Part shown: positions 1-64,000 of the stretch, piece after piece | Layout: each line of letters opens with the position of its first letter | How positions within the stretch are numbered: position 1 is the first letter of the stretch | IMG/VR virus record: IMGVR_UViG_3300042566_001512 | Location: 144,808-208,807 of that record | DNA: 64,000 nucleotides | Reading direction: 5' to 3' (one strand) | Notes under the pieces: generated by a model | What the model was told of the DNA's origin: nothing | Databases searched by the model: none | The model's input: only the letters and a program-made list of their open reading frames with translations | Made by a program: the position numbers and the translations under genes

Positions 1-1
1 A

Positions 2-844
2 GCATACCTGGCCGGTATAAATGCTACAGCTGAAGCCGCTGCAGCCGCAGCCGATGCTGTGTATGATCAACTTGAAGACATTAAGGTGCAGACGGAGGTA
101 GCCAGAGACGGCGCAGTAATTTCGGCCAACTCCGCTTCAGATTATTCCAATAGTGCCCAAGGCAGCGCGTTTACGGCTTCTCAACAGGCGCAACAAGCTG
201 AGAATAGTGCAGTAGCGGCGAGCGCCCTGGCGGCGGCGGCAGCCGGTAGTGCTTCGACTGCTAGCGGCTACAGTGAAACGGCCCTTCAGGCAGCAATTAC
301 CGCCACAAACGAGGCACAGTCGGCGGAACAATCGGCCGCCGTAGCTACCACTAAAGCACAAGAGGCAGTCCTTGCAGCAAGTGACCCGGGTGTAGTAGCC
401 GTAGGAGCCGACTTGTTAGGTGCAGACACAATAGGTACGGTTGCTGCCGTTTCGCAGGAAGTTGTAAAACTTGCCGGATTGGAAGAAGAAATAGTATCGC
501 TGGCATCGGGGGTTGTTCCTACCAGAGTCGTCACAATTGCAAATGGTAACTCTATTTCTATAAACGCCGATTTGACAGACGTGGCAGTGCAATCGAATAG
601 TCAAGTGGACGGCACACTTACTATAAACGCACCCACAGGAACACCTGGCGATTCTCAAAGATTAATAATTAGATTAAAAACCGACAATATTCAAAACCTA
701 GCATGGAACGGCGTGTTTCAGGGATCTTCCGTCATGCCTCTTCCCTCGGTATCCTCCGGCTTTGGATTTATTGACTATTTTGGTTTTTTCTACGACAGCA
801 CTACTAGTAAATGGCAGCTTGTTTCTTTTGTTGGAGGTTTTTAA
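2..844 (+). CDS. tail fibre-like virion protein (5'-partial)
   Basis: Frame is open to the window edge (AYLAGINATAEAAAAAADAVYDQ...); long Ala/Ser/Gln-rich stalk, then a globular C-terminus ending ...DYFGFFYDSTTSKWQLV. Confidence 0.65.
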   Translation, partial: AYLAGINATAEAAAAAADAVYDQLEDIKVQTEVARDGAVISANSASDYSNSAQGSAFTASQQAQQAENSAVAASALAAAAAGSASTASGYSETALQAAITATNEAQSAEQSAAVATTKAQEAVLAASDPGVVAVGADLLGADTIGTVAAVSQEVVKLAGLEEEIVSLASGVVPTRVVTIANGNSISINADLTDVAVQSNSQVDGTLTINAPTGTPGDSQRLIIRLKTDNIQNLAWNGVFQGSSVMPLPSVSSGFGFIDYFGFFYDSTTSKWQLVSFVGGF

Positions 845-1072
845 ATGATTACAATAGATTTCGAAAGAACGGACGGCAACTACACTTTCAGAGATGCGAT
901 TATACTTCCAGACGACCACGCGTTAACAGAAGAACAAATAGAAGAAATTAAAGATCGGCGCTGGTCAGAATGGTTAAAAGTATTGACGTCGCCGCCTCCT
1001 GCTCTGGACCAAGGCGCGATTGACTTTTTAGACCCAAATAACCAGGTCGATAAAGAGGTAAACAATGGCTGA
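845..1072 (+). CDS. small tail-fibre-associated protein (possible chaperone)
   Basis: 75 aa, abuts the upstream stop and overlaps the next start; lies inside the fibre cassette. Confidence 0.55.
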   Translation: MITIDFERTDGNYTFRDAIILPDDHALTEEQIEEIKDRRWSEWLKVLTSPPPALDQGAIDFLDPNNQVDKEVNNG

Positions 1073-2840
1073 TCGTTATTGGGTAGGCGGTGGCGGCACA
1101 TGGAGCTCCACTATTACGACTAACTGGAGCGAAACTAGCGGTGGAGCGGGGGGCGCTAGCGCGCCGACTAGTTTAGACGATGTCTATTTTGATGCAAACA
1201 GTGACGCGGGAAGTCCTTTTACGGTAACTATATCTACTGGCGCAGTTAATAGAAATATTAAAGTTACGTCATTAGATCAAACAATGACTTTTGGCGGTAC
1301 AGGCACTTGGTCTGTTCATGGCGACTTAGAATTTACTACCGGCGGTCTCTTGGTTAATTCTCACCAAGGAAGCATGAATTTTAATGGCACCGCCGGAGTA
1401 ACTAACTACATAAAGACTAACGGAGTTGTGCTGGTGCCCGGTGGCGGGGCCAGTAATTCGCCCTTTAATATTAGATTGAATATAAATTCTGGTAAATGGG
1501 TATTAGGTTCCGCGCTTTCGATAACACCGCAAAGTTATATGGGTGGTTTTTATGTTAATGGCGGAATATTAGACACCTCGGGATATAATTTAACAGGGGT
1601 GGGATTACAAATCACGGGATCGGCGTCAAAAGAGATATATTTAAGAAACTCCACCGTAACATTAACGTCAAGTTTCTATAATCCTTCTACTGCCGGATCT
1701 TTGTTGTTTGACGCCGGTACGTCTACTCTTAATTTTGGTGTTCTTGGCTCCATCGGCACCAGCGGACAATCTCTTAACTTTTATAATGTAAATTTCGGCA
1801 CTACATCTAGGGGTTCTTCTTCAATCGGTGGCGCGGCCGTATCTTTTAATAAGTTGACTATTGCGGATTCTGTATATAACAGCCCGGTTGTTCTTTCTGG
1901 TAATATAACAACAAACGAATTAGACATAAAGTCATATTGTACAATTATAAGTGACAGTCTTGGGACCCAAAGAACACTTACAATTAATTCCGCGTTTACT
2001 GCAAGCAGTAACCCGATATTGTTTAGGGACGTAAATGTCGCCGGGCCACTGGCTCCTATATCGGGTGCTAATTTTGGCGATGCAGGTAACAATTCCGGTA
2101 TAACGTTTCGCCCAGCAAAAACTCTTTACTCCAGATCTTCTTCGCTTTTTTTATATACATCGTTTACTTGGTCAGACACTAGTAACGGAGTAGCTAATCA
2201 TTATCTTTTGCCACAGGATACCGGCATAATAGATAACAATAGTCAAAGCAATATAGCGTGGCCATATTCTGCGGCCTATTTCTTTGGTACGCTAAACGCC
2301 GAAACTAGAACCACTCCGTTGACTTTAAGTATAAACATCAGCGCCGCCACGCAGTCTTTATATTACGCTACATTTGTTGGTGATTTTAAACTATCGAGCT
2401 CCGTTACTCTTACTACCCCAAGTGGCTCTGGAATAGGTCAAATACTATCATTCCAAGGTAACAAAAATCAAAAAATAAAGTTAAGCGGACAGCAAATAAA
2501 TACAATTAGTATAAGTAAAGTTAATTCTTCTTTAGATTTAGAGAGCGATCTCAATATAGTTAATACCAGAATTTTTGATATATCCTCAGGGACCTTTAAC
2601 ACTAATAACTATAACTTGACCTGTGGTTTCTTTTCATCTAGTAATACCTCCATTCGCAACATAAATTTAGGTACTAGTAAAATTACCCTGACTGGCACCG
2701 GGGTAGTTTGGAACACCGCCACTGCTACAAATCTAGTGCTTTCGGCGCAAAATTCTACAATCGCACTAAAAAACTCAGGAGATCAGAGTTTTGCCGGCGG
2801 TGGATTAAACTACGGTAAATTGTCAGTGGAGAACCCATAA
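1065..2840 (+). CDS. Gly/Ser/Thr-rich beta-strand-repeat adhesin/tail fibre, N-terminal part
   Basis: 591 aa; RYWVGGGGTW...NW...DDVYFDANS module; AGGT SD in the upstream gene; stop overlaps next ATG (TAATG). Confidence 0.7.
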   Translation: MADRYWVGGGGTWSSTITTNWSETSGGAGGASAPTSLDDVYFDANSDAGSPFTVTISTGAVNRNIKVTSLDQTMTFGGTGTWSVHGDLEFTTGGLLVNSHQGSMNFNGTAGVTNYIKTNGVVLVPGGGASNSPFNIRLNINSGKWVLGSALSITPQSYMGGFYVNGGILDTSGYNLTGVGLQITGSASKEIYLRNSTVTLTSSFYNPSTAGSLLFDAGTSTLNFGVLGSIGTSGQSLNFYNVNFGTTSRGSSSIGGAAVSFNKLTIADSVYNSPVVLSGNITTNELDIKSYCTIISDSLGTQRTLTINSAFTASSNPILFRDVNVAGPLAPISGANFGDAGNNSGITFRPAKTLYSRSSSLFLYTSFTWSDTSNGVANHYLLPQDTGIIDNNSQSNIAWPYSAAYFFGTLNAETRTTPLTLSINISAATQSLYYATFVGDFKLSSSVTLTTPSGSGIGQILSFQGNKNQKIKLSGQQINTISISKVNSSLDLESDLNIVNTRIFDISSGTFNTNNYNLTCGFFSSSNTSIRNINLGTSKITLTGTGVVWNTATATNLVLSAQNSTIALKNSGDQSFAGGGLNYGKLSVENP

Positions 2841-5800
2841 TGAAAACGGTAACGATCACTGGAGTAAATACATTTAAAGAAATATCGGACACTAATTGGA
2901 ATTCCGATACTCTGACTATTGTTTTTCCAAACGCGACAACAAATATTGAGAAATGGACAGTGTATGGATCGGCGGCATATCCTGTTACTTTGTCTAGAAC
3001 GGGTTCGTCGGGCTCTTTTACCCTGAACTACACGGGGACGAGCAACATATCTTCCGATTATATTAACGTATCTAACGGCGCTGGACTTCCTTCCAACACG
3101 TGGTATCTTGGGCCAAACAGTGTTAACGGCGTAAATACCTCTGGATTTATTTTTACGTATGGTGCAGTAAGGTATTGGGTGGGCGGCACCGGTACGTGGG
3201 ATCATCAAAGCGCAACAAATTGGGCATACCAAAGTGGCGGTTTCGCCGGGGCGCCGGCTCCCACTAATCTAGATGACGTGTATTTCGATAATAATAGCAG
3301 CAGCGGAGCTTTTACAGTAACCCTCGACAGCGGTTTTGTTGGAACAGGAAGCATAAGCGGAACCACACTGACTATTACCGCCGTTACTAAGGGAACCTTG
3401 GCTGTAGGAAAAAACATCTATTATAATTTATCTAATGTTTTTGCCCCTGATGCGGACTTATCTAACATAACTATACAAAGTATACTAACCGGAACCGGGG
3501 GGGTTGGTACGTACAGAATAAGCACTAGCTTTTCCAACGTGACAAGTAGAGCGATATATTCCGATATACCAAGATGTCGAGATCGCGCGTCGCCCACTAC
3601 AAATAGTTTAAGTTTTGTTGGATCCTCTCCAATAATAATATCCGGAAGCATAGAGGATTCTTTTTCTGTAAATAGCGCTGGCTATTCGTCCGTAATCATT
3701 TTAAACTCCGGATATAATTGCCGACTGGGCGCAGCGGCTTCATTAGCACGATATTTTCTAACCGGTTCTAATAATAGAACTCTGATAAGTTCATTAAGCG
3801 CCTCGATGGTGTTCGTATACTCTGGCGGATTTAATACAAGCAATTTAAGCGTCACACTAAGTAATTTTTTATCGGCTGGTGGATCCTTAACTAGAAACAT
3901 AGATCTTACATATTCTGAAATATTTTTAAGAGACGTATATAACTATCTTAACATAGTGAGCTCGGCAAACTTAACATTTAGTTCTATAAATTCAACAATA
4001 TATCTTAACTTCTACTCCGGACACGAAACGGCAGGATTTTTAACTAACAACCTGCAATACGGAAATATTATTTTTCGACCGGCACCGGCTGGAAGCTCGT
4101 ATGCAATTGTATATTTTACTGGAAATCTATATTGCAGAAACCTAAACATTGAGTCCATTCAGGGTTCTACTAATGCACAAGTAAACGTATGTTTCAACAG
4201 CGGCGCTTCTTCCTCTTTGCCTGTTTACGTAAACGTTTCAGAGAAGTTTACACTTCGTGGGTCCTCCGCTCTGGCCAGAAAGACGTTAGTGGGGTCGTGT
4301 GGCGAACTCAGCGCAAGCTTTAATAAGCCATCAAAGATATACATTACAGCAAGCCAATACGACATAGATTTCGTAGATTTTAGAGACGCAGAATTCACAA
4401 ACACAGTAATATCTGGACAAAGCATTGGAAATCTTGGCAATAACGCCGGCATTCAATTTACGCCACCCAAGACCGTTTATTGGAAAAACACCTCTACTTC
4501 TTACGCCGTTTGGAAGAGTGCATCTTACGCGTTAACCGAAGACGGCGTGGGTTCTTTTGATAACTATCCATTGGCACAAGACACTGTAATTTTTACAGAT
4601 GCAGGAATAGGGGCAAGTGCGTCCATTGGGTTTTTAAATCCATATGACGGACTTGCCGGCAACATCGACATGTCCAGATTAACAAAACCCCTGACCTTTA
4701 ACTGGACGGCATTTACTGGCGGTGGGGGATATAAGGGCATATACGGCGACTTTATTTTATCTAACAGCGTAACAATCAATAGCAACACTCCAATCGCCTT
4801 CTATAATAGAAAAAATTCTATTATAGATACCAAAGGAAAGATCGCTAATGGATATTTCTTTAACAGCGAGAATTGCACCTTAACCATTCAAAGCCCATTA
4901 GTTACATCAGGAGCAGTGACTTTGGTTCGTGGTAATTTATCAATGCTTGCTGATATTACATGTGACACCTTCTCTAGTTCGGCGGTGTTCTTGAGAAGTG
5001 TTGATTTTGGTAGCAACTTTATTAATGTTACAGGATTTAACAAAGATGTAGTTTCAAGTACGTCATCTGGCACCGGCTGGTCTTGTAGTGGAACAAAGAT
5101 GTTTGTCCTACAGGGATCCCCCACTAGCGGAATAAGAAACGTTGGTGGAATAGCATCATCAAATGCCACACAGGATCAAGTGTATTCTTTCAAAGTAGCA
5201 GGTGGTTCTGATACTGTTAGAACGATTAATTTAAGTAGATTTAATAGTATCATTTTTGAAGACGAATTTACAGGATCTAATGGTATTCTGTGGAATTATA
5301 TTTTTGGAGACTTAAGGTTTTCTGGTAACATGACTATAACTCCAACTCCAAGTGGAAGTGCGCATGATCTCTATTTTGTTGGATCAAAACAACAAAACTT
5401 AACAACTAACGGCGTTAATGTACCGAGGACATGTATTATTGCAAAAGACACGGGATCTAACGTTGTTCTTCAAGATGACGTTAATTTTATTCAGCATCTT
5501 AACAATAGCCAAAAGGTTCAGCTGCAATCTGGAACCTTAAATTTAAATGGCCGTAAGCTGACTACGGTTTCGTTCTCTTCAGAAACGTCAAGTCTGAAAA
5601 GCGTTAATTTTGCAAACGGTTCTTTGGTTGTGTCCGGGTCCTCTTTTTCTAATACTTCCACGGCCTTAACTATAACGGGCCCAGGAACCATTAGCATGAC
5701 GAGTAACGCGGCTAAAACGTTTGCAGGTGGAGGGTATCAGAGCTACCCTACGCTTAATCAGGGGGGAGCAGGGACTCTTACAATAACCGGAGCCAACGGG

Positions 5801-6154
5801 TTTCAGGCGATAACGGACACGGATTCGCAGTCCACTATAGTGTTTCCTTCTAACTCCACCACAAGAGTAAACGACTTTAGGCTAAGGGGCGAACCCGGTA
5901 AAATTTTGTCACTACAATCCTCGGTATCTGGGCAGCGGGCTACGCTTACATACTCCGGGATATCGAGCGGCCCAATATTGACTAGCTACGCATCTATTAA
6001 AGACATCTCGGTTACTGGGGCGCAGTGGAATTCTCCAGTAAATTACGGATGTGTTGACGCGGGTAATAACGTAGGTTGGAACTTTGGCAACGTTTCTCTT
6101 AAAAGAGATTTCTCGCCGTTTATGGCAGTTCCTATACCTATTGGTGCAAATTAA
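2840..6154 (+). CDS. Gly/Ser/Thr-rich beta-strand-repeat adhesin/tail fibre, C-terminal part
   Basis: 1104 aa; second RYWVGGTGTW...DDVYFDNNS module; repeats continue from the upstream ORF; GGAG 8 nt before ATG. Confidence 0.7.
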   Translation: MKTVTITGVNTFKEISDTNWNSDTLTIVFPNATTNIEKWTVYGSAAYPVTLSRTGSSGSFTLNYTGTSNISSDYINVSNGAGLPSNTWYLGPNSVNGVNTSGFIFTYGAVRYWVGGTGTWDHQSATNWAYQSGGFAGAPAPTNLDDVYFDNNSSSGAFTVTLDSGFVGTGSISGTTLTITAVTKGTLAVGKNIYYNLSNVFAPDADLSNITIQSILTGTGGVGTYRISTSFSNVTSRAIYSDIPRCRDRASPTTNSLSFVGSSPIIISGSIEDSFSVNSAGYSSVIILNSGYNCRLGAAASLARYFLTGSNNRTLISSLSASMVFVYSGGFNTSNLSVTLSNFLSAGGSLTRNIDLTYSEIFLRDVYNYLNIVSSANLTFSSINSTIYLNFYSGHETAGFLTNNLQYGNIIFRPAPAGSSYAIVYFTGNLYCRNLNIESIQGSTNAQVNVCFNSGASSSLPVYVNVSEKFTLRGSSALARKTLVGSCGELSASFNKPSKIYITASQYDIDFVDFRDAEFTNTVISGQSIGNLGNNAGIQFTPPKTVYWKNTSTSYAVWKSASYALTEDGVGSFDNYPLAQDTVIFTDAGIGASASIGFLNPYDGLAGNIDMSRLTKPLTFNWTAFTGGGGYKGIYGDFILSNSVTINSNTPIAFYNRKNSIIDTKGKIANGYFFNSENCTLTIQSPLVTSGAVTLVRGNLSMLADITCDTFSSSAVFLRSVDFGSNFINVTGFNKDVVSSTSSGTGWSCSGTKMFVLQGSPTSGIRNVGGIASSNATQDQVYSFKVAGGSDTVRTINLSRFNSIIFEDEFTGSNGILWNYIFGDLRFSGNMTITPTPSGSAHDLYFVGSKQQNLTTNGVNVPRTCIIAKDTGSNVVLQDDVNFIQHLNNSQKVQLQSGTLNLNGRKLTTVSFSSETSSLKSVNFANGSLVVSGSSFSNTSTALTITGPGTISMTSNAAKTFAGGGYQSYPTLNQGGAGTLTITGANGFQAITDTDSQSTIVFPSNSTTRVNDFRLRGEPGKILSLQSSVSGQRATLTYSGISSGPILTSYASIKDISVTGAQWNSPVNYGCVDAGNNVGWNFGNVSLKRDFSPFMAVPIPIGAN

Positions 6155-6194
6155 CTATTATAAATTAATTTACTAATTTTTTTTAATTATATAC

Positions 6195-6230
6195 AGCATA
6201 AATGGGAGGGCGAGCCCTCCCATTTATGCT
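6195..6230. terminator. intergenic palindrome / putative terminator
   Basis: AGCATAAATGGGAGGG-cgag-CCCTCCCATTTATGCT, 16-bp arms. Confidence 0.6.
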
Positions 6231-6294
6231 ATGGTCGCTATAAAGAATAAAATTATTTTAATGGTTTTCAATTATTTTAAACTAAGGAACACTA

Positions 6295-7155
6295 ATGGCT
6301 ACACCTAATAAGTTAAGATCACTAAACAGATTACCGTTTGATTTTGTGGACGGGTTAAAGATAAAAGGAACCGACGTAACGGATTTAATGTTTTTATTTT
6401 CCGATCAGGGTGCTTCTCTCGTTGGAAAGAACGGTGGCGGTTCTGTTCAAGACAAACTCGATGAAATAGACGGCCAAGAAAATACAGTAACTGGGCAATT
6501 TTCTTTATCTATATCTGGTTATAGAAACGAAATAACGGGCACTGCTACCGCCTGTTCGGGTAGAAACAACGATGTGTCCGGGAACGATTGTTTTGTAGCA
6601 GGAGACGGCAATACTTCAAGTGGAAATTGGACAACCGCATTCGGTTATAAAAACACAATATCGCACGATCACAGTCATGTAAGAGGCGGCTACAACGGCA
6701 TTACTAGTTGGAGTGGACAAGATGTACGCTGGTCGTACCGTAACTTAGAAGCCCCACTTACCCCAGCTCGTCAACATTTTTACCTGGACTTGAGCGACAA
6801 CACTGCCACCACCGCAGCATCGCAGTTAAAGCTACTAAATGGGAGCGCGTTAATAGGCATTCCAGAGTTGAGTATTTGGAAATGTAAACTGCAAGTGGTC
6901 GCAATGAGTTCTGGAATAAAGGGCGCGTCTTTCGATATATCTTTCACTATACAAAGAGGCGCTAGTTCCACAGTTTTCTTGGGCACTATTGACACCGTTA
7001 GTAAATTAGATTCCGGCTTAGGCACGGCCTCAAACGCAGCATCGGCATCTGTTGCATTGTCTGGAAACAATTTAGTTGTAAATATACAGCCAAGACTGGA
7101 CACTGCGCTTTCTATAAAGTGGGCCGGAACGCTTGAGGTTTTGGAAGTCAGGTGA
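6295..7155 (+). CDS. putative tail fibre/virion protein with YadA-head-like G/N repeats
   Basis: 286 aa; AAGGA SD; repeats ACSGRNNDVSGNDCFVAGDGNTSSGNWTTAFGYKN. Confidence 0.6.
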   Translation: MATPNKLRSLNRLPFDFVDGLKIKGTDVTDLMFLFSDQGASLVGKNGGGSVQDKLDEIDGQENTVTGQFSLSISGYRNEITGTATACSGRNNDVSGNDCFVAGDGNTSSGNWTTAFGYKNTISHDHSHVRGGYNGITSWSGQDVRWSYRNLEAPLTPARQHFYLDLSDNTATTAASQLKLLNGSALIGIPELSIWKCKLQVVAMSSGIKGASFDISFTIQRGASSTVFLGTIDTVSKLDSGLGTASNAASASVALSGNNLVVNIQPRLDTALSIKWAGTLEVLEVR

Positions 7156-7159
7156 CATT

Positions 7160-7198
7160 ATACGACATAAATGGGGGAGACCCCCATTTATGTCGTAT
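7160..7198. terminator. bidirectional hairpin between convergent genes
   Basis: ATACGACATAAATGGGGG-aga-CCCCCATTTATGTCGTAT. Confidence 0.7.
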
Positions 7199-7209
7199 GT
7201 TTTTGAAAT

Positions 7210-7470
7210 TCAGTCAGTGCTGGTATTTTGACTGCCGCTCACTATTACGGCACCACACCCCGCGACGTCACCTGTTTTAATCCCACGTAACGATTTACTT
7301 GTATAGCCCGCTGTGCCCGTTACGCCAGTAACCCCGTGACCGTCGATTGGGCAACTGTGCGAATCCCCACTAATGCACATAGGTATTCCGTTTACAAGAA
7401 CAGAAGAGCCTGCGCTTATCATGGTTCCGCCGTGCGAGCTTGAGTCACCTAACCTCACTACCTTTGCCAT
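7210..7470 (-). CDS. PAAR-like spike tip protein
   Basis: RLGDSSSHGG...VLVNGIP...GDSHSCPIDGHG...GDVAGCGAVIVSG; His/Cys metal ligands; next to spike gene. Confidence 0.9.
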   Translation of the reverse strand: MAKVVRLGDSSSHGGTMISAGSSVLVNGIPMCISGDSHSCPIDGHGVTGVTGTAGYTSKSLRGIKTGDVAGCGAVIVSGSQNTSTD

Positions 7471-7480
7471 GGTATCTCCT

Positions 7481-8317
7481 TTAATTGATGCTGGTGGCAG
7501 CAGAACTAAGACTCAGACTACTTGAATCGGTTATAGAAGTTCCGCTTGAAGAGGATATACTAGTGCTACCAGATTTTATATCTATAGTAGAGTTGGCCTT
7601 AAGTACGTAGTCATTGCATTTAACAGTGTATGTCTGGGGTACAGTCACGTCCAAATTTGGTCCTTTCATATCGAAAATAGTATTGTCTACATTTTTTAGG
7701 ACTATCTGCGTCTGACTAGAGTCCAATAAGACGTAATTACCAACGTCATCGGTTATGACCAGTTTACCATTTCCTGTGTCTAGTTGTATATCGTAACCAA
7801 ACGGCTCAGCGTTATCTTTGCTAGTGTGCAGGGTTATTAGTTTTTTATGCGTGCTTATTTCTATAAAATAAAAAGTCTGGGAATTCATCTCTGCAGATTC
7901 GTTGGTCGTTGCACTAAACGCGTATATAACCGTCTCTAGCTTTCTTAGCTTAAGATCTTCATTTAGTGTGGCCCAAAAATACCTATCGGTGTCGCCAAAC
8001 TTGTAAAGCATCACCATTTCCCCTCTACGCACGTCAGGGGGCGTTGTTCTGTTTGCTGCACCTATGGGTAGCCACTTAGCTTTGATGGTCGTAGTGGCCT
8101 GTACAGTGGCCTCGTAGCTCGATCCTAGGTTGTCTACAGCTTTAGCCGAGTAGTCAGTTGCGGCCGGTACTAGTTCGCCATCGAGCATCGGCATCTCCTC
8201 GATGGGAGTTACTTCTACTTCTTTACTGGATAATAATTTATTTTCAGCTACCGTACCTAAAGAATAGAACTTCAGCTTACTAATTTGCGGTGCAAATGGA
8301 TCAAAAACGTTTTCCAT
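7481..8317 (-). CDS. baseplate central spike protein (phiKZ gp164-like)
   Basis: N-terminal OB-like region (PPDVRRGEMVMLYKFGDTDRYFW), C-terminal beta-helix-like repeats; directly upstream of PAAR. Confidence 0.75.
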   Translation of the reverse strand: MENVFDPFAPQISKLKFYSLGTVAENKLLSSKEVEVTPIEEMPMLDGELVPAATDYSAKAVDNLGSSYEATVQATTTIKAKWLPIGAANRTTPPDVRRGEMVMLYKFGDTDRYFWATLNEDLKLRKLETVIYAFSATTNESAEMNSQTFYFIEISTHKKLITLHTSKDNAEPFGYDIQLDTGNGKLVITDDVGNYVLLDSSQTQIVLKNVDNTIFDMKGPNLDVTVPQTYTVKCNDYVLKANSTIDIKSGSTSISSSSGTSITDSSSLSLSSAATSIN

Positions 8318-8398
8318 AATTAAAATATTTCCTTTTTGTGTTAAACTATTTTTTAGTCATATGAAGTGTTTCACAGATACTATCTAGCATAAATAAAA

Positions 8399-10882
8399 AT
8401 GAAATACATTTACATTGAATTAAATAATTTCAAGAGAATGCCGCTGACTATAGGTGAACATTTCTCAATGGTTATAACGAATCCTATACAGATAATTCTA
8501 GGTACAAACGGTAGCGGAAAATCCAGGCTCATAAATGAACTCACGCCTTTCCCCCCAAATTCAAACGACTATTCTAAAAACGGCAGCAAGATAATAAAGA
8601 TTGAGCATAAAAATAAAATATATACATTAAAGACCGTTTTTAGTCCAAGCACAAAACATTCTTTTCATATAGACGATCAGGAAAACCTAAACGACGGAGG
8701 CACTCTCGGTGTTCAGGTCAGGTTAATTAAGGAGCATTTCGATTTCACACAAGAAACAAACGCCCTACTTCACGATCAAGAGTTATTCACTAACATGTCT
8801 CCTTCCCGAAAGAAGGAATGGTTTATAGAGATATGCGAGACGGATTACAACTACGCCATTGCGCAATATAACAAATTAAAAGAGAAATATAGAGATTGCT
8901 TAGGCGCACTAAAAATAACTAAAAAACGTCTAGCGGCCGAAACTGAAAAAACTCTAAAAAACCAAGAGCAAGAAAAAATACATGAAGAAGTAAGTCAACT
9001 GCATTCTCTATTGAGTCATCTTCTAGAATACAGGAGACCTGTAGAGAACAGCACCCAGGATATAGAGACCGAAATAAATAGACTAGAGTCACAGGTGCAG
9101 AGGTCGGCAACGCAGCTAATGTCTGTTTTGTCAAAAGACACGGCATACAGCGGGTACACTCTAGAGCATTTAACTGTTTTATCAAATAGATTAAATCAAT
9201 CCATCAATACCCTAAATGCTTTTCTAGACGAGTACACAAAACAATACGGCAAAAATTTAGAAAAGATAAAAATATTACAGCAAGCAGAACAAAGCACAAT
9301 TTCTACATTAGAACAAGAGATAGTCGAGTTAACTAATCAAAACTCTCACGTTCTAAAAAAGATAGGTGTTTTTTGCATTGGCAGTGCATCGTCGGCTTAC
9401 GAAAGTTTCCAAAATATAAAACAAATGCTTACGGAAATATGCACAAGCATACCGTCTAATAAAGATAAAAAATTCAATAATGATTCACTGAGGCGCTCCA
9501 GGGATGAGCTCGGCGCATTAAACATAAAAAAGCAAGCTGCACTAGAAAACATCTCTAGTAAACAAGCTCAGCTAAGGCATCTTTTGCTACACAAGGAAAC
9601 CCAACTGGTAAGTTGCACAAAATGCAATCACAAATTTTCTCTTGTGTATAACGAGAATACGCGAATGGAACTAGAGTCATCAATACAGCTAGCCCAGGAC
9701 AAATTAGATTTAATAAATGACAGTATAAAAACAACCCAAGCCTACGTCGATGAATGCCTTGAGTATTCTAGTCTCTATAGACAGTACAACCAAATGACTA
9801 CGGGTAACCCCGCACTACAGCCTTACTGGGATGACCTGAGAGAAAAGAACATAATTACAGACGATCCCAAGTCCGCTGTCCATCAACTAAACCAGTATGA
9901 GCAATTCTTAAAACTTCAAATAGAAGCTCAAAATACATCAGATAAGATAGAGAAAAAACAAAACCTTCTTAACTCCCTTAGAAACGTTGGCACTGAGAGC
10001 CTTCAAACCCTTCTAGATGCAAATAATTATCTTTATTCTAGGGTAGATAGAACTACTGAAAAAATAAGCTGTAAGAGCCGTAAATTAGAATTGATTAATT
10101 CTCTTATACAAAGAAAAAAGACAGTCGAAGCTATTAGTGAAAAAATAAAAACATTGTTAAATGAACATTCAGAGTGCACCGCACAATACATTGAGACCAT
10201 TAGAAGAGAAATGTTAAATGCACTTATTAAGCAGCTACAATCTGAACTAGGGGCTAAGGAGCATATTTTACATCTAGCATCTAATCAAAAAAGCGTAATT
10301 GCAAACATAGAAGAACAGATCGCAGATTTAGAAGTGGATAGACAAGCCCTTAGTTTATTGATAGACCAGTTATCGCCAAATGACGGCTTAATAGCCCAGG
10401 GATTGCTGGGGTTTATAAAATCGTTTATTGGCCAGATGAATACATTAATTGATAAAGTATGGTCATATCCAATGACAATAGGGACTTGCGACGTAAAAGA
10501 TGACGAATCTCTTGATTTGGACTATAGATTTCCAGTAAACCAAGGAGATGACCAAGACGGCGCACCAGACGTATCTCTTTGCTCTAAAGGAATGAAAGAA
10601 ATAATTAATCTGTCTTTTAAGATCACGGCAATGAAGTATCTAAATTTACTTGATACTCCTTTATACCTAGATGAGTTTGGTTCGGCCATGGACGGCGGTC
10701 ACCGTTCAGAGGTAATCTCTCTTATTAAGACTTTTAACGAACAAAAGACATTTAGTCAGACGTTTATAGTTAGTCACGACGTTACTCAGTATAATTCATT
10801 ACCAAATTCTGAAGTTTGCGTTATTTGCGACATCGGCGTAGTGGTCCCTAGTAAATATAACGAACACGTTACTTTTAAGTAA
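8399..10882 (+). CDS. sbcC: SbcC/Rad50-like SMC ATPase
   Basis: Walker A GTNGSGKS, long coiled coils, central CTKC zinc hook, Walker B LYLDEFG, H-loop VSHD. Confidence 0.9.
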   Translation: MKYIYIELNNFKRMPLTIGEHFSMVITNPIQIILGTNGSGKSRLINELTPFPPNSNDYSKNGSKIIKIEHKNKIYTLKTVFSPSTKHSFHIDDQENLNDGGTLGVQVRLIKEHFDFTQETNALLHDQELFTNMSPSRKKEWFIEICETDYNYAIAQYNKLKEKYRDCLGALKITKKRLAAETEKTLKNQEQEKIHEEVSQLHSLLSHLLEYRRPVENSTQDIETEINRLESQVQRSATQLMSVLSKDTAYSGYTLEHLTVLSNRLNQSINTLNAFLDEYTKQYGKNLEKIKILQQAEQSTISTLEQEIVELTNQNSHVLKKIGVFCIGSASSAYESFQNIKQMLTEICTSIPSNKDKKFNNDSLRRSRDELGALNIKKQAALENISSKQAQLRHLLLHKETQLVSCTKCNHKFSLVYNENTRMELESSIQLAQDKLDLINDSIKTTQAYVDECLEYSSLYRQYNQMTTGNPALQPYWDDLREKNIITDDPKSAVHQLNQYEQFLKLQIEAQNTSDKIEKKQNLLNSLRNVGTESLQTLLDANNYLYSRVDRTTEKISCKSRKLELINSLIQRKKTVEAISEKIKTLLNEHSECTAQYIETIRREMLNALIKQLQSELGAKEHILHLASNQKSVIANIEEQIADLEVDRQALSLLIDQLSPNDGLIAQGLLGFIKSFIGQMNTLIDKVWSYPMTIGTCDVKDDESLDLDYRFPVNQGDDQDGAPDVSLCSKGMKEIINLSFKITAMKYLNLLDTPLYLDEFGSAMDGGHRSEVISLIKTFNEQKTFSQTFIVSHDVTQYNSLPNSEVCVICDIGVVVPSKYNEHVTFK

Positions 10883-11207
10883 TTTATTTTTAAAGCTATA
10901 AATATTTAGAATGACGGCATACGCCCCAGATATGTTCCTATGTACAGTAAAACAGAATAATAATATTTTACAATTCGTCAAAGACGAATACCTCGACGTA
11001 GTAAAACTATTCTGAATGTAAAGCTAATAGCAAAACATGATAAATATTGTTTGATTTATAAAAACGGTAAATACATGGCCTCTTGTGGTGGTCCTTGGAC
11101 CACCACAAGAGGCATTGAATCATTGGGGTGATAATCACCCTGTACAAGAAAAGTGCCGCATTGTTTAGGATGGCATTCCTAAACAATGTGCAATAATTAG
11201 AATATGT

Positions 11208-11240
11208 CATAATAGCCCTGGTATTACCAGGGCTATTATG
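11208..11240. terminator. intergenic palindrome
   Basis: CATAATAGCCCTGGTA-t-TACCAGGGCTATTATG. Confidence 0.55.
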
Positions 11241-11260
11241 ATTTAAATCCTATTATATTT

Positions 11261-11306
11261 TTTCAGTCACATATACCTGACTCACATAGAAACAATATTG
11301 TTTCTA
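11261..11306 (+). promoter_or_regulatory. degenerate copy of repeated putative early promoter + leader hairpin
   Basis: TTTCAGTCACATATAcCTgA...TAGAAACAATATTGTTTCTA aligns without gaps to the copies at 22921 and 51789. Confidence 0.65.
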
Positions 11307-11505
11307 ATCCCATTCGCTAATACGGCACGAAAGGATCCACCGTGCTCAATTTCCAAAACCCTGGCACAGAACATTGTAAAAGTTATAGAGGTCATCATTG
11401 TCGTCAAGATCATCGAGGTGATCAATCGGCAACAATGATTCACGATGACTGGTTAGTTAAATATTAGTCGAATTTAACTATACTGAACGTTAACGTAGAT
11501 GGTCT

Positions 11506-11598
11506 ATGCTGAATAAATTCAGCATTGTTCTTTTCATTATCATCTTAATTTCAGCACTGGTGTTTTATGTAAGTCTATTCTTTTACATATACTTATAA
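11506..11598 (+). CDS. 30-aa single-pass membrane micro-protein (not in ORF track)
   Basis: MLNKFSIVLFIIILISALVFYVSLFFYIYL; downstream of the promoter repeat; weak SD. Confidence 0.4.
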   Translation: MLNKFSIVLFIIILISALVFYVSLFFYIYL

Positions 11599-11902
11599 CG
11601 AAATACTAACTGTGACATCGTGTCTATACGACCCAATATGAATTTACTTCTCATCTCCATCGTAATCGTGTACCTGGTATAGGATCTCGGTACTTGTCTT
11701 ATGGCAAAAAACGAATACCGTGCCGGGCGGTACAATCTGGATTAATATATTTCATCCGTATTCTGGGCCAAAGTACCCGTCATTAACACACTAATGCCGG
11801 TCCTCGGAGCCACGATGTGCATGATCTATCGATTGTCTTTCGGTGTGGAAGAATAAGCGGAGCCGACGCTCTTGCCTAAATAGTAACATGATTGGATAAG
11901 AG

Positions 11903-11950
11903 CACACTCCGTGGATAATTCCACGGAGTGTGTGTCTTTTTCTTTTCTTT
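11903..11950 (+). terminator. intrinsic terminator
   Basis: CACACTCCGTGGA-taat-TCCACGGAGTGTG followed by T-rich tract. Confidence 0.7.
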
Positions 11951-12003
11951 TTCAAATACAAAACATAATTTCTTAATTTTGCACAGTTATGTGTTCTTAC
12001 GAT

Positions 12004-12630
12004 TTAAGGAATCGTGATGCTGTTTTTAATAAACGTTTCCAGCACTTGTATTTTTTGATATAAATCAGCCGTAATGCTTTCCAGTTGAGATACTCGCAAT
12101 CTACTGGATACATTGTTTGTAATGTTTGTTATTCGTGCCTGCTCTACTGCCGCGTGCTCTTCTTGCGTTAGTATACTGGGCTCGGCATAAACGACTTCTT
12201 TTATCTCTGAACGAACGCCAATGTAGTTGAACACCACGTCCGATATTTCTTGTTTTAAGTCAGAAATGTCTAAATCGTCAGGTATGGCCGATAAAGATAT
12301 TCCTAGCATTACAATCCTGTAAGGTACGCCATTTGCGTCAGGTATGGCTTCTATGTATATTTCAGGTACTGATATTATCTCACCAATCGCCGATTCAAAC
12401 GTAATTATTCTAACACCGGCATCGGAGTCTGAATCGAACTGGGCTTGGGTCAGGCCTGCCGGCTCATACACGTCGGAAAAGGGATCGTCTCCTTTTGCAA
12501 CTAAACCATTTATAGTCTCCACTCCAATACACTGTTGTATTAGTCTAGGGTTTATTTGTGTGTCGAAAGGTGCTGTTGCCAACACGACGCCTTTCATGCC
12601 AACAGTAACGTTTATTCTTTGTACCGACAT
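12004..12630 (-). CDS. putative virion structural protein
   Basis: 208-aa ORF with acidic composition, in tandem with the upstream 440-aa ORF. Confidence 0.55.
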   Translation of the reverse strand: MSVQRINVTVGMKGVVLATAPFDTQINPRLIQQCIGVETINGLVAKGDDPFSDVYEPAGLTQAQFDSDSDAGVRIITFESAIGEIISVPEIYIEAIPDANGVPYRIVMLGISLSAIPDDLDISDLKQEISDVVFNYIGVRSEIKEVVYAEPSILTQEEHAAVEQARITNITNNVSSRLRVSQLESITADLYQKIQVLETFIKNSITIP

Positions 12631-12645
12631 AACTATTATAACCTT

Positions 12646-13968
12646 TTAATCGTAAAGAGGCGTAGTCAATTTACTAGATACAAGCAATTCGATATTCATG
12701 TATCTTGTACTAATGAAAACAATGCCGTATCTCTGTACCTTTCTATAACCGATGGGTATATCTGCATTATAGGTTAAATTCTCGGCTATCAATATCATTT
12801 GCGTTAGGCGAGTGAGCAGTCCCTGTGTCTGAGAAGACATCCGGTTGTAATCTACGCTGGTAGAAGAAACATTTATTATATCCGGATATATCTGAGTAAT
12901 ATCAAATAGATTTTCACGATTCTCGTATCCACCAATAACCAGCAGGGCCAGAGACTTATATGGGTGCGGCATTATGCTGGCGTGTGACTGCACAAAAGAT
13001 CCAGCGTAACCCGTCTCGGGTGTTAGTATGGACTTAAGATAATCTATTTCTTTGTCTGCATAAATTACCGGTGAATATATTCCCGATTGTAAAACCATAT
13101 TAGGTATTGCATAGTTGTGCCATCTAGGGAAGAATATAAATTCGGTTCTTTTAAATATATCTGGAAATATTGCTCTCCATTCAGATTCACTTCTGTTAGT
13201 GTTATTTAGAATGTATGCCGCAATTGCTTCCCTTATGACGTCGTTATCGTTCCCGTTAAGACCATATACCAAAATAGACCAGTTAGTATTTATTAGATTT
13301 GCGCCGTTAACGGGATCTACCCAGTTAAAAGATACGCCGACCAACGCAGTCTCTGGATCGTCACCCCTGGCTACCTGAATATAGTTAAATCTTTCTGAAT
13401 GTGTTACATTGCTCACCAACATCTGAACGTTGGCAGCAGTGCTAAAAAAAGAGTCTATGTTCTCAATTGGAGGGACGACTACTATCTCGTAGTTATCGTA
13501 CTTCTGTCTGAAGCTTTGATCGCTAAGCCATATAGTGGTAATATTGTCTTCGTCCAGGTAGCTTCTAGTCTTCCAACTTATCCACTCTGGGAACTGTTTG
13601 CCATTTGATGCGTTTACCAGGCTACCGCATTCCATTGAGTCGCATTCTTCTGCAAAATTGGTGGCCAACGACAATAGAAACTGTTGGGTGTTCTCTATAG
13701 TAGTACTTGCCAATTGTCTAGTGTACACCCAGTCCAATATAGAGTGACCTATAGAAACTATAGACGGTACCGGGTCTATTTCTTCGGTAACGTCACTGGT
13801 GCTGCTAAACGTATAAATAGTTATATATGAATTTAAATTAGAAGGATATACCTTCTTGTCTTTACTAAAAGTGGCACTATAGATCGATAGCTCCCCAATA
13901 GGAGCAACAACGCCACTAACGTTACTAACCAGTGTCTCTATGCTAGCAAACCCTTTTAACTGGTACAT
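12646..13968 (-). CDS. phiKZ-like virion structural protein
   Basis: 440 aa; MYQLKGF...VAPIGELS and IFPDIFKRTEFIFFPRW motifs recalled from jumbo phage structural proteins; AAGGA SD. Confidence 0.6.
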   Translation of the reverse strand: MYQLKGFASIETLVSNVSGVVAPIGELSIYSATFSKDKKVYPSNLNSYITIYTFSSTSDVTEEIDPVPSIVSIGHSILDWVYTRQLASTTIENTQQFLLSLATNFAEECDSMECGSLVNASNGKQFPEWISWKTRSYLDEDNITTIWLSDQSFRQKYDNYEIVVVPPIENIDSFFSTAANVQMLVSNVTHSERFNYIQVARGDDPETALVGVSFNWVDPVNGANLINTNWSILVYGLNGNDNDVIREAIAAYILNNTNRSESEWRAIFPDIFKRTEFIFFPRWHNYAIPNMVLQSGIYSPVIYADKEIDYLKSILTPETGYAGSFVQSHASIMPHPYKSLALLVIGGYENRENLFDITQIYPDIINVSSTSVDYNRMSSQTQGLLTRLTQMILIAENLTYNADIPIGYRKVQRYGIVFISTRYMNIELLVSSKLTTPLYD

Positions 13969-14102
13969 GTCCGCGTTTCCTTTTAAAATTAAAAATGTTA
14001 TGTTTTAACGTAAACCTTTTTATGTAAAAAGGTAACCATAAAATGGTCAGCTGGTTTGCCCTATTAAGGTTTTAGAAAGATTAAAGAAAGGACTATTCAT
14101 AA

Positions 14103-14528
14103 ATGAGCGCAATAATCACAACAATAAAAATAATTATGTTTTTGTTTCCCTTTTTAAAAGAGTTATTTATTGGCAAAGGCACCCCTTCAGCAAAAAAGGC
14201 TAAAATGGGCTCTTTTGAGAAACTAATGAAGTTGTCTGTTATAGCAATAGGTTGCTTTTCCGTAGCACTAAACGTTTATTTGGCGGGCAGGGTGTACGGC
14301 TTGAGTAAAGAAAACTTAAATTTTCAAAAACAAATAAAAGAATTTTCCTCAAAAGTCATCGATTGCCCTAAGCACCATGACGTAATAAAAGCACCTATGG
14401 CAAATACCTCACCAATAGAGAACAAAAGACCGGAACGTGACGAACGTCACTTTAGAAGAGGCGCTGCTTTGCCACCGGATAGAGAAACGTATATTAAAGA
14501 ATTAGAAAGAATAAACAACATACGTTGA
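14103..14528 (+). CDS. membrane protein, candidate inner-membrane spanin
   Basis: Hydrophobic helix LSVIAIGCFSVALNVYLAG followed by a short coiled coil and Cys; precedes a lipoprotein gene. Confidence 0.5.
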   Translation: MSAIITTIKIIMFLFPFLKELFIGKGTPSAKKAKMGSFEKLMKLSVIAIGCFSVALNVYLAGRVYGLSKENLNFQKQIKEFSSKVIDCPKHHDVIKAPMANTSPIENKRPERDERHFRRGAALPPDRETYIKELERINNIR

Positions 14529-14556
14529 TTTAAATATCAGTTTCAAAGACACCACC

Positions 14557-14910
14557 ATGAAAACAAATACCTCTATAGTGATTTGCTTGTTTCTATTATC
14601 TGGTTGCAGCAACATGGGCAACAGTAGTTCTACTACGCAAAACTTTTATAACACCGAATATGTAAGCAATGAATATATTACGATCGGGGAACAAAAGGAA
14701 TGCAGGATGTACGTTCCTCTTGACTACACTTTAACTCCAGATATACCGATATTAAAGATTAGACAAGCGGCAGATAAAAGCGACGCCGAAGTAATTTTAG
14801 AACTTACTAAATACTTGAAAGAACTAAGAGAATATATAGCCAAGGAAAAGAGAGAACAAAAAGCTCATTATCAGAATTATATAGACGCATGTTTGTCTGA
14901 AGTAAAATGA
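14557..14910 (+). CDS. lipoprotein, candidate outer-membrane spanin
   Basis: Signal peptide MKTNTSIVICLFLLSG-C with lipobox LSGC; Pro-containing segment and helical C-terminus. Confidence 0.6.
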   Translation: MKTNTSIVICLFLLSGCSNMGNSSSTTQNFYNTEYVSNEYITIGEQKECRMYVPLDYTLTPDIPILKIRQAADKSDAEVILELTKYLKELREYIAKEKREQKAHYQNYIDACLSEVK

Positions 14911-14969
14911 TAAACTCGCAAAGATGGTTTGTAATGAAACCAATTTTTTAACAGTTCAAAAAGACAAAC

Positions 14970-16448
14970 ATGGCCAGTAAAGCAAAAGCTTCAAATACAA
15001 AACAACCCGCCATTGTAGAATCTCCAGTGGGCGCAGTGGTCTACACTGATGGAGGCTGCCGGCCGTCAAAGGGATTTGGCGGTTGGGGTATGCACGGATA
15101 CGTATACAGCGATCAGTCACCTAAAAAGGGTTCTGGTAACGCAAGGCAATATCTGACAGATTTGGGTTATTTACCTAAATCGGAAAACGAAAAACCAACA
15201 GAGATCAAGCCAATTAGCTACATTGAGGGATACGGTTCTTTCTCTCATGAGGTTACTAACAATATCGCTGAAATAACGGCGGCAGCTAAAGCCGCGGAAT
15301 ATCTGTGTAAATACGATCTAAAAAAGGTAAACATTCTAACAGACAGTGAACAGGTTATCAAGGCCTCCACCAGTTGGATAGACGTGTGGAAGAGCAACAA
15401 CTGGATTAAGTCCGACGGAATGCCCGTAGCTAACCGGGACCATTGGGAGTTTTTGGATAAAAATATCCAAGCCCTTAAAGATAAAGGGACCGAAGTGTGC
15501 TTTAAATGGGTAAGAGGGCACAACGGTAACGACGGAAACGAAAGAGCTGATCAGTTGGCCACCATGGGAGTAATAAACTCCATAGAGGGCTCGCATCGTA
15601 ACGAAATAGACCAGCAGCCGGCCGACGGGTACTGGTCACAATCTCACGATAGAAATAGGTTCATAACCCACCGATCCCTATATTTTATCTCTAGAAGAGA
15701 AACCGTCGTACCTGGCGAGTACTATATGGGCAATCACGGGAAAAACGACGAGCTGCTGGCCAAGAGAGCCGCCGATGGCTGCTACGCCTACGTTAAGGTA
15801 AAAACTCCGGACCCGGTAATAGAGATGGCACGTGAGCGCCAAATAAAAGCATGTGAAGGAAATGAGCACATTTTTATTTTAAAGCTTTCTAAACTTTTTT
15901 CACAGGAAGTTTATAACGACATGATGAAGTGGGGTGAGGCGTGTTTGTATAAAAAGAACACAAACCCCAAGCAGCGCGGGTATTTGAATCTTTACTACCT
16001 AGACAAAGAAGTAGTTACGGAACAACTGAGTCCGCCGTTGATAGCTATACGGGCCATTGAATCGGTGAACGTGCTAAAGGGTCTTCTTTTGGCATGGGAG
16101 TCAAAAGATCCAAACATTAACTGCACTGACGTTACTGATTATTTCTATGAAACTGACGATAAGAAGAACAATAAACTAAAGGAGATGTTTATTTCCGGTT
16201 TTATTGGTCTGAGAGTTAAAGTGGACAATTTTACAGGTCAAAAGGACGAAGTCGAACTCACGCTGGGTATCGATATACCGGAGCGAAATACTCTAAAGCG
16301 CCTGGAGAAAGACAAGCCAAAAATGACCGTTATTACTTGGAAAGAATCGGCCGAAATGTACAGATACGCAACTATAATTCAATGCAAAGAAGACATTGGC
16401 ATCTGGGCCGGCATGTATTCTAATTTCAAGATAGTGACTGTGAAATAA
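14970..16448 (+). CDS. rnhA: ribonuclease HI with C-terminal extension
   Basis: YTDGGC, TNNIAE, ILTDS, KWVRGHNG..GNERADQLA catalytic motifs. Confidence 0.93.
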   Translation: MASKAKASNTKQPAIVESPVGAVVYTDGGCRPSKGFGGWGMHGYVYSDQSPKKGSGNARQYLTDLGYLPKSENEKPTEIKPISYIEGYGSFSHEVTNNIAEITAAAKAAEYLCKYDLKKVNILTDSEQVIKASTSWIDVWKSNNWIKSDGMPVANRDHWEFLDKNIQALKDKGTEVCFKWVRGHNGNDGNERADQLATMGVINSIEGSHRNEIDQQPADGYWSQSHDRNRFITHRSLYFISRRETVVPGEYYMGNHGKNDELLAKRAADGCYAYVKVKTPDPVIEMARERQIKACEGNEHIFILKLSKLFSQEVYNDMMKWGEACLYKKNTNPKQRGYLNLYYLDKEVVTEQLSPPLIAIRAIESVNVLKGLLLAWESKDPNINCTDVTDYFYETDDKKNNKLKEMFISGFIGLRVKVDNFTGQKDEVELTLGIDIPERNTLKRLEKDKPKMTVITWKESAEMYRYATIIQCKEDIGIWAGMYSNFKIVTVK

Positions 16449-16522
16449 TAATGTAGTCTAGTATATTAGACTGACAAAAAACAAGACGACTTTTATCGTA
16501 ATCTAGTTAACAGGAATACAAA

Positions 16523-16951
16523 GTGAATCGCACAAATGCCACCACAGACAACCGAGCAATACAATACATAGTTAATAGACTACCGTCTCACCTAAAGCGC
16601 ATCATTTTCCTAGCCAGTATCACTGCCGTAGCAAAGAACTTAAAAGAACCCGACGACGAGTTCATAGGTAAGCTTAATGATTTAATGCAATTATCGAACA
16701 CCGGAAACAACGCACTTAAATTACCAATTTACATTAACAAACTAATCTGGAGTCACAGGGAGTGCATTCAAGAAGAGCTAAACGTGCTCACTAGTTCCAC
16801 CTGCGACCCGCAATCCCGTCAACATTGCGTAGACAGAATAAACAGCTTCACCCCTTCCTGGCTTAAATACGCCGACCAAGACACAATCATCGGAGACCTC
16901 AATAGATTGTTTCAAAAGGAAAACAGTCTATTTACTCACACTACAGTATAA
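16523..16951 (+). CDS. hypothetical protein
   Basis: 142 aa, GTG start with AGGA SD. Confidence 0.65.
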   Translation: MNRTNATTDNRAIQYIVNRLPSHLKRIIFLASITAVAKNLKEPDDEFIGKLNDLMQLSNTGNNALKLPIYINKLIWSHRECIQEELNVLTSSTCDPQSRQHCVDRINSFTPSWLKYADQDTIIGDLNRLFQKENSLFTHTTV

Positions 16952-16960
16952 AAACACTCA

Positions 16961-16994
16961 GCATATAGCCCCGGATTTTTTCCGGGGCTATATG
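16961..16994. terminator. bidirectional hairpin between convergent genes
   Basis: CATATAGCCCCGGA-ttttt-TCCGGGGCTATATG. Confidence 0.7.
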
Positions 16995-16997
16995 GCA

Positions 16998-17846
16998 TCA
17001 ACCGAATATTTCAGTAATTTTATTTACCGTATTATCAATTGCTGAGCTTAGTCCCAGCGCGCGATAGTAGGTATTGCTAAAGTATTCCATTTCCTTTGCC
17101 ACCTGATAAGCGCCTAAGGACAGCCTTTCTGCGGCTTCCGGTCTGGTCTTGGCTCCGTTTCTTTTTATGTTGTCTGCTATTAAAGCTAGATAATTAACGC
17201 AATGATCTATCTCTTTCTTAAGGGCGTTTCTGTCCACAGATTGAAAGTTATCTATCACTGCTTTTTGCTTCAGTATCACATCCGACCAGTCCGAATTACG
17301 TTGTACTACCTCACCAACCGCGGTTTCGGTTTTGTATGAATCGGCTTTATATAGCGAAGTAAATTTTTCTATTCTTTTGTCTCGTGCTTCTTCGAGTTTT
17401 GAATATTCGAATCTTTTTGATTCTGCTGATAGTGCGGTGTCAGCGTTCGAAAGAAAGCTAGCCAGATATAGGGAGTAAGGAGAAACAACATGTGCATATA
17501 AACCTTTGGCGTATTCGCTGGACTCCAATAGAGCATCTAGCATTGTTAAATATGTGCAATTCATGCCCTCAGGCTTGTAAGCACGCAACTGACGAACCTC
17601 TGTAAAGGGTATATTGTTTACTAAATCCAGAAATTTCTTGTTTTCTTTGGTAAAAGGCGTTGCCTGTGCGCTGGTATGAAAACCTCGCAATTGTAAATAA
17701 TCGCCAGTGTTTCTAAACGCGTTAAAAATATTATTAACAAACAAACCGAAATCACCAACAAAGCCCTCTTGGGCTATTGACTCGATGCTCAGTTGTCTGC
17801 TTAGTATACTCAGGGTAGAGATATCTACTTCTCTGCTTTTTGTCAT
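16998..17846 (-). CDS. virion head protein (phiKZ gp153-like), probable cleaved propeptide
   Basis: 282 aa; N-terminal LSIESIAQE-G fits S/A/G-x-E prohead protease sites; synteny between RNase H and UvsX. Confidence 0.6.
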   Translation of the reverse strand: MTKSREVDISTLSILSRQLSIESIAQEGFVGDFGLFVNNIFNAFRNTGDYLQLRGFHTSAQATPFTKENKKFLDLVNNIPFTEVRQLRAYKPEGMNCTYLTMLDALLESSEYAKGLYAHVVSPYSLYLASFLSNADTALSAESKRFEYSKLEEARDKRIEKFTSLYKADSYKTETAVGEVVQRNSDWSDVILKQKAVIDNFQSVDRNALKKEIDHCVNYLALIADNIKRNGAKTRPEAAERLSLGAYQVAKEMEYFSNTYYRALGLSSAIDNTVNKITEIFG

Positions 17847-18010
17847 ATATGTTTTCCTTTCACAGAACGCTTGATTTTTAATTGAGTTTTTAAACCGCTA
17901 GCACAGACACACCATTTATGAAAGAAGCCCTTTATTGCTCTGTAAAAATATAGTTACGTGTGATAGTTTGTAAGAGAATCCCATTTAACTAAAAGAAAGT
18001 CAACCCTATC

Positions 18011-19459
18011 ATGCAAGATTTTAATTTTGACATATCTTCTGCATTTGAAGAAGCTCCCGCAATTAAACCATACATCAACATCGGCTCTTTGCTAGATATC
18101 CCTACTGGTGTATTCATAAAAGGAAAATATGGGGAACACATTCTAAATGGGGGCTTGGGTTTTATAACTGGAGTAGTTGGTATTGGTAACAATTTCAAAT
18201 CCACAGTTATGCATTACATGATGCTTTCGGCCATGGATCGCTTCCCCAAGTCAAAAGCTAACACTTATGACACCGAGATTAACATTCAACAAGCTCGCCT
18301 ACAGGCTCTCTCTTATAGCTTTGAGACGTTCAAGGCCCGTAGAATCATCGATGAGGGTATTTGGACGGTAACTGATAAAACCGTCTACTACGCTAACGAG
18401 TGGTACGAGCAGTGGAAGAAGTTCATGAATAGCAAGATCAGTAACGCTTCTAAGTTTACTGTGGAGCTACCTTTCCTAGACACAAAGAAGAGCGACGGAA
18501 CTTGTCTGAAGTTTGTATACCCTACATTTTCTCAGGTCGATAGCTTCTCTGAGTTTGAGACAGAGGACGTGGCCAATATTCAGAACAACAACGAACTGGG
18601 CGATTCGGGCGGTAACACCATCCACATGCGTCAAGGTCTCTCCAAGGTGCGGTTCCTATCCGATATCCCTAAGCTGATCGCTAAGGGATTTAACCCTATG
18701 ATGATGACTGCTCACATCGGTAAAGACATTCCAATGGATCCTCGTGCCGCACCGGTCAAGAAGCTCCAGTTCCTAAAGAATGGAGATAAGATCAAGGGCG
18801 TGACTGATAAGTTCATGTTCTTGACTTCTGCTTGCTGGCAGTGCTCTTCTGCTGTACCGTTTACTAACGATACGACTAAAGCACCTGAATATCCACGTAG
18901 TCCTGAGGACGATATGAAAGGCGATACGGATCTGAATATCGTAACGCTTACCTTGCTACGCAATAAGAACGGTGTTACGGGTTTGAATATCCAACTACTA
19001 GTTTCTCAACGTGAAGGGGTGTTGGCTCCATTGAGTGAATTCCATTACATCAAAACGAATGGGCGGTATGGCATTGATGGCACGCTGCAGCATTTCTATC
19101 TGGATTTATTGCCAGATGTAAAGATCTCTCGCACTACAGTGCGATCTAAGATCAATGAAGTACCGGCACTACGTCGCGCTCTTAATATCACGGCAGAGAT
19201 GTGTCAAATGAGCTTGATACATGATTACGAAAAAGGATTCATTTGCACGCCTAAAGAGCTATACAACGATTTGATCGCCAAGGGATATGATTGGGACGTC
19301 TTGCTCAATACTCGTGGATGGTATACTGCCGAGAATGATAAGCACAAGATCCCTTTTCTGTCCACGTATGACCTGTGTTCCATCCGAGCGGGTACGTACC
19401 ATCCCTATTGGCTAGAAGATGACAAGAAGACTATCAAGAAGAAATTCATTGTATCCTAA
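18011..19459 (+). CDS. uvsX: UvsX/RecA-like recombinase
   Basis: LDIPTG, Walker A GIGNNFKS, YDTE, Walker B QVDS; phiKZ gp152-like size and position. Confidence 0.88.
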   Translation: MQDFNFDISSAFEEAPAIKPYINIGSLLDIPTGVFIKGKYGEHILNGGLGFITGVVGIGNNFKSTVMHYMMLSAMDRFPKSKANTYDTEINIQQARLQALSYSFETFKARRIIDEGIWTVTDKTVYYANEWYEQWKKFMNSKISNASKFTVELPFLDTKKSDGTCLKFVYPTFSQVDSFSEFETEDVANIQNNNELGDSGGNTIHMRQGLSKVRFLSDIPKLIAKGFNPMMMTAHIGKDIPMDPRAAPVKKLQFLKNGDKIKGVTDKFMFLTSACWQCSSAVPFTNDTTKAPEYPRSPEDDMKGDTDLNIVTLTLLRNKNGVTGLNIQLLVSQREGVLAPLSEFHYIKTNGRYGIDGTLQHFYLDLLPDVKISRTTVRSKINEVPALRRALNITAEMCQMSLIHDYEKGFICTPKELYNDLIAKGYDWDVLLNTRGWYTAENDKHKIPFLSTYDLCSIRAGTYHPYWLEDDKKTIKKKFIVS

Positions 19460-19507
19460 CACCAAAGTTGACCTGCATCAGTCAGGGCGGCCGCAGAGTT
19501 AAACACC

Positions 19508-19744
19508 ATGAACAAAAGGCAACGATTCAAGAATAGAGCCAATGCTGCAGAACTGTCCCGCGTCGTTCGAGACAAGCGACTCGCACAGCACACCTGCGAG
19601 AACTGTGGAGAAAAAGGAGGCCACTGGGTGGTCACTAAGCAACTGTCCTTGCAAGCAATAATTACCGGAGCCGACGACAGCGAAGGGTTTTGGATTTGCC
19701 CGATGCTGTATGGGCCTGATGGTCTGAGGCTCGATTGCGTTTAA
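19508..19744 (+). CDS. small zinc-binding hypothetical protein
   Basis: HTCENCGEKGGH and FWIC; basic N-terminus; no clear SD. Confidence 0.55.
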   Translation: MNKRQRFKNRANAAELSRVVRDKRLAQHTCENCGEKGGHWVVTKQLSLQAIITGADDSEGFWICPMLYGPDGLRLDCV

Positions 19745-19957
19745 CACCACAAGTAAACGACCCTAGTAGGGTAGCTGCATAGTGCCCGGTTTGATCACGA
19801 GGATCGGCCTTACTGCTAAGGATATTCACTTGAAAAAGACAATCTAAACCATTCTCGTGGCAGCCTCAAAGCAAGCGCGAGTAAGTAGCCACTCGATGAC
19901 TCATCTCTATAAACGCTGGCTACGTTAACACCTAAAACTTAAAGGTAGAAGGTATCT

Positions 19958-20296
19958 ATGGGCAGTTTAATTGAGAAAAAACCCACGTATGCTCCAGCGT
20001 ACTTAGTGGGTATCTATCCCGCGCTAGCCGCTAAGGCAAAAGAGCTAGGATATGCATTAGCGCTGCACGGGAGTCTACAGCGTGACTTAGATGTAATTGC
20101 CGTGCCCTGGACAGATAAAGCTGCAGATCCTGCAGTGCTACTCAAAGCAATGTGCGATGAGTTTGATGTGAAAACTAATAATCGAGACGAATTACCCGAA
20201 ATTAAACCGCACGGTAGACTAGCTTGGTCTATACCACTTTGGTGGGGAGCTTATATTGATCTTTCAATAATCCCCCCAATAAAAACACAAATGTAG
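19958..20296 (+). CDS. hypothetical protein with nucleotidyltransferase-like motif
   Basis: LHGSLQRDLDVIAV resembles the Pol-beta hGS..DxD motif; AAGGT SD. Confidence 0.55.
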   Translation: MGSLIEKKPTYAPAYLVGIYPALAAKAKELGYALALHGSLQRDLDVIAVPWTDKAADPAVLLKAMCDEFDVKTNNRDELPEIKPHGRLAWSIPLWWGAYIDLSIIPPIKTQM

Positions 20297-20353
20297 TGAC
20301 AGATAGTTAGCATAAGAAAAACTCAATCAATTGGAATATCGAAAGAATTAAAA

Positions 20354-20671
20354 ATGAACACAAATCCTTTTCCGGAACATCAACCAGGCGACACTGACCT
20401 TGTGGCGGAGGTCAGTAAGCTATTAAAAGAAGCCGGACACAGTAATCCATTTAGCTGGGAGCAACAGTTGGGAGTTGTTGACTCTCACCGAATAGGGCCA
20501 AAACTGCAGCGGTTCCTTATAAACCGTTACTGGAGGCTCAAGATGGGTCTATGCCGGGCCGATTCAACTATGGAGAGATATTGCCTCATAGAGTCCGGTG
20601 AAGATAAAGATTACTTAGAAATATTCAAGGTAAACATTCTTCCTTTTATTATTAAAAACAATGTAGGTTAA
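20354..20671 (+). CDS. hypothetical protein
   Basis: 105-aa ORF co-oriented in operon. Confidence 0.65.
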   Translation: MNTNPFPEHQPGDTDLVAEVSKLLKEAGHSNPFSWEQQLGVVDSHRIGPKLQRFLINRYWRLKMGLCRADSTMERYCLIESGEDKDYLEIFKVNILPFIIKNNVG

Positions 20672-20678
20672 TAAAAAA

Positions 20679-21242
20679 ATGTATTTCAAAATAAATACAA
20701 CCATGAAGTCCCAGGTGCCAGCAACCTTTAACATGGGAAATTTATTTTATAATTTAAAAGGTTCCGATCAGCGGCTGCTGAGTATAGTAAAGTTTATTAA
20801 AAGTAAAAATATATTGGACTACAGAATAACGGCTAAGGAAGATATAAATAAATGTGGCAGCTTTTGCGATATAAGTTTAGATTTGGTATATTTACTTTTT
20901 GACTCTATAAACTTCCATCAGTTATTTGATTTAGAAAAAGAATCCGATATCTTGGATGCCAAGATAGCCGTTTATAACGATCTGGTTTCGCATTATAAAT
21001 TTGATCTTATTCAAGAATATCAAGATTCAAAAGTCAATAGTAGAGAAGATTATAACTTTAAGATTTCAGTGTTCTTAAAGCCCCTGATTTTTAGATGCAT
21101 TAAACTACACGTCGCATCCTCTCCCTATAATACCGAACAAGAGGGAGTATATAGCTTTTGGGAAATGGTAGACCACTATATATTTGTGAATAAAACTTCT
21201 CATCACCTAAAATCGCTAAAAACCTTCCAAGCGAATAAGTGA
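20679..21242 (+). CDS. hypothetical protein
   Basis: 187-aa AT-rich ORF co-oriented in operon. Confidence 0.6.
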   Translation: MYFKINTTMKSQVPATFNMGNLFYNLKGSDQRLLSIVKFIKSKNILDYRITAKEDINKCGSFCDISLDLVYLLFDSINFHQLFDLEKESDILDAKIAVYNDLVSHYKFDLIQEYQDSKVNSREDYNFKISVFLKPLIFRCIKLHVASSPYNTEQEGVYSFWEMVDHYIFVNKTSHHLKSLKTFQANK

Positions 21243-21268
21243 AAATAAGATAATAAAAAAGGATTAAT

Positions 21269-21931
21269 ATGTCTAATAGACAGCAAACAGAAAACTTCAT
21301 AATTGAATATATATCAAAATTGACAGGGCCTGTAAACGTTGGCCTTTATAAAAATAAATTTTCTAAAATGTCAGATGAAGAGTTTGACTCTTTTATGCGA
21401 GATTTGAGAGACAAAAAACAAAGACTGTGTGTCATTGATGCTAACTTTGGTCCAGAGAGACTGAGCGTAAAAAACAACATACAAGTCGCAAAAGAACTAG
21501 GAAAATCATTATTTCAGAGAGTGTGGGTAACTCAAGAACCCGGAAAGCCTTCTTATCTTACCCCCAACGAATACATAGTGACTATAATGCCTTTGAGAAG
21601 GCAGGCCCAGCTACTGTCAAAAAAGGTATCTATACCAGAAGACAATAATTCGGTTGATGATTTTACTGGTCAGCCAACTGGTAAATCAAAGGGTAGTAAA
21701 ATATCCTATCCCGAGACACAGGTACTTGCGTCTTTTGGTTTAAACAACTCTATTACTGAGCTTCTAAAGTATAGAGGGGGTGACGAGCGAGGCTTTGCCG
21801 CCATGAACACCATGATAGATCGCACCGGCCAAGTAAATCTAAAAACCATTGAACCTTATGCGGGCGGAGTAAAGTCTACCCAAACACTAAAGAGCCTCAT
21901 GACGGCGATGCACTTTAATGTCACAATTTAA
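21269..21931 (+). CDS. virion RNA polymerase beta C-terminal subunit (phiKZ gp149-like)
   Basis: RRQAQLLSKK, TGQPTGKSKGSKISYPETQVLAS, ELLKYRGGD match the beta C-terminal region (GQR.GEME..AL....L.ELLT.KSDD equivalent). Confidence 0.85.
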   Translation: MSNRQQTENFIIEYISKLTGPVNVGLYKNKFSKMSDEEFDSFMRDLRDKKQRLCVIDANFGPERLSVKNNIQVAKELGKSLFQRVWVTQEPGKPSYLTPNEYIVTIMPLRRQAQLLSKKVSIPEDNNSVDDFTGQPTGKSKGSKISYPETQVLASFGLNNSITELLKYRGGDERGFAAMNTMIDRTGQVNLKTIEPYAGGVKSTQTLKSLMTAMHFNVTI

Positions 21932-21939
21932 AACTAAAA

Positions 21940-21990
21940 ATATATCGCACCGAAAGCGGCATTTCGGTGCGATATATGATTTTTTTCTTT
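21940..21990 (+). terminator. intrinsic terminator
   Basis: ATATATCGCACCGAAA-gcggca-TTTCGGTGCGATATAT then T tract. Confidence 0.7.
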
Positions 21991-22019
21991 TACACGATAT
22001 TTTTAAGGAGTAAATCAAC

Positions 22020-22835
22020 ATGAAAACGTACGGATTAAACGACAGCGGCCCAGAAGTGTTACGGCTTCAAAGATATATGAACGAGGTGTTTTTGGCCGAT
22101 AATCGCCCCGACGGTGTTCTGGGTAAAGTGACACAGGCCACGCTTAAAAGACTGCAAATTAAATTAGGTATCGTTGAAGACGATGAAAGCGGTCCTTGTT
22201 ACGGACCCGTTACACAAAGCAAAGTCCTTGACTTCATAAACAAGAAATATTTAACAGAAGAAGATTTTCAAAGAGCATCCGTGAAATCTGGGTTAGAGGT
22301 AAACATAGTAAAAGCGGTAACTGAAGTGGAGGCTGTTCAGTTCGGCTTTTTCAGCACCGGGGCTCCGGTGGTTCTGTTTGAGAGGCACCACTTCTACAGA
22401 CTAGTGCGCAACTTAAAAGGAACCCCTTTTGCAAACAAACTGTCAATTGACAATCCGGACATTTGCTCGCCAGAACCGGGAGGGTACGTAGGCGGGAAAA
22501 GAGAATTACTGAGGCTAAATAAAGCCAGAGCCATAGACGATGAAGCCGCATTAAAATCTGCATCGTACGGGCTATTCCAAATAATGGGGTTTAACCACGA
22601 GCAAGCCGGCTACGACACCGTTAGAAAATACTACAATGCAATGTGTCAAAGCGAAGACAACCAGTTGGATGCCTTTGTTAATTATCTAATTTCAGACAAA
22701 GATAAAACGCTTATTACCAGTCTAAAGAAAAAAGACTTTGCTTCGTTTGCAAGGGAGTATAACGGCTCTGCATACAAGAAAAATAATTACGACGTTAAAA
22801 TTCTTAACGCTTATAATAAATTATCTAGTGTTTAA
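22020..22835 (+). CDS. modular endolysin: peptidoglycan-binding domain + N-acetylmuramidase (DUF3380-type)
   Basis: N-terminal GPEVLRLQ...DGVLGKVT PGBD; VTEVE, LFERHHF, SYGLFQIMGFNH, FAREYNG. Confidence 0.92.
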   Translation: MKTYGLNDSGPEVLRLQRYMNEVFLADNRPDGVLGKVTQATLKRLQIKLGIVEDDESGPCYGPVTQSKVLDFINKKYLTEEDFQRASVKSGLEVNIVKAVTEVEAVQFGFFSTGAPVVLFERHHFYRLVRNLKGTPFANKLSIDNPDICSPEPGGYVGGKRELLRLNKARAIDDEAALKSASYGLFQIMGFNHEQAGYDTVRKYYNAMCQSEDNQLDAFVNYLISDKDKTLITSLKKKDFASFAREYNGSAYKKNNYDVKILNAYNKLSSV

Positions 22836-22858
22836 ATATTCAATTTAATTAAAATATA

Positions 22859-22900
22859 CAGTCATAAATGGGTACCTGCCACGGTACCCATTTATGACTG
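22859..22900. terminator. palindrome after endolysin
   Basis: CAGTCATAAATGGGTACC-tgccac-GGTACCCATTTATGACTG. Confidence 0.7.
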
Positions 22901-22906
22901 TATATA

Positions 22907-22967
22907 CCGATTCCAAATAATTTCAGTCACATATATCTAAGGTGAATAGAAGCAATAGTGTTTCTAT
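22907..22967 (+). promoter_or_regulatory. 61-bp repeat copy 1: putative early promoter + leader hairpin
   Basis: Identical to 51775-51835. Confidence 0.8.
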
Positions 22968-22992
22968 ATATTTTATACTCGGAAAGAATATC

Positions 22993-23223
22993 ATGACTGC
23001 TGTTTATAAATTGACAATTGCCGCCATTTGCCTGCTTATCGCCAACAAGCTAGATTCCGTAATCCGCACAAACGAGCAGGCGGCTCTTTGTCAGGCGGCA
23101 AAGGAAGACGATGCTCAAGTCTCCAAACGTTGTGAAAAAGCGCTGCTGGCGGCAACGCACATTAAAAAGAATATCCTCTTAGGGATTCTCAGCGGCAGCG
23201 GATCGAGCAAGCGATCCAAATGA
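22993..23223 (+). CDS. small hypothetical early protein
   Basis: 76 aa from ATG 22993; the longer GTG start at 22942 lies inside the promoter repeat. Confidence 0.55.
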   Translation: MTAVYKLTIAAICLLIANKLDSVIRTNEQAALCQAAKEDDAQVSKRCEKALLAATHIKKNILLGILSGSGSSKRSK

Positions 23224-23321
23224 TCGCAGATGTTGCTAATTACTTGACCATCGAAGTTCAGCTGGAAAATATTAAAAAGGCAGATTCGATAATTGTGAGC
23301 GTGTATGAAGAAATCGTGTAA
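23220..23321 (+). CDS. 33-aa protein coupled by ATGA overlap (not in ORF track)
   Basis: MIADVANYLTIEVQLENIKKADSIIVSVYEEIV; followed directly by a terminator hairpin. Confidence 0.45.
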   Translation: MIADVANYLTIEVQLENIKKADSIIVSVYEEIV

Positions 23322-23322
23322 A

Positions 23323-23372
23323 GCATAGACAGTGAGCTGGGAATCCCAGCTCACTGTCTATATGTTTTTTTG
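23323..23372 (+). terminator. intrinsic terminator
   Basis: ATAGACAGTGAGCTGGGA-a-TCCCAGCTCACTGTCTAT then T tract. Confidence 0.75.
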
Positions 23373-23564
23373 ATTATTATACAAAAAATAATAATTTAAC
23401 TTACTTTGTGAATGACCTGTTTCTAAATAGTTACAAACCCATATAACTACAGTAGTAAAGGATATATAACTTTACTAAAGTGCAAAATTTAATGTCCCCG
23501 TAAATTATAAACAATGTTCAACGTATCTTTTTGAATATAAATACTTTTTATTAAGGAAAACATC

Positions 23565-24191
23565 ATGTCGCGACACAGCATAAAAAATTTTACTCATCAC
23601 ATCAAAAACATCTGTGCCCACGTTAATACGCCAATAATCGAAATCGCGGACGGGGACAAAAAGAAAAGAAACGTTTTTTCCTTGGTGTCTATAAACGACG
23701 ACACTGTTCGAGTGGAGTCTTACGAAGTTTATACGGTAGACGAGATCACCAAAGAAGAAGCGCTTGAGCGCGAAATGACACTGATAAATGCCGAAGACTA
23801 CTTTGTGGACAATAACAAGCTGTGGGTCGGTGACATCAAAAAGATCTTTTTGGACTATACGGTTACTCTTGAAAATAAATGCGGACCCGTGGTTTGGTGC
23901 GGCACTCCGTATAGATCAACTATAGTGGATTTCTACGTGGCCCTCGGGTACCCCGTAATGGTGACTAATTATTACATCGCCACTTTGGAGAGACTGAGCA
24001 AAGATAAATCTCTCACAAATGGCTCCTATTCTATAACAACCGACGAAGGGACTCGTCTGCTTTCCCAGTCTTTGGAATCCATTTCAGAAAAAGCGCCTTC
24101 TGCGTCTTCTGCCGTTTTTACTTGCGACAATTCTGTCGGATACGTACTAAACGCATCGGCGGCTCTTGTCTCTAAAAGTAACAACGAATAA
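23565..24191 (+). CDS. hypothetical protein
   Basis: 208 aa, AAGGA SD. Confidence 0.7.
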   Translation: MSRHSIKNFTHHIKNICAHVNTPIIEIADGDKKKRNVFSLVSINDDTVRVESYEVYTVDEITKEEALEREMTLINAEDYFVDNNKLWVGDIKKIFLDYTVTLENKCGPVVWCGTPYRSTIVDFYVALGYPVMVTNYYIATLERLSKDKSLTNGSYSITTDEGTRLLSQSLESISEKAPSASSAVFTCDNSVGYVLNASAALVSKSNNE

Positions 24192-24210
24192 TACTAAACA
24201 TAATTAGTAT

Positions 24211-24603
24211 ATGCCCGTCATGAAGAAGACAATTTCCCATTCTTACATTAGTTCCCTTTTTCACGAATTAAAGAAACATGAGGGGCTTCTAAAGCATTTT
24301 GATCAGACCGGGACAGGTCCCTATGTCTTTATGGGAGAATTCCTTTTTAAAGACGGACTCCTCTCAGTGAAGGTGTCTGTATTCAATATACATAAATACT
24401 CATCGCCTGCAGACTGTGATTTTATTAAAGATAATTACATAAAGTCAACCGTCGATTGGGTCGAGCGAGACATCCTTTGGTTCAGGAGATCTTCATCGGG
24501 GTACGAGGCGTTCATCGAATATACCGAAGACTACAGAGACTACTTCGTTATAGAAGATATTGCCCCAACTCTTGAACTGTCGGTAGATATAGCATCGATG
24601 TAA
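24211..24603 (+). CDS. hypothetical protein
   Basis: 130 aa, followed by a terminator at about 24608-24660. Confidence 0.6.
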   Translation: MPVMKKTISHSYISSLFHELKKHEGLLKHFDQTGTGPYVFMGEFLFKDGLLSVKVSVFNIHKYSSPADCDFIKDNYIKSTVDWVERDILWFRRSSSGYEAFIEYTEDYRDYFVIEDIAPTLELSVDIASM

Positions 24604-24708
24604 ACAAAAATAAGCCCCCTAGGATTTTACCTAGGGGGCTTATTTTATGTTTTTTTCTTTAAAAATATAAAGTACAATCATGTCTTGATTAAAAAACGAA
24701 ATAAACAA

Positions 24709-25134
24709 ATGATCTACAATAAACCAAAAAATCAAGAAAAACAGTCCACTAACCCAAAAGACTACAAAGTAAGAATAATAGTAGCAGGTACTAGGAAATG
24801 GAAAGATAAAAAACTATTTCATGAAATAATCGTTGACTACTTGGAAAGATTTAGTGAACCTGTGTTATTTATATCTGGAGCAGCGAATAGCGGAGCAGAC
24901 AGGTTTATAATCGATTGGTGTAAAAAATATAACTACCCTTGTTTAGAAATGCCAGCAGACTGGGACACTCACGGAAAATCCGCCGGTTATGTTCGAAATA
25001 CAGAAATGGCAGAAATAGGCACCCATCTAGTTTGTTTTTGGGACACTGTTAGTAGAGGTACCGCACACATGCGCACGGTGTCCAGTGAAAAACATCTAAA
25101 CATAATGACCGTATTGGTAAAGGTGGAAGAATGA
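24709..25134 (+). CDS. SLOG-superfamily protein (DUF2493/YspA-like)
   Basis: RIIVAGTR, ISGAANSGAD, PADWDTHGKSAGYVRNTEM, FWD..SRGT. Confidence 0.85.
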   Translation: MIYNKPKNQEKQSTNPKDYKVRIIVAGTRKWKDKKLFHEIIVDYLERFSEPVLFISGAANSGADRFIIDWCKKYNYPCLEMPADWDTHGKSAGYVRNTEMAEIGTHLVCFWDTVSRGTAHMRTVSSEKHLNIMTVLVKVEE

Positions 25135-25883
25135 AACCCGCAGAAAAGTTTATATTAATTACACTCGATTCCATACTGGATACTAGACAAGGCACCCTCC
25201 TTAAAATAAGCCCAGAAGTGGCCTATGAGATAACTTCAAAAGAAGACTATCATGCAAGGCAAAGTGACACATTCGTTAGCGAAAAATACGGCGAATTGTC
25301 ACCCGAACTATTTCAACAAGTCAAAGAAAAATTTAAACACGAAATAATTTTTAATTCGTTAAAAACTAAAATGTACTTGTTCTTGCAAGAACTAATAGAG
25401 GGATATGTAAAACTATCTCTATCCACACCACACGCTAGCATCATTACTTTAGAAGTGAACATACACCCTTATAAGTTCACCGAAACTCAGGCAGAGTATC
25501 TTTTAAAAGCCCTGATAGCCCATCTGGGAAATTCGGCGGCGATCAGCATAGTTGATTTTGATATAAAAGAATTATCCTTAAAAACTATTGCAGATAAGTA
25601 CGATTCTGTAATTATGTATAATCCGGTTGATTGGCTAAACAGTAGGCACAATGAATTGAAGATGGGGGTTTTAAAAGAGCTAACCCTTTATATACCAAAA
25701 ATAAACACAGTAAGAGATCTCACTGATAAAGAAAGAAAAAATCTAAATAAAAACATATCCGATGTATATAAGTTTACTCAGATGGTGTTTGCTGGTTTTA
25801 TAAAAATAAACTACGTGCCGGTTGAGTGTTATTGTGCAGACGTCCCTTACGTTAAACGTGAAAAAGAAAAAGACGCGGCATAA
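25131..25883 (+). CDS. conserved jumbo-phage hypothetical protein
   Basis: 250 aa; ATGA overlap; ILITLDSILDTR N-terminal motif. Confidence 0.7.
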   Translation: MKPAEKFILITLDSILDTRQGTLLKISPEVAYEITSKEDYHARQSDTFVSEKYGELSPELFQQVKEKFKHEIIFNSLKTKMYLFLQELIEGYVKLSLSTPHASIITLEVNIHPYKFTETQAEYLLKALIAHLGNSAAISIVDFDIKELSLKTIADKYDSVIMYNPVDWLNSRHNELKMGVLKELTLYIPKINTVRDLTDKERKNLNKNISDVYKFTQMVFAGFIKINYVPVECYCADVPYVKREKEKDAA

Positions 25884-25917
25884 ACGGAAAGAGGCTATTT
25901 CCTCTTTCCGTTTAATT

Positions 25918-26334
25918 TCACTTTTCAACTTTGCTCATGAAACTCTCATAGTCTAGCTGTGACGGGTTTACGTCCATCTCCCCAGGGATAATATCCACCT
26001 GCGGCAACAAGTCGGCCACCTTGGGTATAGTGCCTACAGTGCCGTCATCTTCAGTATTGCCTATTTTTTTGCTATTTGGCATATTAAATATACTGGCTAT
26101 TAGGTCAGCGGCTTGCTTGTTATTAGCCGCTACATCACTATCGGCCTTTATCTTCTTTCTACCTAAAGACACTCTATCCATATCGGATAGAGCCCCTAAC
26201 AAAATAGAAATTGTGCTTTCTTCTTTAGGTATGCCCTTTTCAGTAAGAGCGTTTATTATTTGTTTTCTTTTAGATCTAGCGTATTCTAGGTCCTGATCTA
26301 CTGGATCTTCTTTGGGTGTTTCAAAATTGTCCAT
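25918..26334 (-). CDS. hypothetical protein
   Basis: 138 aa from MDNFET; the ORF-track extension to 26409 looks non-coding. Confidence 0.65.
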   Translation of the reverse strand: MDNFETPKEDPVDQDLEYARSKRKQIINALTEKGIPKEESTISILLGALSDMDRVSLGRKKIKADSDVAANNKQAADLIASIFNMPNSKKIGNTEDDGTVGTIPKVADLLPQVDIIPGEMDVNPSQLDYESFMSKVEK

Positions 26335-26436
26335 TTTTAGAATAAACCTTTTATAGTAATCGGAATGAAAAAACTTATAGTACCATATTATCTTTCTGTA
26401 CTGGCGCAATAAAATACCTAACTAGATAATTAAACC

Positions 26437-26952
26437 ATGAAACTCTTTGTTAGATTGAGTAGTCTAAAATTGGAATATCTACTCAAAAGAACCGGAAAAG
26501 AAGAGGATTCTATAAAAACAAAAGCAATGATCTTGTCTTTGCTAGATCCGGATTCATTTATTAATGAAAATATACTGGTCACAAGTAAACTAAAATTTAC
26601 TGTAATTTTTGATTCGCTGATCACTTACAACAAGCGAATATTGCTGGCAATAACCCTTCTTAAAAATAATTCAGTAATAAGCGCAGACTGGTGCAGCTAC
26701 GATTATAAAAGGGTTTCTTACGATATATTTTTCTCAGATGGTGTTGTCTACTTAGACAAACAAAAAGAGATTGGTGAATTTATTCGTTTAGTCAAAGAGC
26801 TGCGACAACAAATATACAACATAAAAGACGCCCAGGTTGGCCCACAAGGGCATAACCTTAGGCAGATGTCTAGATTCCATACACATTTAAGCGACTTGAT
26901 AGTCGAGCTTATAAGAGGAAGTCATGAAATATCCTTATCTGAGCCCAGTTAG
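26437..26952 (+). CDS. hypothetical protein
   Basis: 171-aa ORF, start of operon. Confidence 0.65.
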   Translation: MKLFVRLSSLKLEYLLKRTGKEEDSIKTKAMILSLLDPDSFINENILVTSKLKFTVIFDSLITYNKRILLAITLLKNNSVISADWCSYDYKRVSYDIFFSDGVVYLDKQKEIGEFIRLVKELRQQIYNIKDAQVGPQGHNLRQMSRFHTHLSDLIVELIRGSHEISLSEPS

Positions 26953-27703
26953 TTTTTCTCCTCAGACCAACCCGGTAAAGGTTCGTCATACATACAGAGG
27001 AGTGGGCGGCTCTTTAGCTGAGCTGTTTCGAACTATCCAATATGACCTGGGAATTTCTGGTCCTAGAATGGAAGTTCTTATTAGCGAGTTTATAATAAAC
27101 GAAAAAAGAAATCTACCCGACAACCGCGTGGCTCGCTTTTTAGTCAGAGGAAATATACGAAGAGAACTAGAAAGATCATCTATGACTTTCAAAGTCTTCG
27201 TCAAGATGCTTAAAATCATAGGCGTTAAACGAATGAACTTTGGGGTCGAGATAGATTTCGGAAACTCCGCACCTATCCAGAAACACAGCGTATTCGTTGA
27301 CCTTAAGAACCACAGCGGAAAAAGCATAGATGAGGACGGGGGTCAAAGTGTCTCTGCCGTAATGTCTCACTTGTGGAATCACATAAGAGAGGCCCAAGGG
27401 TATACAACTGAACAGTTCGATAATCTACTCAGTGAATTTATTTCATCTGAGAGAAAAAGAATAAAGGACAAAAGAATAGCTAAACTTTTTACCAAGGGAA
27501 ATGTAAAAAGAGAGCTAGAAAAACCAACCATGACATTCAAGGTCTTTATAAAGGGCCTAAGGGTGATATCGGTAAAACACGTCAAGGTCTTTGTAAACAT
27601 AGAAAGATCAAGTGCACAAAAAGATAAAGTGCATTATTTCACTCAGGTAAACTTTAATAGCGAGACCGATTTCGATGAGAATGACAATGACGAACCCTCG
27701 TAA
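26924..27703 (+). CDS. protein with tandemly duplicated ~85-aa domain
   Basis: RGNIRRELERSSMTFKVFVKML versus KGNVKRELEKPTMTFKVFIKGL. Confidence 0.75.
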   Translation: MKYPYLSPVSFSPQTNPVKVRHTYRGVGGSLAELFRTIQYDLGISGPRMEVLISEFIINEKRNLPDNRVARFLVRGNIRRELERSSMTFKVFVKMLKIIGVKRMNFGVEIDFGNSAPIQKHSVFVDLKNHSGKSIDEDGGQSVSAVMSHLWNHIREAQGYTTEQFDNLLSEFISSERKRIKDKRIAKLFTKGNVKRELEKPTMTFKVFIKGLRVISVKHVKVFVNIERSSAQKDKVHYFTQVNFNSETDFDENDNDEPS

Positions 27704-28217
27704 AAATAGCAACGTGCTAACCGATGCCGAGTTTATCGAAACCATCAATCGGTTAGGAAAGCTAATTCCTTTGGCTGTAGGTATCATAGGCCAGCCGCAC
27801 CAGAAAAAAATTACAGATCACCTTAAATCTATTGCATCGAGCGACATTCTGTCACTGACCGATCCCACTAATAGCTTTAACTGGGCATATAACAGTAAAA
27901 GCGAGCCTTCCTACGTAAAGTTTTACAAGCAGCTAGAGTACATGCTGCTTTCTTGTCGCACTTGCGGATATGAAGACTTTTATGTGCGCCTTTGCAACAA
28001 TTTAGTCAAGGGATTAGTCAATAACACAATCAGCGAATACAGCATCAACCCCAATGGAGGAATTCTTGATTTAGCCACAGCCATATACAAAAAAGATTTT
28101 GTAGATTATCTAGTACCGCCCTCAAAAGAAAAAGTTCTACGTAGCTTTCTTTTGGACCAGCCCAACCTCGTAATTCGACTGCTGATAATGCAGTTTTACC
28201 ATAACGCGTCAAACTAA
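27675..28217 (+). CDS. hypothetical protein
   Basis: 180 aa, overlaps upstream gene end. Confidence 0.65.
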   Translation: MRMTMTNPRKNSNVLTDAEFIETINRLGKLIPLAVGIIGQPHQKKITDHLKSIASSDILSLTDPTNSFNWAYNSKSEPSYVKFYKQLEYMLLSCRTCGYEDFYVRLCNNLVKGLVNNTISEYSINPNGGILDLATAIYKKDFVDYLVPPSKEKVLRSFLLDQPNLVIRLLIMQFYHNASN

Positions 28218-28280
28218 ACAAGCGACAAGTGCTTGCTTAGAAGTATTTAGAACAAACGATATTTTTCCAGGAAAACAAAA

Positions 28281-29381
28281 ATGAACGACATTACCACCAC
28301 TTTGCCAGTAGAAAACGCACCGGAAGAAATGACCGCAATGCGTGCGGCCTTCGCCAGCGTGACCAGCAAGCCAACAGATACTGCAGACAGTACGTGCATT
28401 CAGAACACCGCCGAACAATCTGATGACTTTTTTGTCGTGGAAGCGATTAACGCCATTGAACTGGTGACCGATGCTCCCGTGACGCAAAGCGACGACGCTG
28501 GCGAAAACGGCTTTTCCGATGGCACAGGTGAGTCCATTCACCCTGCACCTGACGATGTTCTGGATAAGGTGGAAGAACGTATGGGCGAGACGCGTCAGCG
28601 CTCACGTCGTCGCCAGGAAAACGCCCCTGGTGCTGCGTCTGGTGAAAAGCTCAATGCACTAGCTGCGCACTACAAAAAGCCGAATAAGGGTCGTGCTGCG
28701 TTGTTCGACCTGCCCGCTGACCGTCCAGCCAGCCAGTTGCTGAAAAACATCTTTGACCCTTCTACCATCGAAGGAAAAGATGGAGTGGATCACATCAACA
28801 TCCACAATAACGCAGAAACCGAGCTAGGTCGATTCCTTGACATGAATGCGCATAGTCCATTCGTGCATCCGGATGCAGGTAACTTCCAGTCGGTTGGTGG
28901 CCTGTGGCACTACATCCAAACTCGTCCTCTCATGGAAGAGTTCCGAATTGCCTCGGGTGCACGTGTGCGCACTATGGCAAAGAAGATGAAAGATGAGGCG
29001 ATGTCTAACCAAAATGCGCCTCGCCACACGCCCATTAAGGGCTTTCGGACCATCATTGCAGATGCAATGTGGCACAAGGTGACGCAAAGCGCAAATGCGG
29101 TTCGGATGATGGCAGAATCCACGCTGCCTTTTGAGCACTACTTCACTCAGGGCGAACTAAACATTCGCCAGTATCCCAGCGAAGGCTATTGGATCGTGGC
29201 CGCATACGAGGAAATTCGCCGCGTCATTAAGCATCGCCTTGCTACAGGTGATACAGAAGCGCAGCCGAACTTCTCGAGCATTGAAACCATGGTGGATACT
29301 CGAAGCCCTTCTCAAAACCGAAACCAGGGTCGGCGCGATAATCCGTACGGCAACCGCCCGCGCCACCAGCCCCGTCGTTAA
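28281..29381 (+). CDS. NADAR-like (T4 30.3-like) domain protein with disordered termini
   Basis: DGVDHINIHN..ETELGRFL...PF.HP..G.FQSVGGLWHYI; acidic N-terminus, Arg/Gln-rich tail; AGGA SD. Confidence 0.6.
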   Translation: MNDITTTLPVENAPEEMTAMRAAFASVTSKPTDTADSTCIQNTAEQSDDFFVVEAINAIELVTDAPVTQSDDAGENGFSDGTGESIHPAPDDVLDKVEERMGETRQRSRRRQENAPGAASGEKLNALAAHYKKPNKGRAALFDLPADRPASQLLKNIFDPSTIEGKDGVDHINIHNNAETELGRFLDMNAHSPFVHPDAGNFQSVGGLWHYIQTRPLMEEFRIASGARVRTMAKKMKDEAMSNQNAPRHTPIKGFRTIIADAMWHKVTQSANAVRMMAESTLPFEHYFTQGELNIRQYPSEGYWIVAAYEEIRRVIKHRLATGDTEAQPNFSSIETMVDTRSPSQNRNQGRRDNPYGNRPRHQPRR

Positions 29382-29497
29382 CTTAATTTAACAGGTACAA
29401 ACCAGCGATCCTCAGATATGCGTACTCTTATGAGTGGCATATCGGGGATCGCTGGTATGCCCCATTTATTTTTTCTCATTTATAAAGGATAGGCATA

Positions 29498-30559
29498 ATG
29501 AATAGTCTGTTGAGCTTACCCGTGTTCATCTCCGGTGCCGACGATAAACTTGCCACAGTAGATCTGTACAAAGCAAGCGGAGAAGTCATTAATGACATAA
29601 GGGATATAAGTGAGGCGTTTAAGGCCAATTCTCTATCCGGCTTATTTGGCGGTAACACTTTACTAGATAGCGCTAAGCTAGATATTATAAAAAGTTTTGA
29701 TCAGGCAACTGCTGGTCTAGTCATGGACTCAGATAGTCTAGTAAAGGGGATTATAGCAATAAACCCCGGAATGGTTAGCGCATTAAGAAGTTTACCATCT
29801 TCAATTCAAGGCGAACTAACAAACGTTAAAGGTTTGATCACTAACATAACTGGCACCTTCAACGGAATCAAGGCAGAAATAACCAAAGCTAGCTTATCCA
29901 CAATAAACGGACTTGGTAGCCTAATAAACGGTATATCTGGAGCCAATTTACCATTTAATTTCACAGACAAAAACGGTCTGGCAAAACTTTCTTCATCTCT
30001 GATAATCCAGGCCACTAAAGTTGGAATACCCGGTGTATTTACTGCGTTTGTTAATGAGATAACAGACAAGAAAATAATTAAAGATATAGTCACAGAAGTA
30101 TCCAAATACGCTATAGTTAATAGCGCGGAAGGACTACTTAGCGATATTGCTAATTCACCGGCAGGTAGGATTTTGTCCAGTGTCACTGGGGGCATGGCAC
30201 TTAGGGTTACCCAGGATTATACTAAACCTACCAACAGTAGCGTTTTGCAGCAGTACCAAAAGTATCAAACAATAAAGAACACACTGGATACGGCGATAGC
30301 CCAATGGAACACTTATCAGAGACCGGGAGCTCTTGCTTACGAGGCCGGTTTTATGTCTACCGCCAGTGATGACTTTTTTACAGCCGTTTCTACCGCTGCT
30401 AAATTCCAGACAAAACGGATTATTCCCAATAACCCTGGGTCGATCAACACAGCAGCAGGAACCAGCGCCGAGGCGTATATGGCGCTTATAACAAGAAACC
30501 CGAACATGACAGCCAAGACTGCTATAAAACAAAACTTCCCTTTAGTATATATTAGGTAA
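29498..30559 (+). CDS. putative virion (tail/baseplate) structural protein
   Basis: 353 aa; FISGADDKLATVDLYK start; AAGGA SD. Confidence 0.55.
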   Translation: MNSLLSLPVFISGADDKLATVDLYKASGEVINDIRDISEAFKANSLSGLFGGNTLLDSAKLDIIKSFDQATAGLVMDSDSLVKGIIAINPGMVSALRSLPSSIQGELTNVKGLITNITGTFNGIKAEITKASLSTINGLGSLINGISGANLPFNFTDKNGLAKLSSSLIIQATKVGIPGVFTAFVNEITDKKIIKDIVTEVSKYAIVNSAEGLLSDIANSPAGRILSSVTGGMALRVTQDYTKPTNSSVLQQYQKYQTIKNTLDTAIAQWNTYQRPGALAYEAGFMSTASDDFFTAVSTAAKFQTKRIIPNNPGSINTAAGTSAEAYMALITRNPNMTAKTAIKQNFPLVYIR

Positions 30560-30562
30560 GAC

Positions 30563-30619
30563 ATACACGGCATAAAAGGCTTTTTGGGTTTTACCCAAAA
30601 AGCCTTTTATGCCGTGTAT
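30563..30619. terminator. 26-bp-arm bidirectional hairpin
   Basis: ATACACGGCATAAAAGGCTTTTTGGG-tttta-CCCAAAAAGCCTTTTATGCCGTGTAT between convergent genes. Confidence 0.75.
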
Positions 30620-30623
30620 TACT

Positions 30624-32726
30624 TCACTGCCTTTCTGTTCCTTTCATAAATGCGGTCAGCATATTGACTCCTGGTAAATTGGCAAGATCCTGCCCAATTT
30701 TTGCCGGAGATAGATAAGATGCAAAATCTGCCTTTGCTCTAGCCCACTGGTATTTCAGTATTGGCAATCTATCGTTCATGTCTCGCAAATTCATAGATGA
30801 GAGTGTCATCATGTAATCTGTAAAATTGTTATCCGGATCAAACAGCCCTCTGCCAGGTATAATACTAAAACCTGGAAGTATGGGCATGGCTACCACGCTA
30901 GATAAGTCCGCCACGGTAAAAGACACGTCTATTGCCATCGGGTGATCGTCGTTATTAAAACTAAGATTAGAAGTACCCCTGGTTACTGTTACGCTATCTA
31001 TTATACCGAGCCTACAAGTTCTACGTCCTCTGTCAAATAACTCACACAGAAATGGCGAGGTGTGGGATTGTTTACCTGTAGATAACGGTAACGCGCCGGC
31101 TAATAGGCAACACAGTGGCAAGTACAGGTAAAGCGTTTGCGATATTATATTTCCATAAGGGGAAATAAGAGTGAAAGAGTAGGTGCTCTTGTTTAGAGTA
31201 GCTGTGGATTCTGACCAGTTATCGGGTATGTCAACAAAGGCACTGCCTGCTGCAGCTGCCAGGCCGTCTAACTGTAGACTACTAGCCACTCCGCTCAATA
31301 TAGAGGTTACCCCTGTCGTTATAGTCTCCGATATGCCTAGGGGATCAATGTTACCTCCCGCAAAGTTAATTCTCAGGTCTCTGGCGGTTGAGGATAAGCT
31401 ATTAATCTTTTCTGCCATTGAGGATTTAGAGGTGGAGCTTCCAAATGACTCAGTTGCGGCACCTGTATTATTTACTCTAAAAGATACCCAGTCACTGCCG
31501 TCTGCTAAGGTGGTGACAAAGTGCTCGGCTATACCTGCAGAATCTTTGCTGGGCTCAAACGGAGTATCTTTTAAATCTGCTTGTTCGTTTTCGGAACTGG
31601 TAGCTGGCGCTTTAAGGTCCTTTTCTACTTTACCCGAAAAAAGTTCACTTACTCCAGAAAGAATACCTACGTCTAAAAAGCGAGTAATGTAGGATTCTAA
31701 AGAAGGTGACTCGTATTCTTTAGGCTCTTGTAGCCCTCCGCCCTGCTCATTCATTACCTTCTTTACTCTACCGTACCAGCCTTCTGCTCCTGCTTGTGGT
31801 AGCTGCTGGCGAAGGGCGTAATCCTGTCTTTGTTGCAATCGCTTTGATCTGTTTGCTATTGCGTATACGTCGATACTGCCGTCAGTTTTAAAGCCATCTG
31901 GAAAAAGAGTGCTCAATACACTGGTTTGTTGGGTGTTAATTTTTTGGGTAGTGCCCATTATAGTCTCCTGCTGATATCTAGGAGAAAATGTAGATACGCC
32001 CTTGTTAACGGCTATCTGGTTCATCATGTTGGTAACGGCTAGCCAATAAGTTGGCATGGACGGCTTTAAATAATAAAACTTACTAGATGGCCATTTCATG
32101 AAGAATCGTGCGGCGTGACCTATTAGGCCTATGGCTATCGGAACAATCGCCAGCGGCAATATAGCTAAAGTAATGACGGTTCCTCCGGCTTTTAAAACGT
32201 CCTCAACTATAGTTGTATCGAATCTGCCGGTCCTGGCAAGGGTGCTAGCGTTGCTGTTATAAAATCCGGTGAAAAACTGAAAAAGAGAGTTGTAGCTAGG
32301 AACTCCAAAACGCAAATGCACTACTTGCATGTTGTCGTCTATGGCCTCCGAGTAGTAATTACCCATCCCCAGCTCGCCTCTTTGAAGCTGCAGTGTTGTT
32401 TGGCTAGCTCCAGCCCTAAGACCCGGTTCACGTATGTCTGCATATCTTGTAAATTGCGGAAGGGGGTTTATGCAGACATTACCGCCTAGACTGGAATCTG
32501 TCCATTTAAGATAAGCAGAGCTAAAATACCTGTTTTCTAAATCTATGGAAGAAAGAAAAGATTCATCACCTTCGGTTGAGAGTATGAATGCTTGCCTTAC
32601 CCATTCCTTATCTTTTACTGCTATTGTGGGTATTTCCTCAGAGGGTGGTTTCTGTAGTAATATATCAGAAGCCATCTTGTTTAGCTTCCCGGAATCTGTT
32701 ATTTCTAACCCATATTCTTGTGCCAT
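30624..32726 (-). CDS. baseplate hub-like structural protein (phiKZ gp182-like)
   Basis: 700 aa; SLGGNVCINPLPQFTRYAD, GMG.YYSEAIDDN, SPFLCELFDRGR; follows the tape-measure/lysozyme gene. Confidence 0.7.
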   Translation of the reverse strand: MAQEYGLEITDSGKLNKMASDILLQKPPSEEIPTIAVKDKEWVRQAFILSTEGDESFLSSIDLENRYFSSAYLKWTDSSLGGNVCINPLPQFTRYADIREPGLRAGASQTTLQLQRGELGMGNYYSEAIDDNMQVVHLRFGVPSYNSLFQFFTGFYNSNASTLARTGRFDTTIVEDVLKAGGTVITLAILPLAIVPIAIGLIGHAARFFMKWPSSKFYYLKPSMPTYWLAVTNMMNQIAVNKGVSTFSPRYQQETIMGTTQKINTQQTSVLSTLFPDGFKTDGSIDVYAIANRSKRLQQRQDYALRQQLPQAGAEGWYGRVKKVMNEQGGGLQEPKEYESPSLESYITRFLDVGILSGVSELFSGKVEKDLKAPATSSENEQADLKDTPFEPSKDSAGIAEHFVTTLADGSDWVSFRVNNTGAATESFGSSTSKSSMAEKINSLSSTARDLRINFAGGNIDPLGISETITTGVTSILSGVASSLQLDGLAAAAGSAFVDIPDNWSESTATLNKSTYSFTLISPYGNIISQTLYLYLPLCCLLAGALPLSTGKQSHTSPFLCELFDRGRRTCRLGIIDSVTVTRGTSNLSFNNDDHPMAIDVSFTVADLSSVVAMPILPGFSIIPGRGLFDPDNNFTDYMMTLSSMNLRDMNDRLPILKYQWARAKADFASYLSPAKIGQDLANLPGVNMLTAFMKGTERQ

Positions 32727-32920
32727 TTAGTGTTTTTCCTTATACTGGTGTAAGTTTCTCATCATTTCATTTCAATGCATCACGGATAGTCGTCTACCCG
32801 AAAATAAAAGGGTCTTGTGCTATTGACAATAATAAACCCTTTACGTAGAAATGATTAATTAATTCACATAATCAGCAAGCGCATATCCAAATATAAATAG
32901 TTATTTTATCGAGCAGCATC

Positions 32921-32954
32921 ATAAAAAGGGATAGGCTAGCCTATCCCTTTTTAT
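32921..32954. terminator. intergenic palindrome
   Basis: ATAAAAAGGGATAGGC-ta-GCCTATCCCTTTTTAT just downstream of the tape-measure stop. Confidence 0.65.
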
Positions 32955-32961
32955 TCATTAA

Positions 32962-35900
32962 TTAAGCAGACTTTCGCATAGAAACAGGTGCAGACGGAGG
33001 TTCGTATTTACGACCATCGCTTTTGCTAGTGGGTACATTAGCTGTTTCTTTTGCGGCGCTTACAGTGTTTATCTTATCGTATATCAACTTCATTATGTCC
33101 AGAGTCTCCTTATGTACAATCAGGGATTGTGCCAGTAAAGATTCTGTATTGACCATAATGTCGGCAGTAAGGGTGTTTTTAGCCGCGTTATTATTTTCAG
33201 TAGAGGTACCTGCTACTCTAGGGTTTACTCCCACTGCGTCGTTAAGCGGGGAACTGCTTGCTTGCTTACTTGCCTGTACGGCCTTTTCCTGCTGTGCAAT
33301 AGGCCTGACTTTAGGGTTATATGAGGACTTCGGTCCTTCTATTTGAGAACTGGCCAGTTGTTCGGGCGGTAATCTTGGCGGCTGCTGCGCCGCAGCGGGC
33401 ATTACATAGTCGCCATTTATTTTTGGAGAAGAACTTACAGCGGACACTACTCTTACGAAGTCCTCTCGGGCTCCGCTAGACTTGTTGCTCCCAACTCCAG
33501 CGTAGTAGCTTCTTCCGGTTTTATAAGGTAGGCTGGCCCATTCTTTGCTGATATTGTCAGCAAATTGACCGGCGTCAATTTTTCCCTTTACGTAGTTATC
33601 AAGCCCTCTCATCTTTAATAACCCCACGGCCAACTTGTCCTGGGTCACGGGATTAAAAATGTCAGTTGCTTTTGCGTATCCGGCCTTAATTAGTCCGCTT
33701 AGAGTTTTTCTTATTATTTGATATTTTCCTACCGCAGTAGATTCGTGACCTCTAGCGATCATGTCTTTTTGGTAATCAGATACCTCTGCGATTGACATCT
33801 TTGTCAGGTTAGGTTCGGTTTTCCCGCCCACTAATATATTGTAATTTCCGTTACTTTCTTTTTGACCAATAAATTCCAATAAGGTATTTGTTGCGGGGTC
33901 AAAAGTCTTAACAGGTTCTCTCTTTATGTCGGCAGTCATAAGTCCTGAATCTTTTCTCGACTTCATCACTTGACTGGCTCCGTCGTCGTACTTGGGGTCT
34001 TTATCCTTAGATACGATCGAGGTACCTAGAGTGTTGTTTTGTGCATTGTTGTTTAGGGCCGGAGCGTTATTCGATGCCCTACTTTTATCCACTGCGACTT
34101 CTTTTGAAGTGGAAGCCGTGTCGCTCTTAAGTGGGGTAGAGTCGGCCGGTTTTGTCTTGGCCACATAATCGTGCTGTGTCTTTTCTTTGGCGCGCTCTGC
34201 AAGATACTCCAGGTTACCTTCTACACTAGAAGAATCGGTGTTTACCTGATACCCGGGCCACGGAGAATCAGTTACACTCCAAACTCCATTTATGGAAGAG
34301 ATTGTCTTAGCAACCTGAACAATTTTATTTGGACTTATAATTACAGGCGCTTCAGCTTTAGGCGGCTTTCCCGTTTCTGTTATATGCGCGGTTACGTAGT
34401 TGAGGTAAACTGGCAAGAATCTGTCTCTAAACCACTTACCCCAAGAAACTGCTGCCGGCCCAAATAAATCAGATATACCAAAGTAAACGTTCACCTTCTG
34501 AAGTAATTCGTTGAAATTATCATCAAAAGTAGCTTTGGTACCTTGTATCTTAATTAACTTACTAGTTTCGTTTTCTAGTTTATTTAGAGCTATTACCTTA
34601 GACAGCTCCAGTTCCTTAATACCGTATGTTTTATATCTGATTGCATCAAAAGCAGAAACGGTATTTTTTAATATAGTAGAACCCACAGTGGACGCACCGG
34701 TAACTGCGGTACCTGAGGGCTTTGCTTTTTCATCCGGTTTTCCAAGATCCACTCTAACGGCAGTGTTAGCGGCCTCTTGTGGAGGCTTTACGTCGGTGGG
34801 TAATCCAGTTGCCGTCTTTTTAGCATCGCCAGCTGGGGTAGCGAATTCTTTTAGTGCCGCCTCTATTGCTGCACTTACGTCCGCCGAATCTGAGGCCACG
34901 TACTTGCCTCCCAATATTGGAAGAGTCCCTGTTTTATAAGGACCGCTGGGGAATTTAGTAGCTTCTATGTATTTTAATTTAACGTCCTTCTTTAGGTCAT
35001 TTATTTTAGATAAGTCAATACTGCCATTTAAAATGGACAGCGCACTTACGTGAGTAAGGTAGACGGGTTTAAATCGTTTAATGTACCATGTGCCAAATTG
35101 TCTCTTGTGGTCATTATCCTTAGAAGAAAAACCGAATATTGACATCATCTCCTCAATGTCTATTTTCTTTTCTTCTAACTCCGCTTTTTCCGAACCCACT
35201 TTAACGAATTGTTTTAAATATTCTTCTAGATCTACTATTTTGCTAAAGTAGCTAGTTTCTTCTTTTTTAAAGCCGTATTGAACATAGCGTATGTTATCGA
35301 GCACTGTGGGCTTACTCATCCATCTGCGAACGGCTTTATAGCCCTTATAAGCACCGTAACCGACGGCAGCGGCACCCAGTATACCAAGGGTCACTGGAGA
35401 GCTTACAACGGCCGCTAGACCGGCTCCTAAGGCACCTAGTGCACCGGTAGCAGCCGCGCCCACGCCACCGGCGCCAGCTACCGCGGTAACGGCACTTCCG
35501 GCTAGACCGGCCACTCTTCCAATTCCTAAAAGTTTGCCTAGCCCGCTTAGTACTCCTCCGCCCTTCAATAGAGTTTTAAAGCCGCCCAAGAAACCGGTGA
35601 TGGCGTCAAGAGCACCGGACAATAGGCCGATCAATCCGCCCTTCTTGTCTTTTTCCTTACCAGGCTCAGCCGTTTTAGAGGACTGCTGCTTTGCTCTTTC
35701 TGCGTCTCTTCTGGCTTTTATATCTTCCCATGAACCTTCACGGTCACCGTCACCGTCTCGGTCGCCTTTTACTTTCTTTTCTGCGAAGAAGTCCGTAAAA
35801 GTATTTTTGATGTCACCCAGAAGGGAGACGGTCTGTTCGCCGGTGGTAGCTTCTTTATCTTTTTTATTTTTTATTGAGGAATTTGGCTTTATAGCTTCGC

Positions 35901-38900
35901 TTACGTTGAGCTTTACTCTTCTGCTAAACAACTTGTTTAATTTCTTAAACCCAGAAATTATTTTTGCAGAAGTAGAGGTCTTCAAAGGTTTTCCATTTTG
36001 ACCTAACAAACCTTCGTCTATGTCCTCGTTGCTCAAAACCATGGTTTCTTCTTTCTGGTCCCAAACAGGTCCGTCAATGTCGGAGACCAAAGAAATAATC
36101 TTTCCGGTTTTCTCAGATATGTATCTGCCGGCTTTCATGAGTGCCGCTCTTAGTCTAGGCTCAGGCTCACCCTTTACATATACGTCCTGTGGCTTACTGA
36201 GGTAGCGTATAAAACCACCTGCAACTTTAGCAGTGGCTCCGGCCAAACCCCTGGTTATTAACTTGGTTAACTTCAACCCCTTTTTCATTGTCCAGGCAGC
36301 TGCGGAGGTGAGTTTATTCATTATCCATTTTGCTGGTTTAAATGGATTAAATATGCCAAGCATAGAGTTATAAACACGCAAGTTTGGTAAGTCCTCGTCA
36401 AAGATTTTGACGTTACCTGCGGCGTCAACCACTTCGCCATTTATGTCGTTTTGATGATATATGGGCCTTCCGGTTGACCTGTTAAAGTACTCTCCGTTTC
36501 TTAGCCTGGTTGCGTATAGTCTAGGCTCCGGTTCGTCACCCGCGTATACGTCTTTTACGCTATATGGACCTGTCCCCATCGTAAGTTTTGCTAAATTTAT
36601 GCCAAATTTAGCGCCCTTTGCCAGCATTCTGAAGTTAAACTTTGTAAGCGGTATACCTATTTTGTTATAGTACCAAGAAACTCCGCCTATTACTTTTCCT
36701 GCTAGTTTTAATAATTTCCTAATAGGCGCAAATCGCTTTTGCCTGCTATCGTATACCACGAGGCTGTCTAGTTCTTCTACCGATACAACTGACCTGCCTT
36801 TTTCATCCTTTACCTCGCCTTGGATTTGTTCGGGTAAATAAATAGTCTTTCCAGAAATTGCGTCAGAGTAGTGGCCTTGTTGCATTTTAACTGCTGTCAT
36901 TCTGGGGTATTTTTCACCACCGACCCAAACGTCTTTGGCGCCGCCAAAAGCTACGCTTTTGAACATGTCGACAGTGTCCTTTACACCTGTCCAGGCCCTT
37001 TTTAAAATATCTACTGCTACAGATCCGGCCTTTGTGTTTTTTATATTTTTGGCTATTCCGTCAAATGTACCTTTTGCATAGTCGCCAAATCTTTTATACT
37101 GGCCGTCTTTATCTTTTACGTATGACTGATCAAGTTCATCGGATTTCAGTACGGTTTGTCCGCTTACGATGTCCTTAACGGTTCCGTTTATGTCAGACAA
37201 GGTTTTTACTATTTTTCCAGACGCCAGATCCACGTAGTGTCCCGCCTGTAGTTTAGCTTTTATGATTCTGGGGTTTTCTTCGCCCGAAACTCTCAAATCA
37301 ACCCATTTGTCTTTGAGAGTAAATGAGAGCTTTTGTATTTTGTCCTTTATCTCAGAATACGATTTACCAGAATAACCATCCTGGTTATTTCTTTCTTTAG
37401 AATCGTTTAGTTTGGTGGAAACTTTTCCTAGATAATTTTTAAATTTCCCGTATTGGCCGGATACTCTTTTACCTACATTGGCCTCGCTTATTTTTTGCTT
37501 TTGCTTCTTAAAGAAAAGTTTAGCTTTTGTAAACTGAGTCTTTCCTTTGTTTAATATATCTCCGGCGGGGCCGTTACTGTTTTCTTTGTTTACTTTATCT
37601 TTTTCTTCAAACTTACTGGCTTTGAACAAATCTGTAATTTCTTTGTAATAGCCTATAGAAGTGTCTAGTCTCTGTATAATTTGTTTAAAATAAACTTCAC
37701 AGTCTTGATCTTTCTTAGATAAAGGCGAGTAGTCGGATCTGGTAAATGAAGAAGTACCAACAGAAGAATAATCCGCAGAGGAAAAGGAGCCGACTCTACT
37801 GGAGACTTTGTCTGGCGCAACTGTGGGTTTAGAGATACCGGTTTTTTGCTTACGCACATTAGGCATCCGGCGCTTTTTGCCGATTTGGCCTTTGTAGAAG
37901 TCTTCCATGTCAAGATCATAACCTTCTTCTTTTCTGGTTATAATCCCAAGCTGAACCAGCTCGTTTTGTCTACCTTCCGATATAAGCTGCTCTATGGTAG
38001 CCCTAGGGTCGTTCATGCCTCTTACCAGGGAGTTCATCTGTCTATTGAGCAACAGCATTTCACTGGGCTTACTTTCCAAGTCGGACAAGTACTTACTTGT
38101 CAGTTCCTTTGGTCTTCCCTCCAAGCCCTTTTCCAGCTTAGATGACTGCATTTTATTTTTCAGGAAGGCCTGTTTTATGCTTATTCTTTCTTCCTCACTG
38201 AGTTTGTCCTCTGACTGAGAATCTATTTTATCTATAATTTTATCAAGGATGTCGTTTGTTCTTTTGGCATCATTGTCGTTGTATACTCTTGAGGCTATGC
38301 TCTTGAGTAATTTCGTTTTCCCAGTAAATCTGCCCTTGTCTTGATCGTACTCCACTCTGTCTATGTTTGGATTTCCCGTACGAATAATTTGAATTTCTTG
38401 CAAAATTCTAGACAAATATCCAGGTATAATTTCGTTGATGGATCTTTCGGTTTTCAGTGTAAACGGCTGTACAGCGCTTAAGTCTTTACCCGTGAGTCTA
38501 TTAAAACTACTGTCCACGTTTAGGGACGGCAAGATAGACTGCAGGCCGCGCATGATCCAGGCGCCTATGCCTTCTTTATTCGACCACGAATCGTCCTTCC
38601 TGAAATTTTCCGCGCTCCCTACTATATTTTCATTAAAGTTTTCTAGGTAATCCCCAACCTGCTCCACCTTAGGAAATACCTTTTTGATAGGTTCTTTAAA
38701 GCGCTTAGCAACACTGTAACCTACCGTGTTTGCCAAAAGGTCACCCGCGATCTCGCCACCTGTTTGATAAGTATCAAGCATGCCGGGCGCTACCTGTTCA
38801 CGAGCCATCTCAGCATCAGTAAGTCCAGATCTGAATCCCTGGGCATTTCTTTTTATAGTTTCTATAGTTCTATCTCGTATTTTACGAGTAGTCATTTGTA

Positions 38901-39828
38901 GATATTCGTCTGCGCTGGGCAATAGACCTCTAAAAGCAGTGCCGACAGTATCCGAGAATTTACCGAATAGTTTCTGACTGCTAAGTTCTTTTAGATTTAT
39001 TTTTTGCCAATCAGGAAGACCCGTGTTTTTAATTAACTTATTGTAAGCGTCTACGTGCAGTACGTGGGTTTTATTTACGGTCTCTAGTATGTCGTACTGA
39101 GCGAACAGCTGACGGTGCTGTAACTCAAGAGATTTTTTCTGATATTGTAGATTAATAGTGGTTTGATATTGTGATATCCTGGATAAGGACATCGCGGATT
39201 GATTTAACAGACTAAAGATGTCACGGTGTCTGTTTAGCTCAATACCTTCTTTTATTAGATCTTGACCTTCGTTCTCTATCTTATTATTTTCGGACTGTAC
39301 TATTTGTTCTTTGAATACTTCTGCAAGCTGTATGGATATTGCCGAGTCTCTTTGATCTCTGGCAGACAGGGCGGAACCTAGTTTTTGTTCATCCTTGGCT
39401 TCGTCCTCCCAGCGCTTAAAGATATCCTTTAATCTGCCGGGTATAAATTTACTATCCTTTGGTGCAAGCTTGGAAGCTACTCTTTTAAAGTCCTTTATGG
39501 CCGGCCGTACTTCTGCCGCTGCTTCACTATAGAGCTGCCTTAAATTCGTGGCAACCTTATCCCCCATGTCTAGTGTGTCGCCGTACCCTTTTGGCAGCAA
39601 TTCCCGCAATACACCAGTTATAAAAGAAGGATCGCTTACTTTGGCCTTTATCCCGCTTTTTAATCCGTCTTTAACTTTTGTGGCTGGTTTTCTATCGTCC
39701 TTAAAAGGATCAGCCTGAAAATCTATGTCGTCAAAAACGAGTTCATTATCAAAATCAAAACCGTTATCTAATGTGTTTGCTACTTTCTTACCCTTAGACA
39801 TGATTTTTATCTTTCTGTGAAAAAACAC
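32962..39828 (-). CDS. tape-measure protein / tail-associated lysozyme (phiKZ gp181-like)
   Basis: 2288 aa; Gly/Ala-rich membrane segment; C-terminal lysozyme-like KESNGNYN...AVGKYQII...QDKLA...EWASLP; divergent from vRNAP beta'. Confidence 0.88.
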   Translation of the reverse strand: MFFHRKIKIMSKGKKVANTLDNGFDFDNELVFDDIDFQADPFKDDRKPATKVKDGLKSGIKAKVSDPSFITGVLRELLPKGYGDTLDMGDKVATNLRQLYSEAAAEVRPAIKDFKRVASKLAPKDSKFIPGRLKDIFKRWEDEAKDEQKLGSALSARDQRDSAISIQLAEVFKEQIVQSENNKIENEGQDLIKEGIELNRHRDIFSLLNQSAMSLSRISQYQTTINLQYQKKSLELQHRQLFAQYDILETVNKTHVLHVDAYNKLIKNTGLPDWQKINLKELSSQKLFGKFSDTVGTAFRGLLPSADEYLQMTTRKIRDRTIETIKRNAQGFRSGLTDAEMAREQVAPGMLDTYQTGGEIAGDLLANTVGYSVAKRFKEPIKKVFPKVEQVGDYLENFNENIVGSAENFRKDDSWSNKEGIGAWIMRGLQSILPSLNVDSSFNRLTGKDLSAVQPFTLKTERSINEIIPGYLSRILQEIQIIRTGNPNIDRVEYDQDKGRFTGKTKLLKSIASRVYNDNDAKRTNDILDKIIDKIDSQSEDKLSEEERISIKQAFLKNKMQSSKLEKGLEGRPKELTSKYLSDLESKPSEMLLLNRQMNSLVRGMNDPRATIEQLISEGRQNELVQLGIITRKEEGYDLDMEDFYKGQIGKKRRMPNVRKQKTGISKPTVAPDKVSSRVGSFSSADYSSVGTSSFTRSDYSPLSKKDQDCEVYFKQIIQRLDTSIGYYKEITDLFKASKFEEKDKVNKENSNGPAGDILNKGKTQFTKAKLFFKKQKQKISEANVGKRVSGQYGKFKNYLGKVSTKLNDSKERNNQDGYSGKSYSEIKDKIQKLSFTLKDKWVDLRVSGEENPRIIKAKLQAGHYVDLASGKIVKTLSDINGTVKDIVSGQTVLKSDELDQSYVKDKDGQYKRFGDYAKGTFDGIAKNIKNTKAGSVAVDILKRAWTGVKDTVDMFKSVAFGGAKDVWVGGEKYPRMTAVKMQQGHYSDAISGKTIYLPEQIQGEVKDEKGRSVVSVEELDSLVVYDSRQKRFAPIRKLLKLAGKVIGGVSWYYNKIGIPLTKFNFRMLAKGAKFGINLAKLTMGTGPYSVKDVYAGDEPEPRLYATRLRNGEYFNRSTGRPIYHQNDINGEVVDAAGNVKIFDEDLPNLRVYNSMLGIFNPFKPAKWIMNKLTSAAAWTMKKGLKLTKLITRGLAGATAKVAGGFIRYLSKPQDVYVKGEPEPRLRAALMKAGRYISEKTGKIISLVSDIDGPVWDQKEETMVLSNEDIDEGLLGQNGKPLKTSTSAKIISGFKKLNKLFSRRVKLNVSEAIKPNSSIKNKKDKEATTGEQTVSLLGDIKNTFTDFFAEKKVKGDRDGDGDREGSWEDIKARRDAERAKQQSSKTAEPGKEKDKKGGLIGLLSGALDAITGFLGGFKTLLKGGGVLSGLGKLLGIGRVAGLAGSAVTAVAGAGGVGAAATGALGALGAGLAAVVSSPVTLGILGAAAVGYGAYKGYKAVRRWMSKPTVLDNIRYVQYGFKKEETSYFSKIVDLEEYLKQFVKVGSEKAELEEKKIDIEEMMSIFGFSSKDNDHKRQFGTWYIKRFKPVYLTHVSALSILNGSIDLSKINDLKKDVKLKYIEATKFPSGPYKTGTLPILGGKYVASDSADVSAAIEAALKEFATPAGDAKKTATGLPTDVKPPQEAANTAVRVDLGKPDEKAKPSGTAVTGASTVGSTILKNTVSAFDAIRYKTYGIKELELSKVIALNKLENETSKLIKIQGTKATFDDNFNELLQKVNVYFGISDLFGPAAVSWGKWFRDRFLPVYLNYVTAHITETGKPPKAEAPVIISPNKIVQVAKTISSINGVWSVTDSPWPGYQVNTDSSSVEGNLEYLAERAKEKTQHDYVAKTKPADSTPLKSDTASTSKEVAVDKSRASNNAPALNNNAQNNTLGTSIVSKDKDPKYDDGASQVMKSRKDSGLMTADIKREPVKTFDPATNTLLEFIGQKESNGNYNILVGGKTEPNLTKMSIAEVSDYQKDMIARGHESTAVGKYQIIRKTLSGLIKAGYAKATDIFNPVTQDKLAVGLLKMRGLDNYVKGKIDAGQFADNISKEWASLPYKTGRSYYAGVGSNKSSGAREDFVRVVSAVSSSPKINGDYVMPAAAQQPPRLPPEQLASSQIEGPKSSYNPKVRPIAQQEKAVQASKQASSSPLNDAVGVNPRVAGTSTENNNAAKNTLTADIMVNTESLLAQSLIVHKETLDIMKLIYDKINTVSAAKETANVPTSKSDGRKYEPPSAPVSMRKSA

Positions 39829-39906
39829 CGCACGCGCGTATTACTTTGGACGTATTTCATTTCTCATTTACCTTATTTTATCTTTTCTTTAGGAGCATAA
39901 AGCACC

Positions 39907-42334
39907 ATGGATAAACTGGACGTGCCTTTTAACATATTTTTTCTTAGACTAGACGAGCTTACCGTTAAGTACCTCAAGCCCGTGACTTCCCTTGACGTCT
40001 TTGATGGCCTTACTAAAAACCTCCATCCGGATGGATTATATTCGCCATCCATATTCGGCGTGGTTGGAAGTAATAATAGATACACAAAATTCTCCTATAT
40101 AGACATAAAGGTAAAAATAATGCACCCGGTGTATTATAAAGCAATTACCTCTATGAAATCATTATACGAATCCATAATGACCTCAAAAGAGTTTGCGGTC
40201 TGGGACCAGGAAAAAAAGGACTTTGTAAAGTCAAACGCGTTGGCAGGGCAAACCGGTTACGACTTCTTTATACAGCACTGTGATAGCATAGTGCACGAAG
40301 AAAGACCGTCTACCGATAGACAGGAAAACATATCACTTATAAATAAATATAAACAAAATTATTTATACGATAAAATCATCGTACTTCCGGCGGCATATAG
40401 GGACATTGAAATAGATGACAATGGAAGAGAATCCTCAGATGAGATAAATTCGCTTTATTACAAAATCATAGCGATATCAAACACAATAAACATTAACACC
40501 GTAAGAATCTCACCTGAAGCTTACAACACCCAGAGAATGTCCCTGCAAAGAGCATTCAACGACACATACGAGTATCTCTCTAACCTAATTAGAGGAAAGA
40601 GTAATCTCTTTATGGGCAAGTGGGCGTCTCGAAAAATATTTAACGGGACTAGAAACGTAATTACCTCAATGAACGTTACTCAAACTGAGCTAGGAGCACC
40701 CAATTCAATAAACTACAACGACACGCTTGTTGGGCTGTACCAAACTTTAAAAGGCATTTTGCCAGTAACGTTATACAGATTAAAAACTGGGTTTTTATCT
40801 GGAGTATTTCCATCAATAAGCTCACCTGCTCTATTGACTAATAAGACAACGTTAAAATCAGAAAAAGTTGTTTTAAAGACTGCCATATATGACAAGTGGA
40901 TGACCAATGAAGGATTGGAGTCACTTATTAGCTCTTATAAAGAACCATCAATCAGACACGACTATGTCACAGTGGACAACTATTATCTAGGTTTAATTTA
41001 TAGGGGGCCGGATAATACTTTTAAATTGATACACGGAATAGACGAACTTCCTGAGGACAGAGATCCAAAAGACTGCAGGCCTATCAGCTTGACGGAGTTA
41101 TTTTATTGTTCAATCTACGAAATTACGGACAATTACCCAGCACTAGTAACGCGGTATCCAGTAACCGGAGTCGGTAGCATATACCCGTCTATGGCTAAAT
41201 TAAAATCAACGATAGAAGTGGAAAAGAGATATAAGCTAGGGGTAGACTGGACTGTAGATCCACAATCTAAAGTGGCCTACGAATTCCCAACTCAAACTGA
41301 TTTATTCAGTGCTCTGTCTCCCCATCCTTTTAAACTAGGTAGACTTTCAGCTGATGGTTTTAAATGTAAGACTATATAAAACGGTTTTACATTTTAATCA
41401 CGTCCTGTTTTGCAGAAATGCGAAATAAGATTCTTCCTTAATTGCTGGGACATCTTGACACGTTAAAAGCTACAACGTAATGCGAAAGCATAGGCGCGAA
41501 TGCTTGAAAATTTTAACGTAAGACAATCAGCAGCGAAGCTCCTGCTCCCCGCCTAAACGGGAAAGGAGAACGTTCAACGGCCAGCCCTTAAGCAAGGGGT
41601 AGGAGCAAGTGCTCCGAAATGGGAAGCGCCTTACCAGCAATTGCTAGGAAGGTGAAGATATGGTCTTACCTGCATGGAGACATGCAGCGGCTTCTAATGG
41701 AAAGCCGGTAAGCGAGGTAACGTGCGCTTATTGAAAACACGTGTTCGACGGCGATTAAAAGTTATATTAACCCTCAATACCCTCGGGTTAAAACGAGTTA
41801 ATTTATAACACAAAAAGGTTGCCTATTCGCAGTAATGTGAATATAAAAAAATCTCTCTAATTGCTGGGACTCCTCGTTAAACCACTAAGACTACAACGCA
41901 GCGCGAAAGCGCAGACGTGAGAGTTTGAAAACATTAGTGGGTAGAGACAATCAGCAGCTAAGACCCTTACTGCATATAAATTGCAAATGGGTAAAGTTCA
42001 ACGACTAGATCGAAAGATCGTACCGTGTCAAGTGACGCGGGAAACGGGAGACTCCGGTTTTTACCGGATGAAGATATAGTCTTGTCTATGCGGAGACGCG
42101 TAGCTGTGGGATAGCATTTACTTCCCTTTAAAACGAAACAGGTTAACGCCCCTGTTTGAAAACCTAACGACAAGTAGTTGTAACTTCCTCTACTCCGAAG
42201 ATTCTATTAAAGAAATTTATGATTTTTTTAATAACACTCGGTGCTACGTAGGAACTGATGGAAAATTTATTAATAGTTTAGAAATAGATACGGTTAAATA
42301 CGTTTTACATAACCTCACAGGAGAACCACAATAA
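39907..42334 (+). CDS. virion RNA polymerase beta' catalytic subunit (phiKZ gp180-like), spliced: exons 39907-41355, 41744-41755, 42170-42334 (541 aa)
   Basis: HPDGLYSPSIFG, GKWASRKIFNGTRNVI, LVTRYP; splicing restores RLSAD|FDGD|TSSCN containing the DxDGD Mg-binding motif; stop overlaps the beta ATG. Confidence 0.93.
41356..41743 (+). ncRNA. group I intron 1 (388 nt, no ORF)
   Basis: P AATTGCTGGGA 41440, Q AATCAGCAGC 41525, R GTTCAACGGCCA 41572, S AAGATATGGTC 41655; 5' exon ends in U, intron ends in G. Confidence 0.92.
41744..41755 (+). other. 12-nt micro-exon encoding FDGD
   Basis: TTC GAC GGC GAT between two group I cores. Confidence 0.9.
41756..42169 (+). ncRNA. group I intron 2 (414 nt, no ORF)
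   Basis: P AATTGCTGGGA 41859, Q AATCAGCAGC 41949, R GTTCAACGACTA 41996, S AAGATATAGTC 42071; ends ...CCTAACG. Confidence 0.92.
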
Positions 42335-45300
42335 TGAATAATCAACAAGTTTTTTATAAAACATACGGAGTTAGAAACGTAAATGAACTCGCTTCTCCTA
42401 GACTTTTTGATCTAGTAGAATTTGTGTTTCCTTTTAACAGCATAATGCACTATGCGACTTATGACTCCATTGAGAACGGCCCGCCTGGTGACTATCCGCT
42501 GTTTAACCAAATAAAGAAACCGATATACTTTAAGACAATAAACGAAATATCTGCTTTTAATGGCAGCCCAAGGCTGCAGGCCATAAACACGCAGGAACTA
42601 GTTAGGGATTACAGAAATAACAATAGGCGAATGAAGTTACTGCAGGGAGAGGTTCAAAACGTATCGGACCCTACTGTATTAACCGTATTTAATTACTGCA
42701 TATTAAATAAACAATACAAATATGCCCGCAACTTATTTACGGACTATCATCGCTGGAAGAATATATTTACAACAGTTATAGACACTTTAGTAAATAGACT
42801 TTCTAGCCCACAAATAAACCACTATATACCGCTGACTATACCGGATATAATACCTAGCATGATTCAGTTAGATTTGGCCTCCAAAGGGCTTAATCAGTCG
42901 AACCTAAAAGTATTCAAAGACAATAATAGTTTTATGCTTTTAGAGTTATGGAAGTGGCTCAATCCTGCGACTAGTTCTGATAGTCTTTTTAGCAAAATAC
43001 CTATTAACAGAATTCATCTAGTTAATCTGGTTTATATTAAAAGAAACAAGTGGTGCGTTTTAAATTTAGGCGTAATAAATAGCTTTAAGGAAGTCAGTGG
43101 GGACGCCCTTAAACCAGAAAACACACCAATTGTGCTATCTAGGGTGAAGCTCAAATACGTTCAGATACAAAAACGTATACTGAACATGATGATGACCATA
43201 GAGGCCGGATCAGTTGTGGCCGTGGATATTCCCGAGGACATTAAACTGGACGTTCCCGATCAAACGGTAGAAGAACCCGATATCTATTCAGATTACCAAG
43301 AACAAGAGGTAACCACAGAGGCCCCTGTTAAACAAAAGCCTCCTCTTACTGATAAAGAATTACTGGTTCTTCAAGAAAAAGCTAATCAGTTATTATCCGT
43401 AGAAGATGATGACGATCAAGAAATAATAGATCAAAAGATCAAGTTACAAGATCTAGAACTAGACCAAAGACTAGATCAACTTAATGAAATTAACCAAAGA
43501 AAAGAAAATGAATTACAGACAATAGAAAACTCTACTATTTACGACGTTCTTAATGAACAAGAGCCGTCCCTTTATAAATTAGTAGAAAACATGTGCGACA
43601 GGTTAGCAGATAACAACATGCTAACTGCAGCGGAATATAAAAGACTAATTAGGTTGGCCGGTTCCTATAAGACGATAACTTCAAAGGACGGTAAAAGTAC
43701 TCTAGAAGAATACGTCAAAATACCACCAGAAGATCTGGTGGTGCAGGACGTAGTTAACATACCGGATTCTCCGGCAATTGTTGATAAAACGATGCTAAAA
43801 TCTTCTTTGCAGTCATTTACTTCCGACTATGTAAAAAAGGACATAATCGGAAAAGACACTGCATCGATGGTGATCGCGATTCAAAAATCTGGAATGATAG
43901 TCACAGATTACAAGGTGGAAAAATACGAAAGTATTTTAGGTGCGGAAGAAGAGCATACGTTGAGGATTGTACCTGTAGAAGGAATCCCATCGACCATCAG
44001 ATTTAAAGTTCCAGTAGTAAACGAAGACGGTACCTTTGTGGCGTCCGGCGTCAAATATAGACTAAGAAACCAAATAGGGGATTAAGATTTATAAAATATC
44101 GCAGAACATACTTTTGCGATAGTGACAAACAATGTGTTGTCTAAAAGGTCCCCGTGCTGCAGAAACGCCGCACAAGTAAACCTACCTAATTGCGGGAAAA
44201 CGCCATATCTAAATAGCTACCACTTATACCCAGAAACGGAGTATAAATACCTGCGGGGTAATGTTCCAGACAGGCAAGGTAAAAACGCTATTAAGAGGCA
44301 TAACCGACGCAGCAAAGCCCCTAAATGCCAAAAGCGGCACATTGGGGTGGGCTCAGAGGCCATCGAAAGCTATTGCGCCAGCGCATAATAACATTCGTGT
44401 AAAGTCGAATGGTCACTATTAGCATTAGTGATTAAAGCAAGTAGAGTAGGGGCGTTTATTCGCTCCGAAACGGTAGGCACCTAACGGCACTAAACGGCTC
44501 AAGGTGAAGATATGGTCCACATGGATGAGTGCTACCCATCCGCAAAATTGATTACAATAGAGTAAGCCTAACAAGCTACTATGGAAAAACTTTTATAAAC
44601 AGATCTCGAAAGCGAGCAAACGATTACGGCACCTGGATTCAAAACGCGGTGATGGCCAAAGCGCTTAATAAGGAAGACAAAGACATTACCGATTTGTTCA
44701 CGGCAAACGTATTCGATAACACGTTAAAAGCACCAAGAGCTTACACTGGTTTATCCATGTATTTTAAATCTTTTAAGGTAAAAGATTACGTACTGATGCT
44801 AGATCACAAGGTCATAAAGAGCACAGTAAACGATAAAATACTAAAGAAGTACGAAACCGACTCAAGTGTGGTGTGCGGTTATAAAAACTCTGATTTGTTA
44901 GTAATGGATAAAAACAACGCCATTTACAAAATCAAAGATGATCAATTGGAGTTCATATCCAGCATAGAGGATTTCCTTAACATAGACAGCAGCGCTGCTC
45001 CAGTGGAGTATGCCGAAGTAGTCATAGGCGCTAAAGATATACCCGTTGGCGTCGTTCTCAGCTATTACATAGGTTTTACAAAGCTACTTAAGCTTCTTAA
45101 TTTAAACCCAGTCAGAGTAGAGGCTGGAAAACGAGTGAATCTACAACCCAATGAGTTTTCTTTGGTGTTTAGTGACGAGACTCTCGTATTCTCCAGAGAC
45201 GATAGATTATCCTCTTTAATAGTGGGTGGATTCTTGGAGTATCACAAATCCATTAGAGCGTTCAACGTCCACAGCTTTGATAAAAAGGGCGTGTACGTTA

Positions 45301-48034
45301 ATTTGCTGGAGTCTAATAAACTAGGAACCAGATATATACGTGAGATGGATCTAATGCAGCAAATGTTCATAGATCCAATAACTAAAGAGATATTAAAAGA
45401 CATGAAGGAACCAACAACGTTCAACGGTCTTTTAGTTAGAGCATGCGAGCTATTGATGGATGATAAACACCCTCAAGAGTTAGATACGAAGTACATGCGA
45501 ATAAAGGGATACGAAAGAATACCTGGGGCCGTTTATAGGCAACTAGTTGCAGCTATACGCCAGCACAATGCGCAGTTAGGCAAGGCATCCAAGCAAATGA
45601 CACTCGATCCTTACGCAATATGGCGCTACATTACAGAGGATCCGACTAAGGTTCAGATAAGTGAGATTAATCCTATTCAGGCACTTAAAGAAACCGAAGC
45701 CGTAACTTTTTCAGGAACGGGCGGCCGTAGTAGCCGAAGCATGGTAAAAAGCACAAGAGCTTACCACAAAAACTCTATGGGCACTATTAGCGAGTCCACC
45801 GTTGACTCCTCTGATGTAGGTATAAATATCTACACTAGCGCCAATCCGCAATTTAATTCTTTGCGAGGAATATCCAGAGAATTTGATTTTGAGAAACAAG
45901 GTGCCACTAGCTTGCTATCCACCTCCGCAATGCTGGCACCGGCATCCGACAAAGATGATTAATAGTTTATTACAAAAATAAACTAATGGTCCGACAGATC
46001 AGCGATGATCAGTTTGTAATCTCCTTAATTGCTGGGACTCCCTTATAGCCGTTTTACTACAATGATCACGAAAGTGAGTCATGACAGTTAGAAAACAAAA
46101 CGGATTGGGTAATCAGCAGCGAAGCCTCTTTAAAATGAGGAACGTTCAACGACTAAGATCTTATCAATCTGTACCTGCAAAGTGTGGGGAAACGGGAGAC
46201 TGCTCCATCAGGAGCAGAAGATATAGTCTCTTCTGCATTGAGAGATGCAGCTGCGCAAACGCGCGAGTTAGATTAACGAACTAACTGAAGGTAAAGCCAA
46301 AACGAGTAAACTTAAAATGCTCCCTTTGAGAGTAATCTCAATTGAAAAACTTCTCTAATTGACAAGAAGTCCCTTATAGACAATTGACTACAGCGTGACC
46401 GGAAACGGTGAGCGTGAGAGTTTAGGACGATTGTATTGGGTAACTTGCAGCGAAGCTCCTATAAAAACGGAGAACGTTCATCGACTAGACCGTAAGGTCG
46501 TACACTCAAGTGAGTGGAAACGGGAAGCTCCTTTAGAAAAACTAAAGGATGGTGACATAGTCAGTTCTGTAGTGAAAGTTACAGCGGGTCATGTTTGGCC
46601 GGCATCGACGAAAAACTAGTCGATGTGAACATAAAGAAATTTTGTAGCCATACAACAAGGTCACTCCATAGCTTGCGACGGGTACCATCAGCCAACGGTG
46701 AGAACCGGCTACGATCAAGTGGTGGCTCATCGCTCCCATGATCTATTCGCAATAACCGCCACAAAACCAGGAACGGTATTGTCCATCAACAAAAAGGGCA
46801 TAGTGGTAGAATATGCAGATAAAACAAAACAAGGATACGAGCTAGGAAGGCGATTTGGTAATGCGGCAGGTTTGGTAATACCGCACGAAATAGTAACCGA
46901 TCTTAAAGCAGGTCAAGAGTTTGAAATCGGTGAGGCCATTTGCTATAACTCCGGGTTCTTTGAGCCGGATTTCTTTGATCCTAAGAGAATAGTTTTAAAG
47001 AATTCATTCAACGTAAGAACGGTTCTTTGGGAATCGCTGCAGACCTTAGAAGACGCTTCTTCTATTACAGAAAAGACTGCTAATAAACTAGTCACCTCTG
47101 TGACTAAAGTAAAGAACGTTTTGGTTTCGTTCGATCAGACTGTCAGTAATTTAGTAAAGATAGGAGAGAAGGTGGACTACGACACCGTCCTTTGTTATAT
47201 TCAGGACAGTATTACTGCTGGAAATAAACTTTTCACAGACGAAACCATAGACACATTAAAAATGCTAGGTGCCCAATCCCCCAGGGCGCACGTGCAAGGC
47301 GTTGTAGAGGCCATTGAGGTTTACTATCACGGAGAGAAAGAGGACATGTCCGAGTCTCTGCTGGAGCTATGCAACGAAAGCGATAAACGTCTGAAATATG
47401 TGGCAAATAGTCAAGGCAAAAAATTCATGTCGGGAAGCGTGGACTCCGGCTTCCGGATTGAAGCCAATCCTCTTGCTCTAGACTGCGTCGCTATAAGAAT
47501 CTACATTACTACGAAAGCACCCGCTGGAATTGGCGATTAGTTTTTAGTCCTGCTACGATGAAAATCGTAAACAGTTTTCTCCTTAATTGCTGGAAACTCT
47601 TTTATAAAAAAAGACAATCAGCAGCGAAGCCTCATTCCCAAAAAAATGAGGAACGTTCAACGACTATCCCGTAGCTGGGAGTAGGGTCATGTGGCCCCAA
47701 ACAGGAGATATCTTCGGGTCTTAACTGGCCAAAGATAAAGATATAGTCTAGTCTATGCGGTGACGCGTAGCTGCGAAATATAAAAAGTCGCAGGATTGGG
47801 TCTAACGAACCCAATCTAATAAAAACGAAAGGCGTGTTTGCTAACCAGATGAAGACAGTTTTTAGTGAAACTATAAAGCAGAGTTACAAAACTGAAGACG
47901 GAAAAGAAATAGACGCGGTTTTTGGTGCAAAGAGTATCGACGACCGTATCGTTAACTCCGCAGTTATAATTGGCACGGCCAATGCCACTCTTGACATTAT
48001 TACTGATAAAGCAGTAGAGATGTATTTTTCTTAA
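42334..48034 (+). CDS. virion RNA polymerase beta subunit (phiKZ gp178-like), spliced: exons 42334-44082, 44532-45959, 46297-46307, 46637-47537, 47828-48034 (1431 aa)
   Basis: Splicing restores IGD|LPIRKI, KDD|PKRV|NFVAIQQGHS and GIGD|KGVFANQMK; exon sum 4296 nt = 1432 codons; AGGAG SD. Confidence 0.92.
44083..44531 (+). ncRNA. group I intron 3 (449 nt, divergent core)
   Basis: P AATTGCGGGAAA 44188, Q-like AACCGACGCAGC 44302, R GCTCAGAGGCCA 44351, S AAGATATGGTC 44507; P3 CCTACC/GGTAGG. Confidence 0.85.
45960..46296 (+). ncRNA. group I intron 4 (337 nt, no ORF)
   Basis: P 46027, Q AATCAGCAGC 46111, R GTTCAACGACTA 46144, S AAGATATAGTC 46218; ends ...GTAAAG. Confidence 0.92.
46297..46307 (+). 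other. 11-nt micro-exon (CCA AAA CGA GT, PKRV)
   Basis: Needed to rebuild DDPKRVNF in frame; ends in U and is preceded by G. Confidence 0.85.
46308..46636 (+). ncRNA. group I intron 5 (329 nt, no ORF)
   Basis: P AATTGACAAGAA 46357 covaries with Q AACTTGCAGC 46442; R GTTCATCGACTA 46476; S GTGACATAGTC 46552; ends ...ATAAAG. Confidence 0.88.
47538..47827 (+). ncRNA. group I intron 6 (290 nt, no ORF)
   Basis: P AATTGCTGGAAA 47585, Q 47616, R GTTCAACGACTA 47655, S AAGATATAGTC 47738; splits GD|K. Confidence 0.92.
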
Positions 48035-48160
48035 ATCTCGTCATTTACTGCGAGTAAGATGGCGCGTGTTCGTTAATCCCTATGAGGATTAGAAAAAGAG
48101 CACGCGCCCTTTTTACTAAGTTTTCCATTCATGATTTATTAAAAGGACAAGGTAACAAAA

Positions 48161-48358
48161 ATGAAACCAGAATCAGAACGCACCCTAGTAACTGTGGCAA
48201 ATGCCATTTGCCTGGTCACAGAGGTTATCAAAGAAGTAGCTGGCGTGGACGTGGCAGATCGCTTATCTGGAGCACCGGTGAGCGATGAAACGTACGCCAC
48301 TTTAGTGGCCAGCGAAATAAACAAAAACATTGTAGCCGCTAAACTACCTGGAGCATAA
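48161..48358 (+). CDS. small hypothetical protein in vRNAP/head operon
   Basis: 65 aa; AAGGT SD; position between vRNAP beta and the head protein as in related jumbo phages. Confidence 0.65.
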   Translation: MKPESERTLVTVANAICLVTEVIKEVAGVDVADRLSGAPVSDETYATLVASEINKNIVAAKLPGA

Positions 48359-48363
48359 ATAAA

Positions 48364-49818
48364 ATGCTGAGACTTACACACGTTAACGCCGCCAGCCAAA
48401 TCGCCGGTAAACTAGACAGAATGGGTTACAGACTTCTACCTGTAGTCAACACCCCTTTATCGTCCTTAAATTCAGATATAAACGTAGCGTATCCAAGTAA
48501 CGGCGAATCGGATTTTACCCCCGATCACAAGTCCTATGTCGATTACGCTAACGCCCCCACGCCTGGTCAAGATGTGTCTGTTTATATCTCCAACATGGAG
48601 ACCACTGCCAGAACTATTGCTGGTTATGTTCAATCGCACCTTAGTTTTGCTAAGAACGTAGTCAAGCCAATAATAACCGAGTTTGTAGAAGTGTTCTCCG
48701 ATAGAACGAGCGCTTTGAACGTAACGCCCAGTTCGGGTCTTTCTATTGTTAAATTGGATTTACCTGCTCCGATGATGCAATCGGACATACAAGATCTAAT
48801 TTCCGAATATTCCACCGTGCAGGCTAGCCCGGGCGATTACGCAATTTTTAAAGGTCCTGAACTCGGCATCGTAGATATCATAGAGCTGATGAAGACAGGT
48901 ATCAAGAATGTCGACGAGGCTATAGACGAATGGGTGGCACTAATAGGCGAGCCCTTCTTTCTCGATGCGTACAATAGATCGTTTGGGAATGGAAAAAGTT
49001 CTTCCCAGGACCCCCCTGTTCTAATAAGTAGGAACGACAGTTCTTGGAATAGCACCCTGGCCGTTTTCCTAATGGCCAACAAACTACACAACAACCCATG
49101 GAAAGACTGTGGGCTGTCGATTGTGGATTACAACGTGGCTGTAGCAAAAATACGCGACGACGCCGGAAGCACACTTTTTGGCATTTACTCCATATTTGAG
49201 AGTTATGTTAAAACTCAGACTCTGGTGAGGACTTCTTTTGGTAACAAGATTACTGTAGTGGCTCCCGTTTACGAAAATTGGATTGCAGAAGGAAATAGCG
49301 ACGCTGTTCTTTATAGCACCCTCATTACTGCAAAACGACTTAACTTTGTAAACGAGATAAACGAAGCTAAGGTTGATCTTCTCAAAGCGTGGGAACTTCA
49401 CACGGCGATGACCATTAGCACTGAGAGAAATCGTAAATTTGCCACGATGAAGAAGACTCTCTACGATACCGCCTTTGAAATAGTGGAAAGAAACGCCGAC
49501 CCCATTTTCTCGCATCTAAAGAGCGAAGGGGCTAGTACCGACCACGTTCAAATGCAAGAATATAAAACCTTCAAAACTAAGTTTGAGGAATTCTTTGTAG
49601 GTCTACGAGAAGAAGATTTTGTGGACATATGGAAACTGGCAAAAGTTATTGTTTGCGATATGCTGTTTTACTACACTGACGCTGGAGAAATCCTCACAGG
49701 GATAGAGGACGCGTGCAGTACAAACCCAGACCTTAGCGTTGACGAAGCGGCACTGTTGTCCACCGTTGCGTACGTTACAAAGTACGTCTGTAACCAGATG
49801 ACGGTTAGTAAGATTTAA
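48364..49818 (+). CDS. virion head (internal) protein, phiKZ gp177-like
   Basis: 484 aa; synteny vRNAP beta - head protein - gp176-like - protease. Confidence 0.6.
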   Translation: MLRLTHVNAASQIAGKLDRMGYRLLPVVNTPLSSLNSDINVAYPSNGESDFTPDHKSYVDYANAPTPGQDVSVYISNMETTARTIAGYVQSHLSFAKNVVKPIITEFVEVFSDRTSALNVTPSSGLSIVKLDLPAPMMQSDIQDLISEYSTVQASPGDYAIFKGPELGIVDIIELMKTGIKNVDEAIDEWVALIGEPFFLDAYNRSFGNGKSSSQDPPVLISRNDSSWNSTLAVFLMANKLHNNPWKDCGLSIVDYNVAVAKIRDDAGSTLFGIYSIFESYVKTQTLVRTSFGNKITVVAPVYENWIAEGNSDAVLYSTLITAKRLNFVNEINEAKVDLLKAWELHTAMTISTERNRKFATMKKTLYDTAFEIVERNADPIFSHLKSEGASTDHVQMQEYKTFKTKFEEFFVGLREEDFVDIWKLAKVIVCDMLFYYTDAGEILTGIEDACSTNPDLSVDEAALLSTVAYVTKYVCNQMTVSKI

Positions 49819-49821
49819 ACT

Positions 49822-50550
49822 ATGAACATTTTCCGATCATTAACTAGAGATCCCAGCCGAGTAATCCAGACCCTGGTTGAACTAGAAGACGGGAGACTGG
49901 TAACTACAAAGGGATGTAAGATATACATCCCAGCAAGATTCGCAGAACACGATCTAGCTTACTTAGGGGTAAACAACTACATAGTGGGCATTTATGCGAT
50001 AGTGGTGGATGATGAATATTACGGGGTTAGCACCGTTAACGCCATGATAAACATCGATCCAACGGACACTAATAAAATTAAAATGGAAGATCAGGAATAC
50101 GTGGAGTTTGTTTTTAGTCCGGGCTCCACCGTATTTAAATCTCTAGATTTAGTTAAGATAGATGTTTTAACTTATAAAATCTACGATGAAATCTTCTCAA
50201 AAGGACGAGTCCCCTTTTACATGGATTATAACGACATTGGTGGAATTTTTGATACTGCCAAATACCACGCTAATGCCAACCTTGGGGCAACTGGGGAAGT
50301 AACCCAACTTATAGCTTCCATGATAAGTAGAGACCCTAAAGACAAGACTAAGTATTATAGAACGATAATAAAAGAGTTATCGGACGTTAGAAACGTACCG
50401 CCCGCTTTTATCCCACTGCGCAGCGTGGCCTACGCCGCCACAAACACCACTACCAGACTCGGAGGTTCGTATTTCGACAAAGGGGTAGTAAGCGCTCTTG
50501 TAAATCCGGCAGACAGAGTCGAGAGAATCGAGTCACTACTGAAGGCTTAA
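49822..50550 (+). CDS. phiKZ gp176-like protein, probable additional vRNAP subunit
   Basis: 242 aa; GCKIYIPARF, YATNTTTRLGGSYF; immediately upstream of the protease. Confidence 0.65.
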   Translation: MNIFRSLTRDPSRVIQTLVELEDGRLVTTKGCKIYIPARFAEHDLAYLGVNNYIVGIYAIVVDDEYYGVSTVNAMINIDPTDTNKIKMEDQEYVEFVFSPGSTVFKSLDLVKIDVLTYKIYDEIFSKGRVPFYMDYNDIGGIFDTAKYHANANLGATGEVTQLIASMISRDPKDKTKYYRTIIKELSDVRNVPPAFIPLRSVAYAATNTTTRLGGSYFDKGVVSALVNPADRVERIESLLKA

Positions 50551-50669
50551 TTATTCATTTTACCATGTACTGACGGTGTTGCCGTCAGTACATGGTAAAT
50601 TTGACGTAATCGTATAGTTAAACTGTCGTTTTTTATATGTGCACTGATTTTAATCTGTAGGAGCTTTAA

Positions 50670-51422
50670 ATGCAAAAAGTATTATTTTCCTGTTCCACTC
50701 TAGCCGGTACGGGTAAAAAGGGTAACTTAAAAAAAGATGAAAATGGTTATTACACCATGCCTATAGGCGGACTTAATGTGTTCAATAGCATCGGTGATTT
50801 TTACACCTATGAGGACGCCAAGGATTTATTTGCTGGCAGTTCAAACTTCATGAGAAGAGTAAAATCCGGTGCCCTTAAGGGAGAGTACGGTCACCCTAAA
50901 CAGGTGCCTGGTCAGACATACGAACAGTTTGCTGAACGAGTTCTGACCATAGAAGAGAAAAACATTTGTGCTCATTTTTCTGAAATATGGCTGGACTTTG
51001 AAAACGTTCGAGATAAGGACGGAAAAAAGGTCATAGCTATCATGGCCAAGGTAACTCCGTCTGGTCCTATGGGTCAGGCACTTGAGCGGTCTCTTGATAA
51101 CAACAATGAGGACGTGTGCTTTTCTATAAGAAGCTTTACCAGAGACACATACGTAGGCGGAATAAAACATAGAGCCCTGGCTGAAATTGTTACGTGGGAC
51201 TATGTGAACGAACCAGGTATTAATTTCGCCAGAAAGTACGCCTCGCCTTCCCTAGAGAGCCTGGCTGAGCAAACGTTTACAAGAAAAGACCTCCTTAGGG
51301 CGATTAAACAAATGGATAGGGGTATGGGCATGGAGTCCGCCAAAATGACCGGCGTGAACCTATTTAAGAGCCTTGGATGGTCATTTAACGAGAATGAAGT
51401 CCCTAGTTACATGCAGTGGTAA
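50670..51422 (+). CDS. prohead (head maturation) serine protease, phiKZ gp175-like
   Basis: LKGEYGHP, NICAHF, FSIRS (catalytic Ser), TWDYVNEPGI; AGGAG SD. Confidence 0.9.
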   Translation: MQKVLFSCSTLAGTGKKGNLKKDENGYYTMPIGGLNVFNSIGDFYTYEDAKDLFAGSSNFMRRVKSGALKGEYGHPKQVPGQTYEQFAERVLTIEEKNICAHFSEIWLDFENVRDKDGKKVIAIMAKVTPSGPMGQALERSLDNNNEDVCFSIRSFTRDTYVGGIKHRALAEIVTWDYVNEPGINFARKYASPSLESLAEQTFTRKDLLRAIKQMDRGMGMESAKMTGVNLFKSLGWSFNENEVPSYMQW

Positions 51423-51432
51423 GTAATACGTA

Positions 51433-51463
51433 ATAAATGGGAGGCGTTTGCCTCCCATTTATG
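51433..51463. terminator. palindrome after protease
   Basis: ATAAATGGGAGGC-gttt-GCCTCCCATTTAT-G. Confidence 0.65.
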
Positions 51464-51547
51464 CTGACTGTAAAATCTTTAAGTCACATATTCTTTATTT
51501 GCGAACGGAACGGATTCATATATACTGCAAATTAAAAAGGAACAGAC

Positions 51548-51769
51548 ATGCCTAAATTTCTCGTAGAGATCAGTACTAAGTCTTGGATTGAAAACCCGAA
51601 GATTATTTGTTATAAAGAAGTAGAGGCCGCTGAGGAATATGCCGCAAGGCATAAAGCATTTCGTGACTTCGAGAACGATCTCAAATATAAGCCTTCCGTA
51701 AAGAAGATAATGACCCTGAACAATTTGGAAGTATCTGATGTAGCCGCCAGTGATGCGGTAGAACTGTAG
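51548..51769 (+). CDS. small hypothetical early protein
   Basis: 73 aa; AAGGA SD; preceded by AGTCACATATTCT motif at 51482. Confidence 0.7.
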   Translation: MPKFLVEISTKSWIENPKIICYKEVEAAEEYAARHKAFRDFENDLKYKPSVKKIMTLNNLEVSDVAASDAVEL

Positions 51770-51774
51770 AAATC

Positions 51775-51835
51775 CCGATTCCAAATAATTTCAGTCACAT
51801 ATATCTAAGGTGAATAGAAGCAATAGTGTTTCTAT
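51775..51835 (+). promoter_or_regulatory. 61-bp repeat copy 2: putative early promoter + leader hairpin
   Basis: Identical to 22907-22967. Confidence 0.8.
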
Positions 51836-51862
51836 TTCATTCAAAAATATAGGAGCTAATAC

Positions 51863-51970
51863 ATGTTCAAAAATGTTATCATTGCCACTGGCAAGATCGT
51901 CGGAGTGGCAATGGGCGTGGCGATTGGCATGCTGGCTGCGCAAAAAATCACCGAAACCATGAAAAAATAG
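51863..51970 (+). CDS. 35-aa membrane micro-protein (not in ORF track)
   Basis: MFKNVIIATGKIVGVAMGVAIGMLAAQKITETMKK; AGGAG SD; GxxxG-type helix. Confidence 0.75.
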   Translation: MFKNVIIATGKIVGVAMGVAIGMLAAQKITETMKK

Positions 51971-51980
51971 GCTATTCTAA

Positions 51981-52586
51981 ATGATTTTCCCGACCAAGTC
52001 TGCATTCGTGCAGTTTGTAAGAACGTCAAATCTTCCAGTAACTGAGCAAGATGCCCTGATTGAGATCGTTGTGGAACATCACACCGATGGCGAAATCTCA
52101 GTGATCGGAGACTGCGACGACGTGATCGGCTTAACCTTCACGTCAGACCACGATGTTCAGCTGGTGCTGGATATCGGATTTGCAATCATCCGCGCAAGCA
52201 GTTCCCCCCAATCCCCCAGTAAAGTATACGTCACCAAGGAAACCAAAATGAGCGAACAAGCCCAAGCCCAAAACAAAAGCGCCGCCCCCGTCGAAGCCGA
52301 TATGGAGGCAACCCTCGCGATGATGAAGGCAATCATCGACGAGAGTGTGGCCTCCGCTGTGCAAGCAGCTCTGGAGAAGAAAGAAGCCGAGCGCGCGGCA
52401 AAAGAAAATGGCCCCGAGGCCCAAAGAAATGAGCCCACTCAAGCACCGGTGGCCACGCCCGACAAGGGCGGACGGGCCACTGTCATGAGTCCCTGGGCAA
52501 AAGCGGCGGCTTATACCGCTGGAGCGGCAGCGGTGGCGGCCGGTGGCTGGTACGCGTGGAAGAAATTCGGTACTCAGTCCACCTGA
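51981..52586 (+). CDS. C-terminally membrane-anchored protein (internal start at 52248)
   Basis: Ala/Glu helical linker; tail AAAYTAGAAAVAAGGWYAWKK; internal AAGGA-ATG. Confidence 0.7.
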   Translation: MIFPTKSAFVQFVRTSNLPVTEQDALIEIVVEHHTDGEISVIGDCDDVIGLTFTSDHDVQLVLDIGFAIIRASSSPQSPSKVYVTKETKMSEQAQAQNKSAAPVEADMEATLAMMKAIIDESVASAVQAALEKKEAERAAKENGPEAQRNEPTQAPVATPDKGGRATVMSPWAKAAAYTAGAAAVAAGGWYAWKKFGTQST

Positions 52587-52640
52587 TTCAGTAAGTTAAC
52601 AAACAGGAAACGCGGTAAGAGATTGCCGCATTAATCAATC

Positions 52641-52742
52641 ATGAAACGTTCGTTCCTTGCTGGCGCAAAAGTTGGCGCTTTCTTGGCTGGCCTGTCCACG
52701 CCCTTTGGTGTTAGTGGTATGTGCCGCCTCTTGGCTTCGTAA
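52641..52742 (+). CDS. 33-aa hydrophobic micro-protein (not in ORF track)
   Basis: MKRSFLAGAKVGAFLAGLSTPFGVSGMCRLLAS; similar to the next ORF. Confidence 0.55.
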   Translation: MKRSFLAGAKVGAFLAGLSTPFGVSGMCRLLAS

Positions 52743-52754
52743 GGAGTAATAGTA

Positions 52755-52868
52755 ATGGATCTGAAAAACGCCCTAAATAGGGGATTGAAGGTAGGTACCT
52801 TTGTTGCCGCTGCTGTGACACCTGTGGTGGCCGTTCTTGTGATTGCGTCTTGGTTGAAGAGCAACTGA
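52755..52868 (+). CDS. 37-aa membrane micro-protein (not in ORF track)
   Basis: MDLKNALNRGLKVGTFVAAAVTPVVAVLVIASWLKSN; AAGGAG SD; terminator follows. Confidence 0.75.
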   Translation: MDLKNALNRGLKVGTFVAAAVTPVVAVLVIASWLKSN

Positions 52869-52874
52869 CGACAA

Positions 52875-52920
52875 ATACACTGACGGGCATTGCCCGTCAG
52901 TGTATGCTTTTTTTCTTTTC
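52875..52920 (+). terminator. intrinsic terminator
   Basis: ATACACTGACGGGCA-t-TGCCCGTCAGTGTAT then T tract. Confidence 0.8.
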
Positions 52921-52935
52921 CGATTGCAATTTACT

Positions 52936-52954
52936 ACGACTACATATTACTGAT
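52936..52954 (+). promoter_or_regulatory. putative early (vRNAP) promoter
   Basis: ACATATTACTGA contains the phiKZ early-promoter hexamer TATTAC; upstream of 53058. Confidence 0.55.
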
Positions 52955-53057
52955 ACACGGTAGCTACGATTAAAGGGCTTTTTGGTAGTAAAAAAATATA
53001 CGAACCCCTACATCCAGTAGAAGCCGGAGTTTAACCAGTTTAACCAATAGGAGTAAA

Positions 53058-53621
53058 ATGAAAGTTGATTTTAATGGCCAATCTTACAATCTGCGGACGC
53101 TGGTATCTCTAGCTGGGTTCGGTCGACAAGAGGTGGTGCAAAAGACAAACATTTTTGTGGTAGACGGGTCTACTTATAAATGCAAAATACCCGTATGCAC
53201 TATCTACGACGGTAAGACGTACTTGTTAGCCGGAGAATTGCCGGTTAATAAAACCGATGTACAGGTCAGCATTCTAACAAAACACGTATTGAAAAAGGCA
53301 CTCGTCTCTAGTCAAGCATTCCAGCCGGATACCGGTTTCCGGCCACGGCCATTATTTGCGCCTGGCGAAGGTGAGGTGATAGGTGTAGAAGAAATGAGGG
53401 CTATTGCCATGTCGCGGTTAAATGCAAGTCAGCACTTGAACAAACGAAACGGTGCGCACGCAGACTCCTTCGTAAATCGCAGACCGGTAAAAACTCACGC
53501 TGATCAATTCTACCACCACGTCGACGACGGGCACCGTACAAACGGTGGAAGTCCTCAAATTATCGATAAAACCAGATTGGCGCTAAGTATACTTGAGGCA
53601 ACGATCTCCAGAGGGTTCTGA
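53058..53621 (+). CDS. hypothetical protein
   Basis: 187 aa, AGGAG SD. Confidence 0.7.
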   Translation: MKVDFNGQSYNLRTLVSLAGFGRQEVVQKTNIFVVDGSTYKCKIPVCTIYDGKTYLLAGELPVNKTDVQVSILTKHVLKKALVSSQAFQPDTGFRPRPLFAPGEGEVIGVEEMRAIAMSRLNASQHLNKRNGAHADSFVNRRPVKTHADQFYHHVDDGHRTNGGSPQIIDKTRLALSILEATISRGF

Positions 53622-53827
53622 GTTTTATATTCTTTTTGAAAATAAACTCAAACACATATAACTTATGTGTCAGTTAACTAAACGTATATAGAAAGTTAAA
53701 GGATTATTATAGATTATTTACAAATTACTACCGCGCAAGCAGGTAAATTATAAACATCCGCCCGTAATCCGGACTAGCCTAAAAAACAGTCCGTGTCAGT
53801 TTTTTCAACCCAAAAAGGAATAGCAAA

Positions 53828-54289
53828 ATGAAAACCGAAACAAAGAACCAAATCGACATCCTGGCCAGCAAACTTTCTAGCAAAATCGACATCAAAGACG
53901 GAAGCGCCAGCATCAGCGAAGACGCTTACGTTAAATCGTTGCCGGAAGGTCTTGACATCGAGACCGTAAAAAAGCTACAGGATCACAATGCAAACTTCTT
54001 CCCGGCGGTGACTAAGGCGTTCGCAGAAAAGTCTATTGAAGCGATGAAGGCCGACAATAAGATCGAGCAACTAGATCTGTCCGTGCCCATGGTCGGCGAG
54101 GACAAGTTCGATGTCACGTTTAAGCGCTCTTACGAGCACATGGACATCGCTTCGAAAGAAATGAAAAAGAGCTTCGGCGGCATCAGTGCTTCGTTGACAG
54201 TTCAGGCTGCTCGTCACAATCGCGGCGCGATGTCCGCGATCAAAAACGAAATGAAGGCAGCTGCATTGGCTGCGTTTGCAGAAGAGTGA
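53828..54289 (+). CDS. conserved jumbo-phage hypothetical protein, probably highly expressed
   Basis: 153 aa; YVKSLPEGLDIETVKKLQDHN; biased codons; AAGGA SD; own CACATATAACT motif at about 53653 and own terminator. Confidence 0.8.
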   Translation: MKTETKNQIDILASKLSSKIDIKDGSASISEDAYVKSLPEGLDIETVKKLQDHNANFFPAVTKAFAEKSIEAMKADNKIEQLDLSVPMVGEDKFDVTFKRSYEHMDIASKEMKKSFGGISASLTVQAARHNRGAMSAIKNEMKAAALAAFAEE

Positions 54290-54315
54290 GTAAGTAGTAG
54301 ATAACTAACCATTTA

Positions 54316-54362
54316 ATACAGGGTGGATTAATCCACCCTGTATGCTTTATTTTTTTTTTAAA
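54316..54362 (+). terminator. intrinsic terminator
   Basis: ATACAGGGTGGAT-ta-ATCCACCCTGTAT then T tract. Confidence 0.75.
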
Positions 54363-54381
54363 TTTGTGAGGTATTTTTAGT

Positions 54382-55248
54382 ATGAACCAAGAAGATAAAA
54401 CAAACGTAACAGTGGATACTCAGGAAAAACTAGTTAATCTTGGATACGACAGTTTTAAGAAAAGAATATTAAACCACCACGATATGGCTTTGCCAACATG
54501 TAAGTTTACTATATGGGCAAGTCCGGAAATTAGGAGCCTTGTTAATTCAAGAACATCTGAGGGCTTAAGAAGTGGTAAAATAGATTATAAACAAAACGGC
54601 CCTACAGAACCTCTACTTAGAAAAGAGTATGAAACAGAGAAGGTAACTGTAGACGAATTCGTGGACGTGGTAAGAAACGGTGTTTTGCAAATTAAACTTA
54701 AATTCACCTCGCTTAATCAGTCTCTTGTGCATTATAACGAAACCCTGTCTAGAAGATCTATATACTCATGGGGAAACAACGTAAGTATTTCTCATCTAAC
54801 CGACGATTACGAAGCTCAGGGGTTAGAATCTTGGAAATGCAGTATAAATAAATACGGCATAAATACTAAGCTATGGTACCCAGTAAACATAGTAACTAAC
54901 GCACCATGGTACAACCACATGCAGGAGCAAGAGTCTGTTTTTCCTCTAAATTACATATGCTTGGGAATAGACCAGGCGCAGGCTGCCAGAAGCGCAGGTA
55001 TGAGGCTAATGCCTCAGATTGACGACATAACCTGCGTGTCCACTTCTCCTGCTGCCGTTTTGAACAGCGACCTTAAACCCCACGCCGAAGAATACAACGA
55101 CACGGTAATTAACGACGAATACGAATTCGAATCAGAAGACGATAGTGGTTGGTTATTTGTGGCTATAAAAGGATACGTATTCACTCACTCTGTAGAAATA
55201 ATGATAACAGATAAGTATCAGAAAACAAGAGTATTTTCTTTTGTATAA
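54382..55248 (+). CDS. hypothetical protein
   Basis: 288 aa, GAGGT SD. Confidence 0.7.
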   Translation: MNQEDKTNVTVDTQEKLVNLGYDSFKKRILNHHDMALPTCKFTIWASPEIRSLVNSRTSEGLRSGKIDYKQNGPTEPLLRKEYETEKVTVDEFVDVVRNGVLQIKLKFTSLNQSLVHYNETLSRRSIYSWGNNVSISHLTDDYEAQGLESWKCSINKYGINTKLWYPVNIVTNAPWYNHMQEQESVFPLNYICLGIDQAQAARSAGMRLMPQIDDITCVSTSPAAVLNSDLKPHAEEYNDTVINDEYEFESEDDSGWLFVAIKGYVFTHSVEIMITDKYQKTRVFSFV

Positions 55249-55259
55249 AATCGATTGGG

Positions 55260-55291
55260 CATATACCCCGGGTAATTACCCGGGGTATATG
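55260..55291. terminator. bidirectional hairpin between convergent genes
   Basis: CATATACCCCGGGTAATTACCCGGGGTATATG perfect palindrome. Confidence 0.7.
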
Positions 55292-55303
55292 TTTTATGCT
55301 GCG

Positions 55304-56161
55304 TTAAACACGCAAAGCCGTACCGGCAAGATCGTCCATATTACCAGCAAGACCTCTGCCAGTAACGAATACGTCGCTTGCAATGCCTTGAGCAAAAGCT
55401 GGGCGCAGGTTCGGATTGGCATTGTTTAGGTTCAGGCTATTTAGAATAGCCTGAGAAAACATATCAACGCCGATACCGGACTGATAAACGCCGGTAAAGC
55501 CCACGCTCAGTTCGGAAAGATCACCAGCAGCAGTCAAGTCTTTACGACCTTCTATTGCGCCAGTGCCTCTGGGTCGCATGTTAGTACCTAGCCACGACTT
55601 AGCCACTTTACTGTGGGTAGGATCTGGCTCAATGAACAACATGGTAGCCGAAGACATATCGGCCAGCATGTCACTTGGTCTAACAGTGGACAGAGTATTG
55701 ATCATGGGAATCTTGTTATTGGGATCACCCATTAGATAAAGAATCCAGTTTTGGATAAAGGTCTGCATGGGGCGACCATACAGATCAGTAAACCCAAACG
55801 TTACATCGGAACGAGTCCGGGTAACGTTGCTGGTGTCTTCAAATTGTTCACCTGCGCCGCTGACGGCGACCGAAGTGCTTTCGACTTCCAGGCCGGCATT
55901 TAAGCCCTCTATAGTTCTGGCGTGCACCTCCACCATGTTCTTTAGTGCGCTGATCCAGAATTCTGGTTCAGGCAGGTACTGGAAACCCCGAGGGGCTTCC
56001 AAAAGAATGCAGTGAATGTTGCGACGTACATAGTGAGTTTGACTCACCCATTCCGTCAGGTTAGGAGCGTAACCGTTTTGGCCGCCATAGGTCAGGTCCA
56101 GCATGGTTTCTCTACCCCTGGAATAACCACCTTGTAAAATTGCGTCAGCAAGTCGAGACAT
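55304..56161 (-). CDS. tail tube protein (phiKZ gp30-like)
   Basis: LDLTYGGQNGYAPNLTEWVSQTHYVRRN...LLEAPRGF; downstream of sheath. Confidence 0.88.
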   Translation of the reverse strand: MSRLADAILQGGYSRGRETMLDLTYGGQNGYAPNLTEWVSQTHYVRRNIHCILLEAPRGFQYLPEPEFWISALKNMVEVHARTIEGLNAGLEVESTSVAVSGAGEQFEDTSNVTRTRSDVTFGFTDLYGRPMQTFIQNWILYLMGDPNNKIPMINTLSTVRPSDMLADMSSATMLFIEPDPTHSKVAKSWLGTNMRPRGTGAIEGRKDLTAAGDLSELSVGFTGVYQSGIGVDMFSQAILNSLNLNNANPNLRPAFAQGIASDVFVTGRGLAGNMDDLAGTALRV

Positions 56162-56219
56162 ATCTCAATCCTCTATCTTGTTAAATGTTAAAAAATTATC
56201 CGTTTTATATTCGACTATT

Positions 56220-58304
56220 TTAGGCTAGGTCGGATAGTCTGTAGGCCTTGAGCTCTACAGTTGCAACGGTGGACATTACGTTGCCGTAAATGGAGATAGG
56301 CAGAGTGTAGCTAAATCCGCGAGCGTTATCGGCCTCAGTCTTGTATGCAGCCGGAACGATTTTAAACAGCCCAGCAAAGCGGCCAACGGAACGCTCTTCC
56401 ACGGCACGATTGACTCTATCGAACAGGACAGGGTCTTCCAGTGAAATGGAGCCGCTAAAAAGGCGCCAAACACGTTCTGCGACCTTCTGCATTTCCACGC
56501 AAACCATGGCAAAGAAGAAGCTGTTAAGAACCGACGTGTCGTTGTTGTAAACCGTCTGCAGAGCAGGAATGAAGTAAGTGGAACGGGTAGATGTCTGAAC
56601 CCAATTAAGGCCAACGTCCCAGTCCTTATTTCGCACTTTAGTAGAAGTGAACGTGATGTTTATATCACGGAACATGTTGATTTGATTGTTCGGCGCTTTG
56701 TCAAACAGGGCCTCTTGATTCCAGCGGCCGTTACCGGCGCCCATCATTCTAGAGGACATAGCGGCCAGCTCGATCGTGATGGGTAGCTTTTTCTTGTATG
56801 CGCTATTTTTCAGTACGCCGTATCTACCCATTATAAGACCGCGCATCACTGCGGTGCCAAAGTAATCGCTTTCAGGATAGGACTGAACGCGTGCCATCAG
56901 AAGCAGAGCTGCAGAATTTTCGTTAGCTGCGCTCATCTCCGGGCCACCGACCACGTAAGTAGTCAGAACCACAAAAGTGTCTCTGCGAACAGAAATGAAC
57001 TTTATGAGTTCGTACTTAACTTCCATAGGGAAGCCGGTGTCGTAGATGATGGATTCCGGATACATGGCAGTATCCTGCAGAGGGCTGGTTTCGTCAGCAT
57101 ACGCAGCAACTCTTGCCGCCACTAGATCAGGAAACAGCTCTTCTTCGTCCATGGTGCCGTCAGTGGCTCCTGCTGCGTAAAGGCTAGTGCTTTCGTTCAG
57201 GTATATTGGACTGTCTACATCGGTCACCAGTTCAATGGCGTTATATGGCGCGCCGTTAGAGTTGGTGCCAGTAAAAATGTTTACCATGTAGGCTTCATCT
57301 GTGCCGGTAGCGGAGAAGTCGGTGTGAGCGTCCGCTTGCTCTTTTTCTGCTGCGTATAGATCGCTAAGAATGCTGTCGACGTTTTCTTGATAGACCTTCA
57401 GGCCGCCAAAATCACCATACTTCTTGGGGTAAGCAGGATCGTCCACGTTCTGATATTTGTTCAGGAATATGTCGCCCAAGTACATATCCGAACCGTAGGA
57501 CGGATGAGCCACACCGGGCTTTAGAACGAAATCAAAGAACGACTCGCCGGACTCGGTGAGTACCAGATTTGGGCTGGAAGTGACCTTTGGTTTGCGAATA
57601 GCCGAGACGCGGAAAGGATAAGCCTTGGTGTTGGTTAGAACACCTTCGTCTATGGGAGTGGTAGTGTTCTGCGTCGGTGCAGATAAACGAATGCCCGCCA
57701 GGTTGTAATAAGAGCCGTAGCTGCTAGCCCACCATTGTGCGATAGGGTAACGAACAGATTGAGTGCCGCCATCGGTTTGATCGCCAGGAGTCTGGGATTG
57801 GGTTCCAAACAAGGTCTCATTAGCGCGACTAGTGACGCTGGTAAGAACCCATTTGATTTTGTAACCGGGAACGGTTGCTGCCGGTGTAGCCGGAACCGGG
57901 TCGCCCAATTCATCTACAACGTAGCTTCCATCGGAGTTACGCTGATAGACAGTTACATCGGTTTCCAGAACATCTAGCCACAGCGTGAAGTTGGCACGGG
58001 GGCCAATATCGTCAGGCAGTACGCGCTCAATCATTTGAGCATTGCCCTCTGCGTTTACCTTGTTGGACAGCACGGTTTGGTGAGTAGCCCAGGCTCCTCT
58101 TTCGTCAAACGTTTGATCGCCGTACATTTGGGTGCGAGAATTACCCACCACCAGCTGTGGAGTGGTCGGACCCTTTTGAGCGTAGATGTACACCTTAGGG
58201 AGGTGGGTAGGCAGAACTTCCGGCTCTACCGGCACGGTTCTGGTGGAGAGGTCTTCGGTGCCCCTCAGAATAGTCATGGGAGCAGCGTTTAAAATTTGGC
58301 TCAT
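56220..58304 (-). CDS. contractile tail sheath protein (phiKZ gp29-like)
   Basis: NAAPMTILRGTEDLS, PTHLPKVYIYAQKGP, YDTGFP, RRDTFVV; 694 aa. Confidence 0.92.
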   Translation of the reverse strand: MSQILNAAPMTILRGTEDLSTRTVPVEPEVLPTHLPKVYIYAQKGPTTPQLVVGNSRTQMYGDQTFDERGAWATHQTVLSNKVNAEGNAQMIERVLPDDIGPRANFTLWLDVLETDVTVYQRNSDGSYVVDELGDPVPATPAATVPGYKIKWVLTSVTSRANETLFGTQSQTPGDQTDGGTQSVRYPIAQWWASSYGSYYNLAGIRLSAPTQNTTTPIDEGVLTNTKAYPFRVSAIRKPKVTSSPNLVLTESGESFFDFVLKPGVAHPSYGSDMYLGDIFLNKYQNVDDPAYPKKYGDFGGLKVYQENVDSILSDLYAAEKEQADAHTDFSATGTDEAYMVNIFTGTNSNGAPYNAIELVTDVDSPIYLNESTSLYAAGATDGTMDEEELFPDLVAARVAAYADETSPLQDTAMYPESIIYDTGFPMEVKYELIKFISVRRDTFVVLTTYVVGGPEMSAANENSAALLLMARVQSYPESDYFGTAVMRGLIMGRYGVLKNSAYKKKLPITIELAAMSSRMMGAGNGRWNQEALFDKAPNNQINMFRDINITFTSTKVRNKDWDVGLNWVQTSTRSTYFIPALQTVYNNDTSVLNSFFFAMVCVEMQKVAERVWRLFSGSISLEDPVLFDRVNRAVEERSVGRFAGLFKIVPAAYKTEADNARGFSYTLPISIYGNVMSTVATVELKAYRLSDLA

Positions 58305-58529
58305 TTCTTTGGTCCTCGTTTAAATTGGTTAAGTGATAAAAAATCTTCCGTGGTTTATATTTTGGTTTTACAAAAATACAAAATAAACCCATAATTTATA
58401 GGTTTCACAATATGATCTCTCCTATGTTTACAGCGCGTTATTTAGCTTTTGATGAGTGCATACAATTGCCTCCGGTGTAATACTGGACCATCATTTATTA
58501 TTTTTTTGTTTTTATCCGGAGTAAATAAA

Positions 58530-59510
58530 ATGTCTATCAACGAAACAGCGTATTCCACCACCGCTTGCATGGCCTATAAGACCCAAAACATAGTAGGCAT
58601 AATAGCCAAAGCCATGATAACCGGCAGCGTAAATATTAAAACGGTAAAGCTCAGCAATACGGGGCAAGTCGTTAGAGTGGGGTTAATAGAGGGCGGTAAC
58701 ACCATCAGTGACACTATTCCTTATTTCCACCACCCATTATTCGTGCACGACGTGTCAAAACCAGACGAAGAACCTGTCGTGTTCGTGGACGTCAGAGACT
58801 TTGGCATTTACAATAAGCCACAGCAGCAATTTGTAATTAGAAATAAAGTAGAGTACGTTTGGGCCATAAAGAGGGCAATACTAAACTATATCTGGGTTTA
58901 TGGTAGAAGAGAGACTCTCAGGGATTTGTCCGCTTTGCCTGCGGCTGCGTTTAGCTCCATGATAGCCGAAAGCGTCGGCCGCAGATATGCTCTAGATATG
59001 GCACAACAAACAACCATCCAGGTTCTGTCTTGTTATTTCTATTATTGTCAGTTCACAGACGATAAAGAGTTTGAAGAAATAGAATTCAATAGAGTAGTTG
59101 GGGCAATAGCAAGAAGCACCGGCGTACAAACGGACTACGTTTATAGGGTTCTAAATGAATTACCAGTCATAGAATCTTTAGAGGACTTTTGCAGGTATGC
59201 CAAAGAAAAAACAGAAAGTGTTAGTCTAACGGATTTTAACACGGGTATTCTTTTCTCCATCACTGGAGGAAATTGGTTCGGTACTAATAGTAGAGAGTTA
59301 ATGGCGGTTGCTTTGGAGCATGTGCCGACATGGGTAATGATTGTCTACGGTGGAGTTACTGAGGCCAGTTTCAAAAGATCGGTACTCGCTAAGCTGCTAG
59401 AAAGACTAACTAAAAGGTATTCTTCTGAGACTTTTGCAAAGAGCCTAATATCTTTATTGGGCACTGACGAGGCCCTAGAAGACTGGTTCCGTGGCACTAG
59501 TGGCCTATAA
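58530..59510 (+). CDS. virion structural protein (phiKZ gp28-like)
   Basis: 326 aa from MSINET (GGAG SD); divergent from sheath. Confidence 0.75.
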   Translation: MSINETAYSTTACMAYKTQNIVGIIAKAMITGSVNIKTVKLSNTGQVVRVGLIEGGNTISDTIPYFHHPLFVHDVSKPDEEPVVFVDVRDFGIYNKPQQQFVIRNKVEYVWAIKRAILNYIWVYGRRETLRDLSALPAAAFSSMIAESVGRRYALDMAQQTTIQVLSCYFYYCQFTDDKEFEEIEFNRVVGAIARSTGVQTDYVYRVLNELPVIESLEDFCRYAKEKTESVSLTDFNTGILFSITGGNWFGTNSRELMAVALEHVPTWVMIVYGGVTEASFKRSVLAKLLERLTKRYSSETFAKSLISLLGTDEALEDWFRGTSGL

Positions 59511-59528
59511 AACAGGAAATAAAAGGCG

Positions 59529-62075
59529 ATGTCTGACTTCTTAATAAAAAACGCAATAAATAACATCTGGTGTAATCCAAAACAGGATAATCAAATGGTT
59601 TTGAAGCCCGCTCGCCTCACCCCCTATGGTGGGGTGTGGAGAAGCTGGAAATTCTTGTGGACTAGTTTTAATCTACCCACTAATAACAATAGATATCACG
59701 TATACTCGATAGGTCAGATTAATCCGTTGCTAGTTAACTTGTTTCCTATAACCGATGTGTGGAAAAAGGTATCTGAGTCTTGCATGGCAACAGACACCCT
59801 AGTTGAGATATATACTCAAAAAGGTATACGTTTACCTATTACCCAAATATACTACATTTTCACCGAGGAGAGTAGTTTACTTTTCTGTGTTAGAAAAGAC
59901 GATAAATTATTTTGGGATTTTAACAACGAACCTATTTATATACGTTTATACGATAATGCCTATTTTGAAAGCAGCAGAAACTCAGGCGGGCACATATACG
60001 TAGAAGGCTCTACCGTTAACAGCACTGGCGAAATAATAGCCCATCAGGTAAACTATCAAGCAAAGCGCCAATTACCTGGCAAGGTTTATTCTTTTGTAAA
60101 TGGCTATAGAGTAAACGACATTTCCTTATTAACAGTCTCTATTGGTGACACTGTTGAATTTTACCACGACCCTTCTGTATTCTTCACATACGAATTTGAC
60201 GTTAATACTCTATTGACTTTTGATTCAATATTGGACGTTAAAAGAAAGTATCTGCTTCATCCACTTGGTGGAATAGGTAATAACATTTATTACCAGGATG
60301 ACGTGGATATTTACATATATAACAAAACCACGAAAAAAGGAATTTATTATCATAAAAATTCCGAGGATAATCTAAGAATGGTCACGCATCGCGATTACAG
60401 CGTTAGCGTTCCTGTTATCTCGTCCTTTTTTAACCAACACGTAGAGACTATAGACTACGATAACTCGGTGCTTGAGCTCAACGTTCGAAAATCGGGATAT
60501 GAGCGTCAACTAGTGGATGAGAAACTTAGGATTAAAGAGCTTTATAAGCTAACAGATCAACAAATTTTATCAGCAATGATAGGTGCCGATTCTTCCCTTG
60601 AATACTGGCGAGTAGACGAGCTAGAGAACTCTAACTATTGCAAGGTAATGAGGAGCTCCTTTTCTAGCGTAAATGACGAGCTAGTAAGAAACACATACGG
60701 GTACAATGCGGTAGTTAAAATGGCAGCAGAGCCCGTTATAAAAACGCAAATGTTTAGCGGTCAGAAGATTGCAAAAATGCCATACAAGTATAGACTAAAT
60801 TCTACGGTCTACGAATTCGATTCCAGTGGCTGGCTATCTGAGAAAAGACACCACACTTTAGGGGATGTTTATAACTGCACAGACCCTGACTCTTCTTACG
60901 TAATGGCAATTCAAGGAGAGTCTGCAGATTCGCCGGAAGACTACTATAACGTAGTTAGCGTAAACATGGAACCGAATTACGACTACAGGTTCTATGCGGC
61001 AAATAAAGACAACGTTCATCCAGACACCCAATGGGTAGACGTAACCGGTTCTTCTATGTATGCCGTGGTTGGTAATGTGGCAACTTGGCTGGTCATGGAT
61101 ACCAAGGATGTTCTTGTCAGAAGTAATAAAAAACATTTGCACAAGCGACTTTATCTAAATGCTTTATCTGGAAGTCTGACATTTAACATAACCCATCTGC
61201 AGTACATAGATGGGCAAATGGTAGATGCCGAAATGCAGATACCGATGGGTGAGTTAAAGATATATTTAAACGGCAGGTCTTTAATAAATCGACTAGACTA
61301 CCATGTAGATTTTCCTGTGGTCACTATCGTTAATAAAGAACATTTATTAGACCAGTCTAATCTTCAACAAAGAATAGATTATATTTTTACAGGTTTGTGC
61401 GATAGCAGCCTTGGTTTCTCAGGTTATTCTGAAAGTGGATTTGTGAGAAACGGGTACCTGTCTATTAATAATAGATTCGATATAAGGGACGACAGAGCCG
61501 TAATCATTTCTGCTAACGGAAGAATATACACTAGAGAAGACTTAAAGTTCATAGAAGACACGAATGACTTTGTTTTTGATAGCGAACTAAACGGAAAACC
61601 GTACAGCATAGAGTCCGCAGTGGTCCCCGTTAAAGACTTGGTTGAGACAGATACTTACGAATATAGATCGGACGCTTTGATAGTAGATAATGCAGTTTCT
61701 GATTATCTTACTTTGAAAATTCCTCAACCCGAAATACCGGATTTAAATCCAATACTGAGTTATTACAAACTCTACAGTCCTTTTGTAAGTAAAGTTATAA
61801 TGGCTGTTATTAGTAGCGCAATTGACCCCAATGCACTTAAGGTGCAATATAACGACGATAAAGTAAGAGAGCTAGTACAGCCCTATTTGTATCTATTGGA
61901 TATGGATCCTATTAACGAACAAAACAGACCAGATCCTAATTATTGCATAGTGCATCCGCACGTCCTTTCTAACGTAATAGAGGTAGACGTTTATCAGCAT
62001 AAATTCATTACCAAGGTGGTAAATATTTACGGAAATGGTTTGATTAACTTATCTGGTCACTTGATCATAACTTAA
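59529..62075 (+). CDS. baseplate wedge-like structural protein (phiKZ gp27-like)
   Basis: FLIKNAINNIWCNPKQDNQ start; 848 aa; synteny. Confidence 0.8.
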   Translation: MSDFLIKNAINNIWCNPKQDNQMVLKPARLTPYGGVWRSWKFLWTSFNLPTNNNRYHVYSIGQINPLLVNLFPITDVWKKVSESCMATDTLVEIYTQKGIRLPITQIYYIFTEESSLLFCVRKDDKLFWDFNNEPIYIRLYDNAYFESSRNSGGHIYVEGSTVNSTGEIIAHQVNYQAKRQLPGKVYSFVNGYRVNDISLLTVSIGDTVEFYHDPSVFFTYEFDVNTLLTFDSILDVKRKYLLHPLGGIGNNIYYQDDVDIYIYNKTTKKGIYYHKNSEDNLRMVTHRDYSVSVPVISSFFNQHVETIDYDNSVLELNVRKSGYERQLVDEKLRIKELYKLTDQQILSAMIGADSSLEYWRVDELENSNYCKVMRSSFSSVNDELVRNTYGYNAVVKMAAEPVIKTQMFSGQKIAKMPYKYRLNSTVYEFDSSGWLSEKRHHTLGDVYNCTDPDSSYVMAIQGESADSPEDYYNVVSVNMEPNYDYRFYAANKDNVHPDTQWVDVTGSSMYAVVGNVATWLVMDTKDVLVRSNKKHLHKRLYLNALSGSLTFNITHLQYIDGQMVDAEMQIPMGELKIYLNGRSLINRLDYHVDFPVVTIVNKEHLLDQSNLQQRIDYIFTGLCDSSLGFSGYSESGFVRNGYLSINNRFDIRDDRAVIISANGRIYTREDLKFIEDTNDFVFDSELNGKPYSIESAVVPVKDLVETDTYEYRSDALIVDNAVSDYLTLKIPQPEIPDLNPILSYYKLYSPFVSKVIMAVISSAIDPNALKVQYNDDKVRELVQPYLYLLDMDPINEQNRPDPNYCIVHPHVLSNVIEVDVYQHKFITKVVNIYGNGLINLSGHLIIT

Positions 62076-62099
62076 TAAAATATAAATAAAGGACTAAAA

Positions 62100-63812
62100 A
62101 TGGCAGTAAACCCCCCAAACCTAGGGGGCGTAGTCGGCACCGACAACATCGCCCCCATATACAACCCTTACGACAGATGGCAGACCTGGAATATTAATGA
62201 GGTATACACTGGCACAATTGGCCAAGGTAAGTTCGTGCCAAAGATTGACGACGTGGTTTTTGAGATTGACGGAAACACAATAGTTCGTTATATAGTCAGG
62301 GACATTAACCCTACTACTATGGTTGCCATGCTTCAGCAAGAATCCCCTGTTCAGCCCGATCCACTAACGCCAGAAGATATAATTTTTGGCATTGGTGTAT
62401 CTACTCCAAGCGAGACGTACAGGGTATATATCGACAAGAGCGTAAATCCTTATACGTTGACAATAGACTCACGTAATAAAATATACGGCAGTATGTCCAA
62501 TTACTGCAAGATATTTAAGGGCGTAGATACCTCCAACGGAGGTATTGTGATAAGTCGAATGTACGACACTAACAACATTTTCCTTGGGGAAAACATACCC
62601 CTGGAACTAGTTGCTTATGACAACCTAACTAACCATTCAATAAAAGTAGTTTCTCCAGCATACACCAACGCCGATTTACAAGATGGGGAAATAGTCACGG
62701 CGGTGATCTACAATGATCAAGGCGGGGTAGTATCCAGGCGCCAAATGTTAGCAGTAAATACGGCATACATTCGTTCTCCGGACGCAAGCAAGAAATACAT
62801 AGTAGACATTTCTTTACATTCTCCTTTCTTATCCAGCACTAACGACAGATTAATTGAATACCCAATTAACGTTCCGTTAAATGGACTTAACCTGAAGGGC
62901 CGCGTTACTTATAGTGACGGCAGCTATAGAGAGTATCCGGTAGACGGTACCAGGTTTGCAATATATGGCTTTGATGGGTATTTAGCCACCATAGTGGGTC
63001 AGCGCATTAATCTAGTGCTTAAATACAACATGCAGCCCAACGAGCTCTCGTATGATCTCACTACTGTAGACCCTGCGCAAATCTCTGTCGAGTATCAGGC
63101 CGTGACGCTTAACGTAGACGGTTCATACAACGTTAAGCTTTTTGGTTATCCTGTTTGGGTTGACGACGTGAACGGCTACAGGCTCGAGTGGTTTATGTAC
63201 AACCTAGATAGAAACATCAAGTACAACGTAACTCCTTACGTCACCATAAACTCCGACTACAGACCGTATAACCCCACTCAATACGGGGTGATACAGAGAC
63301 TTAACGTCTCTCTGAATATTCAGAATGCTAACGGATCTTTTAAGAACTATATCCACGCGCAAACGATAGATATAGTTTTAAATAAGAGAGGCTCTGAAAG
63401 ACCTAACAACTGGACGGTCGGTTTTAGTCCTGACCAGTTACCTCGTTACGGCAACGATACGTTTGCCACCGCTTACTTTATCAACACTAATAATTGGCGG
63501 ATACGGGTGGACTGCGAGGCAGCAGACTACGCCACTTGGCTTCAGAGGGTTTATACAAATACAGAACCGCTGTATGACCAGACAACGGAGATTGGTCCTA
63601 TTGAGCCAAACTGGTTCTCTTTAACAATTGGACAGACGGTCACCGAGTACCCAATAAGTCAATGGAATAGTGAAATAATTATAAACGGAACTATTCAAAA
63701 CAACACGAACGTTTATTTAAAGTTCTTTAAACGTAACAACGATACCGATCTTGAACTTGCAGTCGCTGGTATGATTCTGTATTACGTAGACGTAAACAAC
63801 ATACCTATCTAA
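62100..63812 (+). CDS. baseplate structural protein (phiKZ gp26-like)
   Basis: WNINEVYTG...GKFVPKIDDVV, YNVKLFGYPVW; 570 aa; synteny. Confidence 0.8.
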   Translation: MAVNPPNLGGVVGTDNIAPIYNPYDRWQTWNINEVYTGTIGQGKFVPKIDDVVFEIDGNTIVRYIVRDINPTTMVAMLQQESPVQPDPLTPEDIIFGIGVSTPSETYRVYIDKSVNPYTLTIDSRNKIYGSMSNYCKIFKGVDTSNGGIVISRMYDTNNIFLGENIPLELVAYDNLTNHSIKVVSPAYTNADLQDGEIVTAVIYNDQGGVVSRRQMLAVNTAYIRSPDASKKYIVDISLHSPFLSSTNDRLIEYPINVPLNGLNLKGRVTYSDGSYREYPVDGTRFAIYGFDGYLATIVGQRINLVLKYNMQPNELSYDLTTVDPAQISVEYQAVTLNVDGSYNVKLFGYPVWVDDVNGYRLEWFMYNLDRNIKYNVTPYVTINSDYRPYNPTQYGVIQRLNVSLNIQNANGSFKNYIHAQTIDIVLNKRGSERPNNWTVGFSPDQLPRYGNDTFATAYFINTNNWRIRVDCEAADYATWLQRVYTNTEPLYDQTTEIGPIEPNWFSLTIGQTVTEYPISQWNSEIIINGTIQNNTNVYLKFFKRNNDTDLELAVAGMILYYVDVNNIPI

Positions 63813-63855
63813 AGACGGTTAATAATGAAATATTACGAAAAAGATTATTAAATAA

Positions 63856-63890
63856 CATAAATGGTTAGGGTTTAACCCTAACCATTTATG
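63856..63890. terminator. bidirectional hairpin
   Basis: CATAAATGGTTAGGGTT-t-AACCCTAACCATTTATG. Confidence 0.7.
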
Positions 63891-63912
63891 ACGTAATTAT
63901 TAGCATTTTTAA

Positions 63913-63999
63913 TTAAATTGTATATACGACCAAAATAAAGAAAGCTTCATCGTGATTAACCTCAAAGTCATCAAACGACAATCTCAGCCAGATACTCTC
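63913..63999 (-). CDS. 3' end of a gene entering from the right edge
   Basis: ...ESIWLRLSFDDFEVNHDEAFFILVVYTI* converging on the hairpin. Confidence 0.45.
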   Translation of the reverse strand, partial: ESIWLRLSFDDFEVNHDEAFFILVVYTI

Positions 64000-64000
64000 C

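What the first reader, a model, noticed from the sequence alone, without database searches (positions are those of the whole stretch)
39907..48034. Six ORF-less group I introns in the adjacent virion RNA polymerase beta' and beta genes
Seen: the ORF track breaks these genes into fragments. The gaps hold six 290-449 nt elements, each with P/Q/R/S core motifs in order, a 5' exon ending in U and an intron ending in G. Helices covary between copies: P7 GACTA/TAGTC versus GGCCA/TGGTC, P4 GCTG/CAGC versus CAAG/CTTG, P3 CTTCC/GGAAG versus CCTACC/GGTAGG. Extra helices between P7 and P3' suggest IA-like introns. Removing them gives 541-aa and 1431-aa subunits with intact motifs. Known: single endonuclease-carrying group I introns occur in phiKZ-family RNAP genes. 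Inference: six endonuclease-free introns (about 2.2 kb) in one vRNAP operon is an unusually dense ribozyme array; six splicing events would be needed to build the packaged polymerase.
Basis: partly seen in the sequence, partly recalled or inferred. Interest (0 to 1): 0.92.

Follow-up and report, generated by a model that had tools for sequence, protein, structure and literature searches.

The report
Six group I introns in vRNAP genes
Two adjacent virion RNA polymerase genes of an uncultivated phiKZ-like jumbo phage are interrupted by six endonuclease-free self-splicing (group I) introns, two pairs of which leave only 12- and 11-base exons between them; this is real and the fullest case found here, but it is an extreme example of a known phenomenon rather than a new kind of element.

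Summary
Six RF00028 (group I intron) matches lie on the + strand: five score 77-102 bits and one scores 47 bits (E 9e-10). With splice sites fixed against intron-free relatives, the introns are 388, 414, 449, 337, 329 and 290 nt, 2207 nt in all. Every 5' exon ends in U and every intron ends in G. Removing them gives stop-free 541-aa (beta'-N) and 1431-aa (beta) products.

One is 12 nt and encodes FDGD of the catalytic NADFDGD loop. The other is 11 nt and encodes PKR plus two bases of the next codon.

Core helices, including the P7 pseudoknot, P7.1/P7.2 and the P1 exon-guide pairing, covary across 34 related introns.

The same six sites recur in relatives, which carry 0-5 introns, often with HNH endonuclease genes. 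The window has all six filled and no endonuclease. Introns cluster by site, so these are six separate lineages.

Two of the sites were already known: S1 in phiKZ gp180 and S4 in PhiPA3, 201phi2-1 and HPP-Temi. Multi-intron phage genes and small exons between introns are also published.

Verdict: a real and functional-looking feature, and a new, extreme member of a known kind. Splicing itself is untested.

The parts
32962..39828 (-). Divergent neighbour: homologue of the phiKZ gp181 giant tail-associated lysin or fibre (context only)
   Evidence: phrog_3201 at E 3.8e-253. Synteny with phiKZ gp181.
39907..41355 (+). Gene 1 (vRNAP beta' N-terminal half, phiKZ gp180 homologue), exon 1, 483 codons ending ...LSAD
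   Evidence: phrog_2986 at E 2.6e-171. Aligns to residues 1-483 of the L008 protein. A profile of homologues hits RNAP beta'/RpoC1 chains with the DFDGD loop aligned.
41356..41743 (+). Intron 1 (site S1, AD|FDGD), 388 nt, no ORF
   Evidence: RF00028 at 83.6 bits. Same site as the phiKZ gp179 intron and an unannotated intron in RTH11. Its P1 is weak, with only 3-4 bp.
41744..41755 (+). Micro-exon 1, 12 nt TTCGACGGCGAT, encoding FDGD (second and third catalytic Asp of NADFDGD)
   Evidence: It is the only way to restore the invariant motif. The same isolated 12-mer occurs with synonymous changes only in L005 and L009.
41756..42169 (+). Intron 2 (site S2, FDGD|T), 414 nt, no ORF
   Evidence: RF00028 at 88.8 bits. 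P1 is GGCGAU|U paired with G-GUUGCC, and it covaries with GGAGAU:GUCUCC in L009. It is 84% identical to the L010 S2 intron, which carries a 445-aa HNH gene in its P1 loop.
42170..42334 (+). Gene 1 exon 3 (54 codons plus stop). The stop overlaps the gene 2 start (TAATG).
   Evidence: Aligns to L008 residues 488-538 and RSF1 residues 488-537.
42334..44082 (+). Gene 2 (vRNAP beta, phiKZ gp178 homologue), exon 1, 583 codons ending ...NQIGD
   Evidence: phrog_3148 profile positions 4-574. tblastn.
44083..44531 (+). Intron 3 (site S3, GD|LP), 449 nt, no ORF, the most divergent of the six
   Evidence: RF00028 at 47.2 bits, E 9e-10. Its orthologue in L006 scores 61.1 bits. P1 is GGGGAU:GUCCCC and covaries with GGUGAU:GUCACC in L006. 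The site is empty in L007, L009 and L010.
44532..45959 (+). Gene 2 exon 2, 476 codons, LPIRK...DKDD
   Evidence: phrog_3148 profile positions 575-1050. Aligns to L008 residues 584-1060.
45960..46296 (+). Intron 4 (site S4, DD|PKR), 337 nt, no ORF
   Evidence: RF00028 at 86.7 bits. Same site as the PhiPA3 gp210 intron (PMC11620839) and as ORF-less introns in 201phi2-1 and HPP-Temi. The site is empty in L006, where the flanks are identical.
46297..46307 (+). Micro-exon 2, 11 nt CCAAAACGAGT, encoding PKR plus the first two bases of a Val codon
   Evidence: L006 reads GATGAT CCAAAACGAGT without interruption. L007 and L009 have the same isolated 11-mer, with a synonymous change in L009.
46308..46636 (+). 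Intron 5 (site S5, phase 2, PKRV|N), 329 nt, no ORF
   Evidence: RF00028 at 77.5 bits. P1 is GAGU:GCUC and covaries with GGGU:GCCC in L009 and GCGU:GCGC in L012 and L013. Orthologues in L006, L009 and L012 carry HNH genes of 472-531 aa.
46637..47537 (+). Gene 2 exon 4 (901 nt), ...NFVAIQQ...PAGIGD
   Evidence: phrog_3148 profile positions 1075-1354. Aligns to L008 from residue 1066.
47538..47827 (+). Intron 6 (site S6, GD|K), 290 nt, no ORF
   Evidence: RF00028 at 101.7 bits. P1 hairpin is GAU|UAG paired with UUA-GUC. The site is empty in L006. Orthologues occur in L007, L009, L010, L012 and L013.
47828..48034 (+). Gene 2 exon 5 (68 codons plus stop), KGVFANQMK...
   Evidence: phrog_3148 profile positions 1358-1420. 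Aligns to L008 residues 1365-1430.

Best explanation
The region holds the two adjacent virion-RNA-polymerase genes of a phiKZ-like jumbo phage. Gene 1 is the beta' N-terminal half (gp180 type) and gene 2 is beta (gp178 type). Each gene is interrupted by bona fide subgroup-IA-like group I ribozymes, two in beta' and four in beta.

The mechanism below is inferred from the family. An exogenous guanosine attacks after the exon-terminal U, which is held in a U.G wobble in P1. The freed exon then attacks after the intron-terminal G. Six such reactions per operon transcript are needed to restore the reading frames.

The insertion points sit beside invariant catalytic residues: NAD|FDGD|T in beta', and GD|LP, DD|PKR, PKRV|N and GD|K in beta. 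Because sites S1/S2 and S4/S5 lie 12 and 11 nt apart, the middle exons are micro-exons. Each micro-exon must serve as the 3' exon of one ribozyme and the 5' exon (P1 substrate) of the next.

The evolutionary reading is also inferred. Each site hosts its own intron lineage, spread by site-specific HNH homing endonucleases that are still present in relatives. This genome has collected all six lineages and lost every endonuclease gene. It keeps the ribozymes because imprecise loss from these motifs would destroy an essential enzyme. An occupied site is also expected to be a poorer target for the matching endonuclease of co-infecting relatives.
For: Shown by tool results:
- Full-length RF00028 matches at E 1e-18 to 1e-26 for five introns and 9e-10 for the sixth.
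- On 34 related intron cores, RNAalifold recovers P2-P9 with compensatory double changes in 45 of 53 pairs.
- The P7 pseudoknot is canonical in 170 of 170 cells, against 37-67 of 170 in slid controls, with U-A to C-G exchanges.
- P7.1 and P7.2 covary.
- P1 has a U.G wobble, and the exon and guide sequence covary at S2, S3 and S5.
- Every 5' exon ends in U and every intron ends in G, and the joined products are stop-free at 541 and 1431 aa.
- The junctions are gapless against intron-free L008 and RSF1, and match empty-site alleles at the DNA level.
- The micro-exons recur in L005, L007 and L009 with synonymous differences only.
- The insertion points flank invariant residues.
- Introns cluster by site: 70-82% identity to same-site introns elsewhere, against 46-63% among the six.
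- HNH genes sit in orthologous introns at S1, S2 and S5. Intron 2 equals the L010 intron minus its HNH gene.
- Gene identity rests on phiKZ synteny, homology and the DFDGD alignment.
Against: - No RNA data exist, so splicing, its order and its efficiency are untested.
- Intron 3 falls 3 bits short of the Rfam gathering score.
- The P1 of intron 1 has only 3-4 bp.
- No convincing P10 pairings were found.
- The RF00028 alignments end 46-66 nt before the splice sites inferred here. For introns 2 and 6 that tail is in frame and stop-free, so an upstream 3' site cannot be excluded from this sequence alone.
- ONT-cappable-seq did not detect splicing of the homologous phiKZ intron under the conditions tested (PMC10914365).
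- The immunity idea and the order of endonuclease loss are inference only.
Confidence: 0.85

Rival explanations
1. One or more of the six elements is a decayed ribozyme that can no longer splice. On this reading the vRNAP genes are pseudogenes, from a defective genome or from a phage that relies on another polymerase.
For: Intron 3 scores below the Rfam gathering threshold. Intron 1 has a weak P1. All endonuclease genes are gone, as expected late in the homing cycle. No RNA evidence exists.
Against: All core helices are intact and covary. The exons keep every invariant motif with no frameshift or stop. The micro-exons show synonymous-only change between genomes. Orthologues of intron 3 keep a covarying P1. 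The same architecture is found in several independent assemblies.
Confidence: 0.05
2. The true 3' splice sites of introns 2 and 6 are the G residues where the Rfam model ends (42103 and 47770). That would give in-frame insertions of 22 and 19 aa rather than the gapless junctions proposed here.
For: The 66-nt and 57-nt tails are multiples of three and contain no stop in the exon frame. The Rfam consensus places the terminal G there.
Against: The insertions would fall inside FDGD|T and GD|K, next to invariant residues, and no homologue has them. Orthologous tails are mostly out of frame or contain stops, yet they end ...AACG just before the conserved exon codon. The other three tails in the window are out of frame. 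Every tail has the same build of two hairpins plus an A-rich single strand ending in G.
Confidence: 0.05
3. The tandem intron pairs are used for regulated exon skipping. [quoted passage not shown] This would control the amount of active vRNAP rather than being mere tolerated parasitism.
For: Exon skipping between neighbouring group I introns has been seen in Twort orf142 and in phage SIOphi, where 47% of transcripts were affected (PMC11878797). Skipping micro-exon 1 would stay in frame because it is 12 nt.
Against: Skipping micro-exon 2 (11 nt) would shift the frame. Close relatives with only one intron of each pair (L006, L007, L010) manage without any such device. Nothing in the sequence demands it.
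Confidence: 0.08
4. The array is an assembly artefact, that is, a chimeric metagenomic contig stitching intron-bearing alleles from several strains into one molecule.
For: The source is a metagenome-derived viral contig. Intron content differs between closely related genomes.
Against: L009 carries five of the six introns on one independent contig, and L007 and L012 carry four. Both tandem pairs occur elsewhere. The exons flanking all six introns are collinear and equally diverged from relatives. The gene 1 exon 1 protein is recorded on two contigs.
Confidence: 0.02

Closest known systems
PhiPA3 gp210 intron in the vRNAP beta gene gp211/209 (Birkholz et al. 2024, PMC11620839)
   Same: Same gene family (phiKZ gp178 homologue) and same insertion point as window intron 4, immediately after the two conserved Asp (E. 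coli RpoB D675 equivalent). It is a group I type.
   Different: PhiPA3 has a single intron carrying an active HNH nicking endonuclease. The window intron has no ORF and is one of four in the gene.
201phi2-1 gp273/274 and HPP-Temi vRNAP beta genes
   Same: Each has an ORF-less group I intron at the same DD| site (RF00028 at 87.4 and 70.5 bits). The 201phi2-1 record already annotates a joined CDS interrupted by a mobile element, and the protein was detected in virions.
   Different: One intron per gene, no micro-exon, and no introns in beta'.
phiKZ gp180/gp179 (predicted intron-encoded endonuclease, Mesyanzhinov 2002 as cited in PMC10914365)
   Same: A group I intron (92.2 bits) at the same AD|FDGD site as window intron 1. 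The annotated gp180 stops at 490 aa, exactly like the window ORF, and the FDGD... exon lies in an unannotated gap.
   Different: phiKZ carries gp179 inside the intron and has no second intron after FDGD. Splicing was not seen by ONT-cappable-seq.
Multi-intron phage genes: Twort orf142 (three introns, exon skipping), Bastillevirinae DNA polymerase, terL and rNDP reductase (PMC11878797)
   Same: Several group I introns in one essential gene. phiNIT1 has a small exon between two introns. Exon skipping has been observed.
   Different: These involve different genes and phage families, and at most three introns per gene are reported. No case was found of a micro-exon encoding part of a polymerase catalytic loop.
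Jug huge gut phages (PMC12880540)
   Same: Huge phages with very high loads of short ORF-less group I introns, about 18.5 per genome, in essential genes. Some are confirmed by metatranscriptomes.
   Different: Unrelated phage group. The genes affected are terL, nrdD and DNA polymerase, with 2-3 fragments per gene.
T4 td, nrdB and nrdD introns (subgroup IA2; from general knowledge)
   Same: Phage group I introns with P7.1/P7.2 and 3' P9 extensions, and with an in-frame stop close to the 5' splice site.
   Different: T4 has one intron per gene. No subgroup model was available here to test IA2 membership.

Membership tests
Group I intron (Rfam RF00028) | Covariance-model match at or above the curated gathering score (50 bits) | tested here: met
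   Five of six score 77.5-101.7 bits. Intron 3 scores 47.2 bits at E 9e-10 over the full model, and its orthologue in L006 scores 61.1 bits.
Group I intron (Rfam RF00028) | Conserved core P3-P8 with the P3/P7 pseudoknot, supported by covariation | tested here: met
   45 of 53 pairs show compensatory changes on 34 sequences. P7 is canonical in 170 of 170 cells, against 37-67 of 170 when slid.
Group I intron (Rfam RF00028) | 5' exon ends in U, paired as U.G with an internal guide sequence (P1), and the intron ends in G | tested here: met
   All six have the U and the G. P1 with U.G is clear for introns 2-6 and covaries with the exon at S2, S3 and S5. Intron 1 has only 3-4 bp.
Group I intron (Rfam RF00028) | Guanosine-dependent self-splicing | not testable with these tools
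   Needs in vitro transcription and splicing, or RNA sequencing.
Subgroup IA group I introns | Extra helices P7.1/P7.2 between P7 and P3' | tested here: met
   Two covarying hairpins at alignment columns 363-365/444-446 and 450-463/469-476. Inserts at that position are visible in the CM alignments.
Subgroup IA group I introns | Best match to a subgroup-specific model (for example the GISSD IA1, IA2 and IA3 models) | not tested
Mobile (homing) group I intron | An intron-encoded homing endonuclease gene | tested here: not met
   There is no ORF of 150 aa or more in any window intron, and no tblastn match (all E > 0.05) to nine HNH proteins from orthologous introns. Orthologues at S1, S2 and S5 do carry HNH genes.
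phiKZ-type virion RNA polymerase (gp180 beta'-N, gp178 beta) | Sequence homology and gene order gp181-gp180-gp178-gp177.1-gp177-gp176-gp175 | tested here: met
   PHROG families 2986 and 3148. phiKZ aligns over its full length to the L008 orthologues. Window gene order matches the phiKZ record. The beta' DFDGD loop aligns to solved RNAP structures.
phiKZ-type virion RNA polymerase (gp180 beta'-N, gp178 beta) | Protein packaged in the virion | not testable with these tools
   Inferred from the phiKZ and 201phi2-1 record notes (structural head protein, detected by mass spectrometry).
Chimalliviridae (nucleus-forming jumbo phages) | Chimallin shell protein homologue | not tested
   Only 64 kb of the 208.8 kb contig was available, and no chimallin query was run.

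The most novel reading that the evidence does not exclude
The vRNAP genes of this uncultivated phiKZ-like clade may be a battlefield of at least six homing-endonuclease and intron lineages aimed at different catalytic motifs. On this reading, the window phage is a fully 'vaccinated but unarmed' genome. Every target is split by a ribozyme, so none of the circulating HNH nucleases can nick its vRNAP genes in a mixed infection, which is the interference mechanism shown for PhiPA3 against phiKZ. The price is six obligatory splicing events, including accurate use of 12- and 11-nt exons shared between neighbouring ribozymes. Separation of transcription from translation in a phage nucleus could be what makes such a load tolerable. 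The array would also be a living example of the 'enhanced intron mobility' proposed to have split jumbo-phage RNAP genes (PMC7598289).
Probability: 0.3. Interest if true: 0.65.

Novelty: new member of a known kind. Interest (0 to 1): 0.45.

Why it matters
This array offers a natural test bed for three questions.

1. How do group I ribozymes handle exons of only 11-12 nt that are shared by two introns? Open points are the splicing order, P1 against P10 competition, and exon skipping that would delete two catalytic aspartates.
2. Do ORF-less introns protect essential genes against the homing endonucleases of competing phages? This would extend the PhiPA3 and phiKZ interference model to a multi-site arms race.
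3. Did intron invasion contribute to the fragmentation of jumbo-phage RNA polymerase genes?

There is also a practical point for annotation. Gene callers truncate these subunits. phiKZ gp180 itself is deposited as a 490-aa protein lacking FDGD, and RTH11 has the same problem. Of the 120 retrieved gene 1 homologues, at least 40 break at site S1 or S2.

Tried and rejected
- Megablast of the region against 50,697 phage records found nothing. Pfam found nothing in any exon. Single-sequence PDB searches of three exons found nothing. Only a profile of homologues reached RNAP beta'.
- Taking the Rfam hit ends as splice sites was rejected. The 102 nt between hits 1 and 2 has stops in all frames, and there is room for only about 4-5 residues between the flanking exons.
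- Two earlier placements of micro-exon 2 (46251-46269 and 46264-46274) were each gapless against RSF1. Both were rejected once L006, L007, L009 and L010 showed the CCAAAACGAGT string at 46297-46307.
- An unrestricted search for P1 partners up to 2.2 kb downstream gave spurious long-range matches. It was replaced by the homologous guide position.
- No convincing P10 pairing was found.
- The viral-contig scan returned only the window's own source contig.
- The 9-mer AAAACGAGT is shared by the P1 loop of intron 2 (41790-41798) and the micro-exon 2/intron 5 junction. It was considered as a relic of intron transposition, but about 0.5 chance occurrences are expected in 128 kb, so it was left unresolved.
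- The count of structure pairs was not used. It needs a typed 566-character structure string, so P7 was counted by script instead.

Full report
OBSERVATION. Rfam finds six full-length matches to the group I intron model RF00028 on the + strand between 41.3 and 47.8 kb, and nowhere else in the 64-kb window. Five score above the gathering threshold (77.5-101.7 bits). The sixth, at 44094-44529, scores 47.2 bits with E 9e-10. PHROG profiles place those pieces collinearly on two families. phrog_2986 (539 positions) covers gene 1. phrog_3148 (1424 positions) covers gene 2 at 4-574, 575-1050, 1075-1354 and 1358-1420.

EXACT ANATOMY. The Rfam hit ends cannot be the splice sites. The 102 nt between hits 1 and 2 has stops in every frame, and intron-free homologues leave room for only 4-5 residues. 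I used as references the uninterrupted genes of Ralstonia phage RSF1 (538 and 1473 aa) and of a metagenomic relative, L008 (538 and 1433 aa, 60% identity). I also used relatives that lack individual introns.

Gene 1:
- exon 39907-41355
- intron 1, 41356-41743 (388 nt)
- micro-exon 41744-41755 (TTCGACGGCGAT, encoding FDGD)
- intron 2, 41756-42169 (414 nt)
- exon 42170-42334

Gene 2:
- exon 42334-44082
- intron 3, 44083-44531 (449 nt)
- exon 44532-45959
- intron 4, 45960-46296 (337 nt)
- micro-exon 46297-46307 (CCAAAACGAGT)
- intron 5, 46308-46636 (329 nt)
- exon 46637-47537
- intron 6, 47538-47827 (290 nt)
- exon 47828-48034

All 5' exons end in T and all introns end in G. The joined frames give 541 and 1431 codons without stops. 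Five of the six 5' splice sites follow a GAT (Asp) codon, and four introns open with an in-frame TAA or TAG.

THE RIBOZYMES ARE REAL.
- I aligned the six cores with 28 related ones: 26 from relatives, plus RTH11 and phiKZ. RNAalifold recovers P2, P3, P4, P5, P5a, P6, P6a, P7.1, P7.2, P8 and P9, and 45 of 53 pairs are kept through double changes.
- That program cannot draw the P7 pseudoknot, so I counted it by script. It is canonical in 170 of 170 cells, against 37-67 of 170 when the partner strand is slid by 1-3 columns. It shows U-A to C-G exchanges in 8 sequences and C-G to U-A in 2.
- The helices between P7 and P3' are the IA hallmark. No subgroup model was available to go further.
- Downstream of the Rfam hits, introns 1, 2, 4, 5 and 6 each have a 46-66 nt tail. 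It folds into two hairpins followed by 10-12 unpaired A-rich bases ending in G, a P9.1/P9.2-type extension.

EVIDENCE THAT THE SPLICE SITES ARE USED.
- P1 helices with the U.G wobble are found for introns 2-6. Examples are GGCGAU|U with G-GUUGCC, and GGGGAU|U with G-GUCCCC.
- At the homologous guide position the exon and guide change together between genomes. At S2, GGCGAU:GUUGCC becomes GGAGAU:GUCUCC in L009. At S3, GGGGAU:GUCCCC becomes GGUGAU:GUCACC in L006. At S5 the pairings are GAGU:GCUC, GGGU:GCCC (L009) and GCGU:GCGC (L012, L013).
- The isolated micro-exons recur in other genomes and differ only at synonymous positions.
- Intron-minus alleles in relatives match the window's joined flanks. 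S4 is identical in L006.
- Weak points: the P1 of intron 1 has only 3-4 bp, no P10 was found, and the tails of introns 2 and 6 happen to be in frame and stop-free. Orthologous tails are mostly out of frame or carry stops, yet they end ...AACG before the conserved exon codon. I therefore keep the downstream sites.

WHAT THE GENES ARE.
- The order of the window genes matches phiKZ gp181, gp180, gp178, gp177.1, gp177, gp176 and gp175. In the window these are the giant lysin/fibre on the opposite strand, gene 1, gene 2, a roughly 65-aa ORF, a 484-aa ORF, a 242-aa virion protein and the head protease.
- phiKZ gp180 and gp178 align over their full length with the L008 orthologues.
- A profile of 21 intact gene 1 homologues hits RNAP beta' and RpoC1/gamma chains (E 2e-5), with the DFDGD loop aligned.
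- Gene 1 is therefore the beta' N-terminal half. Its last exon 1 codon is the first catalytic Asp, and the 12-nt micro-exon carries the other two.
- Gene 2 is beta. The literature equates phiKZ gp178 D1072 with E. coli RpoB D675. That residue is the second D of DD|PKR, which is site S4.
- All six insertion points abut invariant residues in family alignments.

COMPARATIVE PICTURE.
- A search with exon 1 found 890 homologues in metagenomes. Of the 120 retrieved, at least 29 stop just after ..AD (site S1), at least 11 stop just after ADFDGD (site S2), and at least 56 are intact.
- I fetched ten relatives, at 52-88% protein identity, and scanned them.
- Occupancy: L009 has S1, S2, S4, S5 and S6. 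L007 has S2, S4, S5 and S6. L012 has S1, S2, S5 and S6. L006 has S2, S3 and S5. L010 has S2, S4 and S6. L013 has S1, S5 and S6. L014 has S3 and S4. L011 has S1. L005, whose contig is cut, has S1 and S2. L008 has none.
- The cultured Xanthomonas phage RTH11 has an unannotated S1 intron.
- The window is the only genome sampled with all six sites filled. Both micro-exon arrangements exist elsewhere.
- Orthologous introns at S1, S2 and S5 often carry HNH genes of 445-531 aa. The window has none, and no remnant of one. Its intron 2 is 84% identical to that of L010 apart from about 1.4 kb of HNH gene in the P1 loop.
- In a tree of 33 cores the introns group by site. Each window intron is 70-82% identical to same-site introns elsewhere, but only 46-63% identical to its five neighbours. 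The array is therefore six lineages collected in one genome, not a recent burst within it.

WHAT IS ALREADY KNOWN.
- phiKZ gp180 is deposited as 490 aa. It is interrupted at S1 by a 92-bit group I intron containing gp179, and its FDGD... exon is unannotated. The intron was predicted in 2002, but splicing was not detected by ONT-cappable-seq.
- PhiPA3 has an HNH-bearing intron at S4, and its nuclease nicks phiKZ gp178 and gives a competitive advantage.
- 201phi2-1 and HPP-Temi have one ORF-less intron at S4. The 201phi2-1 record already joins the CDS, and the protein was seen in virions.
- In the 60 best cultured-phage records, no beta gene has more than one insertion.
- Up to three group I introns per gene, a small exon between two introns, and exon skipping are described in Twort and Bastillevirinae. 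Huge gut phages carry about 18.5 short introns per genome.
- I found no paper describing several introns or micro-exons in chimallivirus-type vRNAP genes. I also found none describing sites S2, S3, S5 or S6.

MECHANISM AND EVOLUTION.
- Shown: intact, covarying group I cores at six conserved sites, a functional-looking P1 at most of them, and exact restoration of both proteins.
- Inferred from the family: guanosine-initiated two-step transesterification. All six events are needed, because without S1 and S2 splicing the enzyme lacks two catalytic Asp, and without S4 and S5 splicing the frame is lost.
- Inferred from the distribution: each lineage spread by its own HNH endonuclease, and the endonuclease genes were then lost here. 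Occupied sites are probably protected from nicking by relatives' endonucleases, by analogy with PhiPA3 and phiKZ.
- Speculative: tolerance of such a load may be helped by uncoupled transcription and translation if the phage forms a nucleus (not tested). The array also illustrates the intron-mobility idea for the origin of split jumbo-phage RNAP genes.

VERDICT. The feature is an extreme, fully loaded and endonuclease-free member of a known phenomenon, with two catalytic-motif micro-exons as its distinctive point. Its interest is moderate. It is worth a splicing experiment and a clade-wide survey, but it is not a new kind of system.

Noticed in passing
L016 (phiKZ NC_004629) 10182-10358 minus strand, record about 186181-186357; ribozyme at L016 10397-10718, record about 186396-186717: The deposited phiKZ gp180 (490 aa) ends at ...LGAD and lacks FDGD. 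The rest of the protein (FDGDTVSFN...) lies in an unannotated gap after a 92-bit group I intron that contains gp179. The reference annotation of this vRNAP subunit is therefore truncated.
   Followed up: partly
L001 (Xanthomonas phage RTH11 OQ790161) 3864-4187; exon 2 from about 4255: There is an unannotated group I intron (68.9 bits) at site S1. The second exon is hidden inside a 69-aa 'hypothetical protein' (WJJ55173.1). A 433-aa ORF follows before the beta gene.
   Followed up: partly
L005 16020-17489: A 489-aa ORF with a DUF723 match starts inside the beta gene near residue 635 of a close relative (88% identity). This may be a seventh insertion site or a different kind of mobile element. 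The contig ends soon after.
   Followed up: no
window 42104-42169 and 47771-47827: The 3' tails of introns 2 and 6, between the end of the Rfam match and the inferred splice site, are 66 and 57 nt long. Both are in frame and stop-free, so use of the upstream G would give in-frame insertions of 22 and 19 aa.
   Followed up: partly
window 41756, 44083, 45960, 47538: Four of the six introns begin with an in-frame TAA or TAG directly after the exon's GAT codon. Same-site introns in relatives and in phiKZ do the same. A ribosome on unspliced RNA would stop at once.
   Followed up: no
window 41790-41804 compared with 46299-46313: The P1 loop of intron 2 contains AAAACGAGTTAATTT, which resembles the micro-exon 2/intron 5 junction AAAACGAGT|AAACTT. 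It could be a relic of an old transposition or a chance match. About 0.5 occurrences of a given 9-mer are expected.
   Followed up: partly
window 21269-21931 (+): A separate, uninterrupted 220-aa gene matches a small 'RNA polymerase beta subunit' family (phrog_3233, E 1.5e-75). It is probably another fragment of one of the phage's split polymerases.
   Followed up: no
L012 1454-2620: A free-standing GIY-YIG endonuclease gene lies just beyond the giant lysin gene that neighbours the vRNAP operon in a 54%-identity relative. It is a different nuclease family from the intron-borne HNH genes.
   Followed up: no
window 41400-41700, 44100-44400, 46500-46800: The introns are slightly richer in G+C (0.41-0.46) than the surrounding exons (about 0.36-0.42).
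   Followed up: no
window 1-64000: No tRNA or tmRNA genes were found in the window, and no Rfam family other than RF00028.
   Followed up: yes

What the first reader, a model, noticed from the sequence alone, without database searches (positions are those of the whole stretch)
41356..42169. RNA polymerase active site assembled from a 12-nt micro-exon (SAD|FDGD|T)
Seen: exon 1 ends ...TCA GCT GAT, then a 388-nt intron, then TTC GAC GGC GAT (41744-41755), then a 414-nt intron, then ACA AGT AGT TGT AAC. Two of the three catalytic aspartates of the DFDGD Mg-binding motif are therefore encoded by a 12-nt exon between two ribozymes. Inference: this exon must serve as the 3' exon (P10) of intron 1 and the 5' exon (P1) of intron 2, which implies ordered splicing. 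Skipping it is in frame and would give a full-length but catalytically dead subunit, a possible regulatory switch.
Basis: partly seen in the sequence, partly recalled or inferred. Interest (0 to 1): 0.9.

Follow-up and report, generated by a model that had tools for sequence, protein, structure and literature searches.

The report
Phage RNA polymerase micro-exon between introns

Summary
Exon 1 (39907-41355) ends ...LSAD. Then come a 388-nt group I intron, the 12-nt exon TTCGACGGCGAT (FDGD, 41744-41755), a 414-nt group I intron, and exon 3 (TSSCNF..., 42170-42334). Rfam scores both introns well above threshold. Every junction has U before the 5' splice site and G at the intron end. A family profile leaves exactly four positions unmatched between the two long exons, and intron-less homologs read ...GADFDGDT... 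without a break.

The same layout occurs in two other uncultured phages (87% and 54% protein identity). There the micro-exon differs only at synonymous positions, and one of those changes is compensated in intron 2's guide sequence.

The gene is the phiKZ gp180 homolog. The 15 nt encoding DFDGD are an intron hotspot with at least five insertion points. Single introns sit there in phiKZ and other cultured phages, and four metagenomic contigs (three distinct sequences) carry a 6-nt micro-exon (TTCGAT).

I read this as two independent mobile-intron lineages occupying neighbouring homing sites. Intron 2 is a copy of an HNH-endonuclease intron that has lost its endonuclease gene. Ordered splicing is not implied by the sequence, and nothing supports an exon-skipping switch. 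It is a new variant of known things. No splicing was observed; that remains inferred.

The parts
39907..41355 (+). Exon 1 of the vRNAP beta-prime N-terminal subunit gene (phiKZ gp180 homolog), 483 codons, ending ...GRLSAD with the first catalytic Asp (GAT)
   Evidence: PHROG 2986 'RNA polymerase beta subunit', E=3.5e-171, profile positions 2-484. tblastn finds 314 phage records, best 46% identity. Gene order matches phiKZ gp181/gp180/gp178.
41356..41743 (+). Intron 1: group I intron, 388 nt, no ORF, at site 1 (D|FDGD). Proposed guide sequence GUCC at 41402-41405, pairing with the exon's GAU (U.G at the splice site). Ends in G.
   Evidence: Rfam RF00028, 83.6 bits, 41383-41687. Ortholog in L095 at 70% identity. 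33 of 97 predicted pairs are kept through changes on both sides. phiKZ, LucasX and about 13 metagenomic loci have an intron at the same site. The GUC(C) guide before P2 is shared with relatives.
41744..41755 (+). Micro-exon, 12 nt, TTCGACGGCGAT = F-D-G-D, carrying the second and third Mg-binding Asp of DFDGD. Bases 7-12 (GGCGAT) form P1 of intron 2.
   Evidence: Sequence read directly. It fills the 4-position gap in the PHROG profile. L095 (TTCGATGGCGAT) and L011 (TTCGACGGAGAT) differ from it only at synonymous positions, while the flanking intron sequence diverges.
41756..42169 (+). Intron 2: group I intron, 414 nt, no ORF, at site 3 (DFDGD|T). Guide sequence GGUUGCC at 41817-41823, directly before P2. 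Ends in G.
   Evidence: Rfam RF00028, 88.8 bits, 41790-42103. P1 has 6-7 bp. Orthologs L095_I2 (75%) and L097_I3 (66%) carry an HNH_3+NUMOD1 ORF in the P1 loop. 25 of 72 predicted pairs are kept through changes on both sides.
42170..42334 (+). Exon 3: 54 codons (TSSCNFLYSEDSIKE...NLTGEPQ) plus stop. The stop overlaps the ATG of the beta gene.
   Evidence: PHROG 2986 positions 489-538, E=6.8e-8. Aligns with the C-terminal ends of FLC9, L006, L095 and L097.
42334..48034 (+). Context: the adjacent vRNAP beta gene (phiKZ gp178 homolog), split by four more group I introns (44083-44531, 45960-46296, 46308-46636, 47538-47827). A probable 11-nt micro-exon lies at 46297-46307.
   Evidence: Rfam hits. 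PHROG 3148 matches the exons. tblastn with FLC9 gp40 plus junction reading. P1 helices for each intron.

Best explanation
Two independent mobile group I introns of one broad family sit at neighbouring homing sites inside the 15 nt that encode the catalytic DFDGD loop of the virion RNA polymerase beta-prime subunit. One follows the first Asp codon and the other follows the third, so a 12-nt exon is left between them as a by-product.

The primary transcript must be spliced twice by the ordinary group I pathway to give an mRNA that encodes ...LSADFDGDTSS... In that pathway guanosine attacks at a U.G pair in P1, and exon ligation follows after the terminal G.

Intron 2 recognises its 5' splice site through a 6-7 bp P1 formed entirely with the micro-exon. 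Intron 1 recognises little more than the Asp codon GAU through a short GUC(C) guide plus an extended P1 stem. Neither needs the other to be removed first.

Intron 2 descends from an intron that carried an HNH homing endonuclease and has lost that gene. The hotspot exists because this DNA is the most conserved stretch of the gene, which makes it the preferred target of homing endonucleases. An occupied site is also expected to be immune to the matching endonuclease of a co-infecting phage.

Shown here: anatomy, family membership, conservation and covariation. Inferred: actual splicing, independence of the two splicing events, and the immunity benefit.
For: - **Ribozymes:** both are full-length Rfam group I matches. 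Helices are kept through compensatory changes among orthologs.
- **Junctions:** in-silico splicing reproduces the sequence of intron-less homologs, with a profile gap of exactly 4 residues.
- **Recurrence:** L095 (87% identity) and L011 (54%) have the same layout. The micro-exon shows only synonymous differences, and the exon change C to A at -4 is matched by G to U in the guide sequence (GGCGAU/GUUGCC versus GGAGAU/GUCUCC).
- **Variable occupancy in near relatives:** L096 and L097 (about 78%) have only the site-3 intron. L006 and L012-L013 (54-57%) have none. 63 of 82 IMG/VR loci are uninterrupted at the motif.
- **Single introns at each site in cultured phages:** site 1 in phiKZ (gp179 HNH), LucasX and Yong MS31; site 2 in phiKp_32 and GXNNA8 (HNH); site 3 in VP4B and FishSpeaker (HNH).
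- **Separate lineages:** the window's two introns are 55% identical to each other, while each has a closer ortholog at the same site in L095 (70% and 75%).
- **Endonuclease loss:** the HNH_3+NUMOD1 ORF lies in the P1 loop of L095 and L097 and is absent from the window.
- **Literature:** in the adjacent beta gene of PhiPA3, an intron-borne HNH endonuclease acts as a weapon against co-infecting phiKZ (PMC11620839).
Against: - No RNA data exist for this uncultured phage, so splicing is inferred only.
- For the homologous phiKZ gp179 intron, ONT-cappable-seq found no evidence of splicing under the conditions tested (PMC10914365).
- Intron 1's exon-pairing part of P1 is only 3-4 bp, and the unconstrained minimum-energy fold prefers a U-A rather than U.G register.
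- I could not define P10 or P9.0 for either intron.
- Two ~400-nt ribozymes 12 nt apart could interfere sterically, so a kinetic order cannot be excluded.
- The covariation counts rest on only 3-4 sequences.
Confidence: 0.8

Rival explanations
1. Regulatory switch. Splicing is ordered or conditional, and skipping the micro-exon yields a full-length but catalytically dead beta-prime that modulates virion RNAP activity or assembly.
For: - Skipping is in frame, since 12 nt is four codons and exon 1 ends on a codon boundary.
- The two introns share a similar 3'-terminal motif (UUGAAAAC...CG), and intron 1's short GUC guide would fit either GAU. Cross-use of splice sites is therefore chemically conceivable.
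- The layout is kept in three lineages.
Against: - Close relatives lack one or both introns, so the layout is dispensable.
- The introns behave as mobile elements, with HNH genes in their orthologs.
- P1 of intron 2 and the 3' splice site of intron 1 do not overlap.
- No conserved element beyond the ribozymes was found.
- A dominant-negative subunit packaged into virions would be costly to the phage.
Confidence: 0.06
2. Adaptive double immunity. Co-occupation is maintained by selection because each intron breaks up the recognition site of a different homing endonuclease carried by competing phages, so the layout is a defence rather than mere parasitism.
For: - HNH endonuclease-bearing introns exist for sites 1, 2 and 3.
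- PhiPA3 gp210 cuts the intron-less allele of a competitor and lowers its fitness (PMC11620839).
- The window keeps both introns although both have lost their endonuclease genes.
Against: - No endonuclease cleavage sites were mapped here.
- ORF-less introns persist anyway, because precise deletion from an active-site codon run is rare.
- This rival differs from the main explanation only in asserting selection.
Confidence: 0.3
3. Decayed locus. The gene is a pseudogene, or the two introns are removed as one composite unit, so no DFDGD-containing product is made from this locus.
For: - Gene callers see only a 490-aa ORF that ends shortly after ...SAD.
- Splicing of the phiKZ counterpart has not been seen.
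Against: - All three exons are intact and in frame, and they match the family profile end to end.
- The micro-exon shows only synonymous change across three lineages.
- The ribozyme helices covary.
- No other D[FY]DGD-encoding gene lies in the window. The one other DYDGD match (minus strand, about 11667) lies in no real ORF.
- The subunit belongs to the conserved virion RNAP of this phage group, according to the annotations of its homologs.
Confidence: 0.03

Closest known systems
phiKZ gp180 / gp179 / gp178 locus (group I intron with an HNH endonuclease, predicted by Mesyanzhinov et al. 2002, as cited in PMC10914365)
   Same: Same gene, same gene order, and the same insertion point as intron 1. 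phiKZ gp180 ends ...LGAD*, and its next exon starts FDGDTVSF after a 1443-nt intron.
   Different: phiKZ has one intron, and it carries an endonuclease gene. The window has an ORF-less intron there, plus a second intron 12 nt downstream.
PhiPA3 gp210 intron in the vRNAP beta gene (Birkholz et al. 2024, PMC11620839)
   Same: A group I intron with an HNH endonuclease, placed at conserved Asp codons of a phiKZ-like virion RNAP gene. The window's beta gene has an intron at what appears to be the same ...DKDD| position.
   Different: It lies in the beta gene, not beta-prime, as a single intron with no micro-exon. Its endonuclease was shown experimentally to act in phage competition. Nothing comparable was tested here.
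Mitochondrial mini-exons and tandem ('side-by-side') group I introns in fungi and placozoans
   Same: Very short exons (3 nt and even 1 nt are reported) flanked by self-splicing organellar introns, and two group I introns lying side by side in one gene (PMC8971849, PMC5436844, PMC8393795).
   Different: Those cases are in organelle respiratory genes (cox1, cox3). This one is in a bacteriophage gene, and the micro-exon encodes catalytic metal ligands of an RNA polymerase. My library searches found no phage example.
Multi-intron phage genes (for example Staphylococcus phage Twort nrdE with two group I introns; Landthaler et al. 2002, listed in PMC12908238)
   Same: [quoted passage not shown]
   Different: As far as I recall, the exons between those introns are of ordinary length. 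I did not verify this here. The spacing in the window is 12 nt.

Membership tests
Group I self-splicing intron (Rfam RF00028) | Covariance-model match above the curated gathering score over the full model | tested here: met
   Intron 1 scores 83.6 bits and intron 2 scores 88.8 bits against a gathering score of 50, both over model positions 1-253.
Group I self-splicing intron (Rfam RF00028) | U as the last exon base, paired (U.G) with an internal guide sequence in P1 | tested here: met
   Both 5' exons end in U. Intron 2 pairs GGCGAU with GGUUGCC (6-7 bp), with a compensatory change in L011. Intron 1 pairs only GAU(G) with (C)GUC, 3-4 bp, supported by the same GUC(C) guide in related introns. 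The minimum-energy fold prefers another register.
Group I self-splicing intron (Rfam RF00028) | Terminal G at the 3' end of the intron | tested here: met
   G at 41743 and G at 42169. The same holds at all junctions in L007-L011, L095 and L097.
Group I self-splicing intron (Rfam RF00028) | Helices maintained by compensatory substitutions | tested here: met
   25 of 72 predicted pairs (intron 2 set, 4 sequences) and 33 of 97 (intron 1 set, 3 sequences) are kept through changes on both sides. The samples are small.
Group I self-splicing intron (Rfam RF00028) | Guanosine-dependent self-splicing observed | not testable with these tools
   No RNA or biochemical data exist for this metagenomic phage.
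phiKZ-type virion RNAP beta-prime N-terminal subunit (gp180 family, PHROG 2986) | Full-length sequence homology to the family | tested here: met
   Exon 1 E=3.5e-171, exon 3 E=6.8e-8, together covering profile positions 2-538 of 539 apart from the 4-position gap. 37% identical to phiKZ gp180.
phiKZ-type virion RNAP beta-prime N-terminal subunit (gp180 family, PHROG 2986) | Catalytic D[FY]DGD metal-binding motif | tested here: met
   Present only in the in-silico doubly spliced product: D from exon 1 and FDGD from the micro-exon. Intron-less homologs carry it without a break.
phiKZ-type virion RNAP beta-prime N-terminal subunit (gp180 family, PHROG 2986) | Conserved neighbourhood (gp181-like giant protein on the opposite strand, gp178-like beta gene downstream) | tested here: met
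   A 2288-aa ORF on the minus strand lies upstream, and the PHROG 3148 beta gene lies downstream.
phiKZ-type virion RNAP beta-prime N-terminal subunit (gp180 family, PHROG 2986) | Packaged in the virion | not testable with these tools
   Inferred from the phiKZ annotation ('structural head protein').
Mobile intron with homing endonuclease | Intron-encoded endonuclease ORF | tested here: not met
   Neither window intron holds an ORF on the coding strand. The orthologous site-3 introns in L095 and L097 carry a 443-448-aa HNH_3+NUMOD1 ORF. The window's copies are therefore endonuclease-less derivatives.
Twintron (intron within an intron) or 'zombie' composite intron | One intron nested in another, or two modules spliced as a single unit with no coding exon between them | tested here: not met
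   The two introns lie side by side. The 12 nt between them are coding, conserved, and required for DFDGD.

The most novel reading that the evidence does not exclude
This intron family is guided mainly by the Asp codon GAU through a conserved GUC(C) internal guide. That would let it hop at the RNA level (by reverse splicing) between neighbouring GAU codons of catalytic acidic motifs. It would explain three observations: the five insertion points within 15 nt, the 12-nt and 6-nt micro-exons, and the fact that five of the six introns in this window follow GAT.

A more radical version is that cross-use of the look-alike splice sites produces an FDGD-less poison subunit under some conditions.
Probability: 0.15. 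Interest if true: 0.8.

Novelty: new variant of a known kind. Interest (0 to 1): 0.55.

Why it matters
- **Annotation:** gene callers and most GenBank records annotate this subunit as truncated or as separate small ORFs. Examples are phiKZ gp180 ending ...GAD*, and VP4B gp015 and gp016. Recognising micro-exons of 6-12 nt is needed to annotate the essential RNA polymerase of phiKZ-like phages correctly.
- **A natural test system:** it offers a minimal case for asking how two ~400-nt ribozymes fold and splice when only 12 or 6 nucleotides apart. It also lets one ask whether splice-site choice stays faithful when both introns recognise the same GAU.
- **Evolution:** the codons for the RNAP metal-binding loop appear to be a contested landing pad for several intron and endonuclease lineages. 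This extends the 'intron as weapon' picture from the PhiPA3/phiKZ beta gene to the beta-prime active site.
- **Possible link to the phage nucleus:** six introns in two adjacent genes is an unusually high density for a phage. It may relate to the separation of transcription from translation in nucleus-forming phages. This last point is my inference and was not tested.

Tried and rejected
1. **Pfam on all exon pieces:** no family found. PHROGs did recognise them.
2. **DNA-level search of GenBank phages:** only the intron cores match, so the phage has no close cultured relative.
3. **P10 for intron 1:** scanning the bases 5' of the guide against the micro-exon gave 0-2 bp in the window and its relatives. 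I do not claim a P10.
4. **Second intron as a recent within-genome duplicate of the first:** a first tree paired L011's two introns (support 0.947). With closer relatives added, that pairing dissolved and the window's introns fell into separate site-specific lineages at 55% mutual identity. I reject this for the window. It remains open for L007-L009 and L011. What does hold is that introns do not form one clade per site across all phages. The site-2 introns of L007-L009 group with a site-1 intron (L063, support 0.961), and the site-2 and site-3 introns of cultured phages group together (support 0.884).
5. **A second DFDGD gene in the window:** the only other D[FY]DGD match (minus strand, about 11667) lies in no ORF over 60 aa and is within chance expectation.
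6. **A cultured phage with the double-intron layout:** not found among the 60 of 314 records sampled. The other 254 were not inspected.
7. **Two loci left unresolved:** in L077 the gene breaks after DFD, but no downstream exon lies within 4 kb. The 255-nt insert after GGT in Aeromonas phage ZPAH34 has no Rfam match, and L106 breaks at the same point.
Full report
**1.

Reading the window and translating the pieces gives this layout:

| Part | Coordinates | Content |
|---|---|---|
| Exon 1 | 39907-41355 | ends ...GRLSAD (GCT GAT) |
| Intron 1 | 41356-41743 | 388 nt, last base G |
| Micro-exon | 41744-41755 | TTCGACGGCGAT = FDGD |
| Intron 2 | 41756-42169 | 414 nt, last base G |
| Exon 3 | 42170-42334 | TSSCNFLYSEDSIKE...NLTGEPQ, then stop |

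Rfam's group I intron model (RF00028) matches both intervening sequences over its whole length, at 83.6 and 88.8 bits against a gathering score of 50. Both 5' exons end in U and both introns end in G, as group I chemistry requires. At each junction the exon-side and intron-side bases differ, so the boundaries cannot slide.

**2. It is more than chance**

- PHROG 2986 ('RNA polymerase beta subunit') aligns exon 1 to profile positions 2-484 and exon 3 to 489-538. Exactly four positions are left for the micro-exon.
- Intron-less homologs read straight through. Burkholderia phage FLC9 has ...KLGKLGADFDGDTASANVTYSDESIKE.... 63 of 82 related IMG/VR loci have D[FYH]DGD uninterrupted.
- Pfam did not recognise these divergent subunits.

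**3. What the gene is**

tblastn finds 314 phage records, all jumbo phages, with best identity about 46%. Gene order matches phiKZ: a giant ORF on the opposite strand (the gp181 position), then this gene (gp180), then the beta gene (gp178). phiKZ gp180 is annotated as a virion protein. The window is part of IMG/VR contig UViG_3300042566_001512, 208,807 bp. No cultured phage matches at the DNA level except in the intron cores.

**4. The site of intron 1 is already known territory**

phiKZ gp180 as annotated ends ...LGAD*. Then comes a 1443-nt group I intron carrying gp179 (an HNH endonuclease), and the next exon begins FDGDTVSF. Xanthomonas phage LucasX, Vibrio phage Yong MS31 and about 13 metagenomic loci are interrupted at the same point. 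The phiKZ intron was predicted in 2002, but a full-length transcriptome study saw no evidence of its splicing (PMC10914365). This is a caveat for every inference made here.

**5. The DFDGD codons are a hotspot with at least five insertion points**

| Insertion point | Where seen |
|---|---|
| After Asp-1 (site 1) | phiKZ, LucasX, Yong MS31, window, many metagenomic loci |
| Inside the Phe codon (TT\|T) | L028, L104 |
| After Asp-2 (site 2) | Klebsiella phage phiKp_32; Pseudomonas phage GXNNA8 (with HNH gene) |
| After the Gly codon (GGT\|) | Aeromonas phage ZPAH34, L106 (no Rfam hit for ZPAH34) |
| After Asp-3 (site 3) | Vibrio phage VP4B; Shewanella phage FishSpeaker (with HNH gene); window |

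The window combines sites 1 and 3.

**6. The micro-exon layout recurs**

- L095 (a metagenome contig, 87% protein identity) has a 381-nt intron 1, the micro-exon TTCGATGGCGAT, and an 1841-nt intron 2, followed by TSSCNFLYSEDAIKE.
- L011 (54% identity) has a 635-nt intron 1, the micro-exon TTCGACGGAGAT, and a 360-nt intron 2.
- The three micro-exons differ only at synonymous third positions, while the intron sequences that abut them are quite different. The 12 nt are therefore an island under coding constraint.
- L007, L008 and L009 (L010 is identical to L009) carry introns at sites 1 and 2. This leaves a micro-exon of only 6 nt, TTCGAT = FD, followed by GGTGAY ACN = GDT.
- Altogether I found six distinct double-intron sequences among roughly 100 loci examined.

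**7. How the exon is recognised**

- *Intron 2.* The last six bases of the micro-exon, GGCGAU, pair with GGUUGCC at 41817-41823. That guide lies immediately 5' of the P2 hairpin. In L011 the exon is GGAGAU and the guide is CGUCUCC, so the C-G pair has become A-U. In L095 and L097 the same guide (GGUUGCC, AGUUGCC) follows the endonuclease ORF, which places that ORF in the P1 loop.
- *Intron 1 and its relatives.* They share a GUC(C) guide after an extended P1 stem. It pairs with little more than GAU.
- *The beta-gene introns.* They use the same device: GGGGAU/GUCCCC, GAU/GUC and GAU/GUC. Five of the window's six introns follow a GAT codon.
- *P10.* I found no credible P10 between intron 1 and the micro-exon (0-2 bp).

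**8. The ribozymes look functional**

Alignments of orthologous introns keep their helices through compensatory changes. For intron 2 this is 25 of 72 predicted pairs (window, L095, L097, L011). For intron 1 it is 33 of 97 (window, L095, L011). The samples are small, but the signal fits selection on structure.

**9. Where the two introns came from**

- The site-3 introns of the window, L095 and L097 are orthologs (66-75% identity), with L011's as their sister.
- The site-1 introns of the window and L095 are orthologs (70%).
- The two window introns are only 55% identical to each other.
- L096 and L097 have only the site-3 intron, with DHDGD uninterrupted. The closest intron-less relatives are 54-57% identical.
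- The L095 and L097 ORF is an HNH_3+NUMOD1 protein, and the window's intron 2 lacks it. The simplest history is therefore: a site-3 endonuclease intron came first, a site-1 intron was added in the lineage of the window and L095, and the endonuclease gene was then lost in the window.
- Across all phages, introns do not form one clade per site, so site shifts have happened. L007-L009's site-2 introns group with a site-1 intron (support 0.961). The site-2 and site-3 introns of cultured phages group together, and so do their endonucleases (FishSpeaker versus GXNNA8, 35% over 393 aa).
- An early hint that L011's two introns are duplicates of each other did not survive the larger tree.

**10.

- 'Active site assembled from a micro-exon' is supported in silico.
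- 'Serves as P1 of intron 2' is supported, with covariation.
- 'Implies ordered splicing' does not follow. The two recognition elements do not overlap, and whichever intron leaves first, the other still has an ordinary 5' or 3' exon. Steric interference remains possible, particularly in the 6-nt variant, and needs an experiment.
- 'Regulatory switch by exon skipping' is arithmetically possible, but no evidence supports it. The patchy presence of the introns in close relatives argues against it.
- The stated refutation (an intact copy elsewhere, or a pseudogene) is not met within the window. The only other DYDGD string lies in no ORF. The rest of the contig was not available to me.

**11. Comparison with the literature**

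- Introns with HNH endonucleases at conserved residues of phiKZ-like RNAP genes are known. One, PhiPA3 gp210 in the beta gene, gives a competitive advantage (PMC11620839, PMC12908238). The window's beta gene has an intron right after ...SDKDD, which appears to be that same site.
- Mini-exons of 3 nt and even 1 nt, and side-by-side group I introns, are documented in mitochondria (PMC8971849, PMC5436844, PMC8393795).
- Three full-text searches found no report of such a micro-exon in a phage or in an RNA polymerase active site. The absence of a hit in that library is not proof of novelty.

**12. Verdict**

This is a real, well-defined feature and a new variant of known kinds. The mechanism is ordinary group I splicing performed twice. 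The interest lies in three things: the extreme proximity of the two introns, the catalytic content of the exon, and the recurrence of 12-nt and 6-nt versions at a multi-site hotspot.

Noticed in passing
window 42334-48034: The adjacent vRNAP beta gene (gp178 homolog) is split by four more group I introns: 44083-44531 (Rfam 47.2 bits, just under threshold), 45960-46296, 46308-46636 and 47538-47827. That makes six introns in about 8 kb.
   Followed up: partly
window 46297-46307: A probable second micro-exon, 11 nt (CCAAAACGAGT, giving P-K-R-V together with the next exon's first base), between introns b2 and b3. It lies right after ...SDKDD, the PhiPA3 gp210 intron site. Intron b3's guide GCUC pairs with its GAGU. 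A 17-nt alternative starting at 46291 is not excluded.
   Followed up: partly
window 41355, 41755, 44082, 45959, 47537: Five of the six introns follow a GAT (Asp) codon. Four of them have a GUC(C) guide directly before P2, which suggests the family is tuned to GAU.
   Followed up: partly
L007:5958-5963; L008 and L009 (micro-exon just before position 5860): A 6-nt micro-exon, TTCGAT (FD), between two group I introns in the same gene in three distinct metagenomic phages. This is the tightest arrangement seen.
   Followed up: partly
L095:5491-6837; L097:1200-2531: A 443-448-aa HNH_3+NUMOD1 endonuclease ORF lies in the P1 loop of the site-3 intron, between the 5' splice site and the guide sequence. 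The window's intron 2 keeps a 55-nt loop there instead.
   Followed up: yes
L092 (Aeromonas phage ZPAH34) about 4457-4711; L106 from about 2027: Short inserts after GGT (DFDG|D), 255 nt in ZPAH34, with U before and G at the end. ZPAH34's insert has no Rfam group I match; L106 was not searched. These may be a different or very reduced intron type.
   Followed up: no
L077:5425-9425: The gene breaks after DFD (GAC TTT GAT | TAATG...), but no downstream exon or Rfam intron was found within 4 kb. The gene may be split or the intron unusually large.
   Followed up: no
L004 (phiKZ AF399011), L088 (VP4B), L003 (LucasX): GenBank records annotate the interrupted gene as a truncated ORF plus a separate small ORF, or leave the last exon unannotated. 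The DFDGD-containing product is therefore missing from the protein databases.
   Followed up: partly
window 10883-12003: About 1.1 kb without any ORF over 60 aa on either strand, between an 827-aa and a 208-aa ORF. No Rfam hit at gathering threshold.
   Followed up: no
window 32962-39828 (minus strand): A 2288-aa ORF in the position of phiKZ gp181 (tail-associated endolysin). The assignment is by gene order only and was not tested by homology here.
   Followed up: no

What the first reader, a model, noticed from the sequence alone, without database searches (positions are those of the whole stretch)
41350..47835. Endonuclease-free introns sit at conserved catalytic codons and may shield homing-endonuclease target sites
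Seen: five of six introns insert right after a GAT (Asp) codon, in D|FDGD, DFDGD|, GD|LP, DD|PK and GD|K, and none has room for an HNH, GIY-YIG or LAGLIDADG ORF. Known: in nucleus-forming Pseudomonas jumbo phages an intron-encoded HNH nuclease (phiPA3 gp210) cuts the conserved vRNAP beta' gene of a co-infecting relative (phiKZ). Inference: empty introns that break up these conserved DNA stretches could give immunity to competitors' homing endonucleases, or be mobilised in trans by an endonuclease elsewhere in the genome.
Basis: inference. Interest (0 to 1): 0.68.

Follow-up and report, generated by a model that had tools for sequence, protein, structure and literature searches.

The report
Six endonuclease-free introns in phage RNA polymerase
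[quoted passage not shown] At five of the six sites, related phages carry endonuclease-bearing mobile introns at exactly the same position, so this is an unusually dense but mechanistically familiar case of the intron homing cycle.

Summary
Window 39907-48034 (+) encodes the virion RNA polymerase beta'-N and beta genes of a phiKZ-like jumbo phage, split by six group I introns of 290-449 nt. Each follows a U and ends in G. Five follow a GAT codon; chance gives P about 2e-6. None has an endonuclease ORF.

Two micro-exons result, of 12 nt (FDGD) and 11 nt.

In 80 related metagenomic phage loci plus phiPA3, every one of these sites recurs. Five of the six also occur with 1.1-2.3 kb introns carrying HNH_3/NUMOD1 or DUF723-type nuclease ORFs. 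Introns 1, 3, 4 and 6 are most similar to same-site introns in relatives, and for introns 3, 4 and 6 these include ORF-bearing ones.

Best reading: these are endonuclease-free stages of mobile intron lineages at recurrent homing sites. Immunity to the cognate nucleases is a plausible by-product, neither shown nor excluded as a selected function. I-HmuI-type HNH nickases are reported to cut intron-plus alleles.

A free-standing homolog of the site-3 intron nuclease lies 89 kb away in the same genome. It is a weak candidate for mobilisation in trans.

No RNA evidence of splicing was found.

The parts
39907..41355 (+). vRNAP beta'-N gene, exon 1 (ends ...RLSAD, GAT)
   Evidence: ORF. phrog_2986 E 3.5e-171, profile positions 2-484. 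46% identity to RP12 ORF042 residues 1-484. Syntenic with phiPA3 gp212.
41356..41743 (+). Intron I1 (388 nt), group I, inserted at D|FDGD
   Evidence: RF00028, 83.6 bits. Follows T and ends in G. P1 U.G pair possible. Best match among relatives' introns is a same-site intron, L064.
41744..41755 (+). 12-nt micro-exon encoding FDGD of the Mg-binding NADFDGD motif
   Evidence: Read from the sequence. The spliced frame reads ...SADFDGDTSS, against RP12 ...GADFDGDTAS. The same architecture occurs at L012:5200-5211.
41756..42169 (+). Intron I2 (414 nt), group I, inserted at DFDGD|T
   Evidence: RF00028, 88.8 bits. Starts with an in-frame TAA and ends in G. P1 pairs GGCGAU with the guide sequence.
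42170..42334 (+). vRNAP beta'-N gene, exon 3 (TSSCNFLYS...GEPQ, stop)
   Evidence: 51% identity to RP12 ORF042 residues 489-541. Sequence. Its stop overlaps the ATG of the next gene (TAATG).
42334..44082 (+). vRNAP beta gene, exon 1 (ends ...NQIGD, GAT)
   Evidence: phrog_3148 positions 4-574, E 5e-117. tblastn to 'RNA polymerase beta subunit' genes of jumbo phages.
44083..44531 (+). Intron I3 (449 nt), group I, inserted at GD|LP
   Evidence: RF00028, 47.2 bits, below the threshold of 50. An alignment with nine same-site introns of relatives gives 54 of 86 predicted pairs with compensatory changes. Best matches are all same-site introns, including the ORF-bearing L017 (213 bits).
44532..45959 (+). 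vRNAP beta gene, exon 2 (LPIRK...SDKDD, GAT)
   Evidence: phrog_3148 positions 575-1050, E 4e-193. 50.6% identity to RP12 ORF041.
45960..46296 (+). Intron I4 (337 nt), group I, inserted at DD|PK, the phiPA3 gp210 homing site
   Evidence: RF00028, 86.7 bits. phiPA3 gp211 ends its exon at ...NDD and gp209 starts MKRV. The paper places the gp210 intron after the two conserved Asp. Best matches are same-site introns, including ORF-bearing ones and phiPA3.
46297..46307 (+). 11-nt micro-exon (PKR and the first two bases of Val)
   Evidence: Read from the sequence. The spliced frame reads DDPKRVNFVAIQQ, against RP12 DDPKRVNFIGIQ. It fills PHROG profile positions 1051-1054.
46308..46636 (+). Intron I5 (329 nt), group I, phase-2 insertion at PKRV|N
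   Evidence: RF00028, 77.5 bits. Follows T and ends in G. The same position is occupied in L062, L067, L070 and L082, but there is no clear sequence similarity to those introns.
46637..47537 (+). vRNAP beta gene, exon 4 (ends ...AGIGD, GAT)
   Evidence: phrog_3148 positions 1055-1354, E 2e-119.
47538..47827 (+). Intron I6 (290 nt), group I, inserted at GD|K
   Evidence: RF00028, 101.7 bits. Starts with an in-frame TAG and ends in G. Best match is the ORF-bearing same-site intron of L015 (146 bits).
47828..48034 (+). vRNAP beta gene, exon 5 (KGVFANQMK... stop)
   Evidence: phrog_3148 positions 1355-1420. 48% identity to RP12 ORF041 residues 1415-1480.

Best explanation
[quoted passage not shown] They are the endonuclease-free state of mobile intron lineages that circulate among these phages.

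Each sits at a recurrent homing site. Such a site is a short stretch of DNA kept invariant because it encodes an invariant Asp-containing motif.

The 'after GAT' rule follows from two constraints. Homing nucleases and introns persist where the DNA cannot drift and sloppy deletion is lethal. The ribozyme also needs a U as the last exon base, which for Asp means GAT and not GAC.

The introns are transcribed with the gene and removed by the ribozyme, restoring the reading frame across two micro-exons of 12 and 11 nt. Lacking a nuclease gene, they cannot home on their own. As a side effect they split the recognition sequence of nucleases that home to the same positions.

Shown here: the intron identity, the junctions, the recurrence of the sites, the presence of nuclease ORFs in relatives' introns, and the same-site intron homology. 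Inferred: actual splicing, the direction of change (ORF loss or ORF not yet gained), and any immunity.
For: Intron identity and junctions.

Host genes.

Site recurrence. tblastn of the intron-less RP12 proteins on 80 IMG/VR loci found insertions at the same codons:
- D|FDGD in 8 loci
- GD|xP in 9
- DD|PK in 14, plus phiPA3
- PKRV|N in 4
- GD|K in 4
- DFDGD| in 1
Rfam confirmed group I cores in 14 of these insertions.

Nuclease ORFs in the long versions: HNH_3/NUMOD1 at D|FDGD, DD|PK, PKRV|N and GD|K; DUF723/CapR/DUF4379 (phrog_559) at GD|xP.

Same-site homology: the best blastn matches of I1, I3, I4 and I6 are introns at the same site, and for I3, I4 and I6 these include ORF-bearing ones. The site-3 family, with and without ORF, shares one covarying structure.

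I4 sits at the experimentally defined phiPA3 gp210 site.

GAT requirement: every occupied allele has GAT at the splice site. Unoccupied alleles use GAC in 67 of 70 cases at the first Asp of DFDGD, and GAC in roughly 40-60% of Asp codons at the other sites.

All three states (empty, ORF-bearing, ORF-less) coexist among relatives, as the homing cycle predicts. No insertion was detected in 52 of 80 loci.
Against: No RNA data: no listed run is on record as RNA, and the one possible RNA run gave no joint at a predicted junction, so splicing is inferred only.

I3 scores just under the Rfam threshold.

For I2 (DFDGD|) no ORF-bearing counterpart was found. I5 shares its site but not recognisable sequence with the other introns there. 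For these two, 'derived from a mobile intron' is weaker.

The closest relative is only 62% identical in protein, so neither recent gain or loss nor the direction of change can be read.

The survey of relatives is not exhaustive. The twin introns of L081 were missed by my chaining and turned up only with Rfam.
Confidence: 0.8

Rival explanations
1. Adaptive shield. The ORF-less introns are retained by selection because they protect essential vRNAP genes from homing nucleases of co-infecting relatives. A second intron 11-12 nt downstream would also break the exon-2 half-site used by HNH nickases. This does not exclude the best explanation; it adds a selected function.
For: - Five of six sites are real nuclease-associated sites in relatives.
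- A nuclease at the I4 site is lethal to a competitor, and the authors note that acquiring the intron would protect phiKZ.
- Intron insertion makes alleles immune to the cognate nuclease in general, and I-PfoP3I does not cut intron-plus DNA.
- The window carries more introns in these genes (6) than any of 80 relatives, where the next have 4.
- Twin introns recur in L008, L012 and L081.
Against: - No cleavage data.
- The same distribution is expected from neutral homing-cycle dynamics.
- I-HmuI and I-HmuII, which are HNH nickases like the HNH_3 ORFs found here, are reported to cut intron-plus alleles.
- 52 of 80 relatives show no intron in these genes.
- Silent GAT-to-GAC change or target mutation is a cheaper escape; phiKZ escapers were point mutants.
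Confidence: 0.3
2. Collaborative (trans) homing. The free-standing nuclease ORF at genome position 99178-100404 (outside the window) cuts intron-less GD|LP sites of relatives and so mobilises the ORF-less I3.
For: - The ORF is 33-38% identical to the five nucleases encoded inside site-3 introns of relatives. That is as close as most of them are to each other (36-44%; one pair is 65%). The C-terminal nuclease block is intact.
- It belongs to the same PHROG families (phrog_559, phrog_9084) and has the DUF723 domain.
- No intron lies around it.
- Trans homing of ORF-less or defunct introns is documented in T4 and cyanophages.
Against: - It lies 89 kb from I3. In the reviewed case (S-PM2 F-CphI beside psbA) the nuclease gene is adjacent to its target, and from my own knowledge the same holds for T4 mobE and nrdB. 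Adjacency is what lets the nuclease gene spread with the intron.
- phrog_559 is a large family, presumably with many specificities.
- No homolog was found in the contigs of four relatives with ORF-less site-3 introns, though those contigs are only 10-55% complete.
- The other five introns have no candidate. The contig, 76% complete, has no NUMOD1, GIY-YIG, LAGLIDADG or classic HNH match and only one other HNH ORF, next to a tRNA intron.
Confidence: 0.15
3. Spread independent of any nuclease. Introns whose guide sequence pairs with ...GAU colonise new GAU sites by reverse splicing or local duplication. This would explain the GAT rule and the tightly stacked twins without a nuclease at every site.
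For: - The twin introns of L081, 6 nt apart and both after GAT, are clear paralogs with long identical peripheral segments.
- Within the window, each twin partner is the other's most similar intron in the genome (I1-I2 and I4-I5, 66% each).
- Four different insertion points occur within the 15 nt that encode DFDGD.
- I2's site has no ORF-bearing counterpart.
Against: - Five of six sites do have nuclease-bearing introns, and I3, I4 and I6 are homologous to them.
- The within-window similarities are weak (66% against 50-61% for other pairs).
- From my own knowledge, reverse splicing into DNA-encoded mRNA sites followed by fixation has not been shown in phages.
Confidence: 0.2
4. Artefact or decay. 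The interruptions are assembly errors, or the genes are pseudogenes broken by dead insertions.
For: No RNA evidence of splicing.
Against: - Contigs from other metagenomes of separate studies cross the junctions, X2 with no differences over I1-I2 and X3 and X4 with none at several others.
- All exon frames are intact and contiguous on the family profile.
- The ribozyme cores score 77-102 bits, and the site-3 family covaries.
- The interrupted genes are among those conserved across phiKZ-like jumbo phages: exon 2 of beta matched 306 phage records.
Confidence: 0.02

Closest known systems
phiPA3 gp210 intron in the vRNAP beta gene (gp211/gp209); Birkholz et al. 2024, PMC11620839
   Same: Same gene and same codon boundary, after the two conserved Asp (E. 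coli RpoB D675 equivalent)...DD|(P/M)KRV. Same kind of ribozyme, with recognisable sequence similarity to I4 (83 bits). Same type of phage and same gene order.
   Different: The phiPA3 intron is about 1.35 kb and encodes the HNH nickase gp210. I4 is 337 nt with no ORF. The window has five further introns in the same gene pair, one of them only 11 nt downstream of I4.
Collaborative or trans homing: T4 mobE with the nrdB intron (PMC2790892); cyanophage S-PM2 F-CphI with the ORF-less psbA intron (reviewed in PMC3984707)
   Same: [quoted passage not shown]
   Different: In the S-PM2 case the nuclease gene is next to its target, and from my own knowledge so is T4 mobE. Here it is 89 kb away. Its target is unknown, and only one of the six introns has such a candidate.
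Staphylococcus phage Twort: many group I introns, and one gene with three (Landthaler and Shub 1999, cited in PMC11620839)
   Same: [quoted passage not shown] This contig has 9, from ten Rfam hits.
   Different: Here there are six introns in two adjacent genes, making 27% of the 8.1-kb locus. Two exons are only 11-12 nt long and lie inside catalytic motifs. I found no phage precedent for such micro-exons in the searchable literature.
SPO1/SP82 DNA-polymerase introns with the HNH nickases I-HmuI and I-HmuII
   Same: Related phages carry similar introns at one conserved site with divergent HNH ORFs. The ORFs found at four of the sites in relatives are of the HNH type (HNH_3), with NUMOD1 or I-HmuI-like NUMOD modules in several.
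   Different: Those introns encode their nuclease. They also show that intron occupancy need not protect, since the nucleases cut intron-plus DNA.

Membership tests
Group I self-splicing intron (Rfam RF00028) | Match to the covariance model at or above the curated gathering score | tested here: met
   I1, I2, I4, I5 and I6 score 77.5-101.7 bits against a threshold of 50. I3 scores 47.2 bits, just below, but see the next row.
Group I self-splicing intron (Rfam RF00028) | Conserved secondary structure supported by covariation (checked for I3, the sub-threshold case) | tested here: met
   In ten same-site introns, 54 of 86 predicted pairs show compensatory changes, with a covariation term of -16.7 kcal/mol.
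Group I self-splicing intron (Rfam RF00028) | U as the last 5'-exon base, paired with G in P1, and G as the last intron base | tested here: met
   All six introns.
Group I self-splicing intron (Rfam RF00028) | Removal restores an intact, homologous reading frame | tested here: met
   Frames are open. Exons map to contiguous profile positions. Junction residues match RP12.
Group I self-splicing intron (Rfam RF00028) | Autocatalytic splicing, or spliced RNA in vivo | not testable with these tools
   No RNA run holds the locus, and no joint was found at a predicted junction.
Mobile group I intron (intron plus encoded homing endonuclease) | A homing-endonuclease ORF inside the intron | tested here: not met
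   The longest internal ORFs are 88, 74 and 67 aa, with no Pfam or PHROG hit. Relatives' nucleases give no tblastn match inside the introns.
Mobile group I intron (intron plus encoded homing endonuclease) | Insertion at a site used by endonuclease-bearing introns in related genomes | tested here: met
   Five of six sites. I4 equals the phiPA3 gp210 site. Not met for I2.
Collaborative homing pair (ORF-less intron plus free-standing nuclease) | A free-standing homing-nuclease gene in the same genome, related to nucleases specific for the intron's site | tested here: met
   Genome 99178-100404 (L087:4179-5405) is 33-38% identical to the site-3 intron nucleases, with phrog_559 E 8e-64. No intron lies nearby.
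Collaborative homing pair (ORF-less intron plus free-standing nuclease) | The nuclease gene is adjacent to the intron-bearing target gene, as for S-PM2 F-CphI and psbA | tested here: not met
   It lies 89 kb from I3.
Collaborative homing pair (ORF-less intron plus free-standing nuclease) | The nuclease cleaves the intron-less insertion site | not testable with these tools
   Needs a cleavage assay.
   The literature supports both outcomes: immunity and cutting of intron-plus DNA by I-HmuI and I-HmuII.

The most novel reading that the evidence does not exclude
In nucleus-forming jumbo phages the DNA encoding the invariant RNA-polymerase motifs is an intron-stacking battleground. These motifs are DFDGD in beta', and DD-PKRV and GDK in beta.

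Across relatives, four different insertion points lie within the 15 nt that encode DFDGD. Twin introns leave micro-exons of only 6, 9, 11 or 12 nt.

The second intron of a pair may act as a 'double lock'. It would destroy the downstream half-site that lets I-HmuI-type nickases cut alleles already carrying one intron. On this reading the ORF-less introns are kept as defence against competitors' intron nucleases.

The separation of transcription (inside the phage nucleus) from translation may be what lets these phages tolerate such intron loads.
Probability: 0.15. Interest if true: 0.8.

Novelty: new member of a known kind. Interest (0 to 1): 0.5.

Why it matters
The 2024 phiPA3/phiKZ work showed that one intron nuclease in the virion RNA-polymerase beta gene can decide competition between co-infecting jumbo phages.

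This locus and its 80 relatives show that the phiPA3 site is one of at least seven recurrent intron sites in the vRNAP beta'/beta gene pair. Five of the window's six sites occur in empty, ORF-less and nuclease-bearing states.

That gives a ready-made natural panel for three questions:
- whether intron occupancy protects against intron nucleases;
- whether ORF-less introns are mobilised in trans;
- how two ribozymes splice around a 6-12-nt exon that encodes the catalytic Mg-binding residues.

Practically, these genes will be mis-annotated as 4-7 fragments in jumbo-phage genomes unless introns are modelled.

Tried and rejected
- Megablast of the 8.2-kb locus against 50,697 phage records: no match.
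- The search for related loci with a single exon protein: nothing. An alignment of four homologs was needed.
- Pfam on the exons: no family. PDB sequence search with two exons: nothing. Gene identity therefore rests on PHROGs, on annotated homologs and on synteny with phiPA3.
- RNA evidence: no listed run is on record as RNA. In X8, the one possible RNA run, the matches over the introns are fragments of other organisms' intron cores at low identity, and only two short exon pieces match exactly. All listed joints are cross-matches between intron cores, none at a predicted junction. This neither supports nor contradicts splicing.
- No intron-less allele of this phage was seen in contigs of X2, X3 or X4. 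Contigs drop rare variants, so this is not evidence that none exists.
- Test of co-occurrence between the free-standing DUF723-type nuclease and ORF-less site-3 introns in five relatives' contigs: no hit, but those contigs are only 10-55% complete, so it is inconclusive.
- Searches of the contig for HNH (PF01844), GIY-YIG, NUMOD1 and LAGLIDADG_3: none. HNH_3: one weak hit, which turned out to be the ORF beside a tRNA intron.
- Resolving the split tRNA-like genes around that ORF by trial excision with ARAGORN gave many equally acceptable solutions, so I left it unresolved.
- A simple motif count for intron cores is less sensitive than Rfam and I used it only as a cross-check.
The joined frames were assembled only inside a script, to check frame and junction residues.

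Full report
WHAT IS THERE

Window 39907-48034 (+) holds two adjacent genes. Exon by exon, they belong to the PHROG families 'RNA polymerase beta subunit': phrog_2986 for the first gene and phrog_3148 for the second. Their best annotated relatives are Ralstonia phage RP12 ORF042/ORF041 and Burkholderia phage FLC9, at about 50% protein identity.

Gene order matches phiPA3. A huge virion lysin-like gene sits on the opposite strand, followed by gp212 (similar to phiKZ gp180) and gp211/gp209 (similar to phiKZ gp178). So these are the beta'-N and beta subunits of the virion-packaged RNA polymerase of a phiKZ-like jumbo phage.

The window is the last 64 kb of a 208,807-bp IMG/VR contig estimated at 76% complete. 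Near-identical DNA occurs in lake, freshwater, wastewater and animal-faeces metagenomes.

THE INTRONS

Rfam finds five group I introns above threshold and a sixth at 47.2 bits. I fixed the junctions by reading the DNA against the intron-less RP12 proteins:

| Intron | Coordinates | Length (nt) | Junction |
|---|---|---|---|
| I1 | 41356-41743 | 388 | D\|FDGD |
| I2 | 41756-42169 | 414 | DFDGD\|T |
| I3 | 44083-44531 | 449 | GD\|LP |
| I4 | 45960-46296 | 337 | DD\|PK |
| I5 | 46308-46636 | 329 | PKRV\|N (after GT of the Val codon) |
| I6 | 47538-47827 | 290 | GD\|K |

- Every intron follows a T and ends in G, and four begin with an in-frame TAA or TAG.
- In each, the last exon U can pair with a G in a P1 helix.
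- Excision gives open frames.
- The exons map to contiguous positions of the family profile: 574|575, 1050|1055 with the 11-nt micro-exon filling 1051-1054, and 1354|1355.
- Two exons are tiny: 41744-41755 (12 nt, FDGD) and 46297-46307 (11 nt).
- Introns make up 2207 of 8128 nt of the locus.
- I3, the sub-threshold case, belongs to a site-specific family of ten introns with strong covariation: 54 of 86 pairs have compensatory changes.
- Contigs from three other metagenomes cross the junctions: X2 spans I1-I2 with no differences, and X3 and X4 cross several junctions with none.

The joined frame was checked only in a script.

THE GAT RULE

Five of six introns follow GAT. Chance expectation is 5% per T position, giving P = 1.8e-6.

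Across relatives, all occupied alleles have GAT at the junction. Unoccupied alleles use GAC as well:
- at the first Asp of DFDGD, occupied alleles are 9/9 GAT and unoccupied alleles 3/70;
- at the other sites, unoccupied alleles are roughly 40-60% GAT.

These counts are not corrected for relatedness. The simplest reading combines two constraints: group I splicing needs a U at that position, and the sites are invariant Asp codons.

NO NUCLEASE INSIDE

The longest ORFs within the introns (88, 74, 67 and 30 aa) match no Pfam family, and the three longest no PHROG family. Nucleases from relatives' introns find nothing there.

THE SITES ARE HOMING SITES

[quoted passage not shown] In phiPA3 the exon ends ...NDD and resumes MKRV. 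That is exactly the I4 position (KDD|PKRV).

I then fetched 80 related loci from IMG/VR and mapped insertions with the RP12 proteins.

| Site (window intron) | ORF-bearing in relatives | ORF-less in relatives |
|---|---|---|
| D\|FDGD (I1) | L008, L062, L041 | L064, L068, L082, L012, L081 |
| GD\|xP (I3) | L017, L063, L066, L074, L076 | L009, L010, L012, L041 |
| DD\|PK (I4) | L012, L014, L024, L036, L039, L075, L081, phiPA3 | six loci; L073 is long but has no intact ORF |
| PKRV\|N (I5) | L070 | L062, L067, L082 |
| GD\|K (I6) | L015, L081 | L025, L026 |
| DFDGD\| (I2) | none found | L012 |

The ORFs are HNH_3/NUMOD1 nucleases, except at GD|xP, where they are DUF723/CapR/DUF4379 proteins of phrog_559. 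Rfam confirmed group I cores in 14 of these insertions.

By blastn, the best matches of I1, I3, I4 and I6 are introns at the same site, and for I3, I4 and I6 these include ORF-bearing ones. I2 and I5 show no such site-specific similarity.

The window has more introns in this gene pair (6) than any relative; L012 and L081 have 4. No insertion was detected in 52 of 80 loci, though detection was not exhaustive.

NUCLEASES ELSEWHERE IN THE GENOME

The contig has nine group I introns, from ten Rfam hits (two hits are the halves of one intron). It has no classic HNH, GIY-YIG, NUMOD1 or LAGLIDADG_3 match. Two nuclease ORFs exist.

1. An HNH ORF (phrog_14913) sits beside a group I intron in a tRNA cluster.
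2. A free-standing 408-aa ORF at genome 99178-100404 is 33-38% identical to the site-3 intron nucleases. That is about as close as most of those are to one another, and its C-terminal nuclease block is intact. No intron surrounds it.

The second ORF is a concrete candidate for trans mobilisation of I3. It lies 89 kb away from I3, unlike the adjacent arrangement of the reviewed cyanophage case. I found no homolog in five incomplete relatives' contigs.

INTERPRETATION

The data fit the homing cycle. Intron lineages tied to particular invariant sites alternate between nuclease-bearing and nuclease-free states, with empty sites common. ORF-less introns persist because only exact deletion keeps an essential catalytic motif intact.

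Immunity to cognate nucleases follows from splitting the target, and the phiPA3 authors imply it. Whether it is selected for is untested, and I-HmuI-type nickases are reported to cut intron-plus DNA.

Two observations go beyond the textbook picture:
- Insertion points stack within DFDGD. They fall after D1, after D2 (L081, 6-nt micro-exon 5731-5736), after G (L008, 9-nt micro-exon; also this phage's own non-virion beta' gene), and after D3 (the window and L012).
- The L081 twin introns are clearly paralogous. This hints at local spread that may not need a nuclease.

COMPARISON AND NOVELTY

The closest known case is the phiPA3 gp210 intron: same gene, same site, but with a nuclease. ORF-less introns, trans homing and multi-intron phage genes (Twort) are all known.

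I found no paper describing introns in the DFDGD motif of phage polymerases or phage micro-exons of this size. Only two papers in the library mention group I introns together with Chimalliviridae.

I rate it a new member of a known kind, of moderate interest as a natural test panel.

Noticed in passing
L004:3658-4382 (genome 17657-18381, outside the window): The non-virion RNA polymerase beta' gene (phrog_2987) of the same phage is split at NADFDG|DQM by a 725-nt group I intron. The intron carries a 116-aa ORF (L004:3847-4197) with no Pfam or PHROG family. This is a third insertion point in the same catalytic motif, in the paralogous polymerase.
   Followed up: partly
L087:4179-5405 (genome 99178-100404): Free-standing 408-aa nuclease-like ORF (DUF723 repeats plus a conserved C-terminal block; phrog_559). 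It is 33-38% identical to nucleases encoded inside GD|xP introns of relatives. No intron lies around it.
   Followed up: partly
L006:2570-3635 (genome ~86570-87635): An HNH ORF (L006:2676-3227, phrog_14913) is followed by a group I core (L006:3261-3473, 51.3 bits), among what look like two nested, split tRNA-like genes with long variable arms. ARAGORN sees them only after trial excision, and the true exon structure is unresolved.
   Followed up: partly
L005:2486-2849, minus strand (genome ~46485-46848): Another group I intron (72 bits) splits what may be a DNA-polymerase gene (function judged from the sequence by eye, not tested); the split lies just upstream of a ...DLDVAGSYPN... segment.
   Followed up: no
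L081:5320-6065: Twin paralogous ORF-less introns (5320-5730 and 5737-6065) flank a 6-nt micro-exon, TTCGAT (5731-5736), encoding the F and D of DFDGD. They share long identical peripheral segments, suggesting local duplication into the neighbouring GAT site. L008 has a 9-nt micro-exon (5720-5728) and L012 a 12-nt one (5200-5211).
   Followed up: partly
window 41353-41355 and the homologous codon in 80 loci: At the first Asp of DFDGD, intron-occupied alleles use GAT in 9 of 9 cases and unoccupied alleles use GAC in 67 of 70. Other intron-site Asp codons are about 50:50 when unoccupied. This could be a silent barrier to intron establishment or shared ancestry; it was not phylogenetically corrected.
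   Followed up: partly
window 41756, 44083, 45960, 47538: Four of the six introns begin with an in-frame stop (TAA or TAG) directly after the GAT. Most same-site introns of relatives also begin gat|taa. This would stop ribosomes at the exon edge of unspliced RNA.
   Followed up: no
window 46100-46700 and 41500-41700: In the laid metagenome runs, depth over intron-core segments is 10-100 times that of the exons, and it comes from low-identity contigs. Similar group I cores from other organisms are therefore abundant in the same wastewater and freshwater samples.
   Followed up: no
window 32962-39828 (-): A 2288-aa ORF lies divergently upstream of the polymerase genes, in the position of phiPA3 gp213 (annotated tail fibre protein, with a note of similarity to a putative endolysin of phiKZ). 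Its sequence looked to me like a virion protein with a lysozyme-like domain, but no family search was run on it.
   Followed up: no
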